From a virus (taxonomy: Duplodnaviria > Heunggongvirae > Uroviricota > Caudoviricetes): a stretch of 64,000 nt of DNA. The notes beneath the pieces were generated by a model, which was given only the letters and a program-made list of their open reading frames with translations, was not told the origin of the DNA and made no database searches. Below, piece after piece: positions 1-64,000 of this stretch. The first letter of the stretch is position 1, and every line of letters begins with the position of its first letter. The stretch lies in the IMG/VR virus record IMGVR_UViG_3300026097_000001, one strand, 5' to 3'. The position numbers and the translations under genes are program-made.

Positions 1-41
1 CCCAGTGTTAGTGCTGTTAGTACTGTTAATAGTCTCATCGT

Positions 42-233
42 TTACCCTCCAATATAGATTTCGTTCTTTGGCCTGTACCAGTTTTTCTGGTGAAAGATCC
101 TAGCTTTCAGATCCTCGATTTCTTGAACCTCAAACCCTACAGCACCCATTCTATGATGCTGTAGTAGTGTAAGGCCTTCTTCTATTAAGTTAATGTCATT
201 AACATTAAGCTCAAACTGCGTATTTGGTTTCAT
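42..233 (-). CDS. hypothetical small protein
   Basis: 63-aa ORF in the gene-dense minus-strand array; no recognisable motif. Confidence 0.3.
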   Translation of the reverse strand: MKPNTQFELNVNDINLIEEGLTLLQHHRMGAVGFEVQEIEDLKARIFHQKNWYRPKNEIYIGG

Positions 234-339
234 AGTCTCATGCCCGTGTTGTCTGAGTCTTTAGGTTCTTTCACCCAAGCATACGCGATCATACCTGCCA
301 TAAAGCCATACACCATTACAAAGTATAAGGCAGTGGCGA

Positions 340-750
340 TCATGTCCTATTGCCTCGTAGAGCAAAGTACATGCCGCCTACCCAGAGTAAGACGTGAAAG
401 TTATCATACAGCAATACGTATGTAAAACTCTCAGGCTCGCCTACCCAGATAACACCAGTCATGATACCAGTAATAACGATTCCAGAGAAACGTGTAATGA
501 GATCACCCAACTCTTTAAATCGTTTAGTATAGTCCAAGAGACCACCGACAACAAGGCCAACTGCTCCACCGATTTCTCCTAGTACAACAAATGTCCATAC
601 TAAAAGAGTAAGCCCAAACGCTTCTGCCATACCAGCATCGATCGGCCATTTGTCAAAGCCCTGTTGCAAGAATACGACAATCAAAGGAATGCGAATAAGC
701 CAATGACTCATGCAAAACTCTGGTATCTTGTTTACAAATTTCTTAATCAT
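340..750 (-). CDS. integral membrane protein (DoxX-like)
   Basis: 136 aa with four hydrophobic helices; glycine-rich TM segments resemble the DoxX family. Confidence 0.4.
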   Translation of the reverse strand: MIKKFVNKIPEFCMSHWLIRIPLIVVFLQQGFDKWPIDAGMAEAFGLTLLVWTFVVLGEIGGAVGLVVGGLLDYTKRFKELGDLITRFSGIVITGIMTGVIWVGEPESFTYVLLYDNFHVLLWVGGMYFALRGNRT

Positions 751-1011
751 TGCCTAAAACTCCTACTTGCACTCCGGCCTGCCTCGTCTATCGCATTATG
801 CCACAGTGCAGTTTCTAAATTGTTGATTCTGCTGTTAACGCTGCTGGTAGTAGTTGAACAAGAAGCACCGACAAGCAAAAAAGATGCAACGCAGATATAT
901 GTAAGATATTTATTCATTAGTCATGTTCTCCATTTTGTAATACTTTATTATCTACCAGTTACTTCTGGCAAATCTTTAGCCCAGGGGAAAGGTTTGAATT
1001 CCATTAATTTT

Positions 1012-1419
1012 TTACTCATGTTCTCCTCCAGGATCTTTAGAACTCAATTCAATTAGCTCTCCGTTGATCCACATAGTTTGGCGAGTGCGACTTACCGAGT
1101 GATATCCTGGGCGCAAGTTAAAATTTGGTTTTGCCTTCTCGGCTTGGCGAAACGTTACCGCCGTAATCACGACGCCACTGATAAACATCGCGTGTAGAAA
1201 TGCACTTACTCCAAATGCAATATAGCTTCCGAGCATTGCGGCAAAAATTCCACTCCAGATAAAGGCAAGAACTTGAAATATCATATGAGCTACCATAGGA
1301 TCAAAGTTCTTAAGAGGGGAATTTTCGATCGTCATGACAGTATTCCACATTTCCCTCGGCATTGCGCTAAGTTCTGAAATGGTATTCATCAGTCCAATAG
1401 ACTTATATTTATATTCCAT
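1012..1419 (-). CDS. membrane protein
   Basis: 135 aa with 2-3 predicted TM helices; start overlaps the stop of the upstream gene. Confidence 0.4.
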   Translation of the reverse strand: MEYKYKSIGLMNTISELSAMPREMWNTVMTIENSPLKNFDPMVAHMIFQVLAFIWSGIFAAMLGSYIAFGVSAFLHAMFISGVVITAVTFRQAEKAKPNFNLRPGYHSVSRTRQTMWINGELIELSSKDPGGEHE

Positions 1420-1727
1420 TATGCTTCCTTATTTTCAATTTGATTTGAGACAGGAACCATTACAGCTTCTGCAAATCCCATAAATTCTTCGTTGCGAGCA
1501 GCTTCTTCCATTAAATTCGAAGCATGAAAGATGCGCGCCAGTTTGTTAAAATCTTTCTTTGGTACGTTTACCTTTTCGAGAATAGTTTCAGCAATTTCTT
1601 TTTGTAGATCCTTTTCTGCAGAGATACGAGTCATTGAGTCAGACATTTCTCGTAGAGCGTCCTGGATGATTTTTCGATCGTGGTCTGTAACCGTTGAAGG
1701 GAGTGACTGCGGTGTTTGGGTATTCAT
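1419..1727 (-). CDS. hypothetical protein
   Basis: 102-aa charged/helical ORF coupled to its neighbours. Confidence 0.35.
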   Translation of the reverse strand: MNTQTPQSLPSTVTDHDRKIIQDALREMSDSMTRISAEKDLQKEIAETILEKVNVPKKDFNKLARIFHASNLMEEAARNEEFMGFAEAVMVPVSNQIENKEA

Positions 1728-2167
1728 AATGTTCCTTCTTCTCTCATTCGTTTTCTTATTTTAGTTGCGCTTATACTATGTATTGTATCACCAAGATCGT
1801 GTTCTGTCAAGGTATATCCTACACCGCGGCCGTAACTAATATCTACAATATTAGGTACAAACATTATAATATATTCTTCACGGAGCGTAAAGCCCGCGCT
1901 TGCTAATCCTTTTTCAATATTCATAGATACAGTATGGCAATCAAATGGATTATCGTCTTGCGGTGTTGTGCGTCCGGCACCTGCGTCTTCGCCAACGATA
2001 CCGCCTACATCACGAACCATAATACAAACTTGACCTGTTTCTGCAAGTGCTTTTTTAAATAGTTCTGTATGACCGTCGTGCCAAGGTTGCCATCTACCAA
2101 GCATTTGAACTGTTGGTTTTTGATAATCAAACATCGTTATGTATCCTAATATGACGCTCAACAGCAT
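1724..2167 (-). CDS. NadM-type nicotinamide-nucleotide adenylyltransferase-like nucleotidyltransferase
   Basis: GRWQPWHDGH (HxGH nucleotidyltransferase motif) and C-terminal ISATKIRKRM (ISxTxIR motif) align with archaeal/phage NMNAT; true start is probably the internal MFDYQ. Confidence 0.6.
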   Translation of the reverse strand: MLLSVILGYITMFDYQKPTVQMLGRWQPWHDGHTELFKKALAETGQVCIMVRDVGGIVGEDAGAGRTTPQDDNPFDCHTVSMNIEKGLASAGFTLREEYIIMFVPNIVDISYGRGVGYTLTEHDLGDTIHSISATKIRKRMREEGTL

Positions 2168-2555
2168 TTGCTAAAGTTTCGTCTGTGTTATCAAACCACT
2201 TAGTTACATGATAATCTACTTTATTTGGTTTTTGAAACATGCTATTCGTATCACTAAAACGACCTTTTTCGATAGTATCCATCCAAACGGTGTAGTCAGC
2301 GTTGAAGATATCACGTGTTTCTTCAAGTGGGCATACGAAGTCGCATATGACAGTGCGTTTCATTTCTAATTCAAAATCTGCTAATGATTTCATACGATAC
2401 GCTTGGCGAAGTCTAGCAGCTTCACTAAACTCCCAATCGTTGGCCATGTGTCTAACTGTGTCTGCGTTAAACCAGGCACAATTAAGACGAGCCTGGAGTC
2501 GTTCAGCTAACCAAGTTTTACCGGAACCGGGGAGTCCCATAATTAGAATCTTCAT
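2127..2555 (-). CDS. P-loop nucleotide/nucleoside kinase, possibly ribosylnicotinamide kinase
   Basis: Walker A motif MGLPGSGKTW at the N-terminus; 142 aa; overlaps the NMNAT gene by 41 nt (NadR-like split arrangement). Confidence 0.5.
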   Translation of the reverse strand: MKILIMGLPGSGKTWLAERLQARLNCAWFNADTVRHMANDWEFSEAARLRQAYRMKSLADFELEMKRTVICDFVCPLEETRDIFNADYTVWMDTIEKGRFSDTNSMFQKPNKVDYHVTKWFDNTDETLANAVERHIRIHNDV

Positions 2556-2569
2556 TATATAACCTCAGA

Positions 2570-2926
2570 TTAATCTTTTACTAGTTTTATAATTCCAAAA
2601 ACATTTGTCAATAAAAAAATCGCGGAGTGTGCAAACATAAATCCAGAAAAAACCGTATATCCTAACGTATACACGTGGTAAGATGATGCTAAGTATAGAA
2701 TGGCAATGAGCACTGAAAGCGAATAGTTGCCAGTTTCTTCATCCGGTTCAGAACCAACTAGGCCAGAAAATAAACTCGATGCCGCGATTGATTGCATAAA
2801 CGCGATGTAGCCAATCATTCCCATCACAGGATACATTGCCCAATCTATTCCGTAGGAAGAAGCATATAAAGCAGCGCATTGTATTAGCGCATTTATGACG
2901 GCAGACGGCGCAGTGTTTGAAAACAT
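2570..2926 (-). CDS. membrane protein
   Basis: 118 aa, 3-4 hydrophobic helices. Confidence 0.4.
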   Translation of the reverse strand: MFSNTAPSAVINALIQCAALYASSYGIDWAMYPVMGMIGYIAFMQSIAASSLFSGLVGSEPDEETGNYSLSVLIAILYLASSYHVYTLGYTVFSGFMFAHSAIFLLTNVFGIIKLVKD

Positions 2927-2938
2927 TATATATTACCT

Positions 2939-4138
2939 TTATTTGGTTAAAACTTCTTTTAGTGCAGTTACCAGTTCCATCATCATTACATCTGTATGAT
3001 ACGGTGTAGGTGCTATCCGAAGTCTTTCTGTTCCAACTTCTACAGTTGGGCTATTGATTGCTTGTATGTATATTCCATACTCATTGAGTAGTCTATCGCT
3101 TGCTTCCTTTGCCTTAAATGCGTCGTTAACCATGACTGGGACAATATGAGTACATGCGTTTGGGTGTACTGGTATATCGTACTCTTGCAACATTTGTTTG
3201 AGTTTCTTGGCTTTCGATTGATGTTCGTCTCTTAAAGATGAATGATCCTTGAGGTAATTTATAGAGGCGAGAGCCCCTGCGCATAATACCGGTGACATAC
3301 TAGTGGTAAAGATAAATCCACTTGCAACAGATCGAATAGCATCAACAATTTCTTTATTTGCCGCAATGTAACCTCCTTGAACTCCAAATGCTTTTCCTAG
3401 AGTTCCGTTAATTATGTCTATATCATCGGCCCATAGGTTGAGTTCTTCACACATTCCTCCACCATGTTTACCGTATAATCCAACCGCATGAACTTCGTCA
3501 ATGTAAGTTAGAGCATCATACTTCTTTGCCAACGCAACGATATCTTTAATTGGACTTACATCCCCATCCATACTATAGACGGACTCAAAAACGATAACAG
3601 GATTTAGTTTTTCTTTTACGGCATTCTTTAACTGAGTCTCCAGATCTTCCATATCGTTATGTTGAAATACTTTCTTCTCTGCTCGAGAATGTTTCATTCC
3701 CATAATTAAAGAAGCATGGTTTTTATTATCTGAAATGAAACAAATGTCTGGTATGATGCGTGATAGTGCAACTAGCGACCATTCGTTTGCAACATACGCG
3801 CTTGTGAATAGCAACGCTCCGCTTCTACTGTGTAGTGAGGCCAACTCACGCTCAAGAGTTACATGATAGTGAGAAGTACCACCTATGTTTCTCGTTCCAC
3901 CGGATCCTGCGCCGGTTTGGTCAAGAGCTGTATGCATAGAGTCGATCACGAACCGGTTCTGTCCCATTCCTAGGTAATCGTTTGAGCACCAGTTAATTAT
4001 GTTCTTTGGCGCATACTTACCATACCATATAGATCGAGGAAAGTTACCACGTTCTCTCAGTATATCGTTGAAGACTCGGTAACGCCCGTCGTCTTTAAAG
4101 TCCTTTATGGTCTGATTGAAGTATTCTGAGTATTTCAT
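2939..4138 (-). CDS. hemA: 5-aminolevulinate synthase (class II PLP aminotransferase, Shemin pathway)
   Basis: 399 aa with [28 protein letters not shown] and the PLP-lysine region TLGKAFG, all characteristic of ALAS/KBL/BioF-family enzymes and best matching ALAS. Confidence 0.8.
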
Positions 4139-4144
4139 AGCTGT

Positions 4145-4200
4145 GCCTTCGCAAACAAATGTTAAATAGCTTGTATAAACATATATTTATTTGCGAAGGC
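4145..4200 (-). promoter_or_regulatory. RBS-sequestering hairpin with AATAAATA box at the 5' arm/loop junction, in the ALAS leader
   Basis: 11-bp perfect IR gccttcgcaaa/tttgcgaaggc with a 34-nt loop; the 3' arm carries SD AAGG 7 nt before the hemA ATG; the minus-strand loop begins TAAATATATG. Confidence 0.55.
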
Positions 4201-4202
4201 TT

Positions 4203-4304
4203 TCTTTAGATATGAACGATACCCAATGGATCGACAAAGATAAGGATGGACGCTATAGCCAATCCAATGACTATAGCAAAAGTTGTGTCCGTAATATTAG
4301 GCAT
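4203..4304 (-). CDS. possible 33-aa hydrophobic peptide (not in the ORF track)
   Basis: ATG at 4304..4302 then MPNITDTTFAIVIGLAIASILIFVDPLGIVHI; single TM; lies between the DUF932 gene and the ALAS leader. Confidence 0.2.
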
Positions 4305-5247
4305 CGGCCATCTCCAGTGCAAGATCCAAGGCGTCAACCTTGCGCTTTGCGTTTCCACCGAACCAGGCAGAAGCCATACGAGTATCGGCAGAACGACCCA
4401 GTTTATGGTCAGTCATATATGTAACCGCGTTGTATGCGTTCCACCATGTTCCTGGAGCAAAGTGATCGCCTGGTTGGTCCTCAACGATTGACATTGCTTC
4501 TTTTGCGTTACGAGCAAGTTCTTCTTTTTCTTTTGAAGATTTGCCGAATACAACGCCAAAGAACTGAGTCAGTTGCTCATCGGTGTAACGCTTTGATCCA
4601 AGGAACTCTGCGGCTTCTTTGAACTTCTCGACCTTGTTGTGACCGAGGCCAAGGATTTCCTTGACGCGACCCGCATCGAATACCGAGCGGTGGTTGACGC
4701 GAACAGAAGGTTGACCTGCTTCGTTAAGAGCAACTGCGAGTGTGTTGTTACAGACTACGCGTTCCATGACGAACTTGATGTCAATAGACTTACCATAGAT
4801 ATGTGGGTTGGAGAACAGGAGGTAACCTTTTACTTCATCACCATTGAACAGAGAAAATCCATCCTTAACATCTGCAAGAGCCCAGACTAACCGGCCATCC
4901 TTAAGAGAACCTGCAGTATCCATGATCATGTCGCCACCGGATACAAATTCATTAAAGAACTCAAAAGCTTCTTCATTTTGAACTGGGTTCCAACCTGGTC
5001 CTACTTGCGTAAGGATCTTTCCGTCAGTAGAACGAACCAACGCTTGTTGTCCGGTCGCAACGTTATCGCCTTTGTAGCGAATAAAGGTATCTACCTTTTC
5101 CACTCCCCAATCGAGGCCTGCTGCCTCCATCATTTGTTGAGGAGTCATGTCGTCTCCAACTGGAGTACCAAGACCATGCCAAGGAAGTCCTTTGCTTTCA
5201 CGGTATGCCATCTGTGCTTCACCGTTAACGATCTCAAGTTCGTGCAT
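4297..5247 (-). CDS. DUF932 phage/plasmid-like protein
   Basis: 316 aa opening MHELEIVNGEAQMAYRESKGLPWHGLGT, typical of the DUF932/TIGR03299 family found in phages and ICEs. Confidence 0.6.
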   Translation of the reverse strand: MHELEIVNGEAQMAYRESKGLPWHGLGTPVGDDMTPQQMMEAAGLDWGVEKVDTFIRYKGDNVATGQQALVRSTDGKILTQVGPGWNPVQNEEAFEFFNEFVSGGDMIMDTAGSLKDGRLVWALADVKDGFSLFNGDEVKGYLLFSNPHIYGKSIDIKFVMERVVCNNTLAVALNEAGQPSVRVNHRSVFDAGRVKEILGLGHNKVEKFKEAAEFLGSKRYTDEQLTQFFGVVFGKSSKEKEELARNAKEAMSIVEDQPGDHFAPGTWWNAYNAVTYMTDHKLGRSADTRMASAWFGGNAKRKVDALDLALEMADA

Positions 5248-5285
5248 TTTATATTTCCTTCAGTTTGTTTTCATCTGATATAAAC

Positions 5286-5314
5286 AATATAACTGATTCT
5301 AAACGAAATGTCAA
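5286..5314 (-). promoter_or_regulatory. early promoter cassette (sigma70-like TTGACA-17-TATATT)
   Basis: Minus strand gTTGACAtttcgtttagaatcagtTATATTg; member of the reiterated ~45-bp family; upstream of the DUF932 gene. Confidence 0.6.
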
Positions 5315-5332
5315 CAACTTTTTTCGTTTAGA

Positions 5333-5530
5333 TTAAGAATTTTCAACTCGATCACGTTGCATCTGAACGATCATTTGTAGTTCGGCATTCTCTGCTTTTT
5401 CTTGCAGTTCATCTGCGAGGTCCATGATTTTGAACGCAGGTATCTTTGAGTTAGGCCCATCAGTGCTACGAATTAGTTCACGTAGTTTTTTCACCATTTC
5501 ATAGTATTCAATCATAATGTATCCTTTCAT
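5333..5530 (-). CDS. hypothetical protein
   Basis: 65-aa ORF directly behind an early-promoter cassette. Confidence 0.35.
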   Translation of the reverse strand: MKGYIMIEYYEMVKKLRELIRSTDGPNSKIPAFKIMDLADELQEKAENAELQMIVQMQRDRVENS

Positions 5531-5541
5531 TTGATATAATT

Positions 5542-5570
5542 ATACTACACTGATTCTAAACGAATGTAAA
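5542..5570 (-). promoter_or_regulatory. early promoter cassette, variant (TTTACA-17-TAGTAT)
   Basis: Diverged copy of the conserved cassette with the same leader tcatttgatataat; upstream of 5333..5530. Confidence 0.45.
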
Positions 5571-5578
5571 GGAAAAAG

Positions 5579-5878
5579 TTAGTGGATCTCAGTAGAAATC
5601 ATTTGAATGGAATCTATCATGGCATGAGTATACTTTGCGTATCCGTTCTTCAATAGCTCAGTAACGTCTATATACTTGTCGTTTGTAGCTATCTCTATAA
5701 CAAAGAAGTTCTTTTCGTCGCCATTCATATATTCGTCTATGAACTCTTGTGCGTCTCTCTTCGTCTCAAAACTAAACGCCTTTGACAGACCAAAGACGTC
5801 ATTCTTTGCGAATACTCCATGATTCTTAAACGCGCCCAGGAAGAAACCAAGATCTTCTTCAGCTATCGTATACCGCAT
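5579..5878 (-). CDS. hypothetical protein
   Basis: 99-aa ORF in the early operon. Confidence 0.35.
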   Translation of the reverse strand: MRYTIAEEDLGFFLGAFKNHGVFAKNDVFGLSKAFSFETKRDAQEFIDEYMNGDEKNFFVIEIATNDKYIDVTELLKNGYAKYTHAMIDSIQMISTEIH

Positions 5879-5903
5879 CCAATTTACCTTTCAGTAGTTA
5901 ATC

Positions 5904-6461
5904 TTAAGCAGCAACTTCAAACCATTCCGGTACTTCTCTTTTTGTCCAAGCCATTTTAAAACGATGTTGCTTTGTTTGATAAAATTTTCTGTAGGACTCG
6001 ACTATATTATTTGGATCCATGCATTCTGGGTTTGACGTCATGGCAAGAGGTTGAGGAGTCATAGGACCGACTGGAATATTCTCAGGCAAAGCTTTGAGAA
6101 CATCGCGCAGTTGCGTATCGGTTGCATGGACCCTTTCATATCGGTATTTATATTCGTCGCAAAGTGCAGCAAAGTGGATCCAATGCCAGTTGTAGTTGTT
6201 GTTTGATTTCATAGTCCATACACTACATGGATGGTACATATGAACAGCCTTGTATAAAGTGTTCTCGCGCCAGTCTGGCATCCGCCAGTATTTAACGATG
6301 GTCTTACCGGACTTTGACGGCCTTCGCTCTAGATCTCCGTCTAGCATACGGTGAGCCGTTGATAACATCTGTGCTGATTCTACGATCATTTTCACGATAT
6401 GAGTATTGCACTGCAGTTGCGCAGATATCACCGGGTCCTTATCTAATATGAATATGTTCAT
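5904..6461 (-). CDS. conserved phage protein, function unknown
   Basis: 185 aa; N-terminal MNIFILDKDPVISAQLQCNTHIVKMIVESAQMLSTAH looks like a recurrent phage family I cannot name with confidence. Confidence 0.4.
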   Translation of the reverse strand: MNIFILDKDPVISAQLQCNTHIVKMIVESAQMLSTAHRMLDGDLERRPSKSGKTIVKYWRMPDWRENTLYKAVHMYHPCSVWTMKSNNNYNWHWIHFAALCDEYKYRYERVHATDTQLRDVLKALPENIPVGPMTPQPLAMTSNPECMDPNNIVESYRKFYQTKQHRFKMAWTKREVPEWFEVAA

Positions 6462-6646
6462 TACTTTACACCAAGAATTCCTAGCTCAACCGATTTGATA
6501 TGATTACATTTATATATCATTCTCTTCATACAGGTACACGAAAAACCGTCGTCACTCATCGTTACCTCGCAGTTACGAAAGGGCCATGATACTCCATTAA
6601 AAATATGATTTACGGTGTTAATGTATTTAGATTCAAAATACTTCAT
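6461..6646 (-). CDS. hypothetical Cys-rich small protein
   Basis: 61 aa; start/stop overlaps with both neighbours. Confidence 0.3.
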   Translation of the reverse strand: MKYFESKYINTVNHIFNGVSWPFRNCEVTMSDDGFSCTCMKRMIYKCNHIKSVELGILGVK

Positions 6647-6647
6647 C

Positions 6648-6953
6648 TTATGCCATTACCTTTTCGTACCAATCCGGGTTCTTATCTTTGAGGATAGCTA
6701 CTGGAGCCATTCCGAACATGTAAGCATTTGCATAATCTTCGACCGTATGGTTTGCAATCAGCTCTTTGAGAAACTTAGCCTTTGTGATAGGACCTTTATG
6801 CTTAAAGCGCGCAATGAAAAGATCGATGCCGGTACCAACACGACTTGGGTGAACACCTGGTTTGTCTTCATAAACAGGGCGACCTTCGTAGTCACCAGTA
6901 TATGTGAGGTATCCACCGTGGTACGAGAATTTTGTTTTGTCAAACTTTGTCAT
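6648..6953 (-). CDS. hypothetical protein
   Basis: 101 aa; first gene behind the early promoter at 6981-7009. Confidence 0.4.
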   Translation of the reverse strand: MTKFDKTKFSYHGGYLTYTGDYEGRPVYEDKPGVHPSRVGTGIDLFIARFKHKGPITKAKFLKELIANHTVEDYANAYMFGMAPVAILKDKNPDWYEKVMA

Positions 6954-6980
6954 GTTAGTTTCCTTTCATTTGATATAATC

Positions 6981-7009
6981 AATATAACTGATTCTAAATG
7001 AAATGTCAA
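6981..7009 (-). promoter_or_regulatory. early promoter cassette (TTGACA-17-TATATT)
   Basis: Full consensus copy; the TGA stop of the 7006..7677 gene lies inside the -35 hexamer; followed by the leader GATTATATCAAATGAAAGGA and the ATG of 6648..6953. Confidence 0.65.
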
Positions 7010-7677
7010 CCGTATTCATACATCTCTTTGTATTTTTTTCTTACTGAAAGGAAATGCTGCAGGTAATCATATGTGTTTACTTTAAATATCTGTGGTTCAG
7101 AACCGTCTACGGTAATTAGAATAACACCCTGTTTGATCGCTACACCGGTTCTTTCGTAGAAGGCTGCAGCATAGAAGGCCGCTTGGATGAAGTAGTTCGT
7201 AATCCATTCCTTCTTCTTTGGTTTACGAGAAGTCTTAAAGTCAATGATAGACAGTTCACCCTCGAACTCTGCGATACAGTCTACCTGACCAGCGCATTTA
7301 AGACGGTCACTATACAGAAAGGTCTCCTGCATCCATATGTTATCTACCTTTTCGTCAAGAACGTCTTTTAACTGGCCGAACGAAAATAGGTTGGCCGGCA
7401 TATGACCTTTTTGCCAATCGCTCTCGTTGTTTAAATAATCTTCGGCGAGTTTGTGAACAGCAGTACCACGTGTTGCGGCCTGAGTAGAGATCCTATTTGC
7501 CTCTTCCTCGCCTACGCGTTTACGCCATGCCTGAATTGAATCTTTGCCAAGGATAGACAGTACCGTTGTGATAGAAGGGTACGCGTTTCCTTCAGGAGTG
7601 TAATACTTTCTCCCAGTTTCTGTAGTCTTTCGAGTAATCTCTGGAAGAGTTATTCCGTGGTCTTTGTGAGTAAACAT
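7006..7677 (-). CDS. PD-(D/E)XK nuclease (Cas4/YqaJ-like exonuclease)
   Basis: 223 aa with D...EFEGELSIIDFKTS (D-ExK motif) and C-terminal QAAFYAAAF. Confidence 0.6.
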   Translation of the reverse strand: MFTHKDHGITLPEITRKTTETGRKYYTPEGNAYPSITTVLSILGKDSIQAWRKRVGEEEANRISTQAATRGTAVHKLAEDYLNNESDWQKGHMPANLFSFGQLKDVLDEKVDNIWMQETFLYSDRLKCAGQVDCIAEFEGELSIIDFKTSRKPKKKEWITNYFIQAAFYAAAFYERTGVAIKQGVILITVDGSEPQIFKVNTYDYLQHFLSVRKKYKEMYEYG

Positions 7678-7705
7678 ATCTATATTCCTTTAGTAATCTT
7701 TTCTA

Positions 7706-7734
7706 TAGTATACTAATATGAAAGAAATGTCAAC
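7706..7734 (-). promoter_or_regulatory. early promoter cassette (TTGACA-17-TACTAT)
   Basis: -35 at 7729-7734; upstream of the PD-(D/E)XK nuclease gene. Confidence 0.5.
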
Positions 7735-7739
7735 CGTTA

Positions 7740-9527
7740 TTACCCTCTTCGTCGTATACGAGGCCTTGGATAAACTCTCCTGCCGACTGTAGCAGGCGGT
7801 GGATCATCTCCTGCAAGGAGGGCATTCGCGCTCCAATTCGAAGGTATGGGATCTCCGTTGAGGGTTCGCGGCCTAAAATTTCTTGGAGGAAACATAGTAC
7901 GCCCAATAGGTCTTTGATTGATCCATTTCGCGAATCTGTTAGGAGCACCTTGTAAGCTTTGCTCATCCATTGCATCGTCTGTTCCAGTATCACTTAGCGC
8001 ATCTTTAGTCGAAAAATCGATAATCCATTGGTGCGCTTGAGCTTGGGTCATGTTAGGCCATGTTTCAGCGAGGCATGCTAGCATTCCAGCTACTTGAGGA
8101 GTAGCCATGCTCGTTCCTTGCGTTTTCGCAAGGTAGTGTGCCCCACCAGAACGAGGGTCTTGTATAGTCCCAAAATATCCACCTGCATGTACACTACTTT
8201 GCACTGTAGAGCCAACGGCAAACACGTCAACGCCGTTTCCGCAATTACTGAAATCACTCTTGTATTCTTCTTTCCATGTCCCAACGGATCCTACTACTAG
8301 AACCGGTGCATATGCTTGGCCCGAGCGGCCTCCGCCACCTCTTTGATAATAGTTTTTATAGGTTTGACCAGTTGGAAGATAGGTTACCTCGAACTCGTTG
8401 TTATAATCCACGTGGCCCTCTTGGACTTGCTTCCATCCCTCGTTACCAGCAGCGGTACAAACGATTATCCCATCGGCCATTGCATCTTGCAAATCTGCCT
8501 GCTGCGAGATCGAGTAATTTTGAAAACCAAAGCTCTGGCTGCTAGTTTTAAACCCTCTTGCCTGAAGTTCAGCAACAGTAAGAGCGCGCCCAGGTGCATA
8601 CCTGACCCCACGATAGGTGGCGGCATAGATTTGGCTAAAATTACCTTGCCCAACTGAAAGAAACGCACCGTAGCTATGATTTGATACAGTAGGATTTTTT
8701 CTACCAGTCACTGGATTAATTGGCTTTGAATTATGCCAAGCTCTTACGTAATCCCACATCGTGGTATCGTCATACCCGCACACTCCCCAGTTTGCAGTAC
8801 TCGGAAAGGCGCCTAAGCTATATACATTTGCATCTCTGGCCCAACCTTGGTTATTGCCTGCCGCGATCCCTCCAACGTGTGTCCCGTGATTACTTTGGTT
8901 AGCCAAACCATATTGGTACGTACCAGTCCCAAATCCTACATCATTCTGAAACCAATTGTACGCAACACATCTAGTCCCACCGCTTCCGTCACGATTTGCT
9001 GCAAACTCTGGGTGCGTCTGGTCCAAATGCTCGTCTACAATTAAAACGTCAACGTTTCTTCCGGATGCTGTTACGATTACATTATTATCTGCCGCCAACA
9101 GTTCAGATTCGGCTGCATTTGCATTATTTGGGTCTTGTGGTAAAAAGTTATCAAATCCCCAATTTGCCGGCGGAGTATTTCTGTTTTGGCGTAAAAGACC
9201 CCAGTTCACGTCAACCTGAGAAAGCGCTGGCCCGGACGTGAATACGTTTTTAGAAAAAACACCCTCATCTATTTTATATCCTAACGGCCGTAACGAATTT
9301 ACTACTATGTCATAAAGTTCTACGCCCCAAACTCTTTCATCGTTTTTTACTAACATTGCTTCTTCGTAAGTAAGCATGTAATGAGTATTTCTACTCGTAG
9401 GCCTTTGCGCCGAAACATCAACGGCTCTATCCGGTATATACAAAGCTCCACCAGGGGTTTGCATATCATCATAGAAATCATCTAGTTGGTTGCGATCATA
9501 GAGAGTAACTATCCATTCTCTTAACAT
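7740..9527 (-). CDS. subtilisin-like serine protease (peptidase S8)
   Basis: 595 aa with catalytic Asp (VLIVDEHLD), His (HGTHVGGIAAGN), oxyanion Asn (SNHSYG) and Ser (GTSMATPQVAGMLA); start is 3 nt after the collagen-like gene. Confidence 0.75.
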   Translation of the reverse strand: MLREWIVTLYDRNQLDDFYDDMQTPGGALYIPDRAVDVSAQRPTSRNTHYMLTYEEAMLVKNDERVWGVELYDIVVNSLRPLGYKIDEGVFSKNVFTSGPALSQVDVNWGLLRQNRNTPPANWGFDNFLPQDPNNANAAESELLAADNNVIVTASGRNVDVLIVDEHLDQTHPEFAANRDGSGGTRCVAYNWFQNDVGFGTGTYQYGLANQSNHGTHVGGIAAGNNQGWARDANVYSLGAFPSTANWGVCGYDDTTMWDYVRAWHNSKPINPVTGRKNPTVSNHSYGAFLSVGQGNFSQIYAATYRGVRYAPGRALTVAELQARGFKTSSQSFGFQNYSISQQADLQDAMADGIIVCTAAGNEGWKQVQEGHVDYNNEFEVTYLPTGQTYKNYYQRGGGGRSGQAYAPVLVVGSVGTWKEEYKSDFSNCGNGVDVFAVGSTVQSSVHAGGYFGTIQDPRSGGAHYLAKTQGTSMATPQVAGMLACLAETWPNMTQAQAHQWIIDFSTKDALSDTGTDDAMDEQSLQGAPNRFAKWINQRPIGRTMFPPRNFRPRTLNGDPIPSNWSANALLAGDDPPPATVGRRVYPRPRIRRRG

Positions 9528-9530
9528 TTA

Positions 9531-12500
9531 TTATACCTCTAATTGAAGAGCAGTAACAGTTACTTGAATGGCAGTGGTCGAACCTGACTTGTTCGTAATG
9601 GTCATTGGTATATTTGTAGTTGGCGGAACTTCGCCATTAAAACCAAAGACAGCAGGTGAAATAACAACGGTTTCAGCGCCGTTCGTTATAACTTCCAGGA
9701 TCACTCCTGCGTCTGGGTCCGGGTCCGTAAATTCGTTTCTACTCGCATCGGCAGTTCTTGCCGCAGCATTAATATATAATCTAACCCAAGCGGCTTCATC
9801 AGTTGTGATTGCGTAGACCGCGTAACCTTTAAATCCGGTTAGATTTACATCTTCGCTTGCGTCATCTGCCAAAGAAGATGTAGCTACGATCAGGTTGGTT
9901 CTTGAAGAAAGACCACCACCATCGCCACCGCCTGTGTTACCACATACATGGTTCCCTTCGTGGTAAACAGTGTATCCGTTGATCTTTACACCGTTATCAT
10001 CTGGGACTTTTAGATGTATCTCATCATTTATATCGTTGGTCATTTCAAGAGTAAGCTGAGTTGCCTCTCCTCCGCCAGTTCCTAGGTAGATCCTTGCAGT
10101 GTCACCGCTACCGCCGTATGCATCATCAGGGAAACGTATTCCACTTGTTGTTGCATATATCGTATTTGTTGTTCGAACTGAACCGTCCTCATCGACCCTA
10201 AAGATGGTATTATCTCTATTTACTGTGTCCGAATATGGATCTAGATTGTTATAGAACCCAAAGTAGTTTGAATCTTCTCCTGCGCTGTTATTATCGTCAA
10301 TAAATAGATACATTGACTGCTTCGAGTGTATTGCTACACTGTTATTCGTATCTGTTGGCTCGTCATAGTCGCAGTCTACGCAATCGATTGAGCTACCGCC
10401 ACCATCCGTTCCTTGAATACCTTGAATACCTTGAATACCTTGTGATCCACTACCACCACCGTTTTCGCGGCCTATTATATAGTTGTTTTCATCAAAGGAT
10501 GATCTCCAAGTAGTAAAGTGAGATGTCGGGTTGTTATAGAAACGACCCGGTTCTGCAATGTCATTAAATGTTGCAGCTCCTACGATCTCTTGGTAATATG
10601 GAAGATTTTCAGATGGGCCGTATACCTTACCCGACACAACATCATACACAACATTCGCCCCAAGTGAGATGCCGCTAAAAACTCCACTAAATCTTGCATC
10701 ACCTTGGCTATAAGCCATATACCCGTAAGATTTAAAGCCTCTAAACTTTTCTAAGACTGGATCACCGCTATCGTCAACGAACGTTTGATCCGTTAAATCA
10801 ATGGTGAGAGTTGAAGCTTCGCTCAATGCTGCGCTGCCAAACGGAGAAGTCTTTACAATTATTGTATCGCCTTGTCTATCCACGTCGACGATAGTAGATC
10901 CAAGCGCGGCCCATCCGCCGGTCTCAGGTACTGCCGCACTGCCATCAGCAATAATTTGCCCATCCGCCTGTTGGATGTTATATGAAACACCCCATGTGCG
11001 GCCGCCCATAGTACCGCCAGCAGTTCTAAATGCTGTTAGCGTGTATTCTCTGTAATCCGGTTGCCCAAGAGTCCCTTCCGCCGTGAATGCAAGAACAACC
11101 CCAACGGTATCGTTATCAAACTGCCCACTTCTTAAAGTAGCTGTATGGGTATAGAATGAGTACTTAAGATCTGAAACAAATCCAACTGCAGTGCCAGTGT
11201 TATTTAACCCAACGATTTCGTCGGCAACAGAATCATACTGCCATTGCGATTCGCTAACATCGGCCTCGCGTGCTGGGTAATTAGTTGTCGTGTTGTGTGA
11301 GAACCTATACCAGTCTTCAAAAATCTCCTGCGTAGTTGGAGCAGGTGGTCCGGGCTCGGTAAAGTAATCTGGCACCTCACCTTCGGAAGAAACGATAATT
11401 GGTTCTATGTTAACTAGATCGTCAAACTGAGCATTGTTTGTATCATCTTGAGTGTTATATAATACTTCACCTTCTTGGCCTATCGGCAACGGATCCCCAC
11501 CGCCCTCGCCGTCGGCGCCTTTGGAACCCTGAATACCCTGAACCGAACCCGCTTGGCCTTGAAGACCTTGGGGCCCTGCTTGTGCAATACCTTGAATACC
11601 CTGGAAACCTTGGTTTCCTTGGATGCCTTGAATACCCTGAATACCTTGCTCGCCGGTCGTACCTTGGGTTCCTTGGAATCCACGAATACCTTGGAAACCT
11701 TGACGCCCTTGTACACCTTGTGCGCCCTTTGTACCCTGGCGACCTTGGAAACCTACGCTTCCTTGTAGACCCTGATATCCCTGTGGTCCTCTTTGACCTT
11801 GAGTACCTTGGCGACCTTGTCTACCTTGACGACCCTGTTGGCCCTGAGTACCCTGAATACCCTGAACACCTTGCGATCCTTGGATACCTTGACGACCCTG
11901 ACGTCCTTGAATACCCTGTCGGCCTTGGATACCCTGGATACCTTGTCGGCCTTGAATACCCTGAATACCCTGTAGACCCTGAATACCTTGTATACCCTGA
12001 ATACCTTGAATACCCTGGATACCCTGGATACCTTGGCGTCCCTGAGTACCCTGTAAACCTTGAACGCCTTGGACGCCTTGGCTACCCTGCAGACCTTGTT
12101 GCCCGCGTATACCTTGCATACCCTGTAGACCTTGACGACCTTGGATACCTTGGCGCCCTTGTACGCCGCGAGTACCCTGAATACCCTGTATACCTTGGTT
12201 ACCTTGAGTACCTTGAACACCTTGCCCCGGTCCTCTTAATCCTTGGTTACCCTGAATACCTTGAAGACCCTGAGATCCGGTGTTTCCAGTACCTTGCACG
12301 CCTTGGCGACCGTATGTACCCTGTTGCCCAGTAGCACCTTGAGTACCTTGTTCACCTTGTATGCCCTGGTTACCTTGCGTACCCTGTAGACCCTGAACAC
12401 CCTGAATACCCTGAGGTCCAACGATATTACCGACGTTTATCCATTCACCGCCCGCGTCTGGTGTATATGTCCATAAATTATTCGTTGCCTCATCGATTAC

Positions 12501-14747
12501 AGCATCACCAGGAGAAGGATCTGGAAACGATGTTTCAAGAATAACCTGTGGGTCGAATGTCGGAGCTTGGTTAACGTCTTGTACAGATCCAAGAATCCTA
12601 AATGGATTACCTACTTTACCCTGTATACCTTGAACACCCTGCTCTCCAGTAATACCCTGTGTACCCTGAATTGCGGTACCTTGAACACCTTGGATGCCTT
12701 GGAAACCTTGGAATCCTCGATTGCCGATGATACCCTGAACACCTTGGATACCCTGTATGCCTTGTATTGCAGCACCTTGAATACCTTGAACACCCTGCTC
12801 TCCAGTGATACCTTGAATACCTTGAATACCCTGTGTACCTTGGACTCCTTGCATTCCTTGAATACCTTGGATACCCTGCGGTCCGACGATATCTCCAACG
12901 TTTATCCATTCGTTACCGTTCCATAGCCAAAGTTCATTCAGCTCTTCGTCGATTACGCCGTCGGATATGTCTGGGCTAGCAATACTAGGTCTTTCAGTTG
13001 GTGGCTGCCCATCGAGTGTTGGACCAAATGCTTCTCTTATTATTTCTTCAGGGGTACGCGCTGGAAAGTTGACGTTTACATCTTCAATAGATCCTATTAT
13101 TCGGAACGGATCTCCAGTTTTACCTTGAACGCCTTGCAGACCTTGAAGACCTTGGCTACCCTGCAGGCCTTGAACACCCTGTCCACCTTGAATACCTTGG
13201 ACGCCTTGCGATCCTTGTATACCCTGTACGCCTTGTACACCCTGCTCGCCTTGGATACCTTGTACACCTTGGTTCCCTTGAATACCTTGAATACCATCAA
13301 AACCTTGGATCCCTTGACGACCCTGCATACCCTGGATAGGAGATCCTTGCAGACCTTGAACCCCTTGCTCGCCTTGGATACCCTGAGTACCCTGAATACC
13401 TTGGATCCCTTGGACGCCTTGAATACCCTGACGACCCTGTAGACCCTGAACGCCCTGCTCGCCTTGGATACCTTGCTGGCCAGAAATTCCTTGGATACCC
13501 TGGAAGCCACGAATGCCTTGAATACCCTGGAAACCTTGGATACCCTGGACGCCTCTTAACTCTCCAACGTTTACCCAGGTACCGCCGCCGGTATAAGCCC
13601 AAAGCTCGTTTGTTGCTTCGTCAATAACAGTCTCACCAACGTTAACCGATGGGAACTGACCGTTTAATAACGTTTGTGGATTGTTAGGTGGATCTGTATT
13701 AACATCGGCTACCGCCCCAATGATTTTTAGAGCTGGGCCAAAGTTACCTTGGAGGCCTTGAGAACCTTGAAGTCCTTGCTCTCCCATAATACCTTGAACG
13801 CCCTGAACACCTTGGTTCCCTTGAATACCTTGAGTACCCTGAACGCCTTGAATGCCTTGCTCTCCGGTAAGACCTTGGAAACCTGCGCCGGTGATACCCT
13901 GAAATCCTTGGTTACCCTGAATGCCTTGCTCGCCTTGGATGCCTTGGACACCCTGTAGACCCTGTAGACCTTGAGTACCTTGCACTCCTTGTATACCCTG
14001 AAAACCTTGGATACCGAATGTTCCTTGAATACCTTGTAGACCTTGGTTACCAAATCCGGCAGTACCTTGTACACCTTGTTCTCCGGTAATACCTTGTGTA
14101 CCCTGTTCTCCTAAACCGCCGGTACCTTGAATACCCTGGTCCCCTTGAAGTCCTTGAACACCCTGAACACCTTGGATACCTTGCATACCCTGAACGCCTT
14201 GGTTTCCCTGTATTCCTTGCACACCTTGCATGCCTTGAGTACCCTGAACACCTTGTACCCCTTGAATACCTTGGAATCCCTGAACACCTTGGATACCACG
14301 TCGACCCTGTAGACCCTGTAGACCAAATTCACCGATAGTACCTTGAGTACCCTGAACGCCTTGCCAGCCTTGAATACCTTGCACGCCTTGAGTACCCTGA
14401 AGACCTTGCTCACCAGTTATACCTTGAAGACCTTGGAAACCAGTTTCGCCACGTCCTTCAATACCTTGGATACCTTGCGTACCTTGATTGCCCTTTGTAC
14501 CTTGAGTACCTTGAGTACCCTGAAGACCCTGTTCACCTTGAAGACCTTGGTTTCCTTGGAAGCCCTGAATACCCTGAATACCTTGTACGCCCTGCGCCGG
14601 ACCTTGAATACCTTGAATACCTTGAAGGCCCTGTCCACCATCGCCTGCGGACGACCTTACCCAAACGTTAGTCGTTGCGTCATACGTGAACACGACGGAT
14701 CCAATGACATATATGTCACCGTCTGCTGGATTTGTTGGAAATGCCAT
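9531..14747 (-). CDS. giant collagen-like tail-fibre protein with a globular C-terminal receptor-binding region
   Basis: 1738 aa; ~1000 aa of Gly-X-Y triplets (GIQGIQG...) interrupted by conserved ~55-aa non-collagen modules; ~650-aa non-repetitive Gly/Asp/Thr-rich C-terminus. Confidence 0.75.
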   Translation of the reverse strand: MAFPTNPADGDIYVIGSVVFTYDATTNVWVRSSAGDGGQGLQGIQGIQGPAQGVQGIQGIQGFQGNQGLQGEQGLQGTQGTQGTKGNQGTQGIQGIEGRGETGFQGLQGITGEQGLQGTQGVQGIQGWQGVQGTQGTIGEFGLQGLQGRRGIQGVQGFQGIQGVQGVQGTQGMQGVQGIQGNQGVQGMQGIQGVQGVQGLQGDQGIQGTGGLGEQGTQGITGEQGVQGTAGFGNQGLQGIQGTFGIQGFQGIQGVQGTQGLQGLQGVQGIQGEQGIQGNQGFQGITGAGFQGLTGEQGIQGVQGTQGIQGNQGVQGVQGIMGEQGLQGSQGLQGNFGPALKIIGAVADVNTDPPNNPQTLLNGQFPSVNVGETVIDEATNELWAYTGGGTWVNVGELRGVQGIQGFQGIQGIRGFQGIQGISGQQGIQGEQGVQGLQGRQGIQGVQGIQGIQGTQGIQGEQGVQGLQGSPIQGMQGRQGIQGFDGIQGIQGNQGVQGIQGEQGVQGVQGIQGSQGVQGIQGGQGVQGLQGSQGLQGLQGVQGKTGDPFRIIGSIEDVNVNFPARTPEEIIREAFGPTLDGQPPTERPSIASPDISDGVIDEELNELWLWNGNEWINVGDIVGPQGIQGIQGMQGVQGTQGIQGIQGITGEQGVQGIQGAAIQGIQGIQGVQGIIGNRGFQGFQGIQGVQGTAIQGTQGITGEQGVQGIQGKVGNPFRILGSVQDVNQAPTFDPQVILETSFPDPSPGDAVIDEATNNLWTYTPDAGGEWINVGNIVGPQGIQGVQGLQGTQGNQGIQGEQGTQGATGQQGTYGRQGVQGTGNTGSQGLQGIQGNQGLRGPGQGVQGTQGNQGIQGIQGTRGVQGRQGIQGRQGLQGMQGIRGQQGLQGSQGVQGVQGLQGTQGRQGIQGIQGIQGIQGIQGIQGLQGIQGIQGRQGIQGIQGRQGIQGRQGRQGIQGSQGVQGIQGTQGQQGRQGRQGRQGTQGQRGPQGYQGLQGSVGFQGRQGTKGAQGVQGRQGFQGIRGFQGTQGTTGEQGIQGIQGIQGNQGFQGIQGIAQAGPQGLQGQAGSVQGIQGSKGADGEGGGDPLPIGQEGEVLYNTQDDTNNAQFDDLVNIEPIIVSSEGEVPDYFTEPGPPAPTTQEIFEDWYRFSHNTTTNYPAREADVSESQWQYDSVADEIVGLNNTGTAVGFVSDLKYSFYTHTATLRSGQFDNDTVGVVLAFTAEGTLGQPDYREYTLTAFRTAGGTMGGRTWGVSYNIQQADGQIIADGSAAVPETGGWAALGSTIVDVDRQGDTIIVKTSPFGSAALSEASTLTIDLTDQTFVDDSGDPVLEKFRGFKSYGYMAYSQGDARFSGVFSGISLGANVVYDVVSGKVYGPSENLPYYQEIVGAATFNDIAEPGRFYNNPTSHFTTWRSSFDENNYIIGRENGGGSGSQGIQGIQGIQGTDGGGSSIDCVDCDYDEPTDTNNSVAIHSKQSMYLFIDDNNSAGEDSNYFGFYNNLDPYSDTVNRDNTIFRVDEDGSVRTTNTIYATTSGIRFPDDAYGGSGDTARIYLGTGGGEATQLTLEMTNDINDEIHLKVPDDNGVKINGYTVYHEGNHVCGNTGGGDGGGLSSRTNLIVATSSLADDASEDVNLTGFKGYAVYAITTDEAAWVRLYINAAARTADASRNEFTDPDPDAGVILEVITNGAETVVISPAVFGFNGEVPPTTNIPMTITNKSGSTTAIQVTVTALQLEV
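11460..14650 (-). repeat. 9-bp periodic coding repeat (Gly-X-Y codons, plus-strand ccttgRata units)
   Basis: Visible tandem ccttgaatacc/ccttggatacc periodicity; generates long shadow ORFs in all other frames. Confidence 0.8.
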
Positions 14748-14783
14748 TAAGGAGTTCCTCTTAAATTAATTCTTAAATTCATA

Positions 14784-15941
14784 TCAATTTTCCAATTTCG
14801 TAACAACAAATCTAGCCTTTGCGCGAACAGTATTATTTCCACTGCCAGTTAAAGCGGCCTGCAGTTTAATTGGGGTAGATCCTTGCCCAGCTGCACTCAA
14901 TTTTAAATCAGAAAATGACATCGTGGACCCATCAATTCCCTGAAATACTCCGCCGTTGACCACAGTATCGCCAACAAGAAACCTCCAGGTACCAGCATAA
15001 CTTTGTCCTTCGCCAGCGTTTCCAAACGAAAATTCGCCAGCGGCGTTTAATACTAGTCTCTCGTTATTTGTGTTAAGAGTTACAGACGCAATGTCTCGCC
15101 ATTCAGTGGCTGCGTTTGCTAGTGTAACAAAATCAGTAGTTTCGTTCGCGTCCACATTAATTGCACCGGCAGCCGACCCACCACCGTCAAAGATAGCAAA
15201 CATACCTTCAGTAAGCGAGTTATTTCCACCGCCACCGCCACTGGACTGCGTGACTTGAATCCTTAGGGTAATAGGAGTGCCTTGTACTAAGTCCATCGCA
15301 TAAGTGTAAGATATTGGAAGAACGCCAGGACTGTTTCCATCTTGCTTGCTCGAAACTACCGTCTGTAATGGAGCGCCGTCTTTCTCTATTCTAAATGTAG
15401 CCGACGAATTGTCTGAAGAGGAGTCATGTAGAACTGCACCTTTGAGTATGACAAGGACCTCTTGAGTTGCAGTGGGCGTAAACGTGTAAGACATCAGGGT
15501 CCCAGTACCAGTGATCGAATTACTATCCTCTGTTCGTAACGTAGGAGCGCCGCCTGACCCGTCTCCTATCACGGTAGTTGTTCCTCCACCTCCGGCTCCA
15601 ATTACTTCGACCCACGCGTTTCCATTCCATATTAATAGAGAACCTGATGCGCCGGGCGAAGTATCAAACCAACCATCCCCTATAAGCCTTACTTCGGGTT
15701 GTGTTGTAGATACAGTCGTTTTGTTACTAGGAGAGACGTCAACCCACGCATCCTCTTCTTCATACCAAGCAAACGTTCTTTGAGTGATGCCGGTGTCCAA
15801 CCACATTTGGCCGTTCACTGGTTCAAGAGGGGCAGTGTTAGCAATCGTCAGTCCTGCAAAGCCGGAGAGATGAAGGAAGTTATCATCCATCTCATCAAAG
15901 GTGAGAGCAAAACCCTTATTTCTTCTTAGTGTTAAAGCCAT
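14784..15941 (-). CDS. tail fibre / structural protein
   Basis: 385 aa; N-terminus carries the same Trp-containing beta module as the collagen-like protein (GQMWLDTGITQRTFAWYEEEDAWVDV); Gly/Thr-rich. Confidence 0.5.
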   Translation of the reverse strand: MALTLRRNKGFALTFDEMDDNFLHLSGFAGLTIANTAPLEPVNGQMWLDTGITQRTFAWYEEEDAWVDVSPSNKTTVSTTQPEVRLIGDGWFDTSPGASGSLLIWNGNAWVEVIGAGGGGTTTVIGDGSGGAPTLRTEDSNSITGTGTLMSYTFTPTATQEVLVILKGAVLHDSSSDNSSATFRIEKDGAPLQTVVSSKQDGNSPGVLPISYTYAMDLVQGTPITLRIQVTQSSGGGGGNNSLTEGMFAIFDGGGSAAGAINVDANETTDFVTLANAATEWRDIASVTLNTNNERLVLNAAGEFSFGNAGEGQSYAGTWRFLVGDTVVNGGVFQGIDGSTMSFSDLKLSAAGQGSTPIKLQAALTGSGNNTVRAKARFVVTKLEN

Positions 15942-16201
15942 TACGTAGTTTCCCCTTCGTCACTATAATATAGACCAACGTAGGCTGCATAGAGTCCTAA
16001 TGTTTCTGGACCATACGGCTGATAACCTGGGTTAGGTACAACATAATCATCTTCCAAGTACGAGAATAATATCTTTTCATCGCCGGTGATATCGTCAAAT
16101 ACGAATTGAAAGCAGAGTTCAATTAGACGCTGTTTCTCAACAGGATCCTGTTCAGCTGCAATTTGTACGAGCAGATCTTCATAATTTGGTTTCGTACTCA
16201 A
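15941..16201 (-). CDS. hypothetical protein, possibly a fibre-assembly factor
   Basis: 86 aa; overlaps the fibre gene start. Confidence 0.35.
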   Translation of the reverse strand: MSTKPNYEDLLVQIAAEQDPVEKQRLIELCFQFVFDDITGDEKILFSYLEDDYVVPNPGYQPYGPETLGLYAAYVGLYYSDEGETT

Positions 16202-16203
16202 CT

Positions 16204-16512
16204 CTATCCTCCAGCGAATACTTTACCAGAGCCAGCCTGAGCAGCGTTTCCGGGCCAAGACCCATGACCACCTGTAGTGTCGAGTCTTCTATGCACGCCA
16301 AATCCTTGCGCAAAAACTTTCGTTGATGCGCCTACGGCAGGATCTCCGCAAGCGGTCTTATCACCCTTGACAATAGCCTTGCGAGTCTCAACAAAAACCT
16401 TTTCTTGTTTTGATGAGTTATATGGAGTTTGGTGAAATGGGTTTGGCGTAGGAGACGCGTGACCATAATGGCGGTCTACTCTATCTCTTACAATTCCTTT
16501 GCCTTCGCTCAT
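16204..16512 (-). CDS. PAAR-repeat-like tail-spike tip protein
   Basis: 102 aa; GDKTACGDPAVGASTKVFAQGFGVHRRLDTTGGHG resembles the PAAR/gp5.4 motif. Confidence 0.45.
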   Translation of the reverse strand: MSEGKGIVRDRVDRHYGHASPTPNPFHQTPYNSSKQEKVFVETRKAIVKGDKTACGDPAVGASTKVFAQGFGVHRRLDTTGGHGSWPGNAAQAGSGKVFAGG

Positions 16513-16518
16513 AATAAT

Positions 16519-16553
16519 GGTGCCTCTTTTACTTATATTTATAAAGAGGCACC
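16519..16553 (-). promoter_or_regulatory. RBS-sequestering hairpin with TATAAATA late-promoter box at the 5' arm/loop junction (T4 gene e-type switch)
   Basis: 11-bp perfect stem ggtgcctcttt/aaagaggcacc with a 13-nt loop; the 3' arm carries SD AAAGAGG 9 nt before the ATG of the PAAR-like gene; minus-strand loop reads ATAAATATAAGTA. Confidence 0.6.
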
Positions 16554-16562
16554 ACCCTACAT

Positions 16563-17411
16563 TCAGGCAACTTCTAACAATTTCTCTTTTGCAATTATGT
16601 ATTCTTTTACGAGCCCAGAGCGAACGATATCGTCTACTCCAAACCGAACAACGTCAAATGACGGTATCGCATTCAATACCTTTAAAAAGTCGTATAGGCC
16701 GGAAACGTCGGCTCTATTCTTAGTAGTCGCAAGGTCGTCTTGCTTTGTGTCACCACAGAAAATAATCTTTGAAGATTCACCAACACGTGTAATGATCGTA
16801 TCGAGTTCGTGATAGTTCATTGATTGGCATTCATCTACAATAATAACAGAGTTATCAAATGTAAGACCCCTGATATTTGAAGATGTTGTGAACTTAATCA
16901 TTCCTTTTTGTTTTAAGACTTGATAAGCATCTCCGCGACCAAATAGATCGTTGACAATATCAACGTATGGTGCTTCAAACATTGCTTCTTTTTGTTCTAG
17001 TGTTCCTGGGACGAACCCCTGCTCGCGCGTCTGAACTGCAGATCTAATAATGACGACCTTCTCATACTCTCCTTTCTCTAGTACATCTTTGAGTGCTAGA
17101 TATGTAGCACACATTGTCTTACCTGTACCTGCTGTTCCGATGGCCGCTAGATTGTATCCTTCTTGATAAGATTGAAATAGATCGCCTTGGGTTGGCGTTA
17201 ATGGTTTTATTTTTCGCATTCCAAACTTTGTGTTTAGAATACTAGCCATATACTCCATATCTCTTTCTTGTCTACGTTTTTCTCTTTTGGATAGTCTACG
17301 CTGTTTTGCTGCCATGAAACCTCCTTGCGATTGTTTAGGAGAATATATGTTGCTCCTAAAAATCGTTGATTGTGTTATGTTTATGAACTTTTGCTTTTTG
17401 CAATACCTCAC
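16563..17411 (-). CDS. phoH: PhoH-like ATPase
   Basis: 282 aa; Walker A GTAGTGKTMCATYLAL and PhoH-family conservation throughout. Confidence 0.85.
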   Translation of the reverse strand: MRYCKKQKFINITQSTIFRSNIYSPKQSQGGFMAAKQRRLSKREKRRQERDMEYMASILNTKFGMRKIKPLTPTQGDLFQSYQEGYNLAAIGTAGTGKTMCATYLALKDVLEKGEYEKVVIIRSAVQTREQGFVPGTLEQKEAMFEAPYVDIVNDLFGRGDAYQVLKQKGMIKFTTSSNIRGLTFDNSVIIVDECQSMNYHELDTIITRVGESSKIIFCGDTKQDDLATTKNRADVSGLYDFLKVLNAIPSFDVVRFGVDDIVRSGLVKEYIIAKEKLLEVA

Positions 17412-17589
17412 GAAACCCTTGGTCTGGTTTTCTTACACCAAGGCGAACTGAGTCACCCAATGAAGGGGCCCTTTTGATAGTTTGTTTTACATGAGGGTTT
17501 TCTTCGAGATATGTCTCACGCTCAGACATACTTAAAATCCGTTCAAATTCTTCATTGGTTTCGATGTTCTTGAAACTATAAGTAGGCAA
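17356..17589 (-). CDS. hypothetical protein with probable TTG start
   Basis: 77 aa; the codon at 17589..17587 is TTG, preceded by GGAG; overlaps the end of phoH. Confidence 0.3.
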   Translation of the reverse strand: MPTYSFKNIETNEEFERILSMSERETYLEENPHVKQTIKRAPSLGDSVRLGVRKPDQGFREVLQKAKVHKHNTINDF

Positions 17590-17612
17590 TTAAGTCTCCT
17601 GTTTAATAATAA

Positions 17613-17632
17613 AGGCGACCCTATAGGCCGCC
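17613..17632 (-). terminator. rho-independent terminator
   Basis: Minus strand GGCGGCC-TATAG-GGTCGCC (one G.U pair) followed by TTTATTATT; sits after the HAD hydrolase gene. Confidence 0.5.
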
Positions 17633-17668
17633 ATCTCATAATATAATATGACCTATTCTCAAGTCTAT

Positions 17669-18247
17669 TTATACAATCATTTCGTAGATTTCCTTCCAGT
17701 TCGCAACTTTTTGTGCTGGACCTACATAATTTTTATTGTGTGAATGTTCGATAAGCATTGAGTTTAGACCAAGTTTAATTCCTAGGTCAGCATTACTTTC
17801 CTTATCTTCTACCCAGACGCAGCCGGTATCACGATAAGGCTCAAGGGCTTCATCCTTGTCCCCACCACATTCAAGGCAGATAACTTCTTCAAAGACCTTC
17901 TTGCCGAAGATGGCTTCAAGGTTCTTTTTACGCAGTTTACCTGCATACTTATCAGTAGACAGAGACGTAATGCAATGAAATACATATCCATGATCTTCGT
18001 GTAACTTACGAACGTACTTAACGGCGTCTCGGAATGGAGTTAACCAACCAATTGCAGCAGAGCAGTTGAAGTATTCACACATCTGCTTTGCTTCAAAGGA
18101 TGTTATGTCAAAGGTCTTACCCATATCATATTCATTTTCAAGGATTGGGTGATAACCACGAGCGGCCATCCATTTATAGAAGGAGTACTGCCAATCGAGC
18201 AATACACCATCGCAATCTACAAGGATTAGTTTTTCGTTTAGTTTCAT
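17669..18247 (-). CDS. HAD-superfamily phosphatase / 5'(3')-deoxyribonucleotidase-like
   Basis: 192 aa; motif I LILVDCDGVLLDW (DxDG) at the N-terminus. Confidence 0.55.
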   Translation of the reverse strand: MKLNEKLILVDCDGVLLDWQYSFYKWMAARGYHPILENEYDMGKTFDITSFEAKQMCEYFNCSAAIGWLTPFRDAVKYVRKLHEDHGYVFHCITSLSTDKYAGKLRKKNLEAIFGKKVFEEVICLECGGDKDEALEPYRDTGCVWVEDKESNADLGIKLGLNSMLIEHSHNKNYVGPAQKVANWKEIYEMIV

Positions 18248-18248
18248 A

Positions 18249-18587
18249 TTAAGATACTTTCTTTAAGAGTGATGGAGATACGGACCATGTAGTGTGAAGT
18301 CCATTTGTTTGCTTTACCTTGATGGTCTTTTGATTTACTTTCGTAATCAAACCCTCGACGATCCCACGGCGTTTTGCGTTAAAGGTAACCTTATCGCCGA
18401 TCGTAAAGTTCGTAGCAATTTCTTTTTGCATAGAACGTTGACGAGCTTTGATCTCTGCGATGATAGTATTGAGAGTTTCTTGGTCAGCGGTACGGATTGT
18501 CTTCAGAGTTGTTTGGTTCAGCTTTTTCATCACGTAGTCCTTTTCATTTGATATATACAATCTATCTGATTCTAAAGAGAATGTCAA
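18249..18587 (-). CDS. hypothetical protein
   Basis: 112 aa; behind the early promoter at 18560-18588. Confidence 0.35.
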   Translation of the reverse strand: MTFSLESDRLYISNEKDYVMKKLNQTTLKTIRTADQETLNTIIAEIKARQRSMQKEIATNFTIGDKVTFNAKRRGIVEGLITKVNQKTIKVKQTNGLHTTWSVSPSLLKKVS

Positions 18588-18588
18588 T
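18560..18588 (-). promoter_or_regulatory. early promoter cassette, weaker -10
   Basis: -35 TTGACA at 18583-18588 with the conserved leader tcatttgatatat; upstream of 18249..18587. Confidence 0.45.
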
Positions 18589-18590
18589 AG

Positions 18591-18980
18591 TTAATTTGCA
18601 CTTTCAAGATTCATTTCAACTTCTTCAAAACGTCGCATCCGTGGTTTCGTAGAAGTATCTGTGAAGAACCATGCTTCGCCGTCAAAGAGGTACAGATAAT
18701 CAGCACCTGCGTGATTGTCACCACAGCGCAGGAATACTTCCGGTGATGCATATTCTACGGCAGGTTCGTTATGCACTGCTTCGACTACACTTTCATATAG
18801 GTCGGACTTGAGACCTGAAAGATAACCAGCGTTGGCAACAGCTTTTGCTTTTTGTGGAGTGTTGTAGCTTTCAACTAAAAGACGGCCGTTGTACGCAACA
18901 TAACCATCGTAGTGGCAGTATGTTGCAGTAACCGAGCCGTCTTCTTTGTTGTAGTAGCCGATCATTGATGCTGTACCCAT
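18591..18980 (-). CDS. hypothetical protein
   Basis: 129 aa; behind the early promoter at 19015-19043. Confidence 0.4.
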   Translation of the reverse strand: MGTASMIGYYNKEDGSVTATYCHYDGYVAYNGRLLVESYNTPQKAKAVANAGYLSGLKSDLYESVVEAVHNEPAVEYASPEVFLRCGDNHAGADYLYLFDGEAWFFTDTSTKPRMRRFEEVEMNLESAN

Positions 18981-19014
18981 TGTATTGATTCCTTTTGTTT
19001 TACCTTATAGAATC

Positions 19015-19043
19015 AATATAACGCGTTTTACACCAAATGTCAA
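19015..19043 (-). promoter_or_regulatory. early promoter cassette (TTGACA-17-TATATT)
   Basis: Consensus -35/-10 upstream of 18591..18980. Confidence 0.55.
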
Positions 19044-19404
19044 TACCTAATTTGATTTAATTTCATTTTCCTTGAGAGTATTGTATAAGCTCTCAGGAAT
19101 GACTTGAAGTTGGAGTCCGGTCGGTTGAAGCCGACTCTTAACATATTCTTCATATGTCGAATACTCGATTGCACGCTTTGGTGGAGTGCGCGGAGCGCGT
19201 GGAGCTTTCATGTTATTTTACCTTGTAAGTACCGTTAGCTAAATTTAGCTGGCAGGTTTTTCATTTTCATCAAAGATAGAAAGTTTTTCTTGAGCCTTTT
19301 TACGACGCTGCTGTTGAATACTCATCTTCTTTTTATTGCGGCGGCGATCTTCGTTTTCATCACCCCATTCATCGTCGTATTCTTCTCTAAATTTTTTAAA
19401 TGAC

Positions 19405-19845
19405 TTAGCCATTCTCTTTCTCTTTTGCTGTTGTCTGAATTAAGTCCGGAAACGCTTCTTGTACTACAGATCTTGGTAGTCCCTTGAGTGGTTTTTGAGC
19501 AATCATTTTACACAAAAGGTCCGCGTCATTATCATCAACATCTTGAAGCAAGCTAATAAAAAGGTTCTCTCTTTTTACTTGATCCAAACCATCGTATCCG
19601 CCACCTTTTATGAAAATGCGTAGACGGCGGGTTTCTTTGTATAGCATGCCCTCTACACCGATGTACTGATTCTTTTTCCAAGGTGGTGGTGTACTAGGAA
19701 TTAGAAACTCAACGCTCTTATCATAGGTATTCTTAAGAATGGTTCGAAGCGGCACTCCATCGTTCTGCTGCAGCCATTCGACCTTTTCTTCTTTTGTTTT
19801 TAATTCGCATGCTTTGTCAATAATTTCAGATAGGGATAGTAACAT
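19405..19845 (-). CDS. hypothetical protein
   Basis: 146 aa; overlaps the rnh start. Confidence 0.4.
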   Translation of the reverse strand: MLLSLSEIIDKACELKTKEEKVEWLQQNDGVPLRTILKNTYDKSVEFLIPSTPPPWKKNQYIGVEGMLYKETRRLRIFIKGGGYDGLDQVKRENLFISLLQDVDDNDADLLCKMIAQKPLKGLPRSVVQEAFPDLIQTTAKEKENG

Positions 19846-20705
19846 TAGAAGTCCTGTATGTCAGTGATGAGGTTTTTCAACTTTTTCTCTACGAAGTAGT
19901 TGAACAGCTTGGAACGCCCGATGTCCTTTTCCGTTTCGTATTCAGAGAGTATCTGCTCTTGATAGTTCTGAGGAACTTGAGAAAGGTCGATCATAAGAGT
20001 ATTACGATCAAAACGAGCTTTCGTCTGAGAGTCCATAGAGTCTGGGTTCTCAGTAAAGTTTGCAATTCTTTTTGCCGTCATTGGCTTCTGCCGTTCTCCG
20101 ATTACAATACAGTTATCAGCAGAAAGAATATTTGGTACGCCGTCTCCAACATCTCCCTTTAATACATGTTCTTGCAGGTATTTATCGGGATTTGAATTTT
20201 GGATCCATTTCTTACGAACCGGATCGTACTGTTTTACGTTAGCGTACTTGTGCAATTGGATGTAGTCCTTGTCTCCTGAGAGAACGAGGAATTGTTCGGC
20301 GCCAATATTGAGTTCTGTTCCGTACTTATGGATCACCGTACCGATTACGTCATCGGCTTCACAGTGGTCGATATGAATTACTTTGTATGGAAAGTAATCC
20401 TTGAGTTCGGAACGAATGTTATTGATGATACCAAACAAGTGGTTCCAATCCAATTCAGACTCTTCACGAGTTTTACGACGAGCTGCCTTATAGTATGGAA
20501 AGCTTTCTCGACGCCACGATTTTTGCCCGTCTGCGCAGATTACGATCTCGCCAAACTCTTCGTTAAACTTTTTTCGATTTGAGCGAATTGAGTTAAGGAA
20601 CATGTGACGTAAAAGATTTTCGTCAACGTCAATGTTGTGGTGGTTACCAATGCCGGCGAATAGCGACGCTAGCATTACTTGGTTAAAGTCAATTAGTATA
20701 GCCAT
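19845..20705 (-). CDS. rnh: T4-type RNase H / 5'-3' flap exonuclease
   Basis: 286 aa; LIDFNQVMLAS, EADD, LSGDKDYIQLHKYANVKQYDP and ILKGDVGDGVPNI align with T4 Rnh. Confidence 0.8.
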   Translation of the reverse strand: MAILIDFNQVMLASLFAGIGNHHNIDVDENLLRHMFLNSIRSNRKKFNEEFGEIVICADGQKSWRRESFPYYKAARRKTREESELDWNHLFGIINNIRSELKDYFPYKVIHIDHCEADDVIGTVIHKYGTELNIGAEQFLVLSGDKDYIQLHKYANVKQYDPVRKKWIQNSNPDKYLQEHVLKGDVGDGVPNILSADNCIVIGERQKPMTAKRIANFTENPDSMDSQTKARFDRNTLMIDLSQVPQNYQEQILSEYETEKDIGRSKLFNYFVEKKLKNLITDIQDF

Positions 20706-20742
20706 GTTATATTGTTTCTCTTATATCTGTTATGTACAGATT

Positions 20743-20771
20743 TATATTAATCTAAAATCTCATTAATGTCA
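20743..20771 (-). promoter_or_regulatory. early promoter (TTGACA-17-TAATAT)
   Basis: Upstream of rnh, inside the 3' end of the preceding ORF. Confidence 0.5.
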
Positions 20772-21088
20772 ACCGATTCTTCATCTAAATCTTCTTCAAC
20801 AACGAAATCTTTTGCAAAGTCCTGAAGAGGATGATGAATTTCGTTTGCGTGTAGATGTAGGGATCGGATAGCTTCAAGTAAAAGTATGATGGAAGGAAAG
20901 TATTCTTCAGTATTTTCTTCGAACCGACACCCGGACCTTACCATCTCGAGTAGGACTAGATTCCACAGTTGTTCCGCAACGTCGTTTGAAAAGCTCGTTC
21001 TGTAATCTGCCAGCTTCTCTGCGAGTTCTTCTGCGGACTGTGGAGGAGTATCCAGCTTCATCTGTGGAAACGTAATCAGTTCACCCAT
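20747..21088 (-). CDS. acidic hypothetical protein
   Basis: 113 aa, strongly acidic. Confidence 0.35.
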   Translation of the reverse strand: MGELITFPQMKLDTPPQSAEELAEKLADYRTSFSNDVAEQLWNLVLLEMVRSGCRFEENTEEYFPSIILLLEAIRSLHLHANEIHHPLQDFAKDFVVEEDLDEESVDINEILD

Positions 21089-22034
21089 TTTGTAATACCT
21101 TTAATAAATTATTCCATGAATTCGTGAAATTATTTATACCGTTTCTTAGCAGACCAAAGCGCTCTGAAGATGTCATATTATTGAAGAGCTCTGGTTGTAA
21201 CTTCTGAGCCTTTAGCAGGTTCTTGACGACTGAAAATGCCATGTTTGCATGATCGTTTACAACCTCGGTGTACTCATACATAATCGTTGCATCCATCGCA
21301 GTTTCCTGTAGAGCACCGTAGCTTGGATGAACCACGAGGACTCCAGAACGAATGGCCTCAATCATAGCGATACACGACGTTTCCTGCCAGATCGATGGAA
21401 AGAGGAATATGTGAGACTCACGTAGAGCATCGAGTACCTTCTCATTACTTACGGCGCCATGATATGTCATATGACTGTGGTCTTTAATTTTATTAAACAG
21501 ATCCTCGAATGGCTTATCGCGTTGATCCCATCCATACACTGAGAACGAAGAGTATACGTCTAGATGTATGTTATCAAATTCCTTTGAGAGTGCATCTACA
21601 ATTGGATACACGAGCTCTAGACCACGGTGTGGTGTAGTGTGATAAATGAGGCGAATCGTATCCGTTTGTTTTTGAATTGGAGTATATTCTAGTTCAATTG
21701 AGTTTTGAATAACAGTGCATTTTGAATACGGAATACCGTAGAGTAGGATGTATTGGTCGCGTTGCCAGTATGAAACGAATACGAAGTGGTCAAACTTTTT
21801 CCAACCTTCATCTTTGAGGATCTTATTCTCAGGATCCATCGCAAGGTCATGACAGTAAAAGATATTCTTTACGTCATCGTAGATCTCACGTGGACGAGAT
21901 AAATGAATTGCGTATTCCTTAAGCAGATCTGGATCTGCGTTGCGTACAAGGCGGTCACGCATCATTTCAGTACCGCCTTTTGAATTCTTTGACAGATCGG
22001 TGTCTATCACCTTTCCTTTATATACGCAACTCAT
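21081..22034 (-). CDS. GT-B fold glycosyltransferase (GT4-like)
   Basis: 317 aa; C-terminal FLFPSIWQETSCIAMIEAIRSGVLVV fits the GT1/GT4 E-x7-E region. Confidence 0.45.
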   Translation of the reverse strand: MSCVYKGKVIDTDLSKNSKGGTEMMRDRLVRNADPDLLKEYAIHLSRPREIYDDVKNIFYCHDLAMDPENKILKDEGWKKFDHFVFVSYWQRDQYILLYGIPYSKCTVIQNSIELEYTPIQKQTDTIRLIYHTTPHRGLELVYPIVDALSKEFDNIHLDVYSSFSVYGWDQRDKPFEDLFNKIKDHSHMTYHGAVSNEKVLDALRESHIFLFPSIWQETSCIAMIEAIRSGVLVVHPSYGALQETAMDATIMYEYTEVVNDHANMAFSVVKNLLKAQKLQPELFNNMTSSERFGLLRNGINNFTNSWNNLLKVLQNG

Positions 22035-22291
22035 AGATGAATTTCCGTTTCAAATTCTTTTAGAGAATCCCAACGAAAGGATCGCCATGCGCCTTTATCG
22101 GTATCCCAAACCGCAAGAGAGTCTTTGCTCTTTTCGCGTGGAGCTTTTTCTTCGATCTCTTTTACTATCTCTGGTAAAATTTCTTCGTTGAGCGTACAGC
22201 TCATGGTGCGCTCTTCACCGTTTACCTTTGTAAAAACAACTTTGCAGATGCTATTCTTTAAGGTCTCAACGATTTCACTCTTATTATACAT
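22031..22291 (-). CDS. hypothetical protein
   Basis: 86-aa ORF. Confidence 0.35.
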   Translation of the reverse strand: MYNKSEIVETLKNSICKVVFTKVNGEERTMSCTLNEEILPEIVKEIEEKAPREKSKDSLAVWDTDKGAWRSFRWDSLKEFETEIHL

Positions 22292-22310
22292 AATATAGTA
22301 CTTCCTTTGT

Positions 22311-22559
22311 TTACATATCTTCGTTTATTAAGTCTAGGTCTTTAAGTATCTTGTAGCTTATCTCAGTGATATCGACCTGTGGATCCAACCGTAGATAGGC
22401 TATGAATTTATCTATAAAGAGCAACTCTTTATTCTTATCGGCAGAAACTGATAACGATTCAAAAAGAGTTTCTAGGTCATAGGGGTTTTCACAAAATACT
22501 TTAGATTTAGCGGAGTTCTTTTTCTGCTCCTGATGCTCGCTCATGGCATTCCTTTTCAT
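22311..22559 (-). CDS. hypothetical protein
   Basis: 82-aa ORF. Confidence 0.3.
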   Translation of the reverse strand: MKRNAMSEHQEQKKNSAKSKVFCENPYDLETLFESLSVSADKNKELLFIDKFIAYLRLDPQVDITEISYKILKDLDLINEDM

Positions 22560-23154
22560 AAATATCTTTTAATACGCTGTGAAAGGTTCCAAGCTCGCCG
22601 TTGTTATGAATTCTATAAGTTTTCACATCAAACTTATGTGGCAAAACATATTTCTTTTGAATTGGTGTTGCGTGTGAATTTATGTATTCGTGGTGGAGAT
22701 TGCCGTCGAAGTACCTTCTTGAATCTGAAGAGTAATCGCAGCCGTCTCGAGTAAGTTGCACCAAAACAAAATTATCGGAACCAACTCTATTTATAACTGG
22801 AATGAGTTCATCAACAAACCCGCCGTCCGAGATACAGTAGTCCTTTGATAGGTCCATCTCGTTTGCGATCTGTTTTCCAAAGTAATCCAAACCACGCTTT
22901 GGTTTAATGACTTCTTCAGACACGTATATCATTGCCTCGCGCCGAGACATATGGCCGAGTAGAGCGGAAGGTGCTTCTTTTTCTTTTCGGTTGTTATAAC
23001 CTTCCATGAACCACTTTTCGTCGACCTTGAAGTATCGAATGGTTTCTTTAAACAGTTGGTACTTGAAGGAAAGGTGTTTAAAGCCGTAACCTTTAAAGAA
23101 GGCTGCAGCTTCATCCTTTCCAGATCCAGGAGGGCCGTTAAATAATACGATCAA
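22507..23154 (-). CDS. deoxynucleoside monophosphate kinase (T4 gene 1-like)
   Basis: 215 aa; N-terminal MIVLFNGPPGSGKDEAAAFF P-loop resembles T4 dNMP kinase. Confidence 0.55.
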   Translation of the reverse strand: MIVLFNGPPGSGKDEAAAFFKGYGFKHLSFKYQLFKETIRYFKVDEKWFMEGYNNRKEKEAPSALLGHMSRREAMIYVSEEVIKPKRGLDYFGKQIANEMDLSKDYCISDGGFVDELIPVINRVGSDNFVLVQLTRDGCDYSSDSRRYFDGNLHHEYINSHATPIQKKYVLPHKFDVKTYRIHNNGELGTFHSVLKDIYEKECHERASGAEKELR

Positions 23155-23396
23155 AATGCAGCCTCATCATCAATTTCGTCAGCAATGATATCTTCTAACT
23201 GCTCAGAGAAAGCAGAGTCCCACTCATCAGGAGTGATACCAGAAAGGATGAACTCGCGATCGTTGTCGTTGAGGTAAGGCATAATGTTTTGAATGCTACC
23301 ATGACCTGCTTGCCACGCAGCATAGTCATCAGGGTTAACCGGAATATCCATAGTACGAGTAAGGCCGCTAAGAACGCTTTTACGCTTGATGATCAT
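23151..23396 (-). CDS. hypothetical protein
   Basis: 81 aa acidic ORF behind an early promoter. Confidence 0.35.
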   Translation of the reverse strand: MIIKRKSVLSGLTRTMDIPVNPDDYAAWQAGHGSIQNIMPYLNDNDREFILSGITPDEWDSAFSEQLEDIIADEIDDEAAF

Positions 23397-23429
23397 ATCT
23401 CTTCTCCATCGTGTTTTGATTCTATAATT

Positions 23430-23458
23430 AATATAACATAGTCGAGTGTAAATGTCAA
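23430..23458 (-). promoter_or_regulatory. early promoter cassette (TTGACA-17-TATATT)
   Basis: The TGA of the 23455..23871 gene lies inside the -35; upstream of 23151..23396. Confidence 0.55.
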
Positions 23459-23871
23459 CCTTTCTTTAAGCTTTTTACGTGATTCCTATGTATACGGCAA
23501 GAGATAATGCCATTGTAGTAAGTATCATCGAGTAATACGTTTCGATCAAACTGGACCTTCGCTTCCAAGTATCCCATTTCACCCTTTGTGTTACAGAGAT
23601 GTAGTATCTCGCGAATAAAATTATCTCTTCCGTGTTCCTCTACCAACATCTTTACCTCGTCAGACGAACCAAAGTAATCCTGCCAATCGGTCTCGACAAC
23701 TTTAATTCTTCTACGAGTTTTCCCCTTTAACGGAGGAAGTCTTCTTTTTGATTTGAAAAGTTTTTTTCCAACGTACTTCTTTCCGTTGGACTTATCGGTG
23801 ATTACATATACAAACCCCATGTAATCACCAATCATTTCACTTGTAAATTCTTTATCTTCGTAGAGCCACAT
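23455..23871 (-). CDS. GIY-YIG-like nuclease domain protein
   Basis: 138 aa; GFVYVITDKSNGKKYVGKK matches the GIY-x10-YIG core. Confidence 0.4.
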   Translation of the reverse strand: MWLYEDKEFTSEMIGDYMGFVYVITDKSNGKKYVGKKLFKSKRRLPPLKGKTRRRIKVVETDWQDYFGSSDEVKMLVEEHGRDNFIREILHLCNTKGEMGYLEAKVQFDRNVLLDDTYYNGIISCRIHRNHVKSLKKG

Positions 23872-23874
23872 AAT

Positions 23875-23902
23875 ATATCCTTTTGTTGTAAGGATATTTA
23901 TT
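23875..23902 (-). promoter_or_regulatory. weak RBS-sequestering hairpin plus AATAAATA box
   Basis: 8-bp AT-rich IR atatcctt/aaggatat with a 7-nt loop; the 3' arm carries SD AAGGA 8 nt before the ATG at 23871; the AATAAATA box abuts the 5' arm. Confidence 0.35.
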
Positions 23903-23907
23903 CGTGG

Positions 23908-24246
23908 TTACCGTCTCATACTAGCGATGTCTTTCGCATCTTCTTTCTTATCGGCAAAGATCGGTACCATGTTTGACTTATGCATGGTAGCAATACCAAG
24001 AAGCTGACGCTCTCCACTATAGACGTTTGGTTCACGGGCAGTACCGTTTCCTGCGACCTTATCAGAAGTTACACGTGGACCTGTCTTATAGTTAGGGATC
24101 TCGTTGACGTGTTTCTGCTTGGTCTTACCAACTCCCATAGACTTAAGCCACTTTTCATGCTCAACCGCAGCCTTACGATCCTTAGGAGTAAGTTTCTTTT
24201 TTGATCTACCGTGGACTTGAACTCCACGAATCATATGCATAGACAT
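23908..24246 (-). CDS. hypothetical basic protein
   Basis: 112-aa ORF. Confidence 0.35.
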   Translation of the reverse strand: MSMHMIRGVQVHGRSKKKLTPKDRKAAVEHEKWLKSMGVGKTKQKHVNEIPNYKTGPRVTSDKVAGNGTAREPNVYSGERQLLGIATMHKSNMVPIFADKKEDAKDIASMRR

Positions 24247-24248
24247 AA

Positions 24249-24482
24249 TTAAGCCTCCACGATCATTGTCTTGAGTGTTTCGGTGTCAAAGGTTTCACCA
24301 TAGATATCGGTGGTTAATTCCATAACACTTTTGATGTTATTAGATGCGAATTCGTATACAGGGTTTCCGCCGCCTGGACCATTCTCGGTCACAAGAGTTG
24401 CGTTACAGTTGTGTTCAAGTGCAAATTCAACGATTTCTTGATGAGTTGATTCGTATGAGACGTCGAGTTCGATGGAAAACAT
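24249..24482 (-). CDS. hypothetical protein
   Basis: 77-aa ORF behind an early promoter. Confidence 0.35.
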   Translation of the reverse strand: MFSIELDVSYESTHQEIVEFALEHNCNATLVTENGPGGGNPVYEFASNNIKSVMELTTDIYGETFDTETLKTMIVEA

Positions 24483-24509
24483 AGTATAGTCCTTTCATTT
24501 GATAGTATC

Positions 24510-24538
24510 AATATAACTGATTCTAAACCAAATGTCAA
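24510..24538 (-). promoter_or_regulatory. early promoter cassette (TTGACA-17-TATATT)
   Basis: Full consensus with the leader cctttcatttgatagtatc; the TGA of 24535..24864 lies inside the -35. Confidence 0.6.
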
Positions 24539-24864
24539 CTACTTTTTTTAAACTTTACATTCCATTCTTCTTTGTCAGACCAAGTTCCTCTTTGCGCAAA
24601 GAATTCTCCAACAACTCCGGGTAAGGTTTTATTTAGTCTTTCCTTTGGCATAAGCATATTGTATTCAACTAGTTCCTTTGCATACACTGGAGTTGTAGGT
24701 CCGATATCAATGACTTCGCCGGTGCGCGTGTTTTCCATCGTTACATTTTTTGTTGCTATAGCATATTGACCTTTATCGAGAGTCTTGTACACCGCGCGCC
24801 CGCGCAGGCCAGGTTTGTGCGTTAATGTGCTTCCAACATCGCTTGCTTTCATTATTGTTTTCAT
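24535..24864 (-). CDS. hypothetical protein
   Basis: 109-aa ORF. Confidence 0.35.
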   Translation of the reverse strand: MKTIMKASDVGSTLTHKPGLRGRAVYKTLDKGQYAIATKNVTMENTRTGEVIDIGPTTPVYAKELVEYNMLMPKERLNKTLPGVVGEFFAQRGTWSDKEEWNVKFKKSS

Positions 24865-25094
24865 TATCTAGTTTCCTTTAATCTTACGTCTGGTACTTGC
24901 TCTGTATATACAAGCATATAGTATTCAACCTTGTCTAGGTTCTCTAACATTTCTTCAAGGTAGTCGCATATGCTTAGTACCGAAGTCACGTCAATACAGT
25001 TTGCCTCAAGATCAAATTCTAAGGCCTGAAGAAGTGTAAGGTTTTTGCTGCGCATAATCTCAACGATATGCTTTTCGTAATATGACGCATCCAT
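24864..25094 (-). CDS. hypothetical protein
   Basis: 76-aa ORF. Confidence 0.3.
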   Translation of the reverse strand: MDASYYEKHIVEIMRSKNLTLLQALEFDLEANCIDVTSVLSICDYLEEMLENLDKVEYYMLVYTEQVPDVRLKETR

Positions 25095-25112
25095 TTCGTT
25101 TCCTTGCGTTTG

Positions 25113-25379
25113 TTAAAAGAGATCCTGGCCGAAGTTTCCTCCTAGAGTATTCTCTACCTCGGATGCAAAATCTTTATACCCTCCGATGTATTTTCCATGC
25201 CAAAAGATCTGAGGAACGGTCTTTGCATCAGGTGCACGTTCGAACATTTCATTTCTATTCTCGGTCGTACCGATGTTCTTATATTCAAACTTAATCGAAT
25301 AGCGCTGGGCGGTTGAGACCGCTTCTTTACACCAGTAACAGTTGTCTTTTCCATATATAATTAAACTTTCTTTAGACAT
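25113..25379 (-). CDS. nrdC: glutaredoxin (NrdC-like)
   Basis: 88 aa; IIYGKDNCYWCKEA CxxC active site and glutaredoxin length. Confidence 0.65.
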   Translation of the reverse strand: MSKESLIIYGKDNCYWCKEAVSTAQRYSIKFEYKNIGTTENRNEMFERAPDAKTVPQIFWHGKYIGGYKDFASEVENTLGGNFGQDLF

Positions 25380-25767
25380 TTCGCGCCTTCCAATTTTTTA
25401 TATGTTCCATTTTTTGAATGTGAGACCATCCCTTTAAGTATTCATTTTCGCGGTCAAACATGTTAAGCAGTTCACCTTCTGTTTTCATATCCGCGTCAAC
25501 GATATACTCTCCTAGCCACTCCTGAGAGAACTCCTCAACCTCGTTCATAGTGACGCTATCCTTTGCCCAATCCATTGCAAGATCGTCGGTTAGTACAACG
25601 TCTGTATTCATCTTTTGCAATTCGTCCTTAGGAATAACGAACTTTGATCGATGAGTAGAGATCGTAGTTACAACAACATATTCTTTTTTCAATTCAGCCA
25701 CCATCCTAGTTTTGCTCCATTGTGTATAATAATCATAAAGCAGGTGATAATATGTACCACCCACCAA
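25372..25767 (-). CDS. hypothetical protein
   Basis: 131-aa ORF. Confidence 0.35.
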   Translation of the reverse strand: MVGGTYYHLLYDYYTQWSKTRMVAELKKEYVVVTTISTHRSKFVIPKDELQKMNTDVVLTDDLAMDWAKDSVTMNEVEEFSQEWLGEYIVDADMKTEGELLNMFDRENEYLKGWSHIQKMEHIKNWKARNV

Positions 25768-25883
25768 AAGGTTCTTACTAAGGCAACTATGTCAGCCTGC
25801 GCGTCGGTTTCTCCAACCTTTTCGCCGAGGCTCTTTGCCCAGATTCTCCAACATTTTCTAAACATATCAGCCATCTCTAATAT

Positions 25884-26072
25884 TTATTTCAAAAAAAGTT
25901 TTAAAGTTTTATCATCGTCTTGTAACACTAGGTCACAACTACTTACATCATAGTTTGTATATGTACGACCATCTTTGTCGATTACTTCAACTCGAGTAAC
26001 CTTAGGAAACGACATATCATATAGTTTACCAAGATCTTTAGTAGGTACTTTATTATCCATAATTAATCCCAC
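25884..26072 (-). CDS. hypothetical protein
   Basis: 62-aa ORF. Confidence 0.3.
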   Translation of the reverse strand: MGLIMDNKVPTKDLGKLYDMSFPKVTRVEVIDKDGRTYTNYDVSSCDLVLQDDDKTLKLFLK

Positions 26073-26686
26073 AAGTTTTCATAGTATTTTCCAAACAAAC
26101 GAAAACCGTTGCTCATGCGTTCTTGGTGCGCTTTACGACCTTCATCGTCTGTCCATTCAAAATGTCCGCCAAAGAGCGATTCGCCTTCGCTTTTAATGTA
26201 AGGACCATAGTAGTCTTCTTCCCAATGGTCTCGACATTTTTGTTCGAATGCCCAGATCATTTCTCCCATGATCCAGTCCCAACGATCGTGATGATACTTG
26301 TCTGTGTCATACTCGTTTTCTTTAGGTGGAGCACTGGTGCTGCGCAGTTCCTCAGGCACATCTTCATCATCAGTACAAGGTGAGCCATGTTTTGTTTCTT
26401 TAAGTTGTTTTAGCATAGGAAGAATGATAGGAGCAAGAGTATGATCCATGCTCCAAGTGTCGTACTTGTCAATACGAACTTTAATCTTTTGACCACTACG
26501 CTTGTCAAGATACAAGTTGATAGTGTAGTTATAAAGCCACTGCAAACCATCTTCTACTTTTTCAAGAAAGGATTCAAAACGAGTTGAATTTTCTTCCCAT
26601 CCCCAACGACCATACTTCTTATCCATATAGCGGTCGTGGACGTAGCTTACCCAGCGATAGCGAAAAGGTCCCATATAAATTTTCAT
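26063..26686 (-). CDS. hypothetical protein
   Basis: 207 aa, Trp/Tyr-rich. Confidence 0.4.
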   Translation of the reverse strand: MKIYMGPFRYRWVSYVHDRYMDKKYGRWGWEENSTRFESFLEKVEDGLQWLYNYTINLYLDKRSGQKIKVRIDKYDTWSMDHTLAPIILPMLKQLKETKHGSPCTDDEDVPEELRSTSAPPKENEYDTDKYHHDRWDWIMGEMIWAFEQKCRDHWEEDYYGPYIKSEGESLFGGHFEWTDDEGRKAHQERMSNGFRLFGKYYENLWD

Positions 26687-26687
26687 T

Positions 26688-27818
26688 TCACATTCCCAAC
26701 CATTCTGCTGTTTTATCCCACTTTGTGTTGTTGCTTACGCTGTCACGAACAATCTTAATCATAAATTCACGCAAGTCAATACCATCAAGCATCTTAAAGA
26801 TAATAGGTGCATCCATTTTGTTTTCCAGCGTAGGAATAAACTCCAATGCAATGCGCTTACGGTCTTCACCATAGTTCGTCTTAGCTTCAAGGAACCGAAG
26901 CATTAGGTTCTCTTCTGTGCGTTTAAACGCTTCCCAGAAACGAATTTCAAAGTCACGAACTTTAGCAATCTCCTTCTCTGGCAACAGTGGAACAATATCA
27001 TCAACTTCTTCATTGATAATCAAGTCAACAATGTTGCGGTCAAAGCGAATGCGATCCATGCATTTATGAATACGAACATACCAATCGTTTTTGATTTTAA
27101 CCATGTGGCCATCAGTAAAGCGAATGATATCACCTTCACGTGACTCTTGCTTACGAGCAATATCCATGTAGTCATTTAAACCAAGTTCAAGAGAACCATA
27201 CTGAGGCACTGTTGGAAATGGACATGATTTGTCCATTACATATGCGCCCGTAACATTGTCACGAGTACCAAGATACACCAATTCAGGTTCGTTGTAGTCC
27301 AACACGATTTGGTTGTCTGGGCTAATCCACTCAAATAATGGAGTAACGCCATCTTTAACGCACTTCATGAGCCATTCTTTTTTCTCGTAAGACTGAGTTA
27401 CCAAAAACTCCTCAGCCTGCATCGCAACAGTAGTTACCCCCATCTTAGTACCAAGGCGCAAGTATCCATCAACAAGCAATGGGCGGATCATTGAACCATC
27501 CATTTTTTCCATGATAGTGTGTCCAACACTCAAGTCAATAGCATGACTCTGGGTCTCTTCGCGTTCACCGACATTAAAGAACTTGTGGAATGGGCGAGAC
27601 ATTAGATTACCATCAAGGTCAAAGATAAGACCGCGACACTCACGACGAATTGCTCCACCAAGATCATCTGGACCTTCCATGTCAAAAGTGTCTTGCATAG
27701 CAACCACATAGTTAATCACTGTGCCGTAGTCGCGTTCTGCAACTACAAACTCTTTGCGACCTTCAATATGAGGCAGGACATCGTCAATGTGACGGATAGT
27801 TGGAAATACATAGTTCAT
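26688..27818 (-). CDS. rnlA: RNA ligase 1 (T4 RnlA-like)
   Basis: 376 aa; nucleotidyltransferase motif I EKMDGSMIRP (KxDG) and HMVKIKNDWYVRIH matching T4 Rnl1. Confidence 0.7.
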   Translation of the reverse strand: MNYVFPTIRHIDDVLPHIEGRKEFVVAERDYGTVINYVVAMQDTFDMEGPDDLGGAIRRECRGLIFDLDGNLMSRPFHKFFNVGEREETQSHAIDLSVGHTIMEKMDGSMIRPLLVDGYLRLGTKMGVTTVAMQAEEFLVTQSYEKKEWLMKCVKDGVTPLFEWISPDNQIVLDYNEPELVYLGTRDNVTGAYVMDKSCPFPTVPQYGSLELGLNDYMDIARKQESREGDIIRFTDGHMVKIKNDWYVRIHKCMDRIRFDRNIVDLIINEEVDDIVPLLPEKEIAKVRDFEIRFWEAFKRTEENLMLRFLEAKTNYGEDRKRIALEFIPTLENKMDAPIIFKMLDGIDLREFMIKIVRDSVSNNTKWDKTAEWLGM

Positions 27819-28036
27819 TATTCTTCCTCTACTTCAAAACCTTGGGCGAACATCAACAATTCAGTTGCTACTGCCAATGCTTCTTCACGAGTAAACTGCA
27901 TCATATCAAACATATTTGAGGGATCACTTGACCGACCTTTGCGTGTCAATTGAACGCATGGACCACGGTCTTTACCGCCAAAGAAACGAGTTTGTGTTAC
28001 GTTTGTGTTTGGAACATTTCTCAATTGCGTTGACAT
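27818..28036 (-). CDS. hypothetical protein
   Basis: 72-aa ORF behind an early promoter. Confidence 0.35.
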   Translation of the reverse strand: MSTQLRNVPNTNVTQTRFFGGKDRGPCVQLTRKGRSSDPSNMFDMMQFTREEALAVATELLMFAQGFEVEEE

Positions 28037-28060
28037 AGTGTATCTCCTTTTGATATAATT

Positions 28061-28089
28061 AATATACTATAAGGAGATACGAATGTCAA
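28061..28089 (-). promoter_or_regulatory. early promoter cassette (TTGACA-17-TATATT)
   Basis: Upstream of 27818..28036, with the conserved leader ttttgatataat. Confidence 0.55.
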
Positions 28090-28108
28090 CAGTTAATTTC
28101 AATTAATT

Positions 28109-28366
28109 TCATTTTTTATGGTCCTTGTAATCAACAGCATCAGCCATCTTTGCTACACGCACTAGGTTGTTTGCCCAACTGCCGCTAACAGTAATATAAT
28201 ACAATTCGTGTATGTGCTCAATGCGTTTTTCATACTCAAAGTTAAAATCTACTTCATCTGCCATCAATAGATCAATAAATTTTTTAATTTGATCTTTGTG
28301 ATGATAGTAGAATTCAAGTTCCCAAGTGCAGATGCTTGCTCTACCGTTTACTACTGGCTTGTTCAT
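28109..28366 (-). CDS. hypothetical protein
   Basis: 85-aa ORF. Confidence 0.35.
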   Translation of the reverse strand: MNKPVVNGRASICTWELEFYYHHKDQIKKFIDLLMADEVDFNFEYEKRIEHIHELYYITVSGSWANNLVRVAKMADAVDYKDHKK

Positions 28367-28386
28367 TTGAACTTTCCTATCTTATT

Positions 28387-28626
28387 TTATTTTCTTACCT
28401 TTGTCCACGGGGTTGACCAAGTCATGCACACCCACCACAAACACAGTGCTACATGAGGTCCATCATAATACATATATTCGTATCCAAGAAATCTATTTTC
28501 TCGCTTTTCAATGCGGTCGAACCAATAGAAGTAATAGAAGTATGTGTTACTGCCGAGCGTTTTTTCAGATTGCCACCATTCGATGCCATTCCATCGCAGT
28601 TTAAACTTAAAGGGATACTGTTTCAT
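28387..28626 (-). CDS. hypothetical Trp-rich protein (start trimmed to the internal Met)
   Basis: The track ORF 28387..28677 overlaps 28607..28873; the internal start MKQYPF at ~28626 removes most of the overlap. Confidence 0.3.
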   Translation of the reverse strand: MKQYPFKFKLRWNGIEWWQSEKTLGSNTYFYYFYWFDRIEKRENRFLGYEYMYYDGPHVALCLWWVCMTWSTPWTKVRK

Positions 28627-28873
28627 CTGGTGCCTTTCCACACTTACATTCGTAGATAGTTTCAATAACAGGTTCACAGAACCTTATATTATTTTCGAGC
28701 CTCCAGTATTTTCCGAATGGAATACCAAACAACCGCCGCTGTACTTGACGGTAATGAAGCGGCGGGTTGTATTCATCTGGTCCGCCTGTCACTTTTTTAC
28801 AAAGACCGGTTAGTTCAACAGGTGCCCAATAAGTGCCATAATCTCCGTATTTTTGTTCGTAAGCTTGTTTCAT
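28607..28873 (-). CDS. hypothetical Cys-containing protein
   Basis: 88-aa ORF. Confidence 0.3.
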   Translation of the reverse strand: MKQAYEQKYGDYGTYWAPVELTGLCKKVTGGPDEYNPPLHYRQVQRRLFGIPFGKYWRLENNIRFCEPVIETIYECKCGKAPDETVSL

Positions 28874-29403
28874 TCTGACTCTCCGTTGTCAACCCCAATC
28901 AAAGCACCATGCATATTGTAGAAGCTAATCATATCAAAGCCTTCGTCAATTGTGGGAATAGCATAGCTTTCAATCATATTTGCCATAATGTGGTTAGGAA
29001 TATTCTTACCAGGACGATTCTCAAGACGATACTTCCAATCTTTTTGATCTGAAATATGTGCAGGTTCAGGTGGAACAATGCACTCACACCGAACTTGATA
29101 GCCGGCTTGCTTCATCCGATTGATAATCTTTTTACGCTTCTTAACACCTAGATTGGTTTGATCCCAGATAATATCTTTCTTAAGCCGCATCATCGTGATA
29201 ACTTTTTCTTCATTAAACTCAGTAGCAGCTTTGATGTTACTTTCAAACGCTTCGTTGTAGGTGATGCCATTATCTTCAGCCATGGACTCAATATACATGT
29301 CTGTGCTGTAGATCCAAGTGTCTGGTTTATACATGCCTTTGATAAGGGTAGATTTACCAGTAGCAGGCAATCCTACCATTACATAACAAATTGGTTCAGA
29401 CAT
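28870..29403 (-). CDS. pnk: polynucleotide 5'-kinase domain protein (T4 Pnk N-terminal half)
   Basis: 177 aa; Walker A MVGLPATGKSTLIK and overall similarity to the T4 Pnk kinase domain. Confidence 0.65.
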   Translation of the reverse strand: MSEPICYVMVGLPATGKSTLIKGMYKPDTWIYSTDMYIESMAEDNGITYNEAFESNIKAATEFNEEKVITMMRLKKDIIWDQTNLGVKKRKKIINRMKQAGYQVRCECIVPPEPAHISDQKDWKYRLENRPGKNIPNHIMANMIESYAIPTIDEGFDMISFYNMHGALIGVDNGESE

Positions 29404-29806
29404 GATATTTCACTTTCACGATTTCTGTTGCTTTTCTTTGAGCCTCTGCTTCTGCGTCTTTAAGTTTTTGCTGCAATACAAAACTTTTAGCTTCTTTGAG
29501 TGTTGACCTTTTAACATGTTTGGGGTAACGATAACCGCTTAGCAATTCTGTAACAGGCTCCCACCGATCTAAAAGGAAACGTTTGTATTCAACATAGAAC
29601 GTTCGGTTTCCATTGCGCAATGTTTCTTCACGAATTCTGTATTTTATAGCCATAATATTAACCTCTTGAAGCACTAGCGGCGATGCCAAGAGCAACCCAA
29701 CCAACAATATCGGTAACATCTTTACCCATAAAATAAGCAATTGTATATACCACGCATACCGCAAAGGCAACGTAAATAAAGTCTCTAATAAGATTTTCCA
29801 TATCAA
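29396..29806 (-). CDS. membrane protein
   Basis: 136 aa; two N-terminal TM helices then a basic domain; sits between the two Pnk halves. Confidence 0.4.
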   Translation of the reverse strand: MIWKILLETLFTLPLRYAWYIQLLILWVKMLPILLVGLLLASPLVLQEVNIMAIKYRIREETLRNGNRTFYVEYKRFLLDRWEPVTELLSGYRYPKHVKRSTLKEAKSFVLQQKLKDAEAEAQRKATEIVKVKYHV

Positions 29807-30000
29807 TCACACCGAATAAAGTTAAGGGTTTCAGAGTCAATACGAGGAGCCATGTATCCGACAGACCCCCACCTACGTATCAAATACTCAACACCATCAA
29901 TACAGTCTACCTTATAATCTCTGCCACCGTTGCTTTCGGTATCGCCTTTGCAACCAGTTAGCAACACAATCAAAGGTACTGCAATAATAAATTTCCACAT
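29803..30000 (-). CDS. small lipoprotein
   Basis: 65 aa; signal peptide with lipobox LLTGC. Confidence 0.4.
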   Translation of the reverse strand: MWKFIIAVPLIVLLTGCKGDTESNGGRDYKVDCIDGVEYLIRRWGSVGYMAPRIDSETLNFIRCD

Positions 30001-30155
30001 TAGATTAACTTTCTCAGTTCATTTGGATCACGGTTGATGATTGCTGCTAAACTATCAACAGCATCTGCAATATAAATTCCGCCCCACATCATGTTAGGGT
30101 CGTGTTTCTCCGCCCAAAGGAGGAAAAACACAAGATTTGCGAGATGTTCGGTCAT
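30000..30155 (-). CDS. possible 51-aa protein (not in the ORF track)
   Basis: ATG overlaps the TGA of the phosphatase gene (ATGA) and its TAA overlaps the lipoprotein ATG (TAATG). Confidence 0.25.
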   Translation of the reverse strand: MTEHLANLVFFLLWAEKHDPNMMWGGIYIADAVDSLAAIINRDPNELRKLI

Positions 30156-30619
30156 CAGAAGTCCTCCTTGCCTTGGTATACATCAAACACAAAGATGCCA
30201 GCGTCACGCCACATATTCACAACACGTGGTCGGTCATCAAATACCATGTCAGGCTTTTTACCGTAGTCAGCGATGATCTCATCTAGGATTTCCTGCTTCA
30301 CGATGTCATCGCCACGGAAGTCATCTGCCTTACGCATGTAGAGTTTCTGATAGCCTCGAATATGATTATCCCACAACCAATCCTCAGTTGCTTTGCGACT
30401 ACGCTCATTGCGACCGCTTGCAAGAACAATATCATTCCGAAACATCATACTCGTGAACACTTCTTTAACTTGTTCGTTCACTTTATCGTTTGGAATACCA
30501 GCGTCAAACGCTTTCCAATTCTTTGGCTTACTGCGAACATAATCAAGACGATGTTCGATATTGGCAAGTGTGCCATCAATATCAAAAACTACTAGCATTT
30601 TCTTCTTCCCATACTTCAT
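30155..30619 (-). CDS. pnk: polynucleotide 3'-phosphatase domain protein (T4 Pnk C-terminal HAD half)
   Basis: 154 aa; LVVFDIDGTLA (DxDGT motif I) and overall similarity to the T4 Pnk phosphatase domain. Confidence 0.65.
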   Translation of the reverse strand: MKYGKKKMLVVFDIDGTLANIEHRLDYVRSKPKNWKAFDAGIPNDKVNEQVKEVFTSMMFRNDIVLASGRNERSRKATEDWLWDNHIRGYQKLYMRKADDFRGDDIVKQEILDEIIADYGKKPDMVFDDRPRVVNMWRDAGIFVFDVYQGKEDF

Positions 30620-30742
30620 TCAAATATTGCACTTCACAGTCAAACTGAGCTGGAGATAAAAGTCCAGCTTCTAGTTCTTCCTCAAGTTCTTCCATTGCTT
30701 TATCATATTGTGCTTCGGTCATAATGTATCCTTTCTGAATCT

Positions 30743-30771
30743 ATACTATACTAATTCTAAACGAATGTCAA
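30743..30771 (-). promoter_or_regulatory. early promoter cassette (TTGACA-17-TAGTAT)
   Basis: The TGA of the Toprim gene lies inside the -35; upstream of the Pnk operon. Confidence 0.5.
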
Positions 30772-31292
30772 CCATTTTCTTCAATTAGTTTTAAAACATA
30801 TTCATCGGAAGCATCACCAAGATCATTGTAACCTTCTACTGTGACGAAAGAATTACCCAAACGACGCAACCTACGCCCAGCACTATCATCATCGCAAATA
30901 GAAACGACAGGGCGAGACTTTCTAACACTCCACAACCACCTTGCCGTGCTAGGTTGAACATCATTACCAAAGACAGCAATTGCGCTATAACCAAAGGCAG
31001 TAATTCTACAGGCATCAAATATTCCTTCTGTTACAAATAATGTGTTTGATAAGTTCCAACTTTCTAATCCCCAAATCCCAACTCTACCATCCTTAACTCG
31101 AGTGAAATAGCGGCCTTCTAGAGGGTTGTTGTTCTTTTCTTTGGTAGCCGAAGGCCGATATTGTTGATACCCTACCAGCTGTCCAGAAAGGTTCCAAATA
31201 GGGAATACAGCAACACCTTCACTTTCATTAAGCCATACACGATGAAGATCGGTATCAAGCTTTCGAGTGTGAAGGTGTTGTAACAGTGTCAT
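30768..31292 (-). CDS. Toprim-domain protein
   Basis: 174 aa; TEGIFDA (catalytic Glu) and ICDDDSAG (DxD) of the Toprim fold; separate from the primase at 45032. Confidence 0.5.
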   Translation of the reverse strand: MTLLQHLHTRKLDTDLHRVWLNESEGVAVFPIWNLSGQLVGYQQYRPSATKEKNNNPLEGRYFTRVKDGRVGIWGLESWNLSNTLFVTEGIFDACRITAFGYSAIAVFGNDVQPSTARWLWSVRKSRPVVSICDDDSAGRRLRRLGNSFVTVEGYNDLGDASDEYVLKLIEENG

Positions 31293-31483
31293 TTTACATG
31301 CCTCATTATAACTTCATCATTACGCCCGAAAAGAGTAACAACGTTTGATGCTACACGTGGAGCTAAGACTTTCACACGATACCAATTCAATGCTTCGCAA
31401 AAAGTATCAACATTAGTTGAACCCCATTCGCCAGTCTCTGGAAATATGTGATGAACTTTATACATTGTTCCGTTTTCTTTCAT
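31289..31483 (-). CDS. hypothetical protein
   Basis: 64-aa ORF behind an early promoter. Confidence 0.35.
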   Translation of the reverse strand: MKENGTMYKVHHIFPETGEWGSTNVDTFCEALNWYRVKVLAPRVASNVVTLFGRNDEVIMRHVK

Positions 31484-31496
31484 TCTTTATAGAATC

Positions 31497-31525
31497 AGTA
31501 TAAACTATTTTTAAACGAATGTCAA
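31497..31525 (-). promoter_or_regulatory. early promoter cassette (TTGACA-17-TATACT)
   Basis: Immediately downstream of the terminator at 31524-31556; upstream of 31289..31483. Confidence 0.5.
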
Positions 31526-31556
31526 CCAAAAAGGGCACCCAAAGATGCCCCCTTTC
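31524..31556 (-). terminator. rho-independent terminator
   Basis: Minus strand AAGGGGGCA-loop-TGCCCTT followed by TTTTTGG; directly after the SPFH gene. Confidence 0.5.
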
Positions 31557-31573
31557 TTAATATGTGATTTAGT

Positions 31574-32422
31574 TTACTTTACGCTAACGAAAGGTACCGC
31601 TGCACTAGGAACCATTGTTGTTGGAAGTTTACCATCCCAACGTTCTGCACTTACAAGATCAATCAAGCTTGGGTTATCCTTAAGAGCTTTACCTCGAGCA
31701 TTGATTGCTTCCGCCTCGGCATTACCTTTGAGAGTAATAGCTTCTGCTTCAGCCTTTGCTTGTGCGACCCTTGCTTTGGCTGTAGCTTCTGCCTGAATCA
31801 CTTTAATCTCAGCTTGAACCTTTTCACGTTCCGCGTTCTGACGAACCTTTTGAACTTCTACCTCAGCAAGCATGCGTTGTTCAATAGAGTTTTCATATGC
31901 ATCTGAAAAGTCAATGTTTTCAATTTGTACACTCTCGATAATAATAGGTCCGACTACTGCTTCCTGAATTCGCATTTGAACTTCTGCTACCAATCGTGAA
32001 CGATCTTGAATAGCTGTAACAGCATTGAATTGACCAAAGATATTCTTAGTCTCATCCATTACCTTACGATCCAAAAGTCGAGAGGCAAGTCCACCAACAC
32101 TACCATATTCCTCGTAAACTGTAGCAACTGCATCTGCTGGAACTCGGAAGTTTACCGATACTGTAAGACCAGCTGTTTGTTGGTCTCGCGAATATGCAAG
32201 AATATTCTCATACACCTTTGCCTGCGTTCGGACGTCAATGTCTACAACCTTTTCAATGATCGGCATCTTAAATCCAAGTCCGGGTTCAGCCGTGCCCGTA
32301 ATAGCACCGTTACGTAGCATTACGCCGCGTTCACCTTGGTCTACTGTGTACCAAGAACCGAGTAGTGCAGTGATACCAAAGATGGCAATAATAACTGCAA
32401 AAATAGCTACAACAGGTTTCAT
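31574..32422 (-). CDS. SPFH/band-7 (stomatin/HflC-like) membrane protein
   Basis: 282 aa; N-terminal TM then YTVDQGERGVMLRNG and SPFH-domain conservation; Ala/Glu-rich coiled-coil tail. Confidence 0.75.
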   Translation of the reverse strand: MKPVVAIFAVIIAIFGITALLGSWYTVDQGERGVMLRNGAITGTAEPGLGFKMPIIEKVVDIDVRTQAKVYENILAYSRDQQTAGLTVSVNFRVPADAVATVYEEYGSVGGLASRLLDRKVMDETKNIFGQFNAVTAIQDRSRLVAEVQMRIQEAVVGPIIIESVQIENIDFSDAYENSIEQRMLAEVEVQKVRQNAEREKVQAEIKVIQAEATAKARVAQAKAEAEAITLKGNAEAEAINARGKALKDNPSLIDLVSAERWDGKLPTTMVPSAAVPFVSVK

Positions 32423-32589
32423 TATTTAATTTCCTTTTCATTTTCAGTTGTGTTGTTGTTTACTTTGTCACCTTTATAGGTGTATTTTTCTTGCTGTTGT
32501 TTAAATGTAATATTGGTCAATAGCCAATAGATACCAAAGCCAAGAATGCTTCCCATTACAAGAAGGCCAATTAGTGCTAGTCCCATCAT
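32423..32589 (-). CDS. 55-aa single-pass membrane protein (not in the ORF track), candidate SPFH partner
   Basis: MMGLALIGLLVMGSILGFGIYWLL then a charged tail; its TAA overlaps the SPFH ATG (TAATG) and its ATG overlaps the upstream TGA. Confidence 0.35.
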
Positions 32590-32903
32590 TTCATTTTGCT
32601 TTCTGTCTTTTCGCCTTTTTCAAAGCACTGCATACCCATATAAGGTGCTGATGTGCTGCTACCGATAGCTACTGAGCATACAACATTTGGATTTGTCTCT
32701 GATACCCATTCGTATACACGGAAGTCATAACCATATGCTTCTACTTTAAAAGCATTACTTTCTTTCACTGGCCAATCAGATGTTGCCACCATATCGAACA
32801 AACCAGCTGATGCTGTGGTTGTTATAAGTGCGAGTGCTAGAGTGGCCATTGTTAGTTTCTTAATCATTAATAATATCCTTTGCAATCTTGGCCAGCTCTT
32901 CAA
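32586..32903 (-). CDS. secreted protein
   Basis: 105 aa; cleavable signal peptide TLALALITTTASA. Confidence 0.4.
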   Translation of the reverse strand: MKSWPRLQRILLMIKKLTMATLALALITTTASAGLFDMVATSDWPVKESNAFKVEAYGYDFRVYEWVSETNPNVVCSVAIGSSTSAPYMGMQCFEKGEKTESKMK

Positions 32904-33411
32904 TATGAACTGGACGGTAATTAGTTTGTTCTACACATACACAGTGGTATGGTCCTTTTGGTGACTTATTTTGGTGAATATGACCATGCACGTTTAGCAT
33001 TTTCTTATCACCTTTTGCACCACGCATTAACGAACTTTCATGTAGAGGAACATGACTCATAATAATACCAAGCTCAGAAAAGATCCTCCACATTTGTACT
33101 TTTTGAAAAAAGCCACCTGACGATAGAAATTTAATATCATCGTGGTTACCAACAATTAAACGTTTGCTGCCCATTAATCGCGGCCATAAACTCTTAAACT
33201 TTTCTTTATCACCAAAGAATACATCTCCTAAGTGATAGACCTTATCACCAGGCCGAACAACTTCGTTCCATCTTTGGATCATAGTTTCATCCATCTCTTG
33301 AGAGTCACTAAATTCTGGGCGGACAGGTTTGCCTGTTTTACTATCTAGAAAGTTGAGTATATTACTATGGCTGAAGTGAGTATCACTGATTACCCATATG
33401 TTTTTACTCAT
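32860..33411 (-). CDS. calcineurin-like metallophosphoesterase
   Basis: 183 aa with ISDTHFSH, GDKVYHLGD, GNHD and GHIH metal-binding motifs. Confidence 0.7.
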   Translation of the reverse strand: MSKNIWVISDTHFSHSNILNFLDSKTGKPVRPEFSDSQEMDETMIQRWNEVVRPGDKVYHLGDVFFGDKEKFKSLWPRLMGSKRLIVGNHDDIKFLSSGGFFQKVQMWRIFSELGIIMSHVPLHESSLMRGAKGDKKMLNVHGHIHQNKSPKGPYHCVCVEQTNYRPVHIEELAKIAKDIIND

Positions 33412-33595
33412 TCATAATCTCCATGCATTTAATCTTTGCTTTATCTGATTCCATTCTATTACAAACTTCCCAGTCTGTCAACCCAAAAAATATACTCCAG
33501 ACAACATAAATTGCAAGTAGTGTTGCTGACCCTACTGCAATAACAAAAGCCCAGAACAAACCAGTAAGAGCACCCCAGGGATCACCGCTCAACAT
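33404..33595 (-). CDS. small membrane protein
   Basis: 63 aa, two TM helices. Confidence 0.35.
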   Translation of the reverse strand: MLSGDPWGALTGLFWAFVIAVGSATLLAIYVVWSIFFGLTDWEVCNRMESDKAKIKCMEIMNE

Positions 33596-33756
33596 TACTC
33601 ATTCCATATTCTCCAAAACTAAACATTGATTGTATTCAATCACGTATCCACAAGCACGAAGGAAGTTTTGAAACTCTTCAAGAACAGCATCCATTGACGC
33701 ATGATCTGACATTTCTATTTCAATCTTTGTACCATGACTGTGTTGGTGTGTAAACT

Positions 33757-34083
33757 TCATTTTATAATCCAATCCATTTTTGCCCAGTCAGTGTCTTCTG
33801 GCATCATTTCAACTTTATCACCATGTAGCTTTTGTAGTTGATCCCATATACCAGCATTATTCATTCTCAGCATGTAAGATTCTTTACCACAACTATAGCA
33901 AGAGCCAGTTGATCCATAAAACAGATAGTGCTCATCGCCTTCAAAGAAAGAAGTAATACCACTATTCATTCTCCAAGAGTTGCCAGTTGTGTATCCGCCT
34001 GACCAACCAGCCAGTACACGGTAATGCGGATCATCACCTTTGAATTTAATAATGACCCAATTGTCAGGATGATAGTTACTCAT
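33757..34083 (-). CDS. hypothetical protein
   Basis: 108-aa ORF. Confidence 0.35.
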   Translation of the reverse strand: MSNYHPDNWVIIKFKGDDPHYRVLAGWSGGYTTGNSWRMNSGITSFFEGDEHYLFYGSTGSCYSCGKESYMLRMNNAGIWDQLQKLHGDKVEMMPEDTDWAKMDWIIK

Positions 34084-34426
34084 TGTTGTAAGCCTTCAAA
34101 AAGTTTTCCATATAAGCACGAATATTTTCTGCTCCTACTGGATTTGCACTATGCACATTATAACCGAAGTCTTCGGGAATGTCAAGATCATTGTCCATGA
34201 TATAATTACAAAACCATTTAGCGAATCCATAGCCGTGATGATTGCTACCTGGGATCTCTCCAAGGTCGTGGTCAAATGCAATAAATTTTGGCAATCCATA
34301 TTGCTCTACAGCCCACACTGCATCATGATAACTGCGACAGATCACAACATTGCGGTATGGTCCATAGTCATAGCGCACATCCGCCGGAAAGCGGATGTCA
34401 TCTAAAAATAGTGTATAGTTATCCAC
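34076..34426 (-). CDS. hypothetical protein, possibly receiver-like fold
   Basis: 116 aa; LFLDDIRFP...FIAFDHDLGE pattern of acidic pockets. Confidence 0.3.
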   Translation of the reverse strand: MDNYTLFLDDIRFPADVRYDYGPYRNVVICRSYHDAVWAVEQYGLPKFIAFDHDLGEIPGSNHHGYGFAKWFCNYIMDNDLDIPEDFGYNVHSANPVGAENIRAYMENFLKAYNNE

Positions 34427-34617
34427 TACGATCCCTCATATTTTGCTTTAAGCCTAGCTAGTTCGGCTCTTTCTTCACGTTCTCTATCTTCCTTTAACCA
34501 TGCAATAGCCCGATCCAATTCATAACTACAAGACTTGTTCAGACAGGCAAACCCAACTGGGCCACAGTCAGATAGAGGTGTGTCACAACCTTTGCATAAT
34601 AGATCATCACTCATCAC
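34426..34617 (-). CDS. zinc-ribbon small protein
   Basis: 63 aa; CKGCDTPLSDC...CLNKSC. Confidence 0.3.
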   Translation of the reverse strand: MMSDDLLCKGCDTPLSDCGPVGFACLNKSCSYELDRAIAWLKEDREREERAELARLKAKYEGS

Positions 34618-34910
34618 GATCCCTCATAGCTAATAGTGCGACCAGTATCTTCATAAATCATTGACCAACCGCATCCATATGCAGGGACTACCTCTACGAA
34701 TTGTGGCATCTGATTATCATCTTTAGGCCCATGACCACCGGTCAAGAAATATGCACCACTCATTTCTGGTGTTGCGTGTTTAAAACGATTACGTTCACGT
34801 TCATAGATTTCAAGAGCTTTGCGCAGATTTTTCACTTCATTCTCAAGCATCTCGATACGAGCTTGAGGGGCAAGTTCTTTGATTTCTTCTACTGGAGATT
34901 TATCACTCAT
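34614..34910 (-). CDS. hypothetical protein
   Basis: 98-aa ORF. Confidence 0.35.
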   Translation of the reverse strand: MSDKSPVEEIKELAPQARIEMLENEVKNLRKALEIYERERNRFKHATPEMSGAYFLTGGHGPKDDNQMPQFVEVVPAYGCGWSMIYEDTGRTISYEGS

Positions 34911-35136
34911 CGTCTTGTCCTTTCAGTTCTGCCTCAAGTGCCTGAACCCGATTGTGAAGCTCAATGACGACCGCAAAAAGTGACGACATGGCGTCATATT
35001 GCTTATGCTCCACAGCGGGCAGTGTGTAGTTTTTGTCCATAAAGTGACAAGTTACTTCGTCTATTACATCTGGTTCCAAAGTGAACATTGGCTCAAACGT
35101 GTAGGCGTATTTTGATATATCCATTTCGTCACTCAT
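34903..35136 (-). CDS. hypothetical protein
   Basis: 77-aa ORF. Confidence 0.3.
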   Translation of the reverse strand: MSDEMDISKYAYTFEPMFTLEPDVIDEVTCHFMDKNYTLPAVEHKQYDAMSSLFAVVIELHNRVQALEAELKGQDDE

Positions 35137-35154
35137 CTTTTACTCCATATCCAA

Positions 35155-35373
35155 TCATTTGTTTTCCAATGGTTCGTAATATTTGTCTAAGGTTCCTTCG
35201 TGAACCATGTGCGACTTCTTCGAACCAACTTTACGTGTATTCCAGTGGCGATTACCACTCTTGCGATTGATTAGCTCTATCGTAACGGTAGAAGTCTTCG
35301 AGGTCAATACCATGCCTGGCTTGTATTTCACCTTACTGTTCATACCATCACTCACTGATACAGTTTCCCTCAA
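35155..35373 (-). CDS. hypothetical basic protein
   Basis: 72-aa ORF. Confidence 0.3.
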   Translation of the reverse strand: MRETVSVSDGMNSKVKYKPGMVLTSKTSTVTIELINRKSGNRHWNTRKVGSKKSHMVHEGTLDKYYEPLENK

Positions 35374-35542
35374 CTATTTGTTTACCAGCAGCAATACACT
35401 GTTCTTTCAGTCGTGAGCTGTATTCCATATCAATCATAATCAAATAACCAATACCCCACACACAAAAGGCGCAAAGGGCAAGAAAGCCCATTGTTGGTAC
35501 ATCAGATTTATGCATTTTCTTTCTCCACGAATTTGCCATCAA
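35348..35542 (-). CDS. small membrane protein
   Basis: 64 aa, one TM helix. Confidence 0.3.
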   Translation of the reverse strand: MMANSWRKKMHKSDVPTMGFLALCAFCVWGIGYLIMIDMEYSSRLKEQCIAAGKQIVEGNCISE

Positions 35543-35945
35543 CGATAGCCATTACTTTTACTGGCACACTCAAGTCACCAGCGCGGCGAATATAAGCACG
35601 ACCACCATCAATAGCGCATTCGCCTACCATACGATAGTCATGACGATGTTGACTGTATTCCCAGCCATTAGGACCTTCAAGCATACCAAATTCAACATCT
35701 TCAATCTTGTCTGCGTTAGTGATCATAACCATTCCATCCGCAGCAAAGTGTTGATTACGATACAGACCAAAGTAACGATTGCCAAAATCAGGATGAGGAG
35801 TCTCACGATAAAAAATATCCATTGCTTGAGCTTCATCACCAATAGCTGAAGTGCAAACGTATGTCACAGGAACTCCGTCCTTTTTAGAATAAAGTTCACA
35901 TACTCGTTTTGTATCAAGAATTGGTGTATGATTGATGTTCATCAT
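35508..35945 (-). CDS. hypothetical protein
   Basis: 145-aa ORF. Confidence 0.4.
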   Translation of the reverse strand: MMNINHTPILDTKRVCELYSKKDGVPVTYVCTSAIGDEAQAMDIFYRETPHPDFGNRYFGLYRNQHFAADGMVMITNADKIEDVEFGMLEGPNGWEYSQHRHDYRMVGECAIDGGRAYIRRAGDLSVPVKVMAIVDGKFVEKENA

Positions 35946-36142
35946 GACGTATACCCTTCTTTGAGTTTTTCTTTATAATAAATACGAGCAGCTTTGATTG
36001 GAAAATTTGCTCCCATACCACCTTTGACATAATTAACGATTTCTACCTTATCACCTTTAGGAGTGAAATGAATGGCAAAGGCGCTTCCAGTTGCGCCTTT
36101 TGGTTTGCGAGGATGATAAAGTGTGTGAGTAACGTTTGTCAT
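35942..36142 (-). CDS. hypothetical protein
   Basis: 66-aa ORF behind an early promoter. Confidence 0.35.
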   Translation of the reverse strand: MTNVTHTLYHPRKPKGATGSAFAIHFTPKGDKVEIVNYVKGGMGANFPIKAARIYYKEKLKEGYTS

Positions 36143-36171
36143 AGTCTATTGCCTTTTCATTTAATATATAC

Positions 36172-36200
36172 AATATAACTGATTCTAAACGAAATGTCAA
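36172..36200 (-). promoter_or_regulatory. early promoter cassette (TTGACA-17-TATATT)
   Basis: Full consensus with the leader ttttcatttaatatatac; upstream of 35942..36142. Confidence 0.6.
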
Positions 36201-36203
36201 TAG

Positions 36204-37307
36204 TTAGTTCTTTACGAGTGTAATTTTTTCAGACGCGCGTGTAATTGCGGTATACAACCAACGTTGCCAGTCGTCACGGAAACACCATGACTCGTCGTAT
36301 ATTAATACGCTATTCCATTGTGAACCCTGAGATTTATGACACGTAATAGCATAACCAAAGTCAAATTCCTGGCTGCCTTTTAAAAGTTTCCAATTTGGTA
36401 CCGGGATTTCTGCACTAAACTGGCTCTTGTGAACCTTAACTAGCATCGGCAATTCTTCATCTTCTTCTGGGTATAGGCTCATATGCAAAAAGTTACTCTT
36501 GCGATTTGTATCGATAACACGATCAACTGTAAAGATGCCGCCGTTAAAGATGCCGAGATCCTTATCGTTCTTTAAACATATTAGCTTCTCGTTCTGTATT
36601 GGATAGTCGCCATTCATTTTAAGTAGCTTTCGCATCTTGCCATTCATGCTGTCACGCGTTGCGTTTCTTCCAACTAGGATCTGATTCGCGTCAAGCGCGT
36701 CTGTCGAAGCGATCTTAGAAACGATTCTAGACTCACCGTAAGATCCGTGATTTGGGTATCGTCCTTCTCGAATTTCTGACGCTAAATACACAATTGGGTT
36801 ATCTTTTGCTTGCCGGTGGATTTCAGTCAGCATAATATCCGGTTTTGCTTCTGTAAAGTAACCTGCGCCTGAAACCGGTGGTAGCTGAGCAGGATCACCA
36901 AGGACTAGAATTGGAATCCCAAAAGATAAAAGATCTGTAGCCAATTCTTCGTCAACCATCGAGCATTCATCGATAATAAGAAGGGACGCGTCTCGAAGAG
37001 CACTCTCTTTATTTAAACGCCAAGTAACTTCACCGGTATTTTTATTCTGCGCCGCGATATAGATTAAACTGTGGATTGTTCTTGCACCAACACAACCACG
37101 CTTTTTCATTACGAGCGCAGCCTTACCAGTAAACGCGGCAAAGAGAACCAATCCATCGATGTTTTGGGCAAAGTGAGTGGCGAGAGTAGTCTTACCAGTA
37201 CCAGCATATCCGAAGATACGAAATACTTGTTTCTTTTTTGATTCCGTATAGAACCACTTGTCTACAGCCTTAAGAGCCTGTTCTTGCTGTGATGACCACA
37301 TATTCAC
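36204..37307 (-). CDS. dda: Dda-like SF1 DNA helicase
   Basis: 367 aa; Walker A FGYAGTGKTT, Walker B LIIDECSMVD and C-terminal ITCHKSQGSQWNSVLIYD matching T4 Dda/RecD-like helicases. Confidence 0.75.
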   Translation of the reverse strand: MNMWSSQQEQALKAVDKWFYTESKKKQVFRIFGYAGTGKTTLATHFAQNIDGLVLFAAFTGKAALVMKKRGCVGARTIHSLIYIAAQNKNTGEVTWRLNKESALRDASLLIIDECSMVDEELATDLLSFGIPILVLGDPAQLPPVSGAGYFTEAKPDIMLTEIHRQAKDNPIVYLASEIREGRYPNHGSYGESRIVSKIASTDALDANQILVGRNATRDSMNGKMRKLLKMNGDYPIQNEKLICLKNDKDLGIFNGGIFTVDRVIDTNRKSNFLHMSLYPEEDEELPMLVKVHKSQFSAEIPVPNWKLLKGSQEFDFGYAITCHKSQGSQWNSVLIYDESWCFRDDWQRWLYTAITRASEKITLVKN

Positions 37308-37615
37308 CTCTTGTAATAGTCATTATATATCTTTTTTATTCGAGGAAGGTCCGGATGTTTTCGGATCCATTGCCCAGTGTCTGGATTAAAATTATTACGA
37401 AAGAAACGATCCAGCCTCGAGTTTCCAGTGTTTCGTTTTGGGTTTACAAGTAAAGACTCCTTGTCATACTCAGCGTCAGATATAATCGACTCATTTTCAT
37501 ACTCGTATGCGTAGGCCGCGACTGCAAGTCTAATTCTACGGCGGATCTCAACCTCAACTTTGGAGCCCCATACTACAGGTTCCTCGGAATCATCTTTTAT
37601 AAAATTTTCTAACAT
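37304..37615 (-). CDS. hypothetical protein
   Basis: 103-aa ORF. Confidence 0.35.
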   Translation of the reverse strand: MLENFIKDDSEEPVVWGSKVEVEIRRRIRLAVAAYAYEYENESIISDAEYDKESLLVNPKRNTGNSRLDRFFRNNFNPDTGQWIRKHPDLPRIKKIYNDYYKR

Positions 37616-37621
37616 AAGTAT

Positions 37622-37650
37622 ATTATATCACAAGCGTCTGGATTTGTAAA
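37622..37650 (-). promoter_or_regulatory. sigma70-like promoter outside the family (TTTACA-17-TATAAT)
   Basis: Minus strand TTTACAaatccagacgcttgtgaTATAAT upstream of 37304..37615. Confidence 0.45.
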
Positions 37651-37674
37651 CATATAAATATAGGTATTGGGTAA

Positions 37675-37914
37675 TTATATTTTACTCTCAGATGGATTTA
37701 ACCATTCATAACATACGAGATCTTTTAACTTATAATCAGGATACGAATAATTAAACATTTCATAGTTTAACAGTTCTACGATTGCTTCAGTGCAATCACT
37801 CTCACTTTCATATATAATATTGCTTTGCATTATCATACAGCTATCTATGTCTATCGGTTGATTGTTTAAACACAAAAGAATCATGGCACTATACATAAGG
37901 GATACTCCTAACAC
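37675..37914 (-). CDS. hypothetical Cys-containing protein
   Basis: 79-aa ORF. Confidence 0.3.
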   Translation of the reverse strand: MLGVSLMYSAMILLCLNNQPIDIDSCMIMQSNIIYESESDCTEAIVELLNYEMFNYSYPDYKLKDLVCYEWLNPSESKI

Positions 37915-38424
37915 ATGAGAATAGTATTTTTATTTATTTTAACTTTCATGGCAGGATGTGTCCAATATGAAAGGCTTAGTGAACCGAACAAGATCGACTC
38001 CTTAATGAACAGCGCAGACGCGTATGTTGGCATGAATGAAAGAGAAAATAGATCCGAGCTCAGGTCCTTTATAGATCTAGATCCAGTAAATTACGAATGG
38101 TGCGCCGCGTTTGTAAATGCGGTTCTAGAGTCAAGAAACATACCTGGTTCAAATATATTTCACGATAACCCGTTGCTAGCACGCAGCTTTTTAAGTTGGG
38201 GTGAAAAGGTTGAAGATCCAAGAAGAGGAGATATCGTAGTATTCCCTCGAGGAAACCAAGGTTGGCAAGGACACGTAGGTTTCTATGTTACCTCTTACTT
38301 TGACGAAGGAATTGAATATTACATTATCCTAGGTGGAAATCAAGATGATGAAGTAAGTTACGCTAAGTTTAATGCAAAAGCGGCCATCTCAATTCGAAGA
38401 TGGCCGGGATTAAACGAAGATTAA
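37915..38424 (+). CDS. CHAP/NlpC-P60-like peptidoglycan peptidase lipoprotein
   Basis: 169 aa; lipobox FMAGC; Cys (YEWCAAFVNAV) and His (GWQGHVGFYV) spaced as in CHAP-like cell-wall amidases/peptidases; the only convincing plus-strand gene. Confidence 0.5.
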   Translation: MRIVFLFILTFMAGCVQYERLSEPNKIDSLMNSADAYVGMNERENRSELRSFIDLDPVNYEWCAAFVNAVLESRNIPGSNIFHDNPLLARSFLSWGEKVEDPRRGDIVVFPRGNQGWQGHVGFYVTSYFDEGIEYYIILGGNQDDEVSYAKFNAKAAISIRRWPGLNED

Positions 38425-38433
38425 TCCTGAGGA

Positions 38434-38805
38434 TTACGCTGCGAGTGCTGGGCGAAAACCAAACAACGTGAAACCATATGGTGCTACTACGACAGTGTTT
38501 CCTTCTTCATCGACGATCACATCTCCTACAGAAATGGAAGACATACGAGTCAGGCGCTCGATGTTTTGCTCTGGGCCAATGTTGCCGATCTCAAACACTT
38601 CGTTGAAGTCTTTAGCTTCAATGTTTGCGACGTGTGTGTAGTGCCCTTTAGCCATCGCTTCATCCGCCAGACCACCAATTTTGTCGCCTGAGAAATCCAT
38701 GTTCATTTTGTTCTTAGCTTCAAAAGCTGGGATCATCTCACCAGCGTTGATTGCTGCGTATTGAGCTTCTGTAAACTGGATCTGGTAGATTGCAAACTTT
38801 GTCAT
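38434..38805 (-). CDS. hypothetical protein
   Basis: 123-aa ORF behind an early promoter. Confidence 0.4.
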   Translation of the reverse strand: MTKFAIYQIQFTEAQYAAINAGEMIPAFEAKNKMNMDFSGDKIGGLADEAMAKGHYTHVANIEAKDFNEVFEIGNIGPEQNIERLTRMSSISVGDVIVDEEGNTVVVAPYGFTLFGFRPALAA

Positions 38806-38837
38806 TTTCAGGTTCCTTTGTTTTACCTTATATAAAC

Positions 38838-38866
38838 AATATAACTGATTCTAAAGGCAATGTCAA
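38838..38866 (-). promoter_or_regulatory. early promoter cassette (TTGACA-17-TATATT)
   Basis: Consensus copy upstream of 38434..38805. Confidence 0.6.
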
Positions 38867-38883
38867 CTAAAAATGAACTCAAA

Positions 38884-39306
38884 TTACTTCAACCAACCAA
38901 TTTTTTCACCTGTCTCAATTCTTCGCTCGGCTTCTGCCTGAGAACCAGGGTAACGCCATGCCCAAGTTACGATAAAGGCAAAGGTAATCGCAAGGTATAG
39001 CGTTGCCATTGGATTGCCTGTTCCAAAGTACATAAACGCGAGCGAGGTTGACATGACGGCTACCATGAGCCATTTTGCCTTCGTTGGATATACTCGATAC
39101 TTGGACCAACTCTTTACGAAGGGACCGAACCGAGGGTGGTTCATAATCCAATTGTGGAACTTATCGCTTGACTTTGCGAAGCAGAACGTTGCACCGAGGA
39201 TAGGAGTACTCCAAGGTAGACCTGGAAGAAATACTCCGAGATACGCCACTCCTACAAGTATCATACCAAGAACAAACCAAAGAGATTTCTTTATGTTTTT
39301 TGTCAT
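38884..39306 (-). CDS. DUF454 (YbaN-like) inner-membrane protein
   Basis: 140 aa; LPGLPWSTPILGATFCFAKSSDKFHNW pattern and 3-4 TM helices. Confidence 0.45.
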   Translation of the reverse strand: MTKNIKKSLWFVLGMILVGVAYLGVFLPGLPWSTPILGATFCFAKSSDKFHNWIMNHPRFGPFVKSWSKYRVYPTKAKWLMVAVMSTSLAFMYFGTGNPMATLYLAITFAFIVTWAWRYPGSQAEAERRIETGEKIGWLK

Positions 39307-39485
39307 TCCATTTCTTCTTTCACGTTTTCAGGAGTGGATCCGATAAGTTCAGCAATTCTCTTATAAGCTGCATACTTTTCAGAAATCTCATGAGCAATAT
39401 TTAATTTTAGAATTCTATTTTCTTCGGACTGTTGCAAAAACATTTTCCGATACATCTCAGCTTCAGTCGAATCATTCATAGCCAT
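39303..39485 (-). CDS. hypothetical protein
   Basis: 60-aa ORF. Confidence 0.3.
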   Translation of the reverse strand: MAMNDSTEAEMYRKMFLQQSEENRILKLNIAHEISEKYAAYKRIAELIGSTPENVKEEME

Positions 39486-39765
39486 TACTTACCTCACTTT
39501 CATAAAATAAATCTGATACATCTTGCTTTAACCGCAAGGCTCGTGGAGTTAACATAATATCATCTTCAAGCAGATATTCCTTTATTAGAAACTTTAAGTA
39601 TTCCTGTAGCTCAGAAATGTAATCGTCTTCATTAACGACTATGACCTTTTCAACAAAACCTGAAGGATATCTTAGAGTATATATCGATATACCTCCTCGT
39701 TTTTCTTTAAGGAAAAACGGAAAGTATTTCGTTTCATATACTCTATCGTTAACACAAACCTTCAT
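39472..39765 (-). CDS. hypothetical protein
   Basis: 97-aa ORF. Confidence 0.3.
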   Translation of the reverse strand: MKVCVNDRVYETKYFPFFLKEKRGGISIYTLRYPSGFVEKVIVVNEDDYISELQEYLKFLIKEYLLEDDIMLTPRALRLKQDVSDLFYESEVSNGYE

Positions 39766-39774
39766 TGAATAAGT

Positions 39775-39966
39775 CTATTTTTTGTCTTCTTCCAACTTTA
39801 ACCTAAAGTGACAGTAATATTTATCCCAGAGTTCAAACAAGAAAAACAAAGAAAACGATGAGAAGAACGCAATGAACATATTTGGTGCAGTAACGAATAC
39901 GATAAACGTGACAAACATAATATCGGCCATTATGATTGCGGCTACGTAGTCATACCATCTTATCAT
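39775..39966 (-). CDS. small membrane protein
   Basis: 63 aa, two TM helices. Confidence 0.3.
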   Translation of the reverse strand: MIRWYDYVAAIIMADIMFVTFIVFVTAPNMFIAFFSSFSLFFLFELWDKYYCHFRLKLEEDKK

Positions 39967-40454
39967 AATCTGTCTCCCATCTTATAAAAGACATGGTCTC
40001 CATATGTACCAAGCTTGGTATATGATTTTGACCAGTATGGTTTTACGTTCGTTGTGTGGTAGTGAGTAGCATCGACACCAATTAACGAGATAGTTTTATT
40101 CACGAGACCTTCAGCGATCTCTTCAGCGTGTTTCCATGACTTTGCGTCGTATGCTTTATCAGACCGGCCATCACAGAACCAGGAGAACTGACATTGATGG
40201 CGGCGCGGGTTACCCCTTGGATCAAATCTTGCCTGATAAACCACATCACAAATCGTGCTTGGAAAGTGTTTACTCGCAACCCGATTTAAAGTTACTTCAG
40301 CAACGAGTTGCATCGCCTCGGATCCTTCTCCACGCGCTTCGTGATACATGTTCATCGCGAGCGCGTGGATCTGTTCTTCTTTGTTACAGCTATCGGCAAA
40401 ACTTGAAGTTGCTGTTGCCATTACGATAGCCAAACCGGTTAGTACTTTTTTCAT
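39963..40454 (-). CDS. SleB/CwlJ-type cell-wall hydrolase with Sec signal peptide
   Basis: 163 aa; signal peptide MKKVLTGLAIVMATATSSFA; NMYHEARGEGSEAMQLVAEVTLNRV matches the Hydrolase_2 (SleB) core. Confidence 0.6.
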   Translation of the reverse strand: MKKVLTGLAIVMATATSSFADSCNKEEQIHALAMNMYHEARGEGSEAMQLVAEVTLNRVASKHFPSTICDVVYQARFDPRGNPRRHQCQFSWFCDGRSDKAYDAKSWKHAEEIAEGLVNKTISLIGVDATHYHTTNVKPYWSKSYTKLGTYGDHVFYKMGDRL

Positions 40455-40487
40455 TGCTCATGCCTTAGATTTTTTCATTATAGATAT

Positions 40488-40516
40488 TATATAAACTGAT
40501 TCTAAGGAGATGTCAA
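40488..40516 (-). promoter_or_regulatory. early promoter cassette (TTGACA-17-TATATA)
   Basis: Upstream of the SleB-like hydrolase gene. Confidence 0.5.
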
Positions 40517-40520
40517 TAGT

Positions 40521-42215
40521 TTATGCCTCGCAAGCTGCACAATCATCAGACATTACACGTTTACGAGTCAAAGACTGTGCTGCAGACATGGAGTAGCTAT
40601 AGTACAGACTCTTTACGCCAACGCCATGAGCATATAGATACAGCTGATTGATTTCTTTTACCGACATGTCAGGATCCAACATTAGGTTCAAACTCTGACC
40701 TTGGTCGATGTATTCCTGGCGAACGCCTGCTTGGTCTACGATGGTATATGGATTAATCTCAGAGAAGGTCTTAAACACTTCTTTTTCTTCCTGTGTAAGG
40801 AACTCAAGATGTTGAACGGAACCATCGCGGTTCTTGATTGACTCCCACGTATCGAGGTTATCCTTACCCTTTTCTTGAAGCAACTTCGTAAGATAAGGGT
40901 TCTTAATCGTAACCTTAATCTTTGCAAGATCCTTTACATATGCGTTCGAGAACTCTGGTTCGATAGACTGAGATACTTGACCAAGGATAAAGCTACTTGA
41001 CTTTGTAGGTGCGATAGCCATCGTTGTTGTGTTACGCATACCGTAACCTTCTAGTAACGGAGCTTCACCAAGGATCTCGGCTAACTGTCTTGACGCAGCA
41101 TGCGATCTCTCACGAAGGTTTTTCGCAATCTCTAGGTTCTTTTGCGCTGCTTCTTTTGACTCAAAAGGAATCATTTTTGACTGTAGGTATGAATGCCAGC
41201 CAAGGATACCTGCGCCAAGAGCCCTGTGATTGATAGCAAAATCACGAGCGCGTTTCATATAGATCTGACCCTCAGTCTTATTGATAAATTCCTGACATAC
41301 CGTGTCAAGGAACATAGTAAGTACTTCAATCGCGTCGGTCTCTTTGATCTCGTCCCAATGCAAAACGTTAAGAGACGATAGTACACATGTAAAGGTTTCA
41401 TCTACACTCGATGGCAGAGCGATCTCAGCACACATATTTGATGCGTGAATATCCATACCCTTGTCTTTATAGACCTGCGGTTTATTGTTGTTTACGTTAC
41501 CTTTGTATAGGATATAAGGAAAACCAATCTCAGAACGGCGCTGAAGTACCTTTGCCCACAGAGATCTTTTTTCTCCGTCTCCGGATTTCATATCTTCAAT
41601 GAATTGGTCCGAAACAGTAATACCGGTCGTTAGACCCTGGATAGGGTTACCTTCCGTACCGATGTCTAGGAACTCGCTTGCGTCAGGATGTTCAATATCT
41701 TGATACGCAGCAAAGAAGCCACGACGGACGGATCCTTGCGAAACTACAGAAGCAAGCGTATCATACATCTGCATAAAGTGAACAGAGCCAGATGATTCTC
41801 CTTGGTCTTTGATTGGAGCTCCTCTTTCACGAACAGCTCCAAAGTAGCCAGATGTTCCACCACCATTCTTCATGAGCATGCCGTTTTCAGCGTGGCCAAA
41901 TAGAATGGACTGCATACTATCATCAATAAACGATCCAAAACAAGAAACTGGTAGTCCTCGTTCCTTACCATAGTTAGCCCAGATTGGAGACGCTAGAGAA
42001 TAAAATCCTCTTGCCATGTAGTCATAGAACTTGTCTGCAAACCCATCAAACTTGCTTCCTGCTTCAGGAGTCGCAGCCATATCCTTAAGGTACTGCTCTG
42101 CTTTGTCTGCGATCTCACGTATACGACCTTCAGGAGTTTCACCGTTGTCAGTATCAATATATCCTCGTGACAAAAATGTGCGTGAGTCTTCGTTTAGCCA
42201 ATAAAATTTTTCCAT
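40521..42215 (-). CDS. nrdA: ribonucleotide reductase class I large subunit lacking an ATP-cone
   Basis: 564 aa; no N-terminal ATP-cone; conserved RNR alpha core; C-terminal CAACEA redox tail. Confidence 0.8.
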   Translation of the reverse strand: MEKFYWLNEDSRTFLSRGYIDTDNGETPEGRIREIADKAEQYLKDMAATPEAGSKFDGFADKFYDYMARGFYSLASPIWANYGKERGLPVSCFGSFIDDSMQSILFGHAENGMLMKNGGGTSGYFGAVRERGAPIKDQGESSGSVHFMQMYDTLASVVSQGSVRRGFFAAYQDIEHPDASEFLDIGTEGNPIQGLTTGITVSDQFIEDMKSGDGEKRSLWAKVLQRRSEIGFPYILYKGNVNNNKPQVYKDKGMDIHASNMCAEIALPSSVDETFTCVLSSLNVLHWDEIKETDAIEVLTMFLDTVCQEFINKTEGQIYMKRARDFAINHRALGAGILGWHSYLQSKMIPFESKEAAQKNLEIAKNLRERSHAASRQLAEILGEAPLLEGYGMRNTTTMAIAPTKSSSFILGQVSQSIEPEFSNAYVKDLAKIKVTIKNPYLTKLLQEKGKDNLDTWESIKNRDGSVQHLEFLTQEEKEVFKTFSEINPYTIVDQAGVRQEYIDQGQSLNLMLDPDMSVKEINQLYLYAHGVGVKSLYYSYSMSAAQSLTRKRVMSDDCAACEA

Positions 42216-42227
42216 ATTCTTCTCTCT

Positions 42228-43508
42228 CTAAAATAGGTCGTCTTCTGTGAATGCTTTTGTCTTCTTTGAATACGCGGTCGAGCGTTTTACAAAAAAGTCT
42301 ACGTTTTTCGTACTTAGGATCTCTTCTGCAAACCAGTCGGTTGTGCGTACCTTTTCTTCATCTACTTCATAGATTGGTTTAAGGTCGATCGCAGTGAGTG
42401 ATTGGTTAAAACGGTGCTTAAGGAACTCCTTAACAGTATCCTTTGGAAGGAAGTCGAGATCGCTGTTTCCATAGATCCAATCGACAATTGCAGACTCTGC
42501 TTTGTATGCTTCACGACACAGTCTGTTTACCTCGTTGATTGAATCCTTATTGAACCAATCTGGGTTTTCCTCGCGGATAATGTTTACGAGTTCGAAACCA
42601 AAACGCGCGTGAATGTCTTCTTCTTTTGATGTTGCTTCGACAGCGTTTGAGATACCCTTAAGAACGTTCTTATGTTTATTGAATGCCATCATAATAAGGA
42701 ACTGTGAGAATAGAGATACATTCTCTACAAACATCGAGAAAAGAATGATCTTATGGAAGTAGTCCTTGTCATCGACCGGTGTTCCGATAGATTGCTCGAG
42801 GTATGCAATACGCTTTTTCATTGCCGGTACTTCTACTACCTTTTCAAACTCTTCATTGAGTCCCATGATCTCGATTAGGTTTGAATATGCGTCGGCGTGT
42901 CTTACTTCTGATTCGCCAAATGTAATACCGACAGCGGCAACCTCTGGTTTTGGGAACTTATCGCCAATCTTTGCCCAGAATGTTTTTACTGCAACCTCGA
43001 TCTGAGAGATCGCAAGCATAGCTTTCTTTACGATCTCAACTTCTTCAGGAGTCATACGGACCTTCATATCCTGAATATCAGCTGAGTAGTTAAATTCTGT
43101 ATGAACCCAGTATGAGTGACGAATAGCATCTGTGAACTCTACGAGCTGGGGGTACTCATAAGGTTTTAGGTTCGAGCGTTTACGAAAGATGTTCGGCATG
43201 TTATTAAAACGAAAAAGGATATACTCGCGAGCGAGATCGTGAAGACCCATATCCATGATTACGTTTTCGACTGCTTTATGAACGGTGTCAACATCTGCTA
43301 CCACATCATTCACGTCTTGGTTTAAAAGATTAGATACATCAGTTGCAACTTCGCTAGGTAGAGTTCTGCTCTTTATGCCGATGGATTTCATCGCCTTTGA
43401 AACGGCCGTTTGTATTTTACTAACATTAAATTCTTCGGTAGAACCATCACGTTTTAAAACGTAACTGACAGTTTTTGGATATTCTGGAGTCAAAGAACCT
43501 TCGAACAT
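42228..43508 (-). CDS. nrdB: ribonucleotide reductase small subunit with N-terminal ATP-cone fusion
   Basis: 426 aa; residues ~10-95 are an ATP-cone (VSYVLKRDGSTEEFNVSKIQTAVSKAM); the rest is a diiron-tyrosyl R2 with ESEVRHADAY and SKEEDIHARFGFE ligand motifs. Confidence 0.8.
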   Translation of the reverse strand: MFEGSLTPEYPKTVSYVLKRDGSTEEFNVSKIQTAVSKAMKSIGIKSRTLPSEVATDVSNLLNQDVNDVVADVDTVHKAVENVIMDMGLHDLAREYILFRFNNMPNIFRKRSNLKPYEYPQLVEFTDAIRHSYWVHTEFNYSADIQDMKVRMTPEEVEIVKKAMLAISQIEVAVKTFWAKIGDKFPKPEVAAVGITFGESEVRHADAYSNLIEIMGLNEEFEKVVEVPAMKKRIAYLEQSIGTPVDDKDYFHKIILFSMFVENVSLFSQFLIMMAFNKHKNVLKGISNAVEATSKEEDIHARFGFELVNIIREENPDWFNKDSINEVNRLCREAYKAESAIVDWIYGNSDLDFLPKDTVKEFLKHRFNQSLTAIDLKPIYEVDEEKVRTTDWFAEEILSTKNVDFFVKRSTAYSKKTKAFTEDDLF

Positions 43509-43544
43509 ATAAGTACCCTCTTTTTTGTTAAATGAGTAAAGAAA

Positions 43545-43562
43545 CCGTATTCCGCAATACGG
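43545..43562 (-). promoter_or_regulatory. perfect 7-bp hairpin in the nrdB leader (terminator or attenuator)
   Basis: ccgtatt-ccgc-aatacgg with T-rich tracts on both sides; lies between the td stop and the nrdB start. Confidence 0.4.
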
Positions 43563-43671
43563 TCTTTTTATTGTTTTATTATTTTGATTTTTAGACAGAT
43601 GCTGTCAACATGTTGTATTTATTAGCCTTACACACAACATATATAGATTGTTTCACATATTTCTAAATTTT

Positions 43672-44577
43672 TTACACCGCCATATTCATCTTAATTTCTG
43701 GATGGTGCTGGTAGTTATTCAGTTTAAACAAAGATGCGTCTTCTTTCTTAAAACCAACCGAAAGGCGTTCAATAAGGTTAAAGGACTCATCTATTTCGAG
43801 AGTAGGAAGCGGATAAGGTTCTCTATCCAATACTTCCGTTAGGCTATACAGATGGTCGTTATAGATATGAGCATCACCGATAGTATGCACATATGTACCG
43901 ACGTCAAGGTTGCATTCTCTTGCAATGATGTGAGTAAGTAGTGCATACGATGCAATATTAAACGGAACTCCAAGACCTACGTCTGCGGACCTTTGATACA
44001 TTTGACAGTGTAACTTTCCATTACGAACTGCAAACTGAGTCATAACGTGACAAGGAGGTAAAGTCATTGTATTCAATACCATAGGGTTCCAGGCCGACAT
44101 AATAATGCGGCGAGAGTCAGGAGTATGTTTGATCTGTTTGATTACACTTAGTACTTGGTCTACACCTCGCGGATCATCCTGAAAGTAAGAGAACTTTCTC
44201 CATTGGGATCCGTATACTGGACCAAGATCCTTGATGTATTCATCATTGTAGTGCCCGAGTTCTACGCCTTGTTTATCAGCATTTGCTGTCCAAATGGTTT
44301 TCTTTTCAACGAGCTCCTCACGATCTTTACCAAATGTAAGTTCAGCCAATCGCCGTTCATCGGTACCGCCTTCAAGGAACCACATAAGTTCGCCAACGAC
44401 TGCTTTCCATGCAAGTTTCTTTGTAGTCACTGCTGGAAATCCGTCTGCGAGATCAAACTTCATTTGGTAACCGAAGATAGAACGAGTACCTACGCCGGTC
44501 CTGTCACTTACGTCTTCCCCATTTACAACGATATCATTAATTAGTTTTTTATACTGATGCATTATATCTTCTTCCAT
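43672..44577 (-). CDS. thyA: thymidylate synthase
   Basis: 301 aa; RTGVGTRSIFGYQMKFDL, FPAVTTKKLAWKAV and the catalytic Cys region PPCH. Confidence 0.9.
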   Translation of the reverse strand: MEEDIMHQYKKLINDIVVNGEDVSDRTGVGTRSIFGYQMKFDLADGFPAVTTKKLAWKAVVGELMWFLEGGTDERRLAELTFGKDREELVEKKTIWTANADKQGVELGHYNDEYIKDLGPVYGSQWRKFSYFQDDPRGVDQVLSVIKQIKHTPDSRRIIMSAWNPMVLNTMTLPPCHVMTQFAVRNGKLHCQMYQRSADVGLGVPFNIASYALLTHIIARECNLDVGTYVHTIGDAHIYNDHLYSLTEVLDREPYPLPTLEIDESFNLIERLSVGFKKEDASLFKLNNYQHHPEIKMNMAV

Positions 44578-45047
44578 TTATCTACATATACTTCACCTTC
44601 ACGTTCGCTACTATAAAGCTCATACGTTAGCTCAATCAATGTTCTCGGTAAAAACACCTCACAATCATAAGTCCCTTGAATACGGCTCAGCCAGAACTCG
44701 TCTATAAGAGTTAGACTATTTTCAATTAGGTTACTCCCACCGATGATCCAAACGTCATCTTCATAGCTGAGTACATTCATTCTTGATCTATAGATATCCG
44801 AACGAATTACCTCTACATCGTTCTGCTGTTTCATTGTATCAGACACAACAATGTTTCGTCGACCGGGCAACGGTTTGAACGGAAGGCTGTCCCAGGTTCT
44901 TCGACCCATAACGATCGTTCCGTTGAGTGTAGTTTCTTTGAACCATTTTAGATCCGCTGGGTTGTTTGGCCAAGGTAGACCTCCACCCTTACCTATACCC
45001 CAATCGTCGTCACATGCTAAAATCGCTCGTATCATGCTTTTCTCCAT
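44562..45047 (-). CDS. folA: dihydrofolate reductase
   Basis: 161 aa; MIRAILACDDDWGIGKGGGLPW and IVMGRRTW DHFR motifs; overlaps thyA by 16 nt. Confidence 0.85.
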   Translation of the reverse strand: MEKSMIRAILACDDDWGIGKGGGLPWPNNPADLKWFKETTLNGTIVMGRRTWDSLPFKPLPGRRNIVVSDTMKQQNDVEVIRSDIYRSRMNVLSYEDDVWIIGGSNLIENSLTLIDEFWLSRIQGTYDCEVFLPRTLIELTYELYSSEREGEVYVDKWKKI

Positions 45048-46045
45048 GTCATTAATTTTAAGTTAGCTTCTAGGCTAGTGTATGTATTATTACGAATGAT
45101 TTCTTCAACGTTGTTTGCTCCGGCTAATACCATTTCGTTAATATCTTTTGCTGGAACATCAGAAGGCCAGATACAGATCTTATAACCGTTGCGAATTATC
45201 TTTTCCATTCGTTTATGAATTTCTCTGTTTCGTGGTTCAGCATCAAATACAAAGGTTGCATTATTTACGTTTTGAAGGGCGGCTGTACTACCTTCAGCAC
45301 CAGCCATTGCTACGGCGTTAGAAAGAAACATGCTGTCGAGCGCCCCTTCAACAACAAAGTATGGCTTGTTAAAATCAACTTTATCGAGACCAAAGATCTT
45401 TGGACGATCGTCGAACATAATCGTGATGTATCGTATTCCTTTTGGGTCAAACCCTCGAGCCGATACACCAAATACCTTACCTCTTTTATCTATAAAAGGA
45501 ATCACTAGACGTGGCTCATCCTTACCAACGTTTTCAAATTTATTTGGTATGATACTATTGATCCACGTTTTAAACTTCTGAGCATAGAACATGCGATAAT
45601 GGTGTTCTGGTGGAATACCTCTCTTTACGATATACTTTTTAAGAGGATGATCCACACTCAGCTGACTTATCTTTTTGAGTTTTTTAAGTGGGTTGGTGTT
45701 GAAGACCGGCGCTTCAAACTTAGTCTTTTCAAGAGTGGTTTCTTCAGGCTTCTTTTCGCTTACTTTCTTTACGAACTTTTCTGAGATATAGTCGTTATAG
45801 ACAAGGTTATCAACACTCTTGAGAAAGAACGAAAAGGATTGACTTGCTCCACAGTTATGACAGTAGAAGTGAAAGCTGTTATCTTTTTCTAACAACCAGC
45901 CACGTGCCTTCGTACGTGATGTTTGAGAATCACCGCACGCCGGGCACCTGAAGTTTATCTTGTATGGATTCGTTGACCGAACACGAAAGCGCTCAAGCCT
46001 GTTTGATAGCATAGTTGCATAATGAAGATCTACGAAATCTACCAT
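45032..46045 (-). CDS. DNA primase (T4 gp61-like, zinc finger plus Toprim)
   Basis: 337 aa; zinc ribbon CPACGDS...CHNCG; Toprim EGALD and primase-core conservation. Confidence 0.7.
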   Translation of the reverse strand: MVDFVDLHYATMLSNRLERFRVRSTNPYKINFRCPACGDSQTSRTKARGWLLEKDNSFHFYCHNCGASQSFSFFLKSVDNLVYNDYISEKFVKKVSEKKPEETTLEKTKFEAPVFNTNPLKKLKKISQLSVDHPLKKYIVKRGIPPEHHYRMFYAQKFKTWINSIIPNKFENVGKDEPRLVIPFIDKRGKVFGVSARGFDPKGIRYITIMFDDRPKIFGLDKVDFNKPYFVVEGALDSMFLSNAVAMAGAEGSTAALQNVNNATFVFDAEPRNREIHKRMEKIIRNGYKICIWPSDVPAKDINEMVLAGANNVEEIIRNNTYTSLEANLKLMTWRKA

Positions 46046-46076
46046 TTCGCCTCACAATTAGAATTACGATATTATT

Positions 46077-46105
46077 AGTATACTACCAGTATATGAAAAT
46101 GTCAA
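46077..46105 (-). promoter_or_regulatory. early promoter cassette (TTGACA-17-TATACT)
   Basis: The TGA of 46102..46569 lies inside the -35; drives the primase-frd-td operon. Confidence 0.5.
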
Positions 46106-46569
46106 CCAAAAAATGACATTATCGAGTTATATCTTGTTAGAATGAAAACAAGTGCAGCGGACGCGCCGAGGATCCACCATCTCCAGTTTTCTAGTGCGCG
46201 GATACGTTTATCCTGAACTTCCAACTTCGTATTTAAGTTGGAGCTCATTTCCTGGAGGGTTTCCAAGATTTCTTTATGACGGCGCTCACGTTGCTTTTGA
46301 GCGTCTTCTTTCATTTCGTTCAAGGACTTATTCAAATCCTTTCTGAATTCGAGTTCTTCTTCCCCGTGTTTCACAAAATTATCCTCGAGACTTGTAAGTC
46401 TTCTTTCAGTGTTTTCTAGAATAGTTTCCTGAACCGCGGCTATCTTGTGAAGCTCGGACATGTCTTCAATCGCTGTGTCAATTTTATTGAACACGCGATC
46501 AATCTGGTTTATGTCTTTTTTGATTAGTGCTACATCTGTCTTTAAAGTATTTACTTCGTTATCAGTCAT
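46102..46569 (-). CDS. coiled-coil protein with C-terminal TM anchor
   Basis: 155 aa; heptad-rich; terminal hydrophobic WWILGASAALVFIL. Confidence 0.35.
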   Translation of the reverse strand: MTDNEVNTLKTDVALIKKDINQIDRVFNKIDTAIEDMSELHKIAAVQETILENTERRLTSLEDNFVKHGEEELEFRKDLNKSLNEMKEDAQKQRERRHKEILETLQEMSSNLNTKLEVQDKRIRALENWRWWILGASAALVFILTRYNSIMSFFG

Positions 46570-46634
46570 TTGATGTAGCTCCTAGTTAAATGACTCACTT
46601 TGTAATTGTATACATCCGTATTTATAAGAATACT

Positions 46635-47018
46635 TTATTCTGGTGTAGACAAGGACTCTTCGTAATATGCGATGATGGCCTGTTGCTCTTTAATGTACCT
46701 ACGAAGATCACCAATACCTATGGCAAGGTTTTCATAACCCTTTGGAGTGATGGAAAAGAATACAACGTTTCCTGTGCTATCTTCTAGCTCAGCAAGTTTT
46801 TCTTCAAGGTTTTCTTCCGTTACAACAAACCAATCGACCGGAGGAAAGTTAACCTTCTCAGGACGTTCTTGAATTGGAATATTCTGTTCTAAATATTCTG
46901 TTTCAGTTACTACCGTCGGTTCCGGAGTTCTCCCCAGACACCCCGTCAGTAGCATCAGTGGTATCGCTAGGAGGAGTAGTTTCCCTAGCAATGTCATCGA
47001 TGAGTTTATTAACTGCAC
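46635..47018 (-). CDS. outer-membrane spanin (o-spanin lipoprotein)
   Basis: 127 aa; signal peptide with lipobox LLTGC; start embedded out of frame in the 3' end of the i-spanin gene. Confidence 0.5.
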   Translation of the reverse strand: MQLINSSMTLLGKLLLLAIPLMLLTGCLGRTPEPTVVTETEYLEQNIPIQERPEKVNFPPVDWFVVTEENLEEKLAELEDSTGNVVFFSITPKGYENLAIGIGDLRRYIKEQQAIIAYYEESLSTPE

Positions 47019-47346
47019 GGTCGACCCTTTCTTCTAAGTTTACAGGATCCTGTAAAGCTTCCATAGTTAAATCAATACGAGCAAACTTGCTACGTAATAC
47101 GTTTAGATCCTTACGTGATTCTGCAAGTTGCTTCGATAGGTTTTGATTAAGTTCTTCATTACGTTTTGCGTCTGCGGCCAGTTTATCTACTGTATTTTGT
47201 AATGTTTCAGCCGCAGACACAAGTTTTACGTTATTTTCTCGAAGAGTGGCAATGGTTTGTTCAGACCATTCGTAATAGCTCTTAGCAGCAAAGGCCACAC
47301 CGCCTACGATGCCTAAAACGATTATTAAGAGATATAGCCTGGCCAT
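46903..47346 (-). CDS. inner-membrane spanin (i-spanin)
   Basis: 147 aa; N-terminal TM LYLLIIVLGIVGGVAFAA, then coiled coil, then a Thr/Asp-rich tail. Confidence 0.5.
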   Translation of the reverse strand: MARLYLLIIVLGIVGGVAFAAKSYYEWSEQTIATLRENNVKLVSAAETLQNTVDKLAADAKRNEELNQNLSKQLAESRKDLNVLRSKFARIDLTMEALQDPVNLEERVDRAVNKLIDDIARETTPPSDTTDATDGVSGENSGTDGSN

Positions 47347-47367
47347 TAGTACTCCGAGAGTTTAGAA

Positions 47368-47751
47368 TTACTTGCTGCAGTATGAAGCGTATAGCTCGTT
47401 AAACTTTTCTTTTGTGCAGCCGTACTTTTCATTACATTTCTTGTACATTTCATTCTTCGGACATGCTGCAGCGTGAAGTTTTTTCATTTCACGAACGCAT
47501 GCCGCTTCATCCATGTCATCGTCGTCATCATCATCATCATCGTCTTCGTCGTCCATGTCGTCTTCATCAGACATTTCAGACAATGTGTCTTCGTCGTTCT
47601 CTTCATCAAGTTCTTCTTGGTCGAAAGAACCTTCTGTCATTTTTGCTTGGATAGCGAGAGCAATACGCTCACGCATTTCTTCTTCCAATGCCTCTTTCAT
47701 TCCAAGAGGGTTTTTGTTAACAGAATGTTCTATAATATCTCTAATAGACAT
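47368..47751 (-). CDS. highly acidic protein
   Basis: 127 aa with an uninterrupted Asp/Glu run (DDDDDDDDDMDE); sits in the lysis cassette. Confidence 0.4.
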   Translation of the reverse strand: MSIRDIIEHSVNKNPLGMKEALEEEMRERIALAIQAKMTEGSFDQEELDEENDEDTLSEMSDEDDMDDEDDDDDDDDDDMDEAACVREMKKLHAAACPKNEMYKKCNEKYGCTKEKFNELYASYCSK

Positions 47752-47791
47752 TTTTGTCTCCTATTTGTTTATAGTTTCAACTTATTATTTA

Positions 47792-48643
47792 TCATCTAAA
47801 CATTTTTGCTTGAGTCTTTGGCCCAATTATACCGTCTGGAGTTAGGCCATTCGCTCTCTGCCATTTTTTCACGGCTACTAACGTTCCTGGACCGAAGTCG
47901 CCATCCGCGGATACACCAATTGCCTTTTGCATTTTAGCAACGTCATCGCCCTTCATACCTTTACGTAGAGTACGGACCTTTGTTGATGTTTTACGTGGAG
48001 TCGGAATACTTTCTCCACCTAAGATTCTTTTTGCTCTTTCATATCTAGACTTACGGTCGTCAAGACCAATCGTTCCACCGTTGATACGTTTTGACATTCC
48101 TACGATATCATCTTTGTCCGCGTAACGATCGATATTATTCGTAGCCCAGAACCAGCAAGCAGACTCAAGAGCACCCTTCTTCGTCGCAACGTACTCAGCA
48201 GCTTCTTCTGCCGACATACCAACGGATTTACCAAAGGCAGTATAGTTATTACGACCGGTTAGCTGTTTGATGCCACGACCACGAAATCTCCATCCGTCTC
48301 CGTCTTCTGTGTTACCCATCTGACCGCGCTTCGAACGGAATTCATCCTGGTATACGTAGTTAGCGATCTTTTCTGGTTTACGAGCATACTCGGATGCGTC
48401 TCTCTTACCTTTTCCAAAGTATCTACCGAACACACTATTTAAAGCTTTTTCTGAGTAGTTTAAGTTTTCTTCAAGGCGAGTAAAGTCCGCAGACTCATGA
48501 CCGCACTGAGCCATAAAACCAGCGATACGTAATGGTGTTACTATATCATATTTTTTAAACATGTCAACAACATTTTCGTACCATTCTTCTGGTTCTTTGT
48601 TTCTTGGTATCATTGCTTTGAATTGTTCGAGAGTAATCATCAC
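47792..48643 (-). CDS. endolysin: GH19 chitinase-like muramidase plus C-terminal peptidoglycan-binding domain
   Basis: 283 aa; GFMAQCGHESADF, GRGIKQLTGRNNY and ACWFWATNNI (GH19 core); C-terminal TLRKGMKGDDVAKMQKAIG...DGIIGPKT (PG_binding_1). Confidence 0.75.
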   Translation of the reverse strand: MMITLEQFKAMIPRNKEPEEWYENVVDMFKKYDIVTPLRIAGFMAQCGHESADFTRLEENLNYSEKALNSVFGRYFGKGKRDASEYARKPEKIANYVYQDEFRSKRGQMGNTEDGDGWRFRGRGIKQLTGRNNYTAFGKSVGMSAEEAAEYVATKKGALESACWFWATNNIDRYADKDDIVGMSKRINGGTIGLDDRKSRYERAKRILGGESIPTPRKTSTKVRTLRKGMKGDDVAKMQKAIGVSADGDFGPGTLVAVKKWQRANGLTPDGIIGPKTQAKMFR

Positions 48644-49464
48644 TTTGCTCCTATAATATCTCTTAGTCTCTTTGGACCCTGATTCTTCTTTTTATACTTT
48701 TTCATTTGAGCAGGAGTCAATCCTGGCTCTCCTTGAGGACCAACGCCTATACCAGCAACCGCTCCGGATCCAGCACTATTCGTTGGTTCTTCCTTCATCT
48801 CTGGTTTTGTATCTACGTTCTTTGACATAGAACCGGATTTTACAACACCAGACTTTTTAATCTTGTTAATAAGTTTCATAGTCCGCATGTTCGTTGCTGC
48901 CTCATTTTGTTCTTCTTCTGCATCCAGTTTCGCTGCGATTGCCATCTGTCTTCTCTTGGCCTTTGACTTACCTTTGAACTGAGGAGCATCAGATTTATAG
49001 AAATCGTCTATCCAATCTCCCATATCATCAGACGCCTTTAGTTTTTCTAAAATAATTGCGTCAGACTCATTTAAATGGTTGACATCTTTCGAGAGTGTGT
49101 TATAATGATTATATCTACTAAGAAACAAGTCCAGTGACCGGTCAATACTCTCTTCAGAGACAGACTCATTAAGTAGGCTTTCATCAGTAAAATGATTCCA
49201 TTCTTTAATCAACCAGAGAGCAGCTGCATAGGATCCGAGTCTTGAAGAACCTCCAGGTACCTTCGCAAGAAGTTTCTTGAGTTTGAGTAGCATAAGATCG
49301 AACTTACCAAATGATTCCTTTTCGGATCTGGTATTTCTTTCTCTTTTTCCTTTGAGGATGTTTCCATCTTTATCAATTACGCCAGCTTCATATGCCGGCC
49401 ATTTTTCAAAAGGCATAGCCAATCTGCGTATGAATTGATAAACTAGGAATAAGTCGACTACCAT
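48640..49464 (-). CDS. hypothetical protein with basic tail
   Basis: 274-aa ORF. Confidence 0.4.
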   Translation of the reverse strand: MVVDLFLVYQFIRRLAMPFEKWPAYEAGVIDKDGNILKGKRERNTRSEKESFGKFDLMLLKLKKLLAKVPGGSSRLGSYAAALWLIKEWNHFTDESLLNESVSEESIDRSLDLFLSRYNHYNTLSKDVNHLNESDAIILEKLKASDDMGDWIDDFYKSDAPQFKGKSKAKRRQMAIAAKLDAEEEQNEAATNMRTMKLINKIKKSGVVKSGSMSKNVDTKPEMKEEPTNSAGSGAVAGIGVGPQGEPGLTPAQMKKYKKKNQGPKRLRDIIGAK

Positions 49465-49838
49465 TATATCTTCCTTAAGATCTCTTCTATATGTTCGTCT
49501 GATTTAAAGTGGCGATTATGAATTCTTTCATCCTCGTACTCGATGAACTCTGGCATAAAGTTTAGGTATACAACAAACGGCTTTAAGTATTCGTGGTATT
49601 CTTCGAGTTTCATAAACAACATATTTGTTGTCTCAACTCCAAAACAGTTGTATAAGATAATCAGATGATTTAGAATCAACCTTTCTTTTAACTCTCCGGT
49701 CTGTTTATATCGACCGAAGAGTTTTCTTAAGTACTGCAATCTCTTCAAGTCTTCTTCAAACTCAGACGTATCTGAGCAATGCGGGTTTTCATAATATTTT
49801 GCAGCGTAAAGAAGAAAGGTTGATTCTGTTAATTTCAT
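49464..49838 (-). CDS. hypothetical protein
   Basis: 124-aa ORF. Confidence 0.35.
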   Translation of the reverse strand: MKLTESTFLLYAAKYYENPHCSDTSEFEEDLKRLQYLRKLFGRYKQTGELKERLILNHLIILYNCFGVETTNMLFMKLEEYHEYLKPFVVYLNFMPEFIEYEDERIHNRHFKSDEHIEEILRKI

Positions 49839-49853
49839 AATATATTGCTAATC

Positions 49854-50156
49854 TTAACTATCAGCAACAATAGTATCTTCAATAGCAGTATTACCAGTGA
49901 TACCCAAGTCACCTGCATCGCCAGCAGTTACTTTCATAGCAACTAGGCATTCAGTTCTATGACGGCTACCTGCATTGCTGTATAGGTTCCAACCTGGAGT
50001 CTTAAGACCTTTTGCGCGGTTGGCTGCGATACCAGCTTCTGTAGTATCAACGAATACGCAGTTATCGCGATCATTCGAAGTATTAGTGTTGTTTGCGTCA
50101 TCTTCCAACCATTTTGGAACATCAGCCAATGTATCTGTTTTTCCCCAAAGTGCCAT
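49854..50156 (-). CDS. hypothetical protein
   Basis: 100-aa ORF. Confidence 0.35.
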   Translation of the reverse strand: MALWGKTDTLADVPKWLEDDANNTNTSNDRDNCVFVDTTEAGIAANRAKGLKTPGWNLYSNAGSRHRTECLVAMKVTAGDAGDLGITGNTAIEDTIVADS

Positions 50157-50229
50157 TTCAGCTCTCCTTGTTATTGAGTTTTGTTTTTGTTTTCATCATA
50201 TTGTTTATTTAACTCAATGTTTTTTTGTG

Positions 50230-51036
50230 TTATTTTGTAAGACGATCGACCGCTTTTCTAATACCTGCCGATCTTTTTAAGCCTTTGAAATTCATTTTAC
50301 CTGTCTTACCAACATTTAAAGCATTTTGAGCACGATCGTCAGAAGCCTTCTTCACATAAGATCCAAGTGTCTTTTTGCTGATTTCATCAAGCGCTTCAAA
50401 TGATTCTACAAGACCAACCTTTTTAAGTTCAATAAACATACGTTCACGTACATCTGTATCCATTCCATCAATTAAACGATTTAATCTAGTAAGAAGTTGT
50501 CCTGCCTGTAGAATATTAACACGACCAATTTGATCAAGAAGCTTAGAAACTTCCATAAATTCTTTCTTATCAACTCCACCATATTTTTGAGCATAAGCTT
50601 TCATTGCTTTAGCGCCGGCAGAAAACTTCTTCTGATCCATTGCTTCATCAAGTTTAGATTCTTCAAGAATTTTATCTTTATGTTTTGCCCTGTATGCAGC
50701 AACTGCACGATCAGCCGCGCGGTTGTTTGCTCTACCGGGACCACCAAAGTATGCATCATGATAAGCCTGCGCTTCACCTTTTGCATATTCAGGTTTCTTA
50801 TATCCTGCAGATCCCATATAAGAAGTTCTACCTTCAGGATTTTTTAGATGAGCTCTATAACCACCAAACTTTGATTTTTCAGATGAAGCTTTATAACCTT
50901 CGTCGATTGTGTGTTGTCCACCGCAATGAGGACAGTCTGGACCGCAGCCACACTTACCTTTTTCATCAATCATATTACCACAACAGGAACATTTAGATCC
51001 TGCCATTTGTTCTACAAAAGTTTTAAACCGTTTCAT
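50230..51036 (-). CDS. zinc-binding Ala/Lys-rich protein
   Basis: 268 aa; N-terminal CSCCGN...CGCGPDCPHCGG cluster. Confidence 0.35.
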   Translation of the reverse strand: MKRFKTFVEQMAGSKCSCCGNMIDEKGKCGCGPDCPHCGGQHTIDEGYKASSEKSKFGGYRAHLKNPEGRTSYMGSAGYKKPEYAKGEAQAYHDAYFGGPGRANNRAADRAVAAYRAKHKDKILEESKLDEAMDQKKFSAGAKAMKAYAQKYGGVDKKEFMEVSKLLDQIGRVNILQAGQLLTRLNRLIDGMDTDVRERMFIELKKVGLVESFEALDEISKKTLGSYVKKASDDRAQNALNVGKTGKMNFKGLKRSAGIRKAVDRLTK

Positions 51037-51076
51037 TGATATTTCCCTGTTTTTTTTGATTATCTTAAACTATTTA

Positions 51077-51427
51077 TCAATTATCTACATTAGCACCTGC
51101 ACGCCATTGGTGGCAACTCCAGTATCTTGCTTTCCATTTTGGGCCAGGATTATCACAGTTATGTCTTGCTCTAAAGTTCTTGCGTCTCTTAGGATCATCT
51201 CTTTTGATTTCCATCTTTGGATCACCGAAACGAACGACTACGACGTTACCCTTATCGTTCTTTACGTATACTTTAAACTTTTTGTTTGGGTTTTCAGAAG
51301 TACGAATAGGATCGTTGAGTTTAACCTTACGCCCTTCATACTCAGCCTCTTCAACAACTAGGTCTTCGTAAAGGTTGCATTCTTCGCAAGTTTCGTCGAT
51401 CTGATTATATCTGCTAAAGCTTTTCAT
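51077..51427 (-). CDS. hypothetical basic protein
   Basis: 116-aa ORF. Confidence 0.3.
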   Translation of the reverse strand: MKSFSRYNQIDETCEECNLYEDLVVEEAEYEGRKVKLNDPIRTSENPNKKFKVYVKNDKGNVVVVRFGDPKMEIKRDDPKRRKNFRARHNCDNPGPKWKARYWSCHQWRAGANVDN

Positions 51428-51735
51428 TTCATTAACTTCTTTATTGTTGATAACGCTTTTTTGCCATCGGGGTGGTTTGGATTAATACTTACAGTTTCAC
51501 CATTTACAAAGTCTGATATATTTGCCGCTTTACCAAGATCTTTGATTGCTTTGTGTAGCGGATCCTTTGGATCAAAAGTAGTCTCAAAGTTTGGCTTACC
51601 ACGTAACTCGACCCAACTCTTTTCTTTGGTATCCCACATCTTAAGTACACCCATATTCTTATCACGAATATACTTGAGCTTTACACCCTCTGAAATATAT
51701 TGTTTAAATCTAACCACCGAACTCGTGTCCTGCAA
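51424..51735 (-). CDS. hypothetical protein
   Basis: 103-aa ORF. Confidence 0.3.
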   Translation of the reverse strand: MQDTSSVVRFKQYISEGVKLKYIRDKNMGVLKMWDTKEKSWVELRGKPNFETTFDPKDPLHKAIKDLGKAANISDFVNGETVSINPNHPDGKKALSTIKKLMK

Positions 51736-52036
51736 CGCGTTTCATCTGTTTGGTAAACTCTTTAAAGGAAGGCTTTTTCTTATATAGTTTAATAGTAAGG
51801 TGTGCTTTATCTTTACCCTTAATGCGCCAGTTCATACCTTTTTCTTTATGTTCAGGTTTTGTGGTTTTAACGACTCTACGTTTGTAACCATCTTCCCATG
51901 TTTCCGAACCTTCGGCCAGCGCAATCGCAGTTTTACATTTTCCGCAACATTGCGAAGTTCCGCAGTTTGGGTGCCCTTCTTCTAATCTTGGTATTTTTGA
52001 CATACTTTGTAAATGTTCTTTAAATGATTTCATCAT
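51710..52036 (-). CDS. hypothetical Cys-cluster basic protein
   Basis: 108 aa; CGTSQCCGKCK. Confidence 0.3.
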   Translation of the reverse strand: MMKSFKEHLQSMSKIPRLEEGHPNCGTSQCCGKCKTAIALAEGSETWEDGYKRRVVKTTKPEHKEKGMNWRIKGKDKAHLTIKLYKKKPSFKEFTKQMKRVAGHEFGG

Positions 52037-54290
52037 GCTTTACGATATACAATTTACCGTCCTCTGTTCTTATTCTTGCTCTCCCAGTTTCATCATCAGT
52101 ACCAACAAAGGTACCTTCTAATGTTTCGGAATTTCCAGTCACATAGTTATGAATAAATTTTACTTTATCGCCACGATGTATATTTGCATCTAATGCAGCT
52201 TCTTCAAGGTCTTGCCCGGGTGTATCTTTTTTATACTTTTTAGTTAAACTATCAGTTCCCCATTCTCTTTCTGATGGAGAGTCCTCTTTTTGTTCAGCTT
52301 TGTAACCGTACTTCTTTAAAAGCTGTTTTCGCTGTAAAGGATTACGTGTCATAGTTGCAGGTTCACCGTACTTTTTCTTGTATTCGGTCTCAAGTTTGCG
52401 AGCCGGTATACCAATGTTCGAAAGAGTAACGATTTGATTTATTATATCCCCAAGGCTTTCACCTTTTGAAACATGATTGTGTATTTTTTCAAGAACTTTA
52501 TTTAACATAGTTTGTTCATCTAAGCTTGAGAATTCTTCCTTCTCTTTATCTGTCAAACTAAATTGTTCCTTTCTAACTTTTGCTGCAAGGTCTTTATCTG
52601 CTTTACCCCAGGTTCCTTTTCCTTTGGTAGCAAATGAATTGACTCTTGCTAATCCCCATTGTGTTGGGGTTGTTCCTGGCCTGTGGCCAGTTCTCCAAGC
52701 AGCGACTCCACGATCAAAGACCTTCTTTAGAATACCATACGATATTCCAGTCTTTTCCGCCTTTTTCTTTAGAGCTTTTTTCGATTCTGTTAGATCGTCA
52801 AAATCTTCTGACATTAAGAAGTCTTCAAAATCTTTTGAGAAATTTAAGATATCATTTATATCATTGTTTAAATCTTCGCCCACCTGTTCTTTAGATTTAA
52901 ATATCTTAAATCGTTTATCAAACTTAACAGCGCCGGTTTTTTCTAAAGCCATGTGAGGTCTTTTTCGAACCGTCATATCTGCCTTTGCGGCTTCGCCAAA
53001 CATATCTTTAAACTTTTTCGTATGAACAGAAGGTTTTGTCTTTGCATCTTTATCGCCAGGGGCTGGTTTATATGCAGCAGGATTATCATCGTCCATCTTA
53101 CCATACTTTTTAAAGTGGCGAGCGCGATCGTCTTTCTTATCCTTATCTACACCTTTATAGTATCCCTTTGGCTGAGATCCTGGCATATCCTTTACATCAG
53201 GATCCTGAGGCTTTTTGGATCTTGATTCCATAAATACTTCAAACATTGCATCTGTACTATATTTTTCTTCATTCTTTTTTGGATTTAAAACACCAGCAAG
53301 ACGTTCTTTTTCTGCTTTTCTAACCTTTGGAAGAAGGCGAGTTGCAATTCTGTCTATTACTCTGCCAGGAATCTTTTGTAATCTTTTGTCTAGCGTAATC
53401 TTTTCGGCTGTAGACATTTCGGAATATTTTTTATTCTTTGATAGTCTATTTCTCATAAAGTTTAATGCTTGTTTACGCGATCTCTTTAACAACTTATCCT
53501 TAGGAGCCATCTTTCTCTTTGATCTCTCACGTGACATCTTAATCTTGGTCTTATACTTACGCATAGTCAAGGCTCTTTTTCTTCTCTGCTGAATTGAGAG
53601 AGGAGCTCTTTCCTCAAGATCTTCTTCTTGTAAATCAAGTTCTTCAGTTATGTTCATTCCTTTACGGACCATATTCATAACCGCTGTTGCAGTACCTTTT
53701 AGTTTTTTAGGCAGGCCTTGCTTAAATAGTCCGATGTCGCCAGCTTTTGCCGCTGCTCTCATTTTTGATGCAGACATGCCGGTTACGCCTTCAGAGTCAG
53801 GATCTCTTTCTCCAGCTGAAACTATTTCAATGTTTTCGAACGTATAGTCGAGTTCGTTATACTTTTTCAATAGAGTTTCAAACTCTTTGACTCTATCGGA
53901 TCCTACGACCAATACAAACTTGTCATATCTCTTTGACAGTTCTTTAGCAACTTCAATGATCGTTCGAGCCGAAGATCTCTTTACAATTTTGCCGAATGCC
54001 TTTTGGCCGAGTTTAACCTTTTGTTCGTATGATAGTGGATTCTTCTTTGCATCCTGAGAATGAGACATATATACCGCGGCATCAGCCTTGCGCTTTACAG
54101 CTTCCGTGATAACTCTGTTCACTAACTTTTCATGACCAACCGTGATTGGATTGAAACGACCAAAACTTATAACGACGGTCTTATTCGTAGCCTCATTCAT
54201 GACTGGTTCTACTTCTATATACTGAGAAGGATCGTGTTCCTTGACCTTCTTGGAATTCTTTTTCTTTTTATCATTTTCTTTTTCGACCAT
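52020..54290 (-). CDS. chimeric protein: N-terminal HxGH nucleotidyltransferase domain (PPAT/TagD-like) fused to a ~580-aa Lys/Arg-rich region
   Basis: 756 aa; residues ~40-200 have FGRFNPITVGHEKL (HxGH) and GVTGMSASKMR (ISxTxIR); the rest is highly basic low-complexity; a TATAAATA box sits 33 nt upstream. Confidence 0.55.
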   Translation of the reverse strand: MVEKENDKKKKNSKKVKEHDPSQYIEVEPVMNEATNKTVVISFGRFNPITVGHEKLVNRVITEAVKRKADAAVYMSHSQDAKKNPLSYEQKVKLGQKAFGKIVKRSSARTIIEVAKELSKRYDKFVLVVGSDRVKEFETLLKKYNELDYTFENIEIVSAGERDPDSEGVTGMSASKMRAAAKAGDIGLFKQGLPKKLKGTATAVMNMVRKGMNITEELDLQEEDLEERAPLSIQQRRKRALTMRKYKTKIKMSRERSKRKMAPKDKLLKRSRKQALNFMRNRLSKNKKYSEMSTAEKITLDKRLQKIPGRVIDRIATRLLPKVRKAEKERLAGVLNPKKNEEKYSTDAMFEVFMESRSKKPQDPDVKDMPGSQPKGYYKGVDKDKKDDRARHFKKYGKMDDDNPAAYKPAPGDKDAKTKPSVHTKKFKDMFGEAAKADMTVRKRPHMALEKTGAVKFDKRFKIFKSKEQVGEDLNNDINDILNFSKDFEDFLMSEDFDDLTESKKALKKKAEKTGISYGILKKVFDRGVAAWRTGHRPGTTPTQWGLARVNSFATKGKGTWGKADKDLAAKVRKEQFSLTDKEKEEFSSLDEQTMLNKVLEKIHNHVSKGESLGDIINQIVTLSNIGIPARKLETEYKKKYGEPATMTRNPLQRKQLLKKYGYKAEQKEDSPSEREWGTDSLTKKYKKDTPGQDLEEAALDANIHRGDKVKFIHNYVTGNSETLEGTFVGTDDETGRARIRTEDGKLYIVKHDEII

Positions 54291-54322
54291 GAAGTGTCTC
54301 CGGATTTCATGTTATTTTATTG

Positions 54323-54330
54323 TATTTATA
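54323..54330 (-). promoter_or_regulatory. T4-late-type promoter box TATAAATA
   Basis: Exact TATAAATA on the minus strand 33 nt upstream of the 756-aa gene start. Confidence 0.4.
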
Positions 54331-54333
54331 ATA

Positions 54334-54894
54334 TTAGCTTCTTAGTTCAAAATTATCCTTTGAGAAAAAGTTATCCATACAATACTGCTTTTCAACTGGA
54401 TAATCATGAGGGCAGGCCCTTTCTCTTTTACCCTGTGGATCTGTAAATGTCGCAGATTCTTTCCAATCGAAACCATATACCGTAACCATCTTTGGATCGC
54501 ACGTAGAGATGTAATCTAAAGTAATCAAACCCGTTGTAGGATTGGCATGTTTTCCTGCTTTTAACTTTAGTGGTTTGTATAGAGAATCTGGGTACACAAA
54601 ATCTACTTTACTTAGATTATTATGAGATCTACCCTGATGGCCAGCGTGAACCTTTTTTATGTTATTTGCAATCTTTGGGAACTGCATTTTGTATTCTGAA
54701 GTATTCCAAAAGAACCATACGTCTGTTCTTTTTCCATGGCTCTTTATTGCGTCCTTACGTGTGTATAACACGGCGGCTTTATTTAACCGCACTACAATAT
54801 CATGAGAGTCTATCTCTTCACCATATTCTCTATCAAATAATGATATTGCATTGCCAATCACAGCAACCGTTTTATTTTCAAACCATTCTTTCAT
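54334..54894 (-). CDS. GT29-like (sialyltransferase-motif) glycosyltransferase, paralogue 1
   Basis: 186 aa; L-motif KTVAVIGNAISL...GEEIDSHDIVVRLNKA and S-motif PTTGLITLDYISTCDPKMVTVYGFDW. Confidence 0.55.
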   Translation of the reverse strand: MKEWFENKTVAVIGNAISLFDREYGEEIDSHDIVVRLNKAAVLYTRKDAIKSHGKRTDVWFFWNTSEYKMQFPKIANNIKKVHAGHQGRSHNNLSKVDFVYPDSLYKPLKLKAGKHANPTTGLITLDYISTCDPKMVTVYGFDWKESATFTDPQGKRERACPHDYPVEKQYCMDNFFSKDNFELRS

Positions 54895-55400
54895 TTTCTT
54901 AGTTCAAATACCTTATCTTTATTTTGAAAGAATCTTTCTCTGCAATAGTTTCTTTCGAGAGGAAAATTGTGGCGATCCTCCTTTAATTGTTTATTATGAA
55001 ACGATGGAGTTTGTTTCCAATCATAACCATATACATAAACCTTCTTAGGATCGTATAATGATATAAGATGTAATATTCTTAAACCAGTCGAAGGACGATG
55101 ATGGCCGAGATCTTCTTTTAACCATTCTATGTCAATCTCTTTGTGATGAAGTATTTCTACGATATGATCGCACGATTTATTAGTAACTCTACTCGGCTTC
55201 ATAGTTTTAAACCAGTTTAAAAACCACACATCAGTCCTTTCGCCGTGAGACTTTACATCCTTAGGCTGCAACATAAAGAACCCACGTTTTATTCTACATA
55301 CCACATCAGCAGAATCTATTTCACTCCCATAATCTTTTTCAAAAAGACTCTTTGCATTACCTACTACCGCAACGGTCTTACCTTCAAAAACTTCCTTCAT
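54891..55400 (-). CDS. GT29-like (sialyltransferase-motif) glycosyltransferase, paralogue 2
   Basis: 169 aa; KTVAVVGNAKSL...GSEIDSADVVCRIKRG and PSTGLRILHLISLYDPKKVYVYGYDW. Confidence 0.55.
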   Translation of the reverse strand: MKEVFEGKTVAVVGNAKSLFEKDYGSEIDSADVVCRIKRGFFMLQPKDVKSHGERTDVWFLNWFKTMKPSRVTNKSCDHIVEILHHKEIDIEWLKEDLGHHRPSTGLRILHLISLYDPKKVYVYGYDWKQTPSFHNKQLKEDRHNFPLERNYCRERFFQNKDKVFELRK

Positions 55401-55406
55401 ATTATC

Positions 55407-56084
55407 CTAGAGACCGTGTTGTTGACTATAATCCATATAGATGCGTTCTCTATGCCATTCGTCTGCCATAGGAGTCGTTGCGAAATCGTGGAAACATGGA
55501 GTACCTAGAGTATAGTGTAGCAACTTTGCATCCGGGTTTGCACCAAACTCGTCAGGCAACCAGTTCCATTCAATCGGAAGTTCACCGATCTCATTATCAG
55601 GCAACCAACTAAATCTATGTACCTTTGCGCCGGTTGCGTTCTGAACAAAATCTGGAGTAACAACGCTATTTCCAGGATGTGCACAGTTCCAGAGTATTAC
55701 GCTCGACCAGTTTTTACGAGGATAGTCTTCGTTCTTTGCACCAAGGTACTTCTCCTTCATGCGAGTCTTATAATCGTGCTTTACTACCATCACGGCCTTC
55801 GAGTCATCACGCATTTCCCAAAGTTTTGCGATATCGTCTCGAAATATCATATCACCATCTACGAACAGTGCCCAGCCCTTGTATCCCATTAGATGAGGAA
55901 TAAGAAACCTACTGTATATGAAATGGTTGCTTCCATCCGTATGCTTCTCTTCATAACCCTTTAAAAGGTTGAGTGATAGCGGATTGATGCTTACCGGTTC
56001 AGATGAATTTCTTATGATAGAATTGGAACATACGTGATATGCTGTTGCCTCTCTCACATCGTATCCCATAAACACTGGTATCAT
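55407..56084 (-). CDS. glycosyltransferase family 8 (LPS alpha-1,2/1,3 hexosyltransferase-like)
   Basis: 225 aa; FIYSRFLIPHLMGYKGWALFVDGDMIFRDDIAKLWEM (GT8 DxD region). Confidence 0.6.
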   Translation of the reverse strand: MIPVFMGYDVREATAYHVCSNSIIRNSSEPVSINPLSLNLLKGYEEKHTDGSNHFIYSRFLIPHLMGYKGWALFVDGDMIFRDDIAKLWEMRDDSKAVMVVKHDYKTRMKEKYLGAKNEDYPRKNWSSVILWNCAHPGNSVVTPDFVQNATGAKVHRFSWLPDNEIGELPIEWNWLPDEFGANPDAKLLHYTLGTPCFHDFATTPMADEWHRERIYMDYSQQHGL

Positions 56085-56623
56085 TGTTTCTTTTTCCTTC
56101 TGCTATTCATTATATCTATCGTTAAGTTTTTTATTAGTATATCTTTAGGTTGATCCATTAACCACTTGATTGTGTTTGCGATATAATCAGTTTCTATTCG
56201 AGGGTATTCTCTTCTATGATCCGTCATTGGAGTATTCATTCTTCCGAGTTTTAAATGAATGATCTTGCAACTCGTATCAATAAGTTGCAGCTGCAGGCAG
56301 GTTTTTTCTAACGCAGCCTTATGAATAGCATATTCATTAACCGCATCCCTGTTGCCATCAGCGCTCACGCTCCCAACATTAATTACCGTGCAATCTCTAT
56401 ATTTATTTTTTTCAAACAACTTATATAAAAGAGTAGTCTGCGAATAATCATGGTATGCATTGTTTATGTATACGTCAAAATCATCAACTAAGAATGTATC
56501 TAGGTCTTTGCTTAAATCATATCCGTTTTGTCTACTTAAACCGACTACTTCATGATCTTTTGATAAAATATTATATAAAGTTTTACCAAGACCGCTTGTA
56601 TGTCCTGTAATCACTATCTTCAT
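56081..56623 (-). CDS. short-chain dehydrogenase/reductase-like Rossmann protein
   Basis: 180 aa; N-terminal MKIVITGHTSGLGKTL glycine-rich NAD(P) motif. Confidence 0.5.
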   Translation of the reverse strand: MKIVITGHTSGLGKTLYNILSKDHEVVGLSRQNGYDLSKDLDTFLVDDFDVYINNAYHDYSQTTLLYKLFEKNKYRDCTVINVGSVSADGNRDAVNEYAIHKAALEKTCLQLQLIDTSCKIIHLKLGRMNTPMTDHRREYPRIETDYIANTIKWLMDQPKDILIKNLTIDIMNSRRKKKQ

Positions 56624-56624
56624 T

Positions 56625-57599
56625 TTATTTTTTATACCTATTCATATCTGCTTCGACCATTTCAGTAATCATACGTTCAAAAGTATATTCCGGCGTCCAA
56701 TCTAGAGTCTTCTTTGCTTTATCAGAGTCGGCATGGAGACTGTGTAGCTCGTTAGGTCTTTCAAACTCCTCGTCACTTACAACATAACTTTCCCAATCGT
56801 TTATACCGACAGTATTAAATGCTACACTACATAGATCACGTACGCTGTGTTTAATTCCCGTCGCAATAATAAAGTCTTCTGGCTTTTCTTGTTGCATCAT
56901 TAACCACTGTGCACGAACGTAGTCTTCAGCGTGACCCCAATCGCGTTCGGCATCAAGGTTTCCAAGAACCACCTTATCCTGTAAACCGTTCTTAATTCTT
57001 GCTACTCCATCCGTTATCTTTCTTGAAACAAATTCAATTCCGCGTATCGGCGACTCGTGATTAAATAGCAATCCAGTACAGGCATACGCATCGTAACTCT
57101 CACGATAGTTTTTAGTAATATGATATCCGTATAGTTTAGCGATACCGTATGGACTTACCGGCTCAAAGGGAGTCTTTTCATTCTGTCTTCCATCTATATT
57201 ACTGTTTCCAAACATTTCGCTGGTGCCCGCTTGGTAAAACTTTGTATCCGGTTTAATACGACGAATTGCTTCTAGACAGTTTAACGGGCCGAGCGCATCA
57301 ACGTGAGTGGTTACATACGCAAGTCTCCAAGAACCTCCAACAAAGCTCTGGGCTGCTAGGTTATAGAGTTCGTCTGGTTGCACTATCTCCATTACATCCA
57401 TCATACTGCAAGGATCCGTAACATCCCCAACGATTGTTTTTAAACCTTTATTGAAAAGATCTAGGTACTCGATGTTATTCCAGTTTGGACTACTATATCT
57501 TTTAACGAGACCATAAACATCATACCCTTTTTCTAATAATAGTTTACCAAGATAGCAGGCATCTTGTCCAGGAAATCCTGTAATTAAAGCGGTCTTCAT
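56625..57599 (-). CDS. gmd: GDP-mannose 4,6-dehydratase
   Basis: 324 aa; ALITGFPGQDACYLGKLLLEKGYDVYG, YNLAAQSFV, TSEMFG and the YGIAKL active-site region match Gmd along the full length. Confidence 0.85.
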   Translation of the reverse strand: MKTALITGFPGQDACYLGKLLLEKGYDVYGLVKRYSSPNWNNIEYLDLFNKGLKTIVGDVTDPCSMMDVMEIVQPDELYNLAAQSFVGGSWRLAYVTTHVDALGPLNCLEAIRRIKPDTKFYQAGTSEMFGNSNIDGRQNEKTPFEPVSPYGIAKLYGYHITKNYRESYDAYACTGLLFNHESPIRGIEFVSRKITDGVARIKNGLQDKVVLGNLDAERDWGHAEDYVRAQWLMMQQEKPEDFIIATGIKHSVRDLCSVAFNTVGINDWESYVVSDEEFERPNELHSLHADSDKAKKTLDWTPEYTFERMITEMVEADMNRYKK

Positions 57600-58774
57600 T
57601 TTATATTCCTTATTACATCTGCTACCATATCGATCTTTTCAGAGAGATCGACACAATCGTTTCCTATAAAGAAACCGTCGTAATGAAGCTTATCGGTTCC
57701 TTCAAAGGTTCCACTACTGTCCCAGTTTAATCTATCTATCACTGGGTTCTTCATAAAGTTACCTGCAACGATTGGTCGTGTTTCTACACCATTCGCCGTG
57801 AGTTCCTCGATTACTTTCTTTCTTTTGCCGGCAAGATCGTCCTCGAGGATCAATCCAAAACCAAACCAGCTACTCTTTTCGTGCTCTACTTGAAGTCTTA
57901 TGTTAGGAACATCAGCAAAGACCTTCTTGGCGACCTCGGCGTTCTTTCTTCGATCTATCATCATCTGAGGCCACTTTTTGAGCTGTTCTTGGCCGATCGC
58001 ACCACTCATCTCAAGAGGGCGTACGCAATAGCCTGGAAGTATAAACTTAAAGCTGTCTTCAAACGGATCACCGGACTTTTTAAACAATGGATCGTCAGAT
58101 GTACTATCCCTTAACCAACCGTGAGCTCTTAGGCTCTTTAGGTACTCGTAGGTCGTATCATCGTTCGTAAGAACCATGCCACCTTCCATAGTCTGCATGT
58201 GGTGGCTAAAGAAGAAACTAAACGTTCCCATCTCGCCGATAGATCCACAGTGCCTGTCGTATTCAAGCGCACCTAGACTCTCACAGTTATCTTCAAGCAA
58301 TGTGATATCCTTTGCATCACATATCTGTTTTAATCTCTTGAGCTCGGCGGGGTTACCTAGAAGGTTAACAACAAAGACGGCCGCGGTATCTTCATCGATC
58401 GCTTCTTCTACAGCTTTAGGATCTATGTTAAATGTATATGGATCCACGTCAACGAACCGCAGAGTATATCCCCACTGATGAACAGGGAAGTATGTTGTAC
58501 TCCAACTCACGGCAGGTACGATTATGTTTCCCTTATTCTTATACTTTGGATTCAATGCAAGCGCCGCTATTGTAATCAGATTGGCGCTGCTACCGCTATT
58601 CGTCATAACGGCATACTTACTTCCAAAGAACTCAGCAAACTGTTCTTCGTATCTTTTTACTTCTTCACCCATCGTATACTTACCACTTGCGATTACACGA
58701 TGAATAGCACTAACTTCTTCATCACCCCAAGTATCACTTGCTAATCTATATTTCACGGGAACTTTCCTTTCCAT
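57596..58774 (-). CDS. DegT/DnrJ/EryC1-family sugar aminotransferase (perosamine-synthase-like)
   Basis: DegT-family conservation (DTWGDEEVSAIHRVIASGKYTMGEEV..., TNSGSSANLI); start trimmed to the internal Met MERKVPV because the 52-aa extension in the track ORF looks spurious. Confidence 0.7.
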   Translation of the reverse strand: MERKVPVKYRLASDTWGDEEVSAIHRVIASGKYTMGEEVKRYEEQFAEFFGSKYAVMTNSGSSANLITIAALALNPKYKNKGNIIVPAVSWSTTYFPVHQWGYTLRFVDVDPYTFNIDPKAVEEAIDEDTAAVFVVNLLGNPAELKRLKQICDAKDITLLEDNCESLGALEYDRHCGSIGEMGTFSFFFSHHMQTMEGGMVLTNDDTTYEYLKSLRAHGWLRDSTSDDPLFKKSGDPFEDSFKFILPGYCVRPLEMSGAIGQEQLKKWPQMMIDRRKNAEVAKKVFADVPNIRLQVEHEKSSWFGFGLILEDDLAGKRKKVIEELTANGVETRPIVAGNFMKNPVIDRLNWDSSGTFEGTDKLHYDGFFIGNDCVDLSEKIDMVADVIRNIK

Positions 58775-59640
58775 TGTATAACACTGTTTAAATATTCGAA
58801 TGTTTTTAAATCCTGTGCCTCGCCGATTGTATATTGGCCGTGCGCAAGACTTTGAAAGAGTGGCATTCTTTCTTTCTCTGTAAGATTTTCTATTTGGCTT
58901 ATCGAATGTGAAAGTGGAAACGCTGGGCAAAACTTGTCACATATAACCGGTACTCCCATTCTTAAGGCGTCTAACGCAGCAGAACTGTTATATGCGACAA
59001 CACAGTATGCGTCTTCAAAAGCTTCTTCGAGGCTCTCTTCGTATTTTGGTTTACCTTTTACTTTTTTTGGATTAATTAACAGATTGTCAATAGTATCACC
59101 GGGTTTTCTTCTTACGATAATAGGTCTATTCGTATACTTTCTTATTTCGTTAATTATATTTTGTTCCCAAGCTAGCTTATCAAAAACTTTGGCAACTACA
59201 TTGCTTGGAGGGAGAATAACGATATTTTGCTTATCCTTAAAATTATAATCTCTAAACTCTAGATCAAAGTTGGTTTCAAATCTCTCTTTACTTACATTCG
59301 GGATAATTGCATTTTGAGCAAACCCGTTCTTTGTAATTCTCATCCAGCACGGGCCGTTATAACCTTTACTAAAGTATGCGTGATCTATGTAATAAAAATC
59401 TACATGGCGCTTCCTTGCCATCTCAAAAAGATGGGCATTTCCACGAAGAATACCCGAAAAAATAATCGCCTTAGCCCGAGGAGGAATGCCCTTCTTTATA
59501 ACTTTTTCTGGCAATGTTCCGTTTGGTTTCTGCACTGATATGAGATGCCGCGTATGTACTATCTTTGCTCCACACGCAGACCCAAACGCTTTTACATAGC
59601 GATCCTGCTCTCTTTTACCTGATAAAAAAGCATATATCAT
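58753..59640 (-). CDS. TagF/KpsS-like GT-B transferase (CDP-alcohol or CMP-sugar dependent)
   Basis: 295 aa; C-terminal YCVVAYNSSAALDALRMGVPVICD resembles the TagF-family motif; paralogous to 60997..62016. Confidence 0.4.
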   Translation of the reverse strand: MIYAFLSGKREQDRYVKAFGSACGAKIVHTRHLISVQKPNGTLPEKVIKKGIPPRAKAIIFSGILRGNAHLFEMARKRHVDFYYIDHAYFSKGYNGPCWMRITKNGFAQNAIIPNVSKERFETNFDLEFRDYNFKDKQNIVILPPSNVVAKVFDKLAWEQNIINEIRKYTNRPIIVRRKPGDTIDNLLINPKKVKGKPKYEESLEEAFEDAYCVVAYNSSAALDALRMGVPVICDKFCPAFPLSHSISQIENLTEKERMPLFQSLAHGQYTIGEAQDLKTFEYLNSVIQWKGKFP

Positions 59641-59644
59641 TATA

Positions 59645-60433
59645 TTACCTTACATTATTCCAATATTGATTTTTTCTTTTTACAATCAGGTCGCCTTTAT
59701 GGCTGGTACCCTTCTTTTTTCGAGGGCCTTTCATATGATCCATAAATTCTCCAAGAGGTCCATTGATAAAGGGGTGGTTATTTTTAATAGAAGGACTCAG
59801 GTTGTGCCAGTGTTTTGGATCAAACCTTTTCATGGCATCGTCATACGTATGACAGTCGGTCCAATTTTCTAGACCAAAGATACTATCGTCTAGGTAGTAT
59901 TTCTTCCATGCATTTAAAAAGTCCTTGGCAATCTCGTGGTTCATATTAAAGATATGAAAGCCGGTTTCGGTATACATCCATGGGCGCGCAAGGTATCCTG
60001 CAAACTTTTCATTTGGGCACCAGTTGCCAATGTCACTTCTCTGAACCGGAGAGTGCGTTCTACTATCGCCATCTAACCACACGAGGATGTCGGTTTCATT
60101 TTCTTCTAGGAATTGAAATAAGGCGAAAACTTTATGACTAAACCTTACAGCATCGAAGCGATAATTTTTTTTACCATTTGTTGCGTGTCTACCTAACCCG
60201 TTTGCCTCAGGATTGTTTTTATGTCTCTCTTTAAATGATAAAAGATCCTTATGATCTAGGATTTTATATTGTACTCTCGGATCTCTTATCAGATCCTTCT
60301 TTGGTATCGGGTCATCAACATAGACGGTTAAATAAGTATCCTTTGGCCAGTTTTCTATGAACCCTCTTACTAATAAGCCACCGGTCTCTTTCCATCCTTG
60401 GAGGCTATAACACGTTACTGCATTTATCCGCAT
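59645..60433 (-). CDS. hypothetical glycan-island protein
   Basis: 262 aa, Trp/His-rich; operon context only. Confidence 0.3.
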   Translation of the reverse strand: MRINAVTCYSLQGWKETGGLLVRGFIENWPKDTYLTVYVDDPIPKKDLIRDPRVQYKILDHKDLLSFKERHKNNPEANGLGRHATNGKKNYRFDAVRFSHKVFALFQFLEENETDILVWLDGDSRTHSPVQRSDIGNWCPNEKFAGYLARPWMYTETGFHIFNMNHEIAKDFLNAWKKYYLDDSIFGLENWTDCHTYDDAMKRFDPKHWHNLSPSIKNNHPFINGPLGEFMDHMKGPRKKKGTSHKGDLIVKRKNQYWNNVR

Positions 60434-60996
60434 GGCAAATCCTTTCTATCAAACACCAGGCCGCGTATTTTTACAAATTGTTGTCTGTCTTTTCTTATTT
60501 CGTTGTTCATTAAAGTAACCGACGCACCTCTCACAGCCATAGTTTCTTTTAGATTAATATCAAACCCATACTCTTTAAATACCTTTACCCAATAGATCTC
60601 AGTCTGCTCGTTGACGTGATTCTTTCCACCCCAAAATGGAGGTGCGGCCGTAAGAATTACTCTCTTACACTTTTGAAAATCTTTCATAAAGATTGGAATA
60701 CACTTTTCTTCAACGTGTTCAACGAACTCTACGCTCCAACCGAGATCAAAATCAATATCAAAGTCTGATGAACCTATTCTATAATCAACCTGCTGAAAGT
60801 TATTTGATTTTGGTGTTTCGTTTGTACCGTCTACGCCATACGCATTGATACCAAGCTTTAACGCTTCCAATACTTGACCGCCTGTACCGCATCCAATATC
60901 AATCATAGTCTTTACGTTCCATTTTTCTTTCGCATATCTCAGCGCTTCAATGTCAACGTTTGTACCACCGCCGTGTTGTTTTTCTTTAAAATCCAC
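60424..60996 (-). CDS. class I SAM-dependent methyltransferase
   Basis: 190 aa; motif I MIDIGCGTGGQVLEAL. Confidence 0.6.
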   Translation of the reverse strand: MDFKEKQHGGGTNVDIEALRYAKEKWNVKTMIDIGCGTGGQVLEALKLGINAYGVDGTNETPKSNNFQQVDYRIGSSDFDIDFDLGWSVEFVEHVEEKCIPIFMKDFQKCKRVILTAAPPFWGGKNHVNEQTEIYWVKVFKEYGFDINLKETMAVRGASVTLMNNEIRKDRQQFVKIRGLVFDRKDLPCG

Positions 60997-62016
60997 TTAT
61001 GAATACTTTCTTATTAATTTTTCCACGTAATAGGATGCTTGCCCAGTTTCAAAATAGGTCGTTGGGATCTCGGTGCAAGACATATTTTTTACCCACCTAA
61101 GGACTTCTTTTTTTGATGCAAGATATGGATTATTTATAGTATTTAAATTTGTATTATTTAAGTCTCTTCCAAAGTTTTCATCTGCACAGTACGTTGGTAT
61201 GCCTGCGTCTATTAACTCAAATATACTAGTTGAATTGTTAATTACTGCACAGTACATATCTTCATACATTTCTCTAATATTTTGCTTTGAACTTAAAAAC
61301 TTTATATTCTTATACTTTTTTGTTAAGTATTGATATTCTTTTTGCATTTTACTTGCAGGATGAATTTTAATTTTTATTCTTCTTTCGGTATGCTTTCTTA
61401 TAGTTTTTATGGAGCTTTCTAAAAATTCGTTTATTGGCATAGTACTCGTTGGATCTATCTCAAGACCGGTGAATATGTATATAGAACCACATTTATTTAC
61501 ATTCCAAGAATGATCATACAAACGTTCAGCATTTATTGTTCTAAGTATATTAAAATCTTCTGGAGTTAACCACTTTCCATGTTCATATACCCAACTGTCT
61601 AAAGAAATTCTTATGTTTGCTTTGTGGTCTGTTTTACGGTAATTATCTTCGGCTCTTGATATCGTTCTACTCTCAAAGACGACGATCTTTTTGTCATGTT
61701 TTCTTGCCAGATCTACCCAGTGCGAATTTAAAACGTCCAAGACAGCGCTTCTTAACTTATATTTCTGTTGTAATTCGCCGCTTGATACTCTATCGTATGA
61801 AAAATCTGGAGGGATATGAAGTTGCTTTCTTAAATCACTGCCCCACGTACCATTTAACACAATTGCATCAGCATCGTAAAAATAGTTCATATACTCCTGT
61901 GGAATAAAATCTTTATCTTTAATCTTAAATTCGTTAAAGTAACTTATGGATGGGCTGTCTGTCATCCTTGCGAATTTTTCGGTAGATCTAGATGTCACTG
62001 AAACGAAATATTTCAA
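60997..62016 (-). CDS. TagF/KpsS-like GT-B transferase, second paralogue
   Basis: 339 aa; C-terminal YCAVINNSTSIFELIDAGIPTYCAD homologous to the same region of 58753..59640. Confidence 0.4.
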   Translation of the reverse strand: MKYFVSVTSRSTEKFARMTDSPSISYFNEFKIKDKDFIPQEYMNYFYDADAIVLNGTWGSDLRKQLHIPPDFSYDRVSSGELQQKYKLRSAVLDVLNSHWVDLARKHDKKIVVFESRTISRAEDNYRKTDHKANIRISLDSWVYEHGKWLTPEDFNILRTINAERLYDHSWNVNKCGSIYIFTGLEIDPTSTMPINEFLESSIKTIRKHTERRIKIKIHPASKMQKEYQYLTKKYKNIKFLSSKQNIREMYEDMYCAVINNSTSIFELIDAGIPTYCADENFGRDLNNTNLNTINNPYLASKKEVLRWVKNMSCTEIPTTYFETGQASYYVEKLIRKYS

Positions 62017-62570
62017 AGTTTATTCTCCTTAGATCCACGAAGGATAAAATTATCTCTATTGAAAAAGTTCTGATAACAATATTCTTTTTCTTCGCTAAAA
62101 ACGTGGGCAACGCACTTTCTTTTTTCGTGCCAAGAATATGTTTCTTTCCAGTCAAAACCGTAGACGTGTACGCTCTTTGGATCCTGCTTAGAAATGTAAT
62201 AGAGGACTCTGAGCCCGGTCGAAGATTTCTTTGTTAGGTTGCTGTCAAGATCTATTCTATCCTCTTCAGAAAAGACTGTATCAGCCATTTCTATAAACTC
62301 AGGAGATACGCTTGTGGTATCCATCTGCATCTTAAGAACACCTTTGTTGTGAGCGGTATTAAAATGCGCTTTGTTCTGTCGAATGTTTTGCATACACCAT
62401 ACGTCGATACGCGATCCCATCTGCTTCCTATATTGAGGAAACCGATACCCACCGCGATTGATCCTTACGACTACGTCCGCAGTGTCTATCTCATTGCCAT
62501 ATCTCTGTTGTATGAGAGACGCCGCGTTGCCAACTACCGCAACCGTCTTTCCTTCAAACCATTCTTTCAT
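62013..62570 (-). CDS. GT29-like (sialyltransferase-motif) glycosyltransferase, paralogue 3
   Basis: 185 aa; KTVAVVGNAASL...GNEIDTADVVVRINRG and SSTGLRVLYYISKQDPKSVHVYGFDW. Confidence 0.55.
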   Translation of the reverse strand: MKEWFEGKTVAVVGNAASLIQQRYGNEIDTADVVVRINRGGYRFPQYRKQMGSRIDVWCMQNIRQNKAHFNTAHNKGVLKMQMDTTSVSPEFIEMADTVFSEEDRIDLDSNLTKKSSTGLRVLYYISKQDPKSVHVYGFDWKETYSWHEKRKCVAHVFSEEKEYCYQNFFNRDNFILRGSKENKL

Positions 62571-62590
62571 TTACTTAACCGCTAATAATA

Positions 62591-62620
62591 AAGATAATAA
62601 AAAAGGAGGCCTGAGCCTCC
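62591..62620 (-). terminator. rho-independent terminator
   Basis: Minus strand GGAGGC-TCAG-GCCTCC followed by TTTTTTATTATCTTTATT; only ~35 nt before the first glycan-island gene. Confidence 0.6.
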
Positions 62621-62649
62621 CTATATTTATCAAATGTTGTAGAGTAGAT

Positions 62650-62847
62650 CTACTGTAGTTTTTTCATTTCAAGGATGCAGTTCTTAGCTGCTTTATGATA
62701 GCCCAAGCGGGTTAATTCAGAGGCAGATCTTGCATATCCTGCTATCATAAATGCATTGTTTATCTTGGCCAAGAATTTTTTAAACAAAGAAGGTCTTGAC
62801 GCCGGTATATGAATTGTTTCTGTATAAAAAGCCATAATTACACCCAA
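62650..62847 (-). CDS. hypothetical protein
   Basis: 65-aa ORF. Confidence 0.3.
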   Translation of the reverse strand: MGVIMAFYTETIHIPASRPSLFKKFLAKINNAFMIAGYARSASELTRLGYHKAAKNCILEMKKLQ

Positions 62848-63092
62848 CCTTTTAGGTTACGGTTTACTTTTGTGCTTGGATATTCTCTATGAAATTTTTC
62901 ATTTGCAATAGCATAGATATCCCCACGTGAGATACCCATATCATTGAGTTCGCGGTTTGATAGAGATGATAGTTCGCTGATTGTTTTATTAACTTGCTTT
63001 CTGTGTTGATAGTAACTTACCAAACCTGAGAAGATATTGGATACGAAAGAAAAGTCAAAGAGTGCTTTTGTATTTTGTAATGTGTGGCTCAT
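62838..63092 (-). CDS. hypothetical protein
   Basis: 84-aa ORF; its translation start is embedded in the 63095-63147 hairpin. Confidence 0.3.
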   Translation of the reverse strand: MSHTLQNTKALFDFSFVSNIFSGLVSYYQHRKQVNKTISELSSLSNRELNDMGISRGDIYAIANEKFHREYPSTKVNRNLKGWV

Positions 63093-63094
63093 GT

Positions 63095-63147
63095 GTGTTC
63101 TCCTTAAAGGGTTTCTGTATTACAGAACTATTTATTAAGGAGAACAC
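63095..63147 (-). promoter_or_regulatory. RBS-sequestering hairpin with AATAAATA box at the 5' arm/loop junction
   Basis: 13-bp perfect IR gtgttctccttaa/ttaaggagaacac with a 27-nt loop that itself holds a 7-bp palindrome ttctgta/tacagaa; the 3' arm carries SD AAGGAG 7 nt before the ATG of 62838..63092. Confidence 0.55.
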
Positions 63148-63217
63148 GAAAAATTGGTAAATAACCATTACCAGTTTGGAATAGCCGTTATTCGTCTAGG
63201 GAAACTGTGACATTGTG

Positions 63218-64000
63218 TCAGCGAGTAATCTCTTCCCAATCCATAGAAGCAAAAATATCTTCGTCATTAGTTCCAGCAGCGACCAAAAATGTAAGCGGCT
63301 CTGAAACTCCGGTAAACGAATCTCTTTCTAGCTGAAACTTAAATACCGCTTCTTTTAAGATATCCAACGTAGGCGAACCTTGATTTGATGAATTCAAATA
63401 CCCCTGTGCAAGAACTCTACCACCACCATCGTGCGCGGTTCCAGCTAGGGTATATTCGACTGAGGAATCAGAACCGGCACTCGTCCAAGAAGCTGTTGTT
63501 ACTGCGCCTCCTGCAACAATTCTCCATGAAAAGTTTACACCGTTACCAACACCCAACAAAGATACCGCAGTTAAGATAGCTATTGCATCCTGTCTTGCGG
63601 ACTTCAGTCTAATTGAGACGACGGGGTAATATGTTCCTGCATCGTCCAAAGCGTATGAACTTGTGATTGGAGTTCCAACGGCGTGCTGCCTGCCTCTCAA
63701 TTCATAACCGCCTTCGCTAATAACGGTGCTACAAATTTGTTTTGCTTGACTTGCACTAGAAGTGGCACCCGTGTTTGTTATTTCTTGTCTTATTGGTAAA
63801 GATGCGGTTGTCATGTACGTTGATTCAATTAAATTTGCATGATGAAACGCGTGACAAGGAATAAACTGGCCGTTGATTGCAAAACCAAAACGCACGCTAC
63901 CGACACCCAACCATTCAAAATCTACCCACATGAGTTGAACCTTAGTCAGATCTAAAGTTACGCCACTTGGGCCTGTGCCATCTAACGAGTCAACATTCCA
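63218..64000 (-). CDS. Gly/Thr/Ser-rich structural protein, 5' end beyond the window
   Basis: The reading frame stays open to the window edge upstream of the listed Met; beta-rich composition typical of virion proteins. Confidence 0.35.
   Translation of the reverse strand, partial: WNVDSLDGTGPSGVTLDLTKVQLMWVDFEWLGVGSVRFGFAINGQFIPCHAFHHANLIESTYMTTASLPIRQEITNTGATSSASQAKQICSTVISEGGYELRGRQHAVGTPITSSYALDDAGTYYPVVSIRLKSARQDAIAILTAVSLLGVGNGVNFSWRIVAGGAVTTASWTSAGSDSSVEYTLAGTAHDGGGRVLAQGYLNSSNQGSPTLDILKEAVFKFQLERDSFTGVSEPLTFLVAAGTNDEDIFASMDWEEITR

Follow-up and report, generated by a model that had tools for sequence, protein, structure and literature searches.

A marine phage operon with predicted Gmd and ColD-type enzymes points to a colitose-like GDP-3,6-dideoxyhexose pathway

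Introduction

As surface determinants, 3,6-dideoxy sugars are both rare and strongly antigenic, and most known examples come from enterobacterial and Vibrio O-antigens. The canonical pathway to one of them, GDP-L-colitose, comprises ManB/ManC, Gmd, ColD and ColC, the last being an extended-SDR C5-epimerase/C4-reductase homologous to GDP-fucose synthase. ColD (also WbdK) of E. coli O55:H7 and Yersinia pseudotuberculosis (PDB 2gms and 2gmu) is defined, among other features, by the absence of a [2Fe-2S] cysteine motif, unlike E1 and SpnQ, and the wild-type enzyme lacks transaminase activity (PMC8987622). Among phages, the glycosyltransferase cluster of the Synechococcus cyanomyovirus S-CAM7 / ACG-2014f contains genes annotated as gmd, "GDP-L-fucose synthetase", "CDP-4-keto-6-deoxy-D-glucose-3-dehydrase" and GT11; as this cultured cyanophage carries the canonical gmd-colC-colD-GT11 set, phage ColD has a precedent.

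The DNA analysed here, referred to as the window, is a 64-kb stretch of a probably 180–220-kb genome from an uncultured, large tailed marine phage, whose host may be an alphaproteobacterium or a SAR11-like cell. Consecutive genes on its minus strand encode a DegT-family protein, Gmd and a 180-aa SDR. An earlier note had read the first two as a GDP-perosamine-like route to a 6-deoxy-aminosugar. That route was not borne out by the comparisons below, which make a 3,6-dideoxy sugar, instead of an amino sugar, the predicted product; the preference for GDP- over UDP-sugars that it implied was retained, as the closest characterised relative of the DegT-family protein, ColD, acts on a GDP-sugar. Judging from sequence, we assign a probability of roughly 0.75 to the reading that the operon encodes a GDP-linked, colitose-like 3,6-dideoxyhexose pathway made up of Gmd, ColD, reduction by the 180-aa SDR and transfer by glycosyltransferases.

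Organisation of the glycan operon

The genes for the DegT-family protein (57596–58774), Gmd (56625–57599) and the SDR (56081–56623) follow one another with overlaps of 4 nt or a single-nucleotide gap, and belong to a tightly packed minus-strand glycan operon of 11 genes that runs for about 8 kb from 62570 to 54334, with gene junctions of −22 to +6 nt. A terminator-like, GC-rich hairpin with a T-run on the same strand (62603–62622; a stem of eight pairs, five of them GC, with a TTTTATTATC tail) lies just upstream of the first gene and is the probable 5′ limit of the transcription unit. Small GT29 (sialyltransferase)-like proteins matching Pfam PF00777 are encoded by the first gene (62013–62570, E = 5.8e-12), which overlaps the following gene by 4 nt, as well as at 54891–55400 (E = 4.9e-10) and by the last gene (54334–54894, E = 1.2e-12). 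A GT8-like glycosyltransferase of 225 aa (55407–56084) was recognised through a Pfam PF01501 match above the cut-off (E = 7.5e-8) and a match to phrog_28018 (E = 8e-40). The 190-aa product of 60424–60996, present in a subset of viral relatives, resembles SAM-dependent methyltransferases through a weak match to Pfam Methyltransf_11, just above the cut-off (E = 3e-4); with this qualification, the earlier suggestion that this protein and the 180-aa SDR tailor the sugar is plausible.

Gmd and the ColD-type dehydratase

As the earlier note had stated, Gmd (324 aa) matched along its full length, covering positions 1–332 of 332 in Pfam GDP_Man_Dehyd (PF16363, E = 3.8e-109) and 1–341 of 342 in NCBIfam TIGR01472 (E = 8e-110), E-values that chance cannot account for. 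Its score against the latter (367.2 bits) is below the trusted equivalog cut-off of 415 bits, and the next-best NCBIfam models reached at most 88 bits. Eleven solved GMD structures matched with E-values from 3e-104 to 4e-84, headed by that of P. aeruginosa (PDB 1rpn, E = 3.4e-104), and the next family followed at 1.6e-30. The catalytic residues, loss of which had been named as evidence against the assignment, were found as Thr126, Glu128, Tyr151 and Lys155, together with the segment RGIEFVSRK and the cofactor motif TGFPGQDA. Full-length matching, catalytic residues and nucleotide-binding motifs thus place the protein in the GMD family, as a divergent, short form.

The gene upstream overlaps gmd by 4 nt. 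Its assignment to the DegT/DnrJ family, with its aspartate-aminotransferase-type fold, held (ORF 57596–58930, or 57596–58774 from the ATG; Pfam DegT_DnrJ_EryC1, PF01041, E = 3e-77), but its description as an aminotransferase did not. Residues 7–388 aligned with residues 4–389 of E. coli O55 ColD (PDB 2gms, E = 1.4e-117), at 49% identity across 386 aa and over the full length, and the bit scores against PDB entries were 396 for ColD, 146 for E1 (E = 1.2e-41) and 101 for perosamine synthase (E = 3.6e-28). The pair Ser190-His191 aligned with the catalytic Ser187-His188 of ColD, within the local sequences FFFSHH and SFYSHH (wild type), respectively. These columns were fixed by the deposited mutant chains H188N, H188K and S187N/H188K (PDB 3b8x, 2r0t and 3gr9), which read SNH, SKH and NKH there. 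The histidine is kept in all 57 viral homologues examined; the CxCx7C Fe-S motif is absent from the window protein and from each of these homologues, which conserve a single cysteine column. Given the full-length ColD match, the Ser-His pair, the missing Fe-S motif and the pairing with Gmd, we conclude that this is the phage orthologue of ColD from E. coli O55, and thus a predicted 3-dehydratase rather than an aminotransferase. As a ColD-type enzyme it would set the route from GDP-mannose through GDP-4-keto-6-deoxymannose to GDP-4-keto-3,6-dideoxymannose; orthology and the Ser-His pair thus predict a 3,6-dideoxyhexose of the colitose type, not a 4-amino-4,6-dideoxy sugar.

The start codon of this gene was also reassessed. 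A 52-aa N-terminal extension of the ORF, which the earlier note had thought to be untranslated, would overlap the upstream ORF (58753–59640) by 178 nt; homologues are 386–392 aa long, and the alignment with E. coli ColD begins at residue 7. These observations support a start at ATG 58774 (392 aa), the MERKVPV start originally proposed, or at GTG 58756 (386 aa), which forms a GTGA start/stop overlap, has AGGA 8 nt upstream and corresponds to the "MKY(R/P/K)LA" at which most relatives begin. The extension is probably untranslated in either case.

Proposed pathway and the 180-aa SDR

In the pathway we propose, two steps are well supported by homology. Gmd would oxidise and dehydrate host GDP-D-mannose to GDP-4-keto-6-deoxy-D-mannose. 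The PMP-dependent ColD-type 3-dehydratase would then act on this product, with His191 taking a proton from the PMP-sugar Schiff base, after which expulsion of the C3 hydroxyl and hydrolysis would give GDP-4-keto-3,6-dideoxy-D-mannose and ammonia; PMP would be regenerated from glutamate, with no need for an Fe-S reductase partner. For the third step, synteny suggests that the translationally coupled, NADP(H)-type 180-aa SDR reduces the C4 keto group, replacing the absent ColC. If it stands in for the ColC epimerase/reductase, the sugar may retain its D configuration at C5, in which case it would differ from L-colitose itself.

The SDR gave weak adh_short matches (Pfam score 22.2 against a cut-off of 26.6) and carries TGHTSGLG at 6–13, NNAY at 54–57, S85 and Y98-x3-K102. 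Across 34 homologues, T6, G7, G11, G13, R31, N55, Y98 and K102 are invariant, and S85 nearly so. Foldseek searches with its AF2 model (pLDDT 95) retrieved classical NADP-dependent ketoreductases at 13–21% identity. The nucleotide-binding and NNAG-type motifs, the Ser-Tyr-Lys residues and the Rossmann fold mark the protein as a classical SDR of minimal size, with NADP(H) as its predicted cofactor. It is without the C-terminal domain through which the extended SDRs, the usual enzymes for NDP-sugars, bind their substrates, and no NDP-sugar reductase appeared among its best 50 structural matches.

We infer that this protein is the 4-ketoreductase acting on the ColD product from its genomic setting: the gene starts 1 nt past the gmd stop codon and overlaps the following gene by 4 nt, coupling to Gmd recurs in 23 related IMG/VR loci plus L064/L065, the ColD-Gmd-SDR order persists down to 43% SDR identity, and no other reductase was found in the operon or the 64-kb window. 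The same observations weigh against an alternative that we consider unlikely, in which the Gmd and ColD steps are unchanged, the SDR acts outside nucleotide-sugar chemistry, and the sugar is finished either by a ColC/Fcl-type enzyme, encoded by the host or distally in the phage genome, to give true GDP-L-colitose, or by a bifunctional Gmd with its own 4-reductase. The alternative draws on distribution: the SDR is missing from roughly one in two viral ColD-Gmd loci and from all SAR11 loci examined, and a distant SDR branch (38–41% identity) sits apart from any Gmd or ColD, so the SDR is not obligatory for the pathway. Furthermore, a few viral loci (L037, L048, L053 and L021) have an extended SDR instead, the S-CAM7 cluster includes a ColC-like gene, and the likeness of the 180-aa SDR to NDP-sugar reductases is confined to the shared Rossmann core. 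4-Reductase activity is also known from certain GMDs, among them the PBCV-1 and P. aeruginosa enzymes, and the latter is the best PDB match of the window Gmd. Searches with tblastn, using Gmd and E. coli Fcl as queries, found neither ColC/Fcl nor a second extended SDR in the window, so that the canonical GDP-L-colitose set is incomplete within these 64 kb; ColC could lie elsewhere in the genome or come from the host. The ColC-like sequence of S-CAM7 served as a query for loci L059–L081 only.

Other assignments of the DegT-family protein

With the ColD-type reading as the preferred one, two other activities were weighed. A GDP-perosamine synthase-type 4-aminotransferase, with a 4-amino-4,6-dideoxy sugar as the operon's product, would agree with the DegT family membership and the Gmd neighbour, and homology to perosamine synthases can be detected (E about 1e-28). 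The ColD match is, however, some 295 bits stronger, and the catalytic lysine is replaced by histidine, preceded by serine rather than asparagine; wild-type ColD, moreover, does not transaminate (PMC8987622). Profile searches found no N-acyl- or N-formyltransferase family among the 11 operon genes, consistent with a 3,6-dideoxyhexose rather than a 4-amino product. With His191 in the column where Per/RfbE has the lysine that binds PLP as an internal aldimine, the Per/RfbE identity was rejected, and we regard this route as highly improbable. Equally hard to credit is an E1/RfbH-type CDP-4-keto-6-deoxyglucose 3-dehydrase leading to a CDP-linked sugar of the abequose/paratose/tyvelose type, an identity that RfbH as best NCBIfam model (E = 8.8e-71) and the JGI name of homologues, "CDP-6-deoxy-D-xylo-4-hexulose-3-dehydrase", would favour, but that was rejected on the RfbH score (238.9 bits against an equivalog cut-off of 423), the far lower score of E1 structures, the missing four-cysteine 2Fe-2S motif, the GDP-mannose type of the adjacent enzyme (CDP-glucose 4,6-dehydratase model at only E = 2.7e-21) and the lack of any E3 reductase or glucose-1-phosphate cytidylyltransferase found in the operon.

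Proposed sugar transfer and distribution of the module

In a fourth step, flanking glycosyltransferases would move the dideoxy sugar onto a glycan of the infected cell envelope or of the virion. The first candidate is the 262-aa protein encoded at 59645–60433, which had no Pfam, NCBIfam or PHROG match. Its AF2 model (pLDDT 96) returned GT6 α-1,3-GalT/ABO transferases and GT8 glycogenin as the best Foldseek matches (TM 0.45–0.55, probability 1.0), and D121-x-D123 is invariant. A Rossmann-like fold with a DxD metal/nucleotide-sugar motif points to an unclassified GT-A-fold glycosyltransferase, identified by structure and motif rather than sequence-family membership; as the protein that most constantly accompanies ColD-Gmd in viral loci (about 50 of them), it is a candidate dideoxysugar transferase. 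The 295-aa product of 58753–59640, which had no family or PDB sequence match, and its 339-aa paralogue (60997–62016), with a weak Pfam DUF7514 match and nothing else, cluster together with 115 members in 50 loci, usually with at least two copies per viral locus. We suspect that the 295-aa protein is a glycosyltransferase.

Of 58 IMG/VR loci, all have ColD, 53 have Gmd, 49 the GT-A protein, 49 the 295-aa family and 40 the GT8-like protein; ColD-Gmd together with these three glycosyltransferase-like families is a recurring combination, seen in about 50 contigs of uncultured viruses. The ColD-Gmd pairing is also present in 16 cellular loci, the nearest found being mostly in SAR11 genomes. We advance only tentatively the broader proposal that ColD, Gmd, the GT-A-fold and GT8-like transferases and the multi-copy 295-aa family form a widespread, unannotated marine phage module for a GDP-3,6-dideoxy-D-hexose other than colitose, serving host-surface remodelling or virion decoration, with the 180-aa SDR as a new, non-extended class of nucleotide-sugar 4-ketoreductase.

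Significance

ColD-Gmd modules, which occur in SAR11 genomes and in dozens of contigs from uncultured marine phages, are routinely mis-annotated as "aminotransferase" or "CDP-sugar dehydrase". If the 180-aa SDR does replace ColC, it would represent a new nucleotide-sugar reductase of compact size that could serve the enzymatic synthesis of dideoxy sugars and the prediction of glycans from metagenomes. The presence of an 11-gene glycan operon in a phage suggests active rewriting of host or virion surfaces by marine phages, which would have consequences for superinfection exclusion, grazing and receptor recognition.

Comparison with known systems

The GDP-perosamine synthases (Per/RfbE; PDB 3bn1 and 3dr4) share with the window protein the fold family and the substrate GDP-4-keto-6-deoxymannose, but transaminate with a catalytic lysine after asparagine where the window protein has Ser-His. 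The ColD enzymes of E. coli and Yersinia are much closer, agreeing in identity (49%), length class, Ser-His pair, missing Fe-S motif and gmd neighbour; the window gene, of predicted function, differs in being phage-borne, in the order colD then gmd, and in its setting without colC, manB or manC. The ColD-Gmd pairs of SAR11 (Pelagibacteraceae) have the same gene order and 51–56% ColD identity to the window, and are found at the margin of a region rich in glycosyltransferases, with no ColC-like gene within 6 kb; they differ in being cellular and in lacking the 180-aa SDR, the GT-A 262-aa family and the GT8-like gene.

In S-CAM7, Gmd and a His-bearing ColD-like 3-dehydratase likewise occur in a phage glycosyltransferase cluster, there beside tail-fibre genes. 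The S-CAM7 dehydratase also has ColD as its best PDB match, yet shares just 33% identity with the window protein, and the cluster has a ColC-like extended SDR and GT11 in place of the 180-aa SDR, the GT-A 262-aa family and the GT29-like genes. Compared with the canonical GDP-L-colitose pathway, the phage shares the Gmd and ColD steps through clear orthologues, whereas neither the window nor most of the related viral loci contain ColC, the gene after gmd encodes the 180-aa classical SDR, other glycosyltransferase families take the place of the GT11 colitosyltransferase type, and the sugar formed may differ from the L-xylo isomer.

Identity of the DegT-family protein

The product of 57596–58774 belongs to the DegT/DnrJ/EryC1 family (PF01041, E 3e-77) and lies, like every gene of the glycan region, on the minus strand. 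The earlier note had taken it for an aminotransferase that follows Gmd on a GDP-perosamine-like amino-sugar route. When all PDB sequences were searched, its best matches were the four entries of ColD from E. coli O55:H7, with 2gms at E 1.4e-117 (396 bits; query residues 7–388 aligned to chain residues 4–389), and BLASTP gave 49% identity to ColD over 386 residues. The catalytic column was fixed unambiguously by the ColD active-site mutant chains in the PDB, which read ...SNH... in 3b8x (H188N), ...SKH... in 2r0t (H188K) and ...NKH... in 3gr9 (S187N/H188K), versus ...FYSHH... in wild-type 2gms. The window protein reads ...FFFSHHMQTMEGG..., and its alignment to these chains thus yields Ser190-His191, so that both residues are those of a dehydratase. 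For the S187N/H188K form of ColD, a gain of aminotransferase activity with formation of GDP-perosamine has been reported. Histidine occupies the catalytic column in 57/57 viral homologues. As reviewed in PMC8987622, the ColD class carries a histidine in place of the aminotransferase lysine and is devoid of the four-cysteine 2Fe-2S motif of E1 and SpnQ; ColD itself acts by hydrolysing the 3,4-mannoseen intermediate, PMP being regenerated from glutamate, and in its wild-type form shows no transaminase activity. Judged from its sequence, the window protein is assigned as ColD and not as an aminotransferase.

The reading implied by automatic annotation, a CDP-sugar dehydratase of the E1 type, was rejected: the top NCBIfam model, RfbH, scores 238.9 bits, far below its 423-bit cut-off, E1 itself (3bcx) is matched at just E 1.2e-41, and a search of the window protein for the CxCx7C motif found none. 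The JGI name of its relatives, “CDP-6-deoxy-D-xylo-4-hexulose-3-dehydrase”, arises because this sub-cut-off model is nevertheless the best available in NCBIfam. The GDP-perosamine route fails on Ser190-His191 and on the match to perosamine synthase (3bn1, E 3.6e-28 versus 1.4e-117 for ColD). Affinity to UDP-sugar enzymes, which the earlier note had regarded as fatal to its proposal, was not observed, ArnB being far behind (8sng, E 6.7e-29; 1mdo, E 1.1e-24), because the protein is a GDP-sugar enzyme, as predicted from its ColD match.

Gmd, gene starts and predicted pathway

The remaining assignments of the earlier note, namely a full-length Gmd, an adjoining DegT-family gene and a 180-residue SDR (SDR180, 56081–56623), were borne out by Pfam, NCBIfam and PDB matches. 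Gmd (56625–57599; 324 residues) matches the whole Pfam GDP_Man_Dehyd profile (E 3.8e-109) and covers positions 1–341 of 342 of TIGR01472 (E 8e-110) with 367 bits, somewhat below the 415-bit equivalog cut-off. In the PDB, it matches 11 solved GDP-mannose 4,6-dehydratases (E 3e-104 to 4e-84), followed at a distance by a GDP-heptose dehydratase (1.6e-30). Loss of catalytic residues, a further possible objection, does not apply, as Thr126, Glu128, Tyr151 and Lys155 are all present, together with the RGIEFVSRK motif. The proposal that a 52-residue N-terminal extension of the ColD reading frame is probably not translated is likewise supported: with it, the frame would run 178 nt into the upstream ORF, and homologues are 386–392 residues long. 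Possible starts are ATG at 58774 or GTG at 58756, the latter being part of a GTGA stop/start overlap with AGGA 8 nt upstream, and the majority of relatives start at the equivalent of MKY(R/P/K)LA.

Gmd would thus convert GDP-mannose to GDP-4-keto-6-deoxymannose, which ColD would convert to GDP-4-keto-3,6-dideoxymannose, the predicted first committed steps of colitose biosynthesis. Based on strong homology and active-site evidence, we assign these two steps a probability of about 0.9; the subsequent C4-keto reduction and the fate of the sugar we infer. DNA glycosylation as the target is unsupported, as the window's ThyA homologue is a true thymidylate synthase by its match to TIGR03284 (319 bits, cut-off 108) and therefore gives no pointer to hydroxymethyl-pyrimidine DNA.

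A compact SDR proposed in place of ColC

Canonical colitose clusters end with ColC, a GDP-fucose-synthase-like extended SDR. No second extended SDR was found in the 64-kb window by tblastn with Gmd and a provisional E. coli Fcl sequence, the latter result being a lead only; the search for ColC/Fcl also employed the ColC-like protein of cyanophage S-CAM7 and revealed an extended SDR in a few related loci only. The gene for SDR180 begins 1 nt past the Gmd stop and shares 4 nt with the downstream GT8-like gene. All 118 homologues detected for the protein come from metagenomes and have about 170–186 residues. Among 34 diverse members, T6, G7, G11 and G13 of the TGxxxGxG motif, as well as R31, N55, Y98 and K102, show no variation and S85 almost none, with R31 assigned from the alignment as the basic residue of NADP(H)-type enzymes. 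The AlphaFold model displays a confident Rossmann fold (pLDDT 95), whose closest structural neighbours are classical NADP-dependent ketoreductases (13–21% identity); a nucleotide-sugar reductase is absent from the top 50 structural matches. No match to SDR180 was found by tblastn among 50,697 deposited phages, and a scan of genome contigs with the single protein, a method that reaches close relatives only, returned no relative.

Synteny supports a link of SDR180 to the pathway: this SDR follows Gmd in 23 of 58 IMG/VR viral loci carrying ColD, and in two related loci (L064 and L065) a DegT-Gmd-SDR operon with 4-nt overlaps encodes an SDR 43% identical to SDR180. Evidence against a necessary link comes from a more distant SDR branch (38–41% identity) linked to neither Gmd nor ColD, and from the viral ColD-Gmd loci, of which about half lack the SDR. 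Given this mixed picture, the role of SDR180 is therefore proposed rather than established; C4 ketoreduction of the ColD product is our best suggestion, with chances close to even. Epimerisation at C5 is not expected of a plain Ser-Tyr-Lys SDR; if SDR180 does play this role, the pathway may yield a 3,6-dideoxyhexose of the D series instead of L-colitose.

Operon layout and transferases

The three genes lie in a packed array of 11 between 62570 and 54334, neighbours being -22 to +6 nt apart, and a strong terminator-like hairpin precedes the array at 62622–62603. The order is GT29-like c (62013–62570), a 339-residue protein without family assignment (60997–62016), a SAM methyltransferase-like protein (60424–60996), a 262-residue protein (59645–60433), a 295-residue paralogue of the 339-residue protein (58753–59640), ColD, Gmd, SDR180, a GT8-like protein (55407–56084), GT29-like b (54891–55400) and GT29-like a (54334–54894). 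The 262-residue protein has no family match, and HMM profiles of its family and of the 295-residue family gave no significant match against PDB sequences. Its confidently predicted fold (pLDDT 96) is of GT-A type in the model, nearest to GT6 and GT8 retaining transferases, and a DxD motif is invariant in the family. The three small GT29-like paralogues (169–186 residues) exceed the gathering cut-off of Pfam GT29 (sialyltransferase; E 1e-10 to 1e-12), with an alignment confined to the sialyl-motif-L region of the profile; no PHROG family includes them, and the 50,697 deposited phages yielded one weak tblastn match. GT29 is known almost wholly from eukaryotes and the viruses that infect them, which makes this phage trio odd.

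Directly downstream, a 756-residue protein (52020–54290, minus strand) conserved in close relatives combines an N-terminal cytidylyltransferase-like domain (PF01467; PHROG 3041/395) with a DUF5824 segment and might conceivably activate a sugar for the GT29-like proteins. Between the operon and a virion structural gene (phrog_1645, 63218–63931) lies a gene for a small DUF1127 protein (62838–63092, minus strand; E 4.9e-10; 40–44% identity in close relatives). A further glycosyltransferase, of family GT4, is encoded far from the operon (21081–22034, minus strand).

Phage context and relatives

The window is that of a large tailed phage, encoding a collagen-like tail fibre, ribonucleotide reductase, a Dda-like helicase, RNA ligase, a virion structural protein, PhoH, T4-type RNase H, ThyA and a GH19 endolysin. 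The tail fibre protein, with collagen-like repeats, spans 1738 residues (9531–14747, minus strand), and the G+C fraction at its gene is locally 0.46–0.50, compared with about 0.40 elsewhere. A full-length 5-aminolevulinate synthase, a phage-borne auxiliary gene of the haem pathway, is found at 2939–4138 (minus strand; TIGR01821, E 6.7e-168, 558.7 bits, cut-off 338.55). In bacteria, this enzyme is typical of Alphaproteobacteria, which hints at an alphaproteobacterial host.

Among the deposited phages, the 9-kb cluster had no megablast match and no close ColD was found, the best showing 35% identity. IMG/VR holds 58 viral contigs with ColD at 49–88% identity, and clustering of all their ORFs uncovered a recurrent module of ColD (58/58), Gmd (53/58), the 262-residue GT-A family (49/58), the 295-residue family (49/58, mostly in two or more copies) and the GT8-like protein (40/58), these counts being lower bounds because of contig ends. 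Viral ColD-Gmd loci without the SDR often include within the module (22 loci) a small protein of about 117–136 residues (e.g. L027, 12891–13301; L040, 12943–13296) with a generic Cupin_2 match only. This protein, absent from the window, may act in supply, like mannose-6-phosphate isomerase, or as an isomerase or epimerase of sugars.

Comparison with known systems

A search of GTDB species representatives gave 16 ColD loci, of which 11 belong to Pelagibacteraceae (SAR11). In these single-cell and metagenome-assembled genomes (L066–L079; e.g. L066, 5989–8203), colD-gmd, in the same order as in the phage, directly follows metG-tatD-DUF6165, at the edge or start of a glycosyltransferase-rich region, and no ColC-like gene was found within 6 kb. 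Taken together, the analysis puts right a common mis-annotation and points to a widespread glycan module of marine phages and to a compact candidate reductase that can be tested.

In the literature collection searched, no description of a colitose pathway encoded by a virus was retrieved. Cultured cyanomyoviruses (S-CAM7, ACG-2014f) possess the canonical set of gmd, “GDP-L-fucose synthetase”, a histidine-bearing ColD-like gene and GT11, so that phage-borne ColD chemistry is already in public genomes. The S-CAM7 dehydratase (locus L059, KU686213.1, 164047–167901 for the set) goes under the name of a CDP-glucose-pathway enzyme or “aminotransferase”, probably a mis-annotation; it is 33% identical to the window ColD and its top PDB match is also ColD (5e-50). 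Unlike the window, in whose 64 kb none was found, the S-CAM7 set includes the colC-like “GDP-L-fucose synthetase”. The system of the window is a colitose-type route without ColC and with a minimal SDR, set in a phage glycan operon of unclassified transferases; its core chemistry is already known, and its variant features are new.
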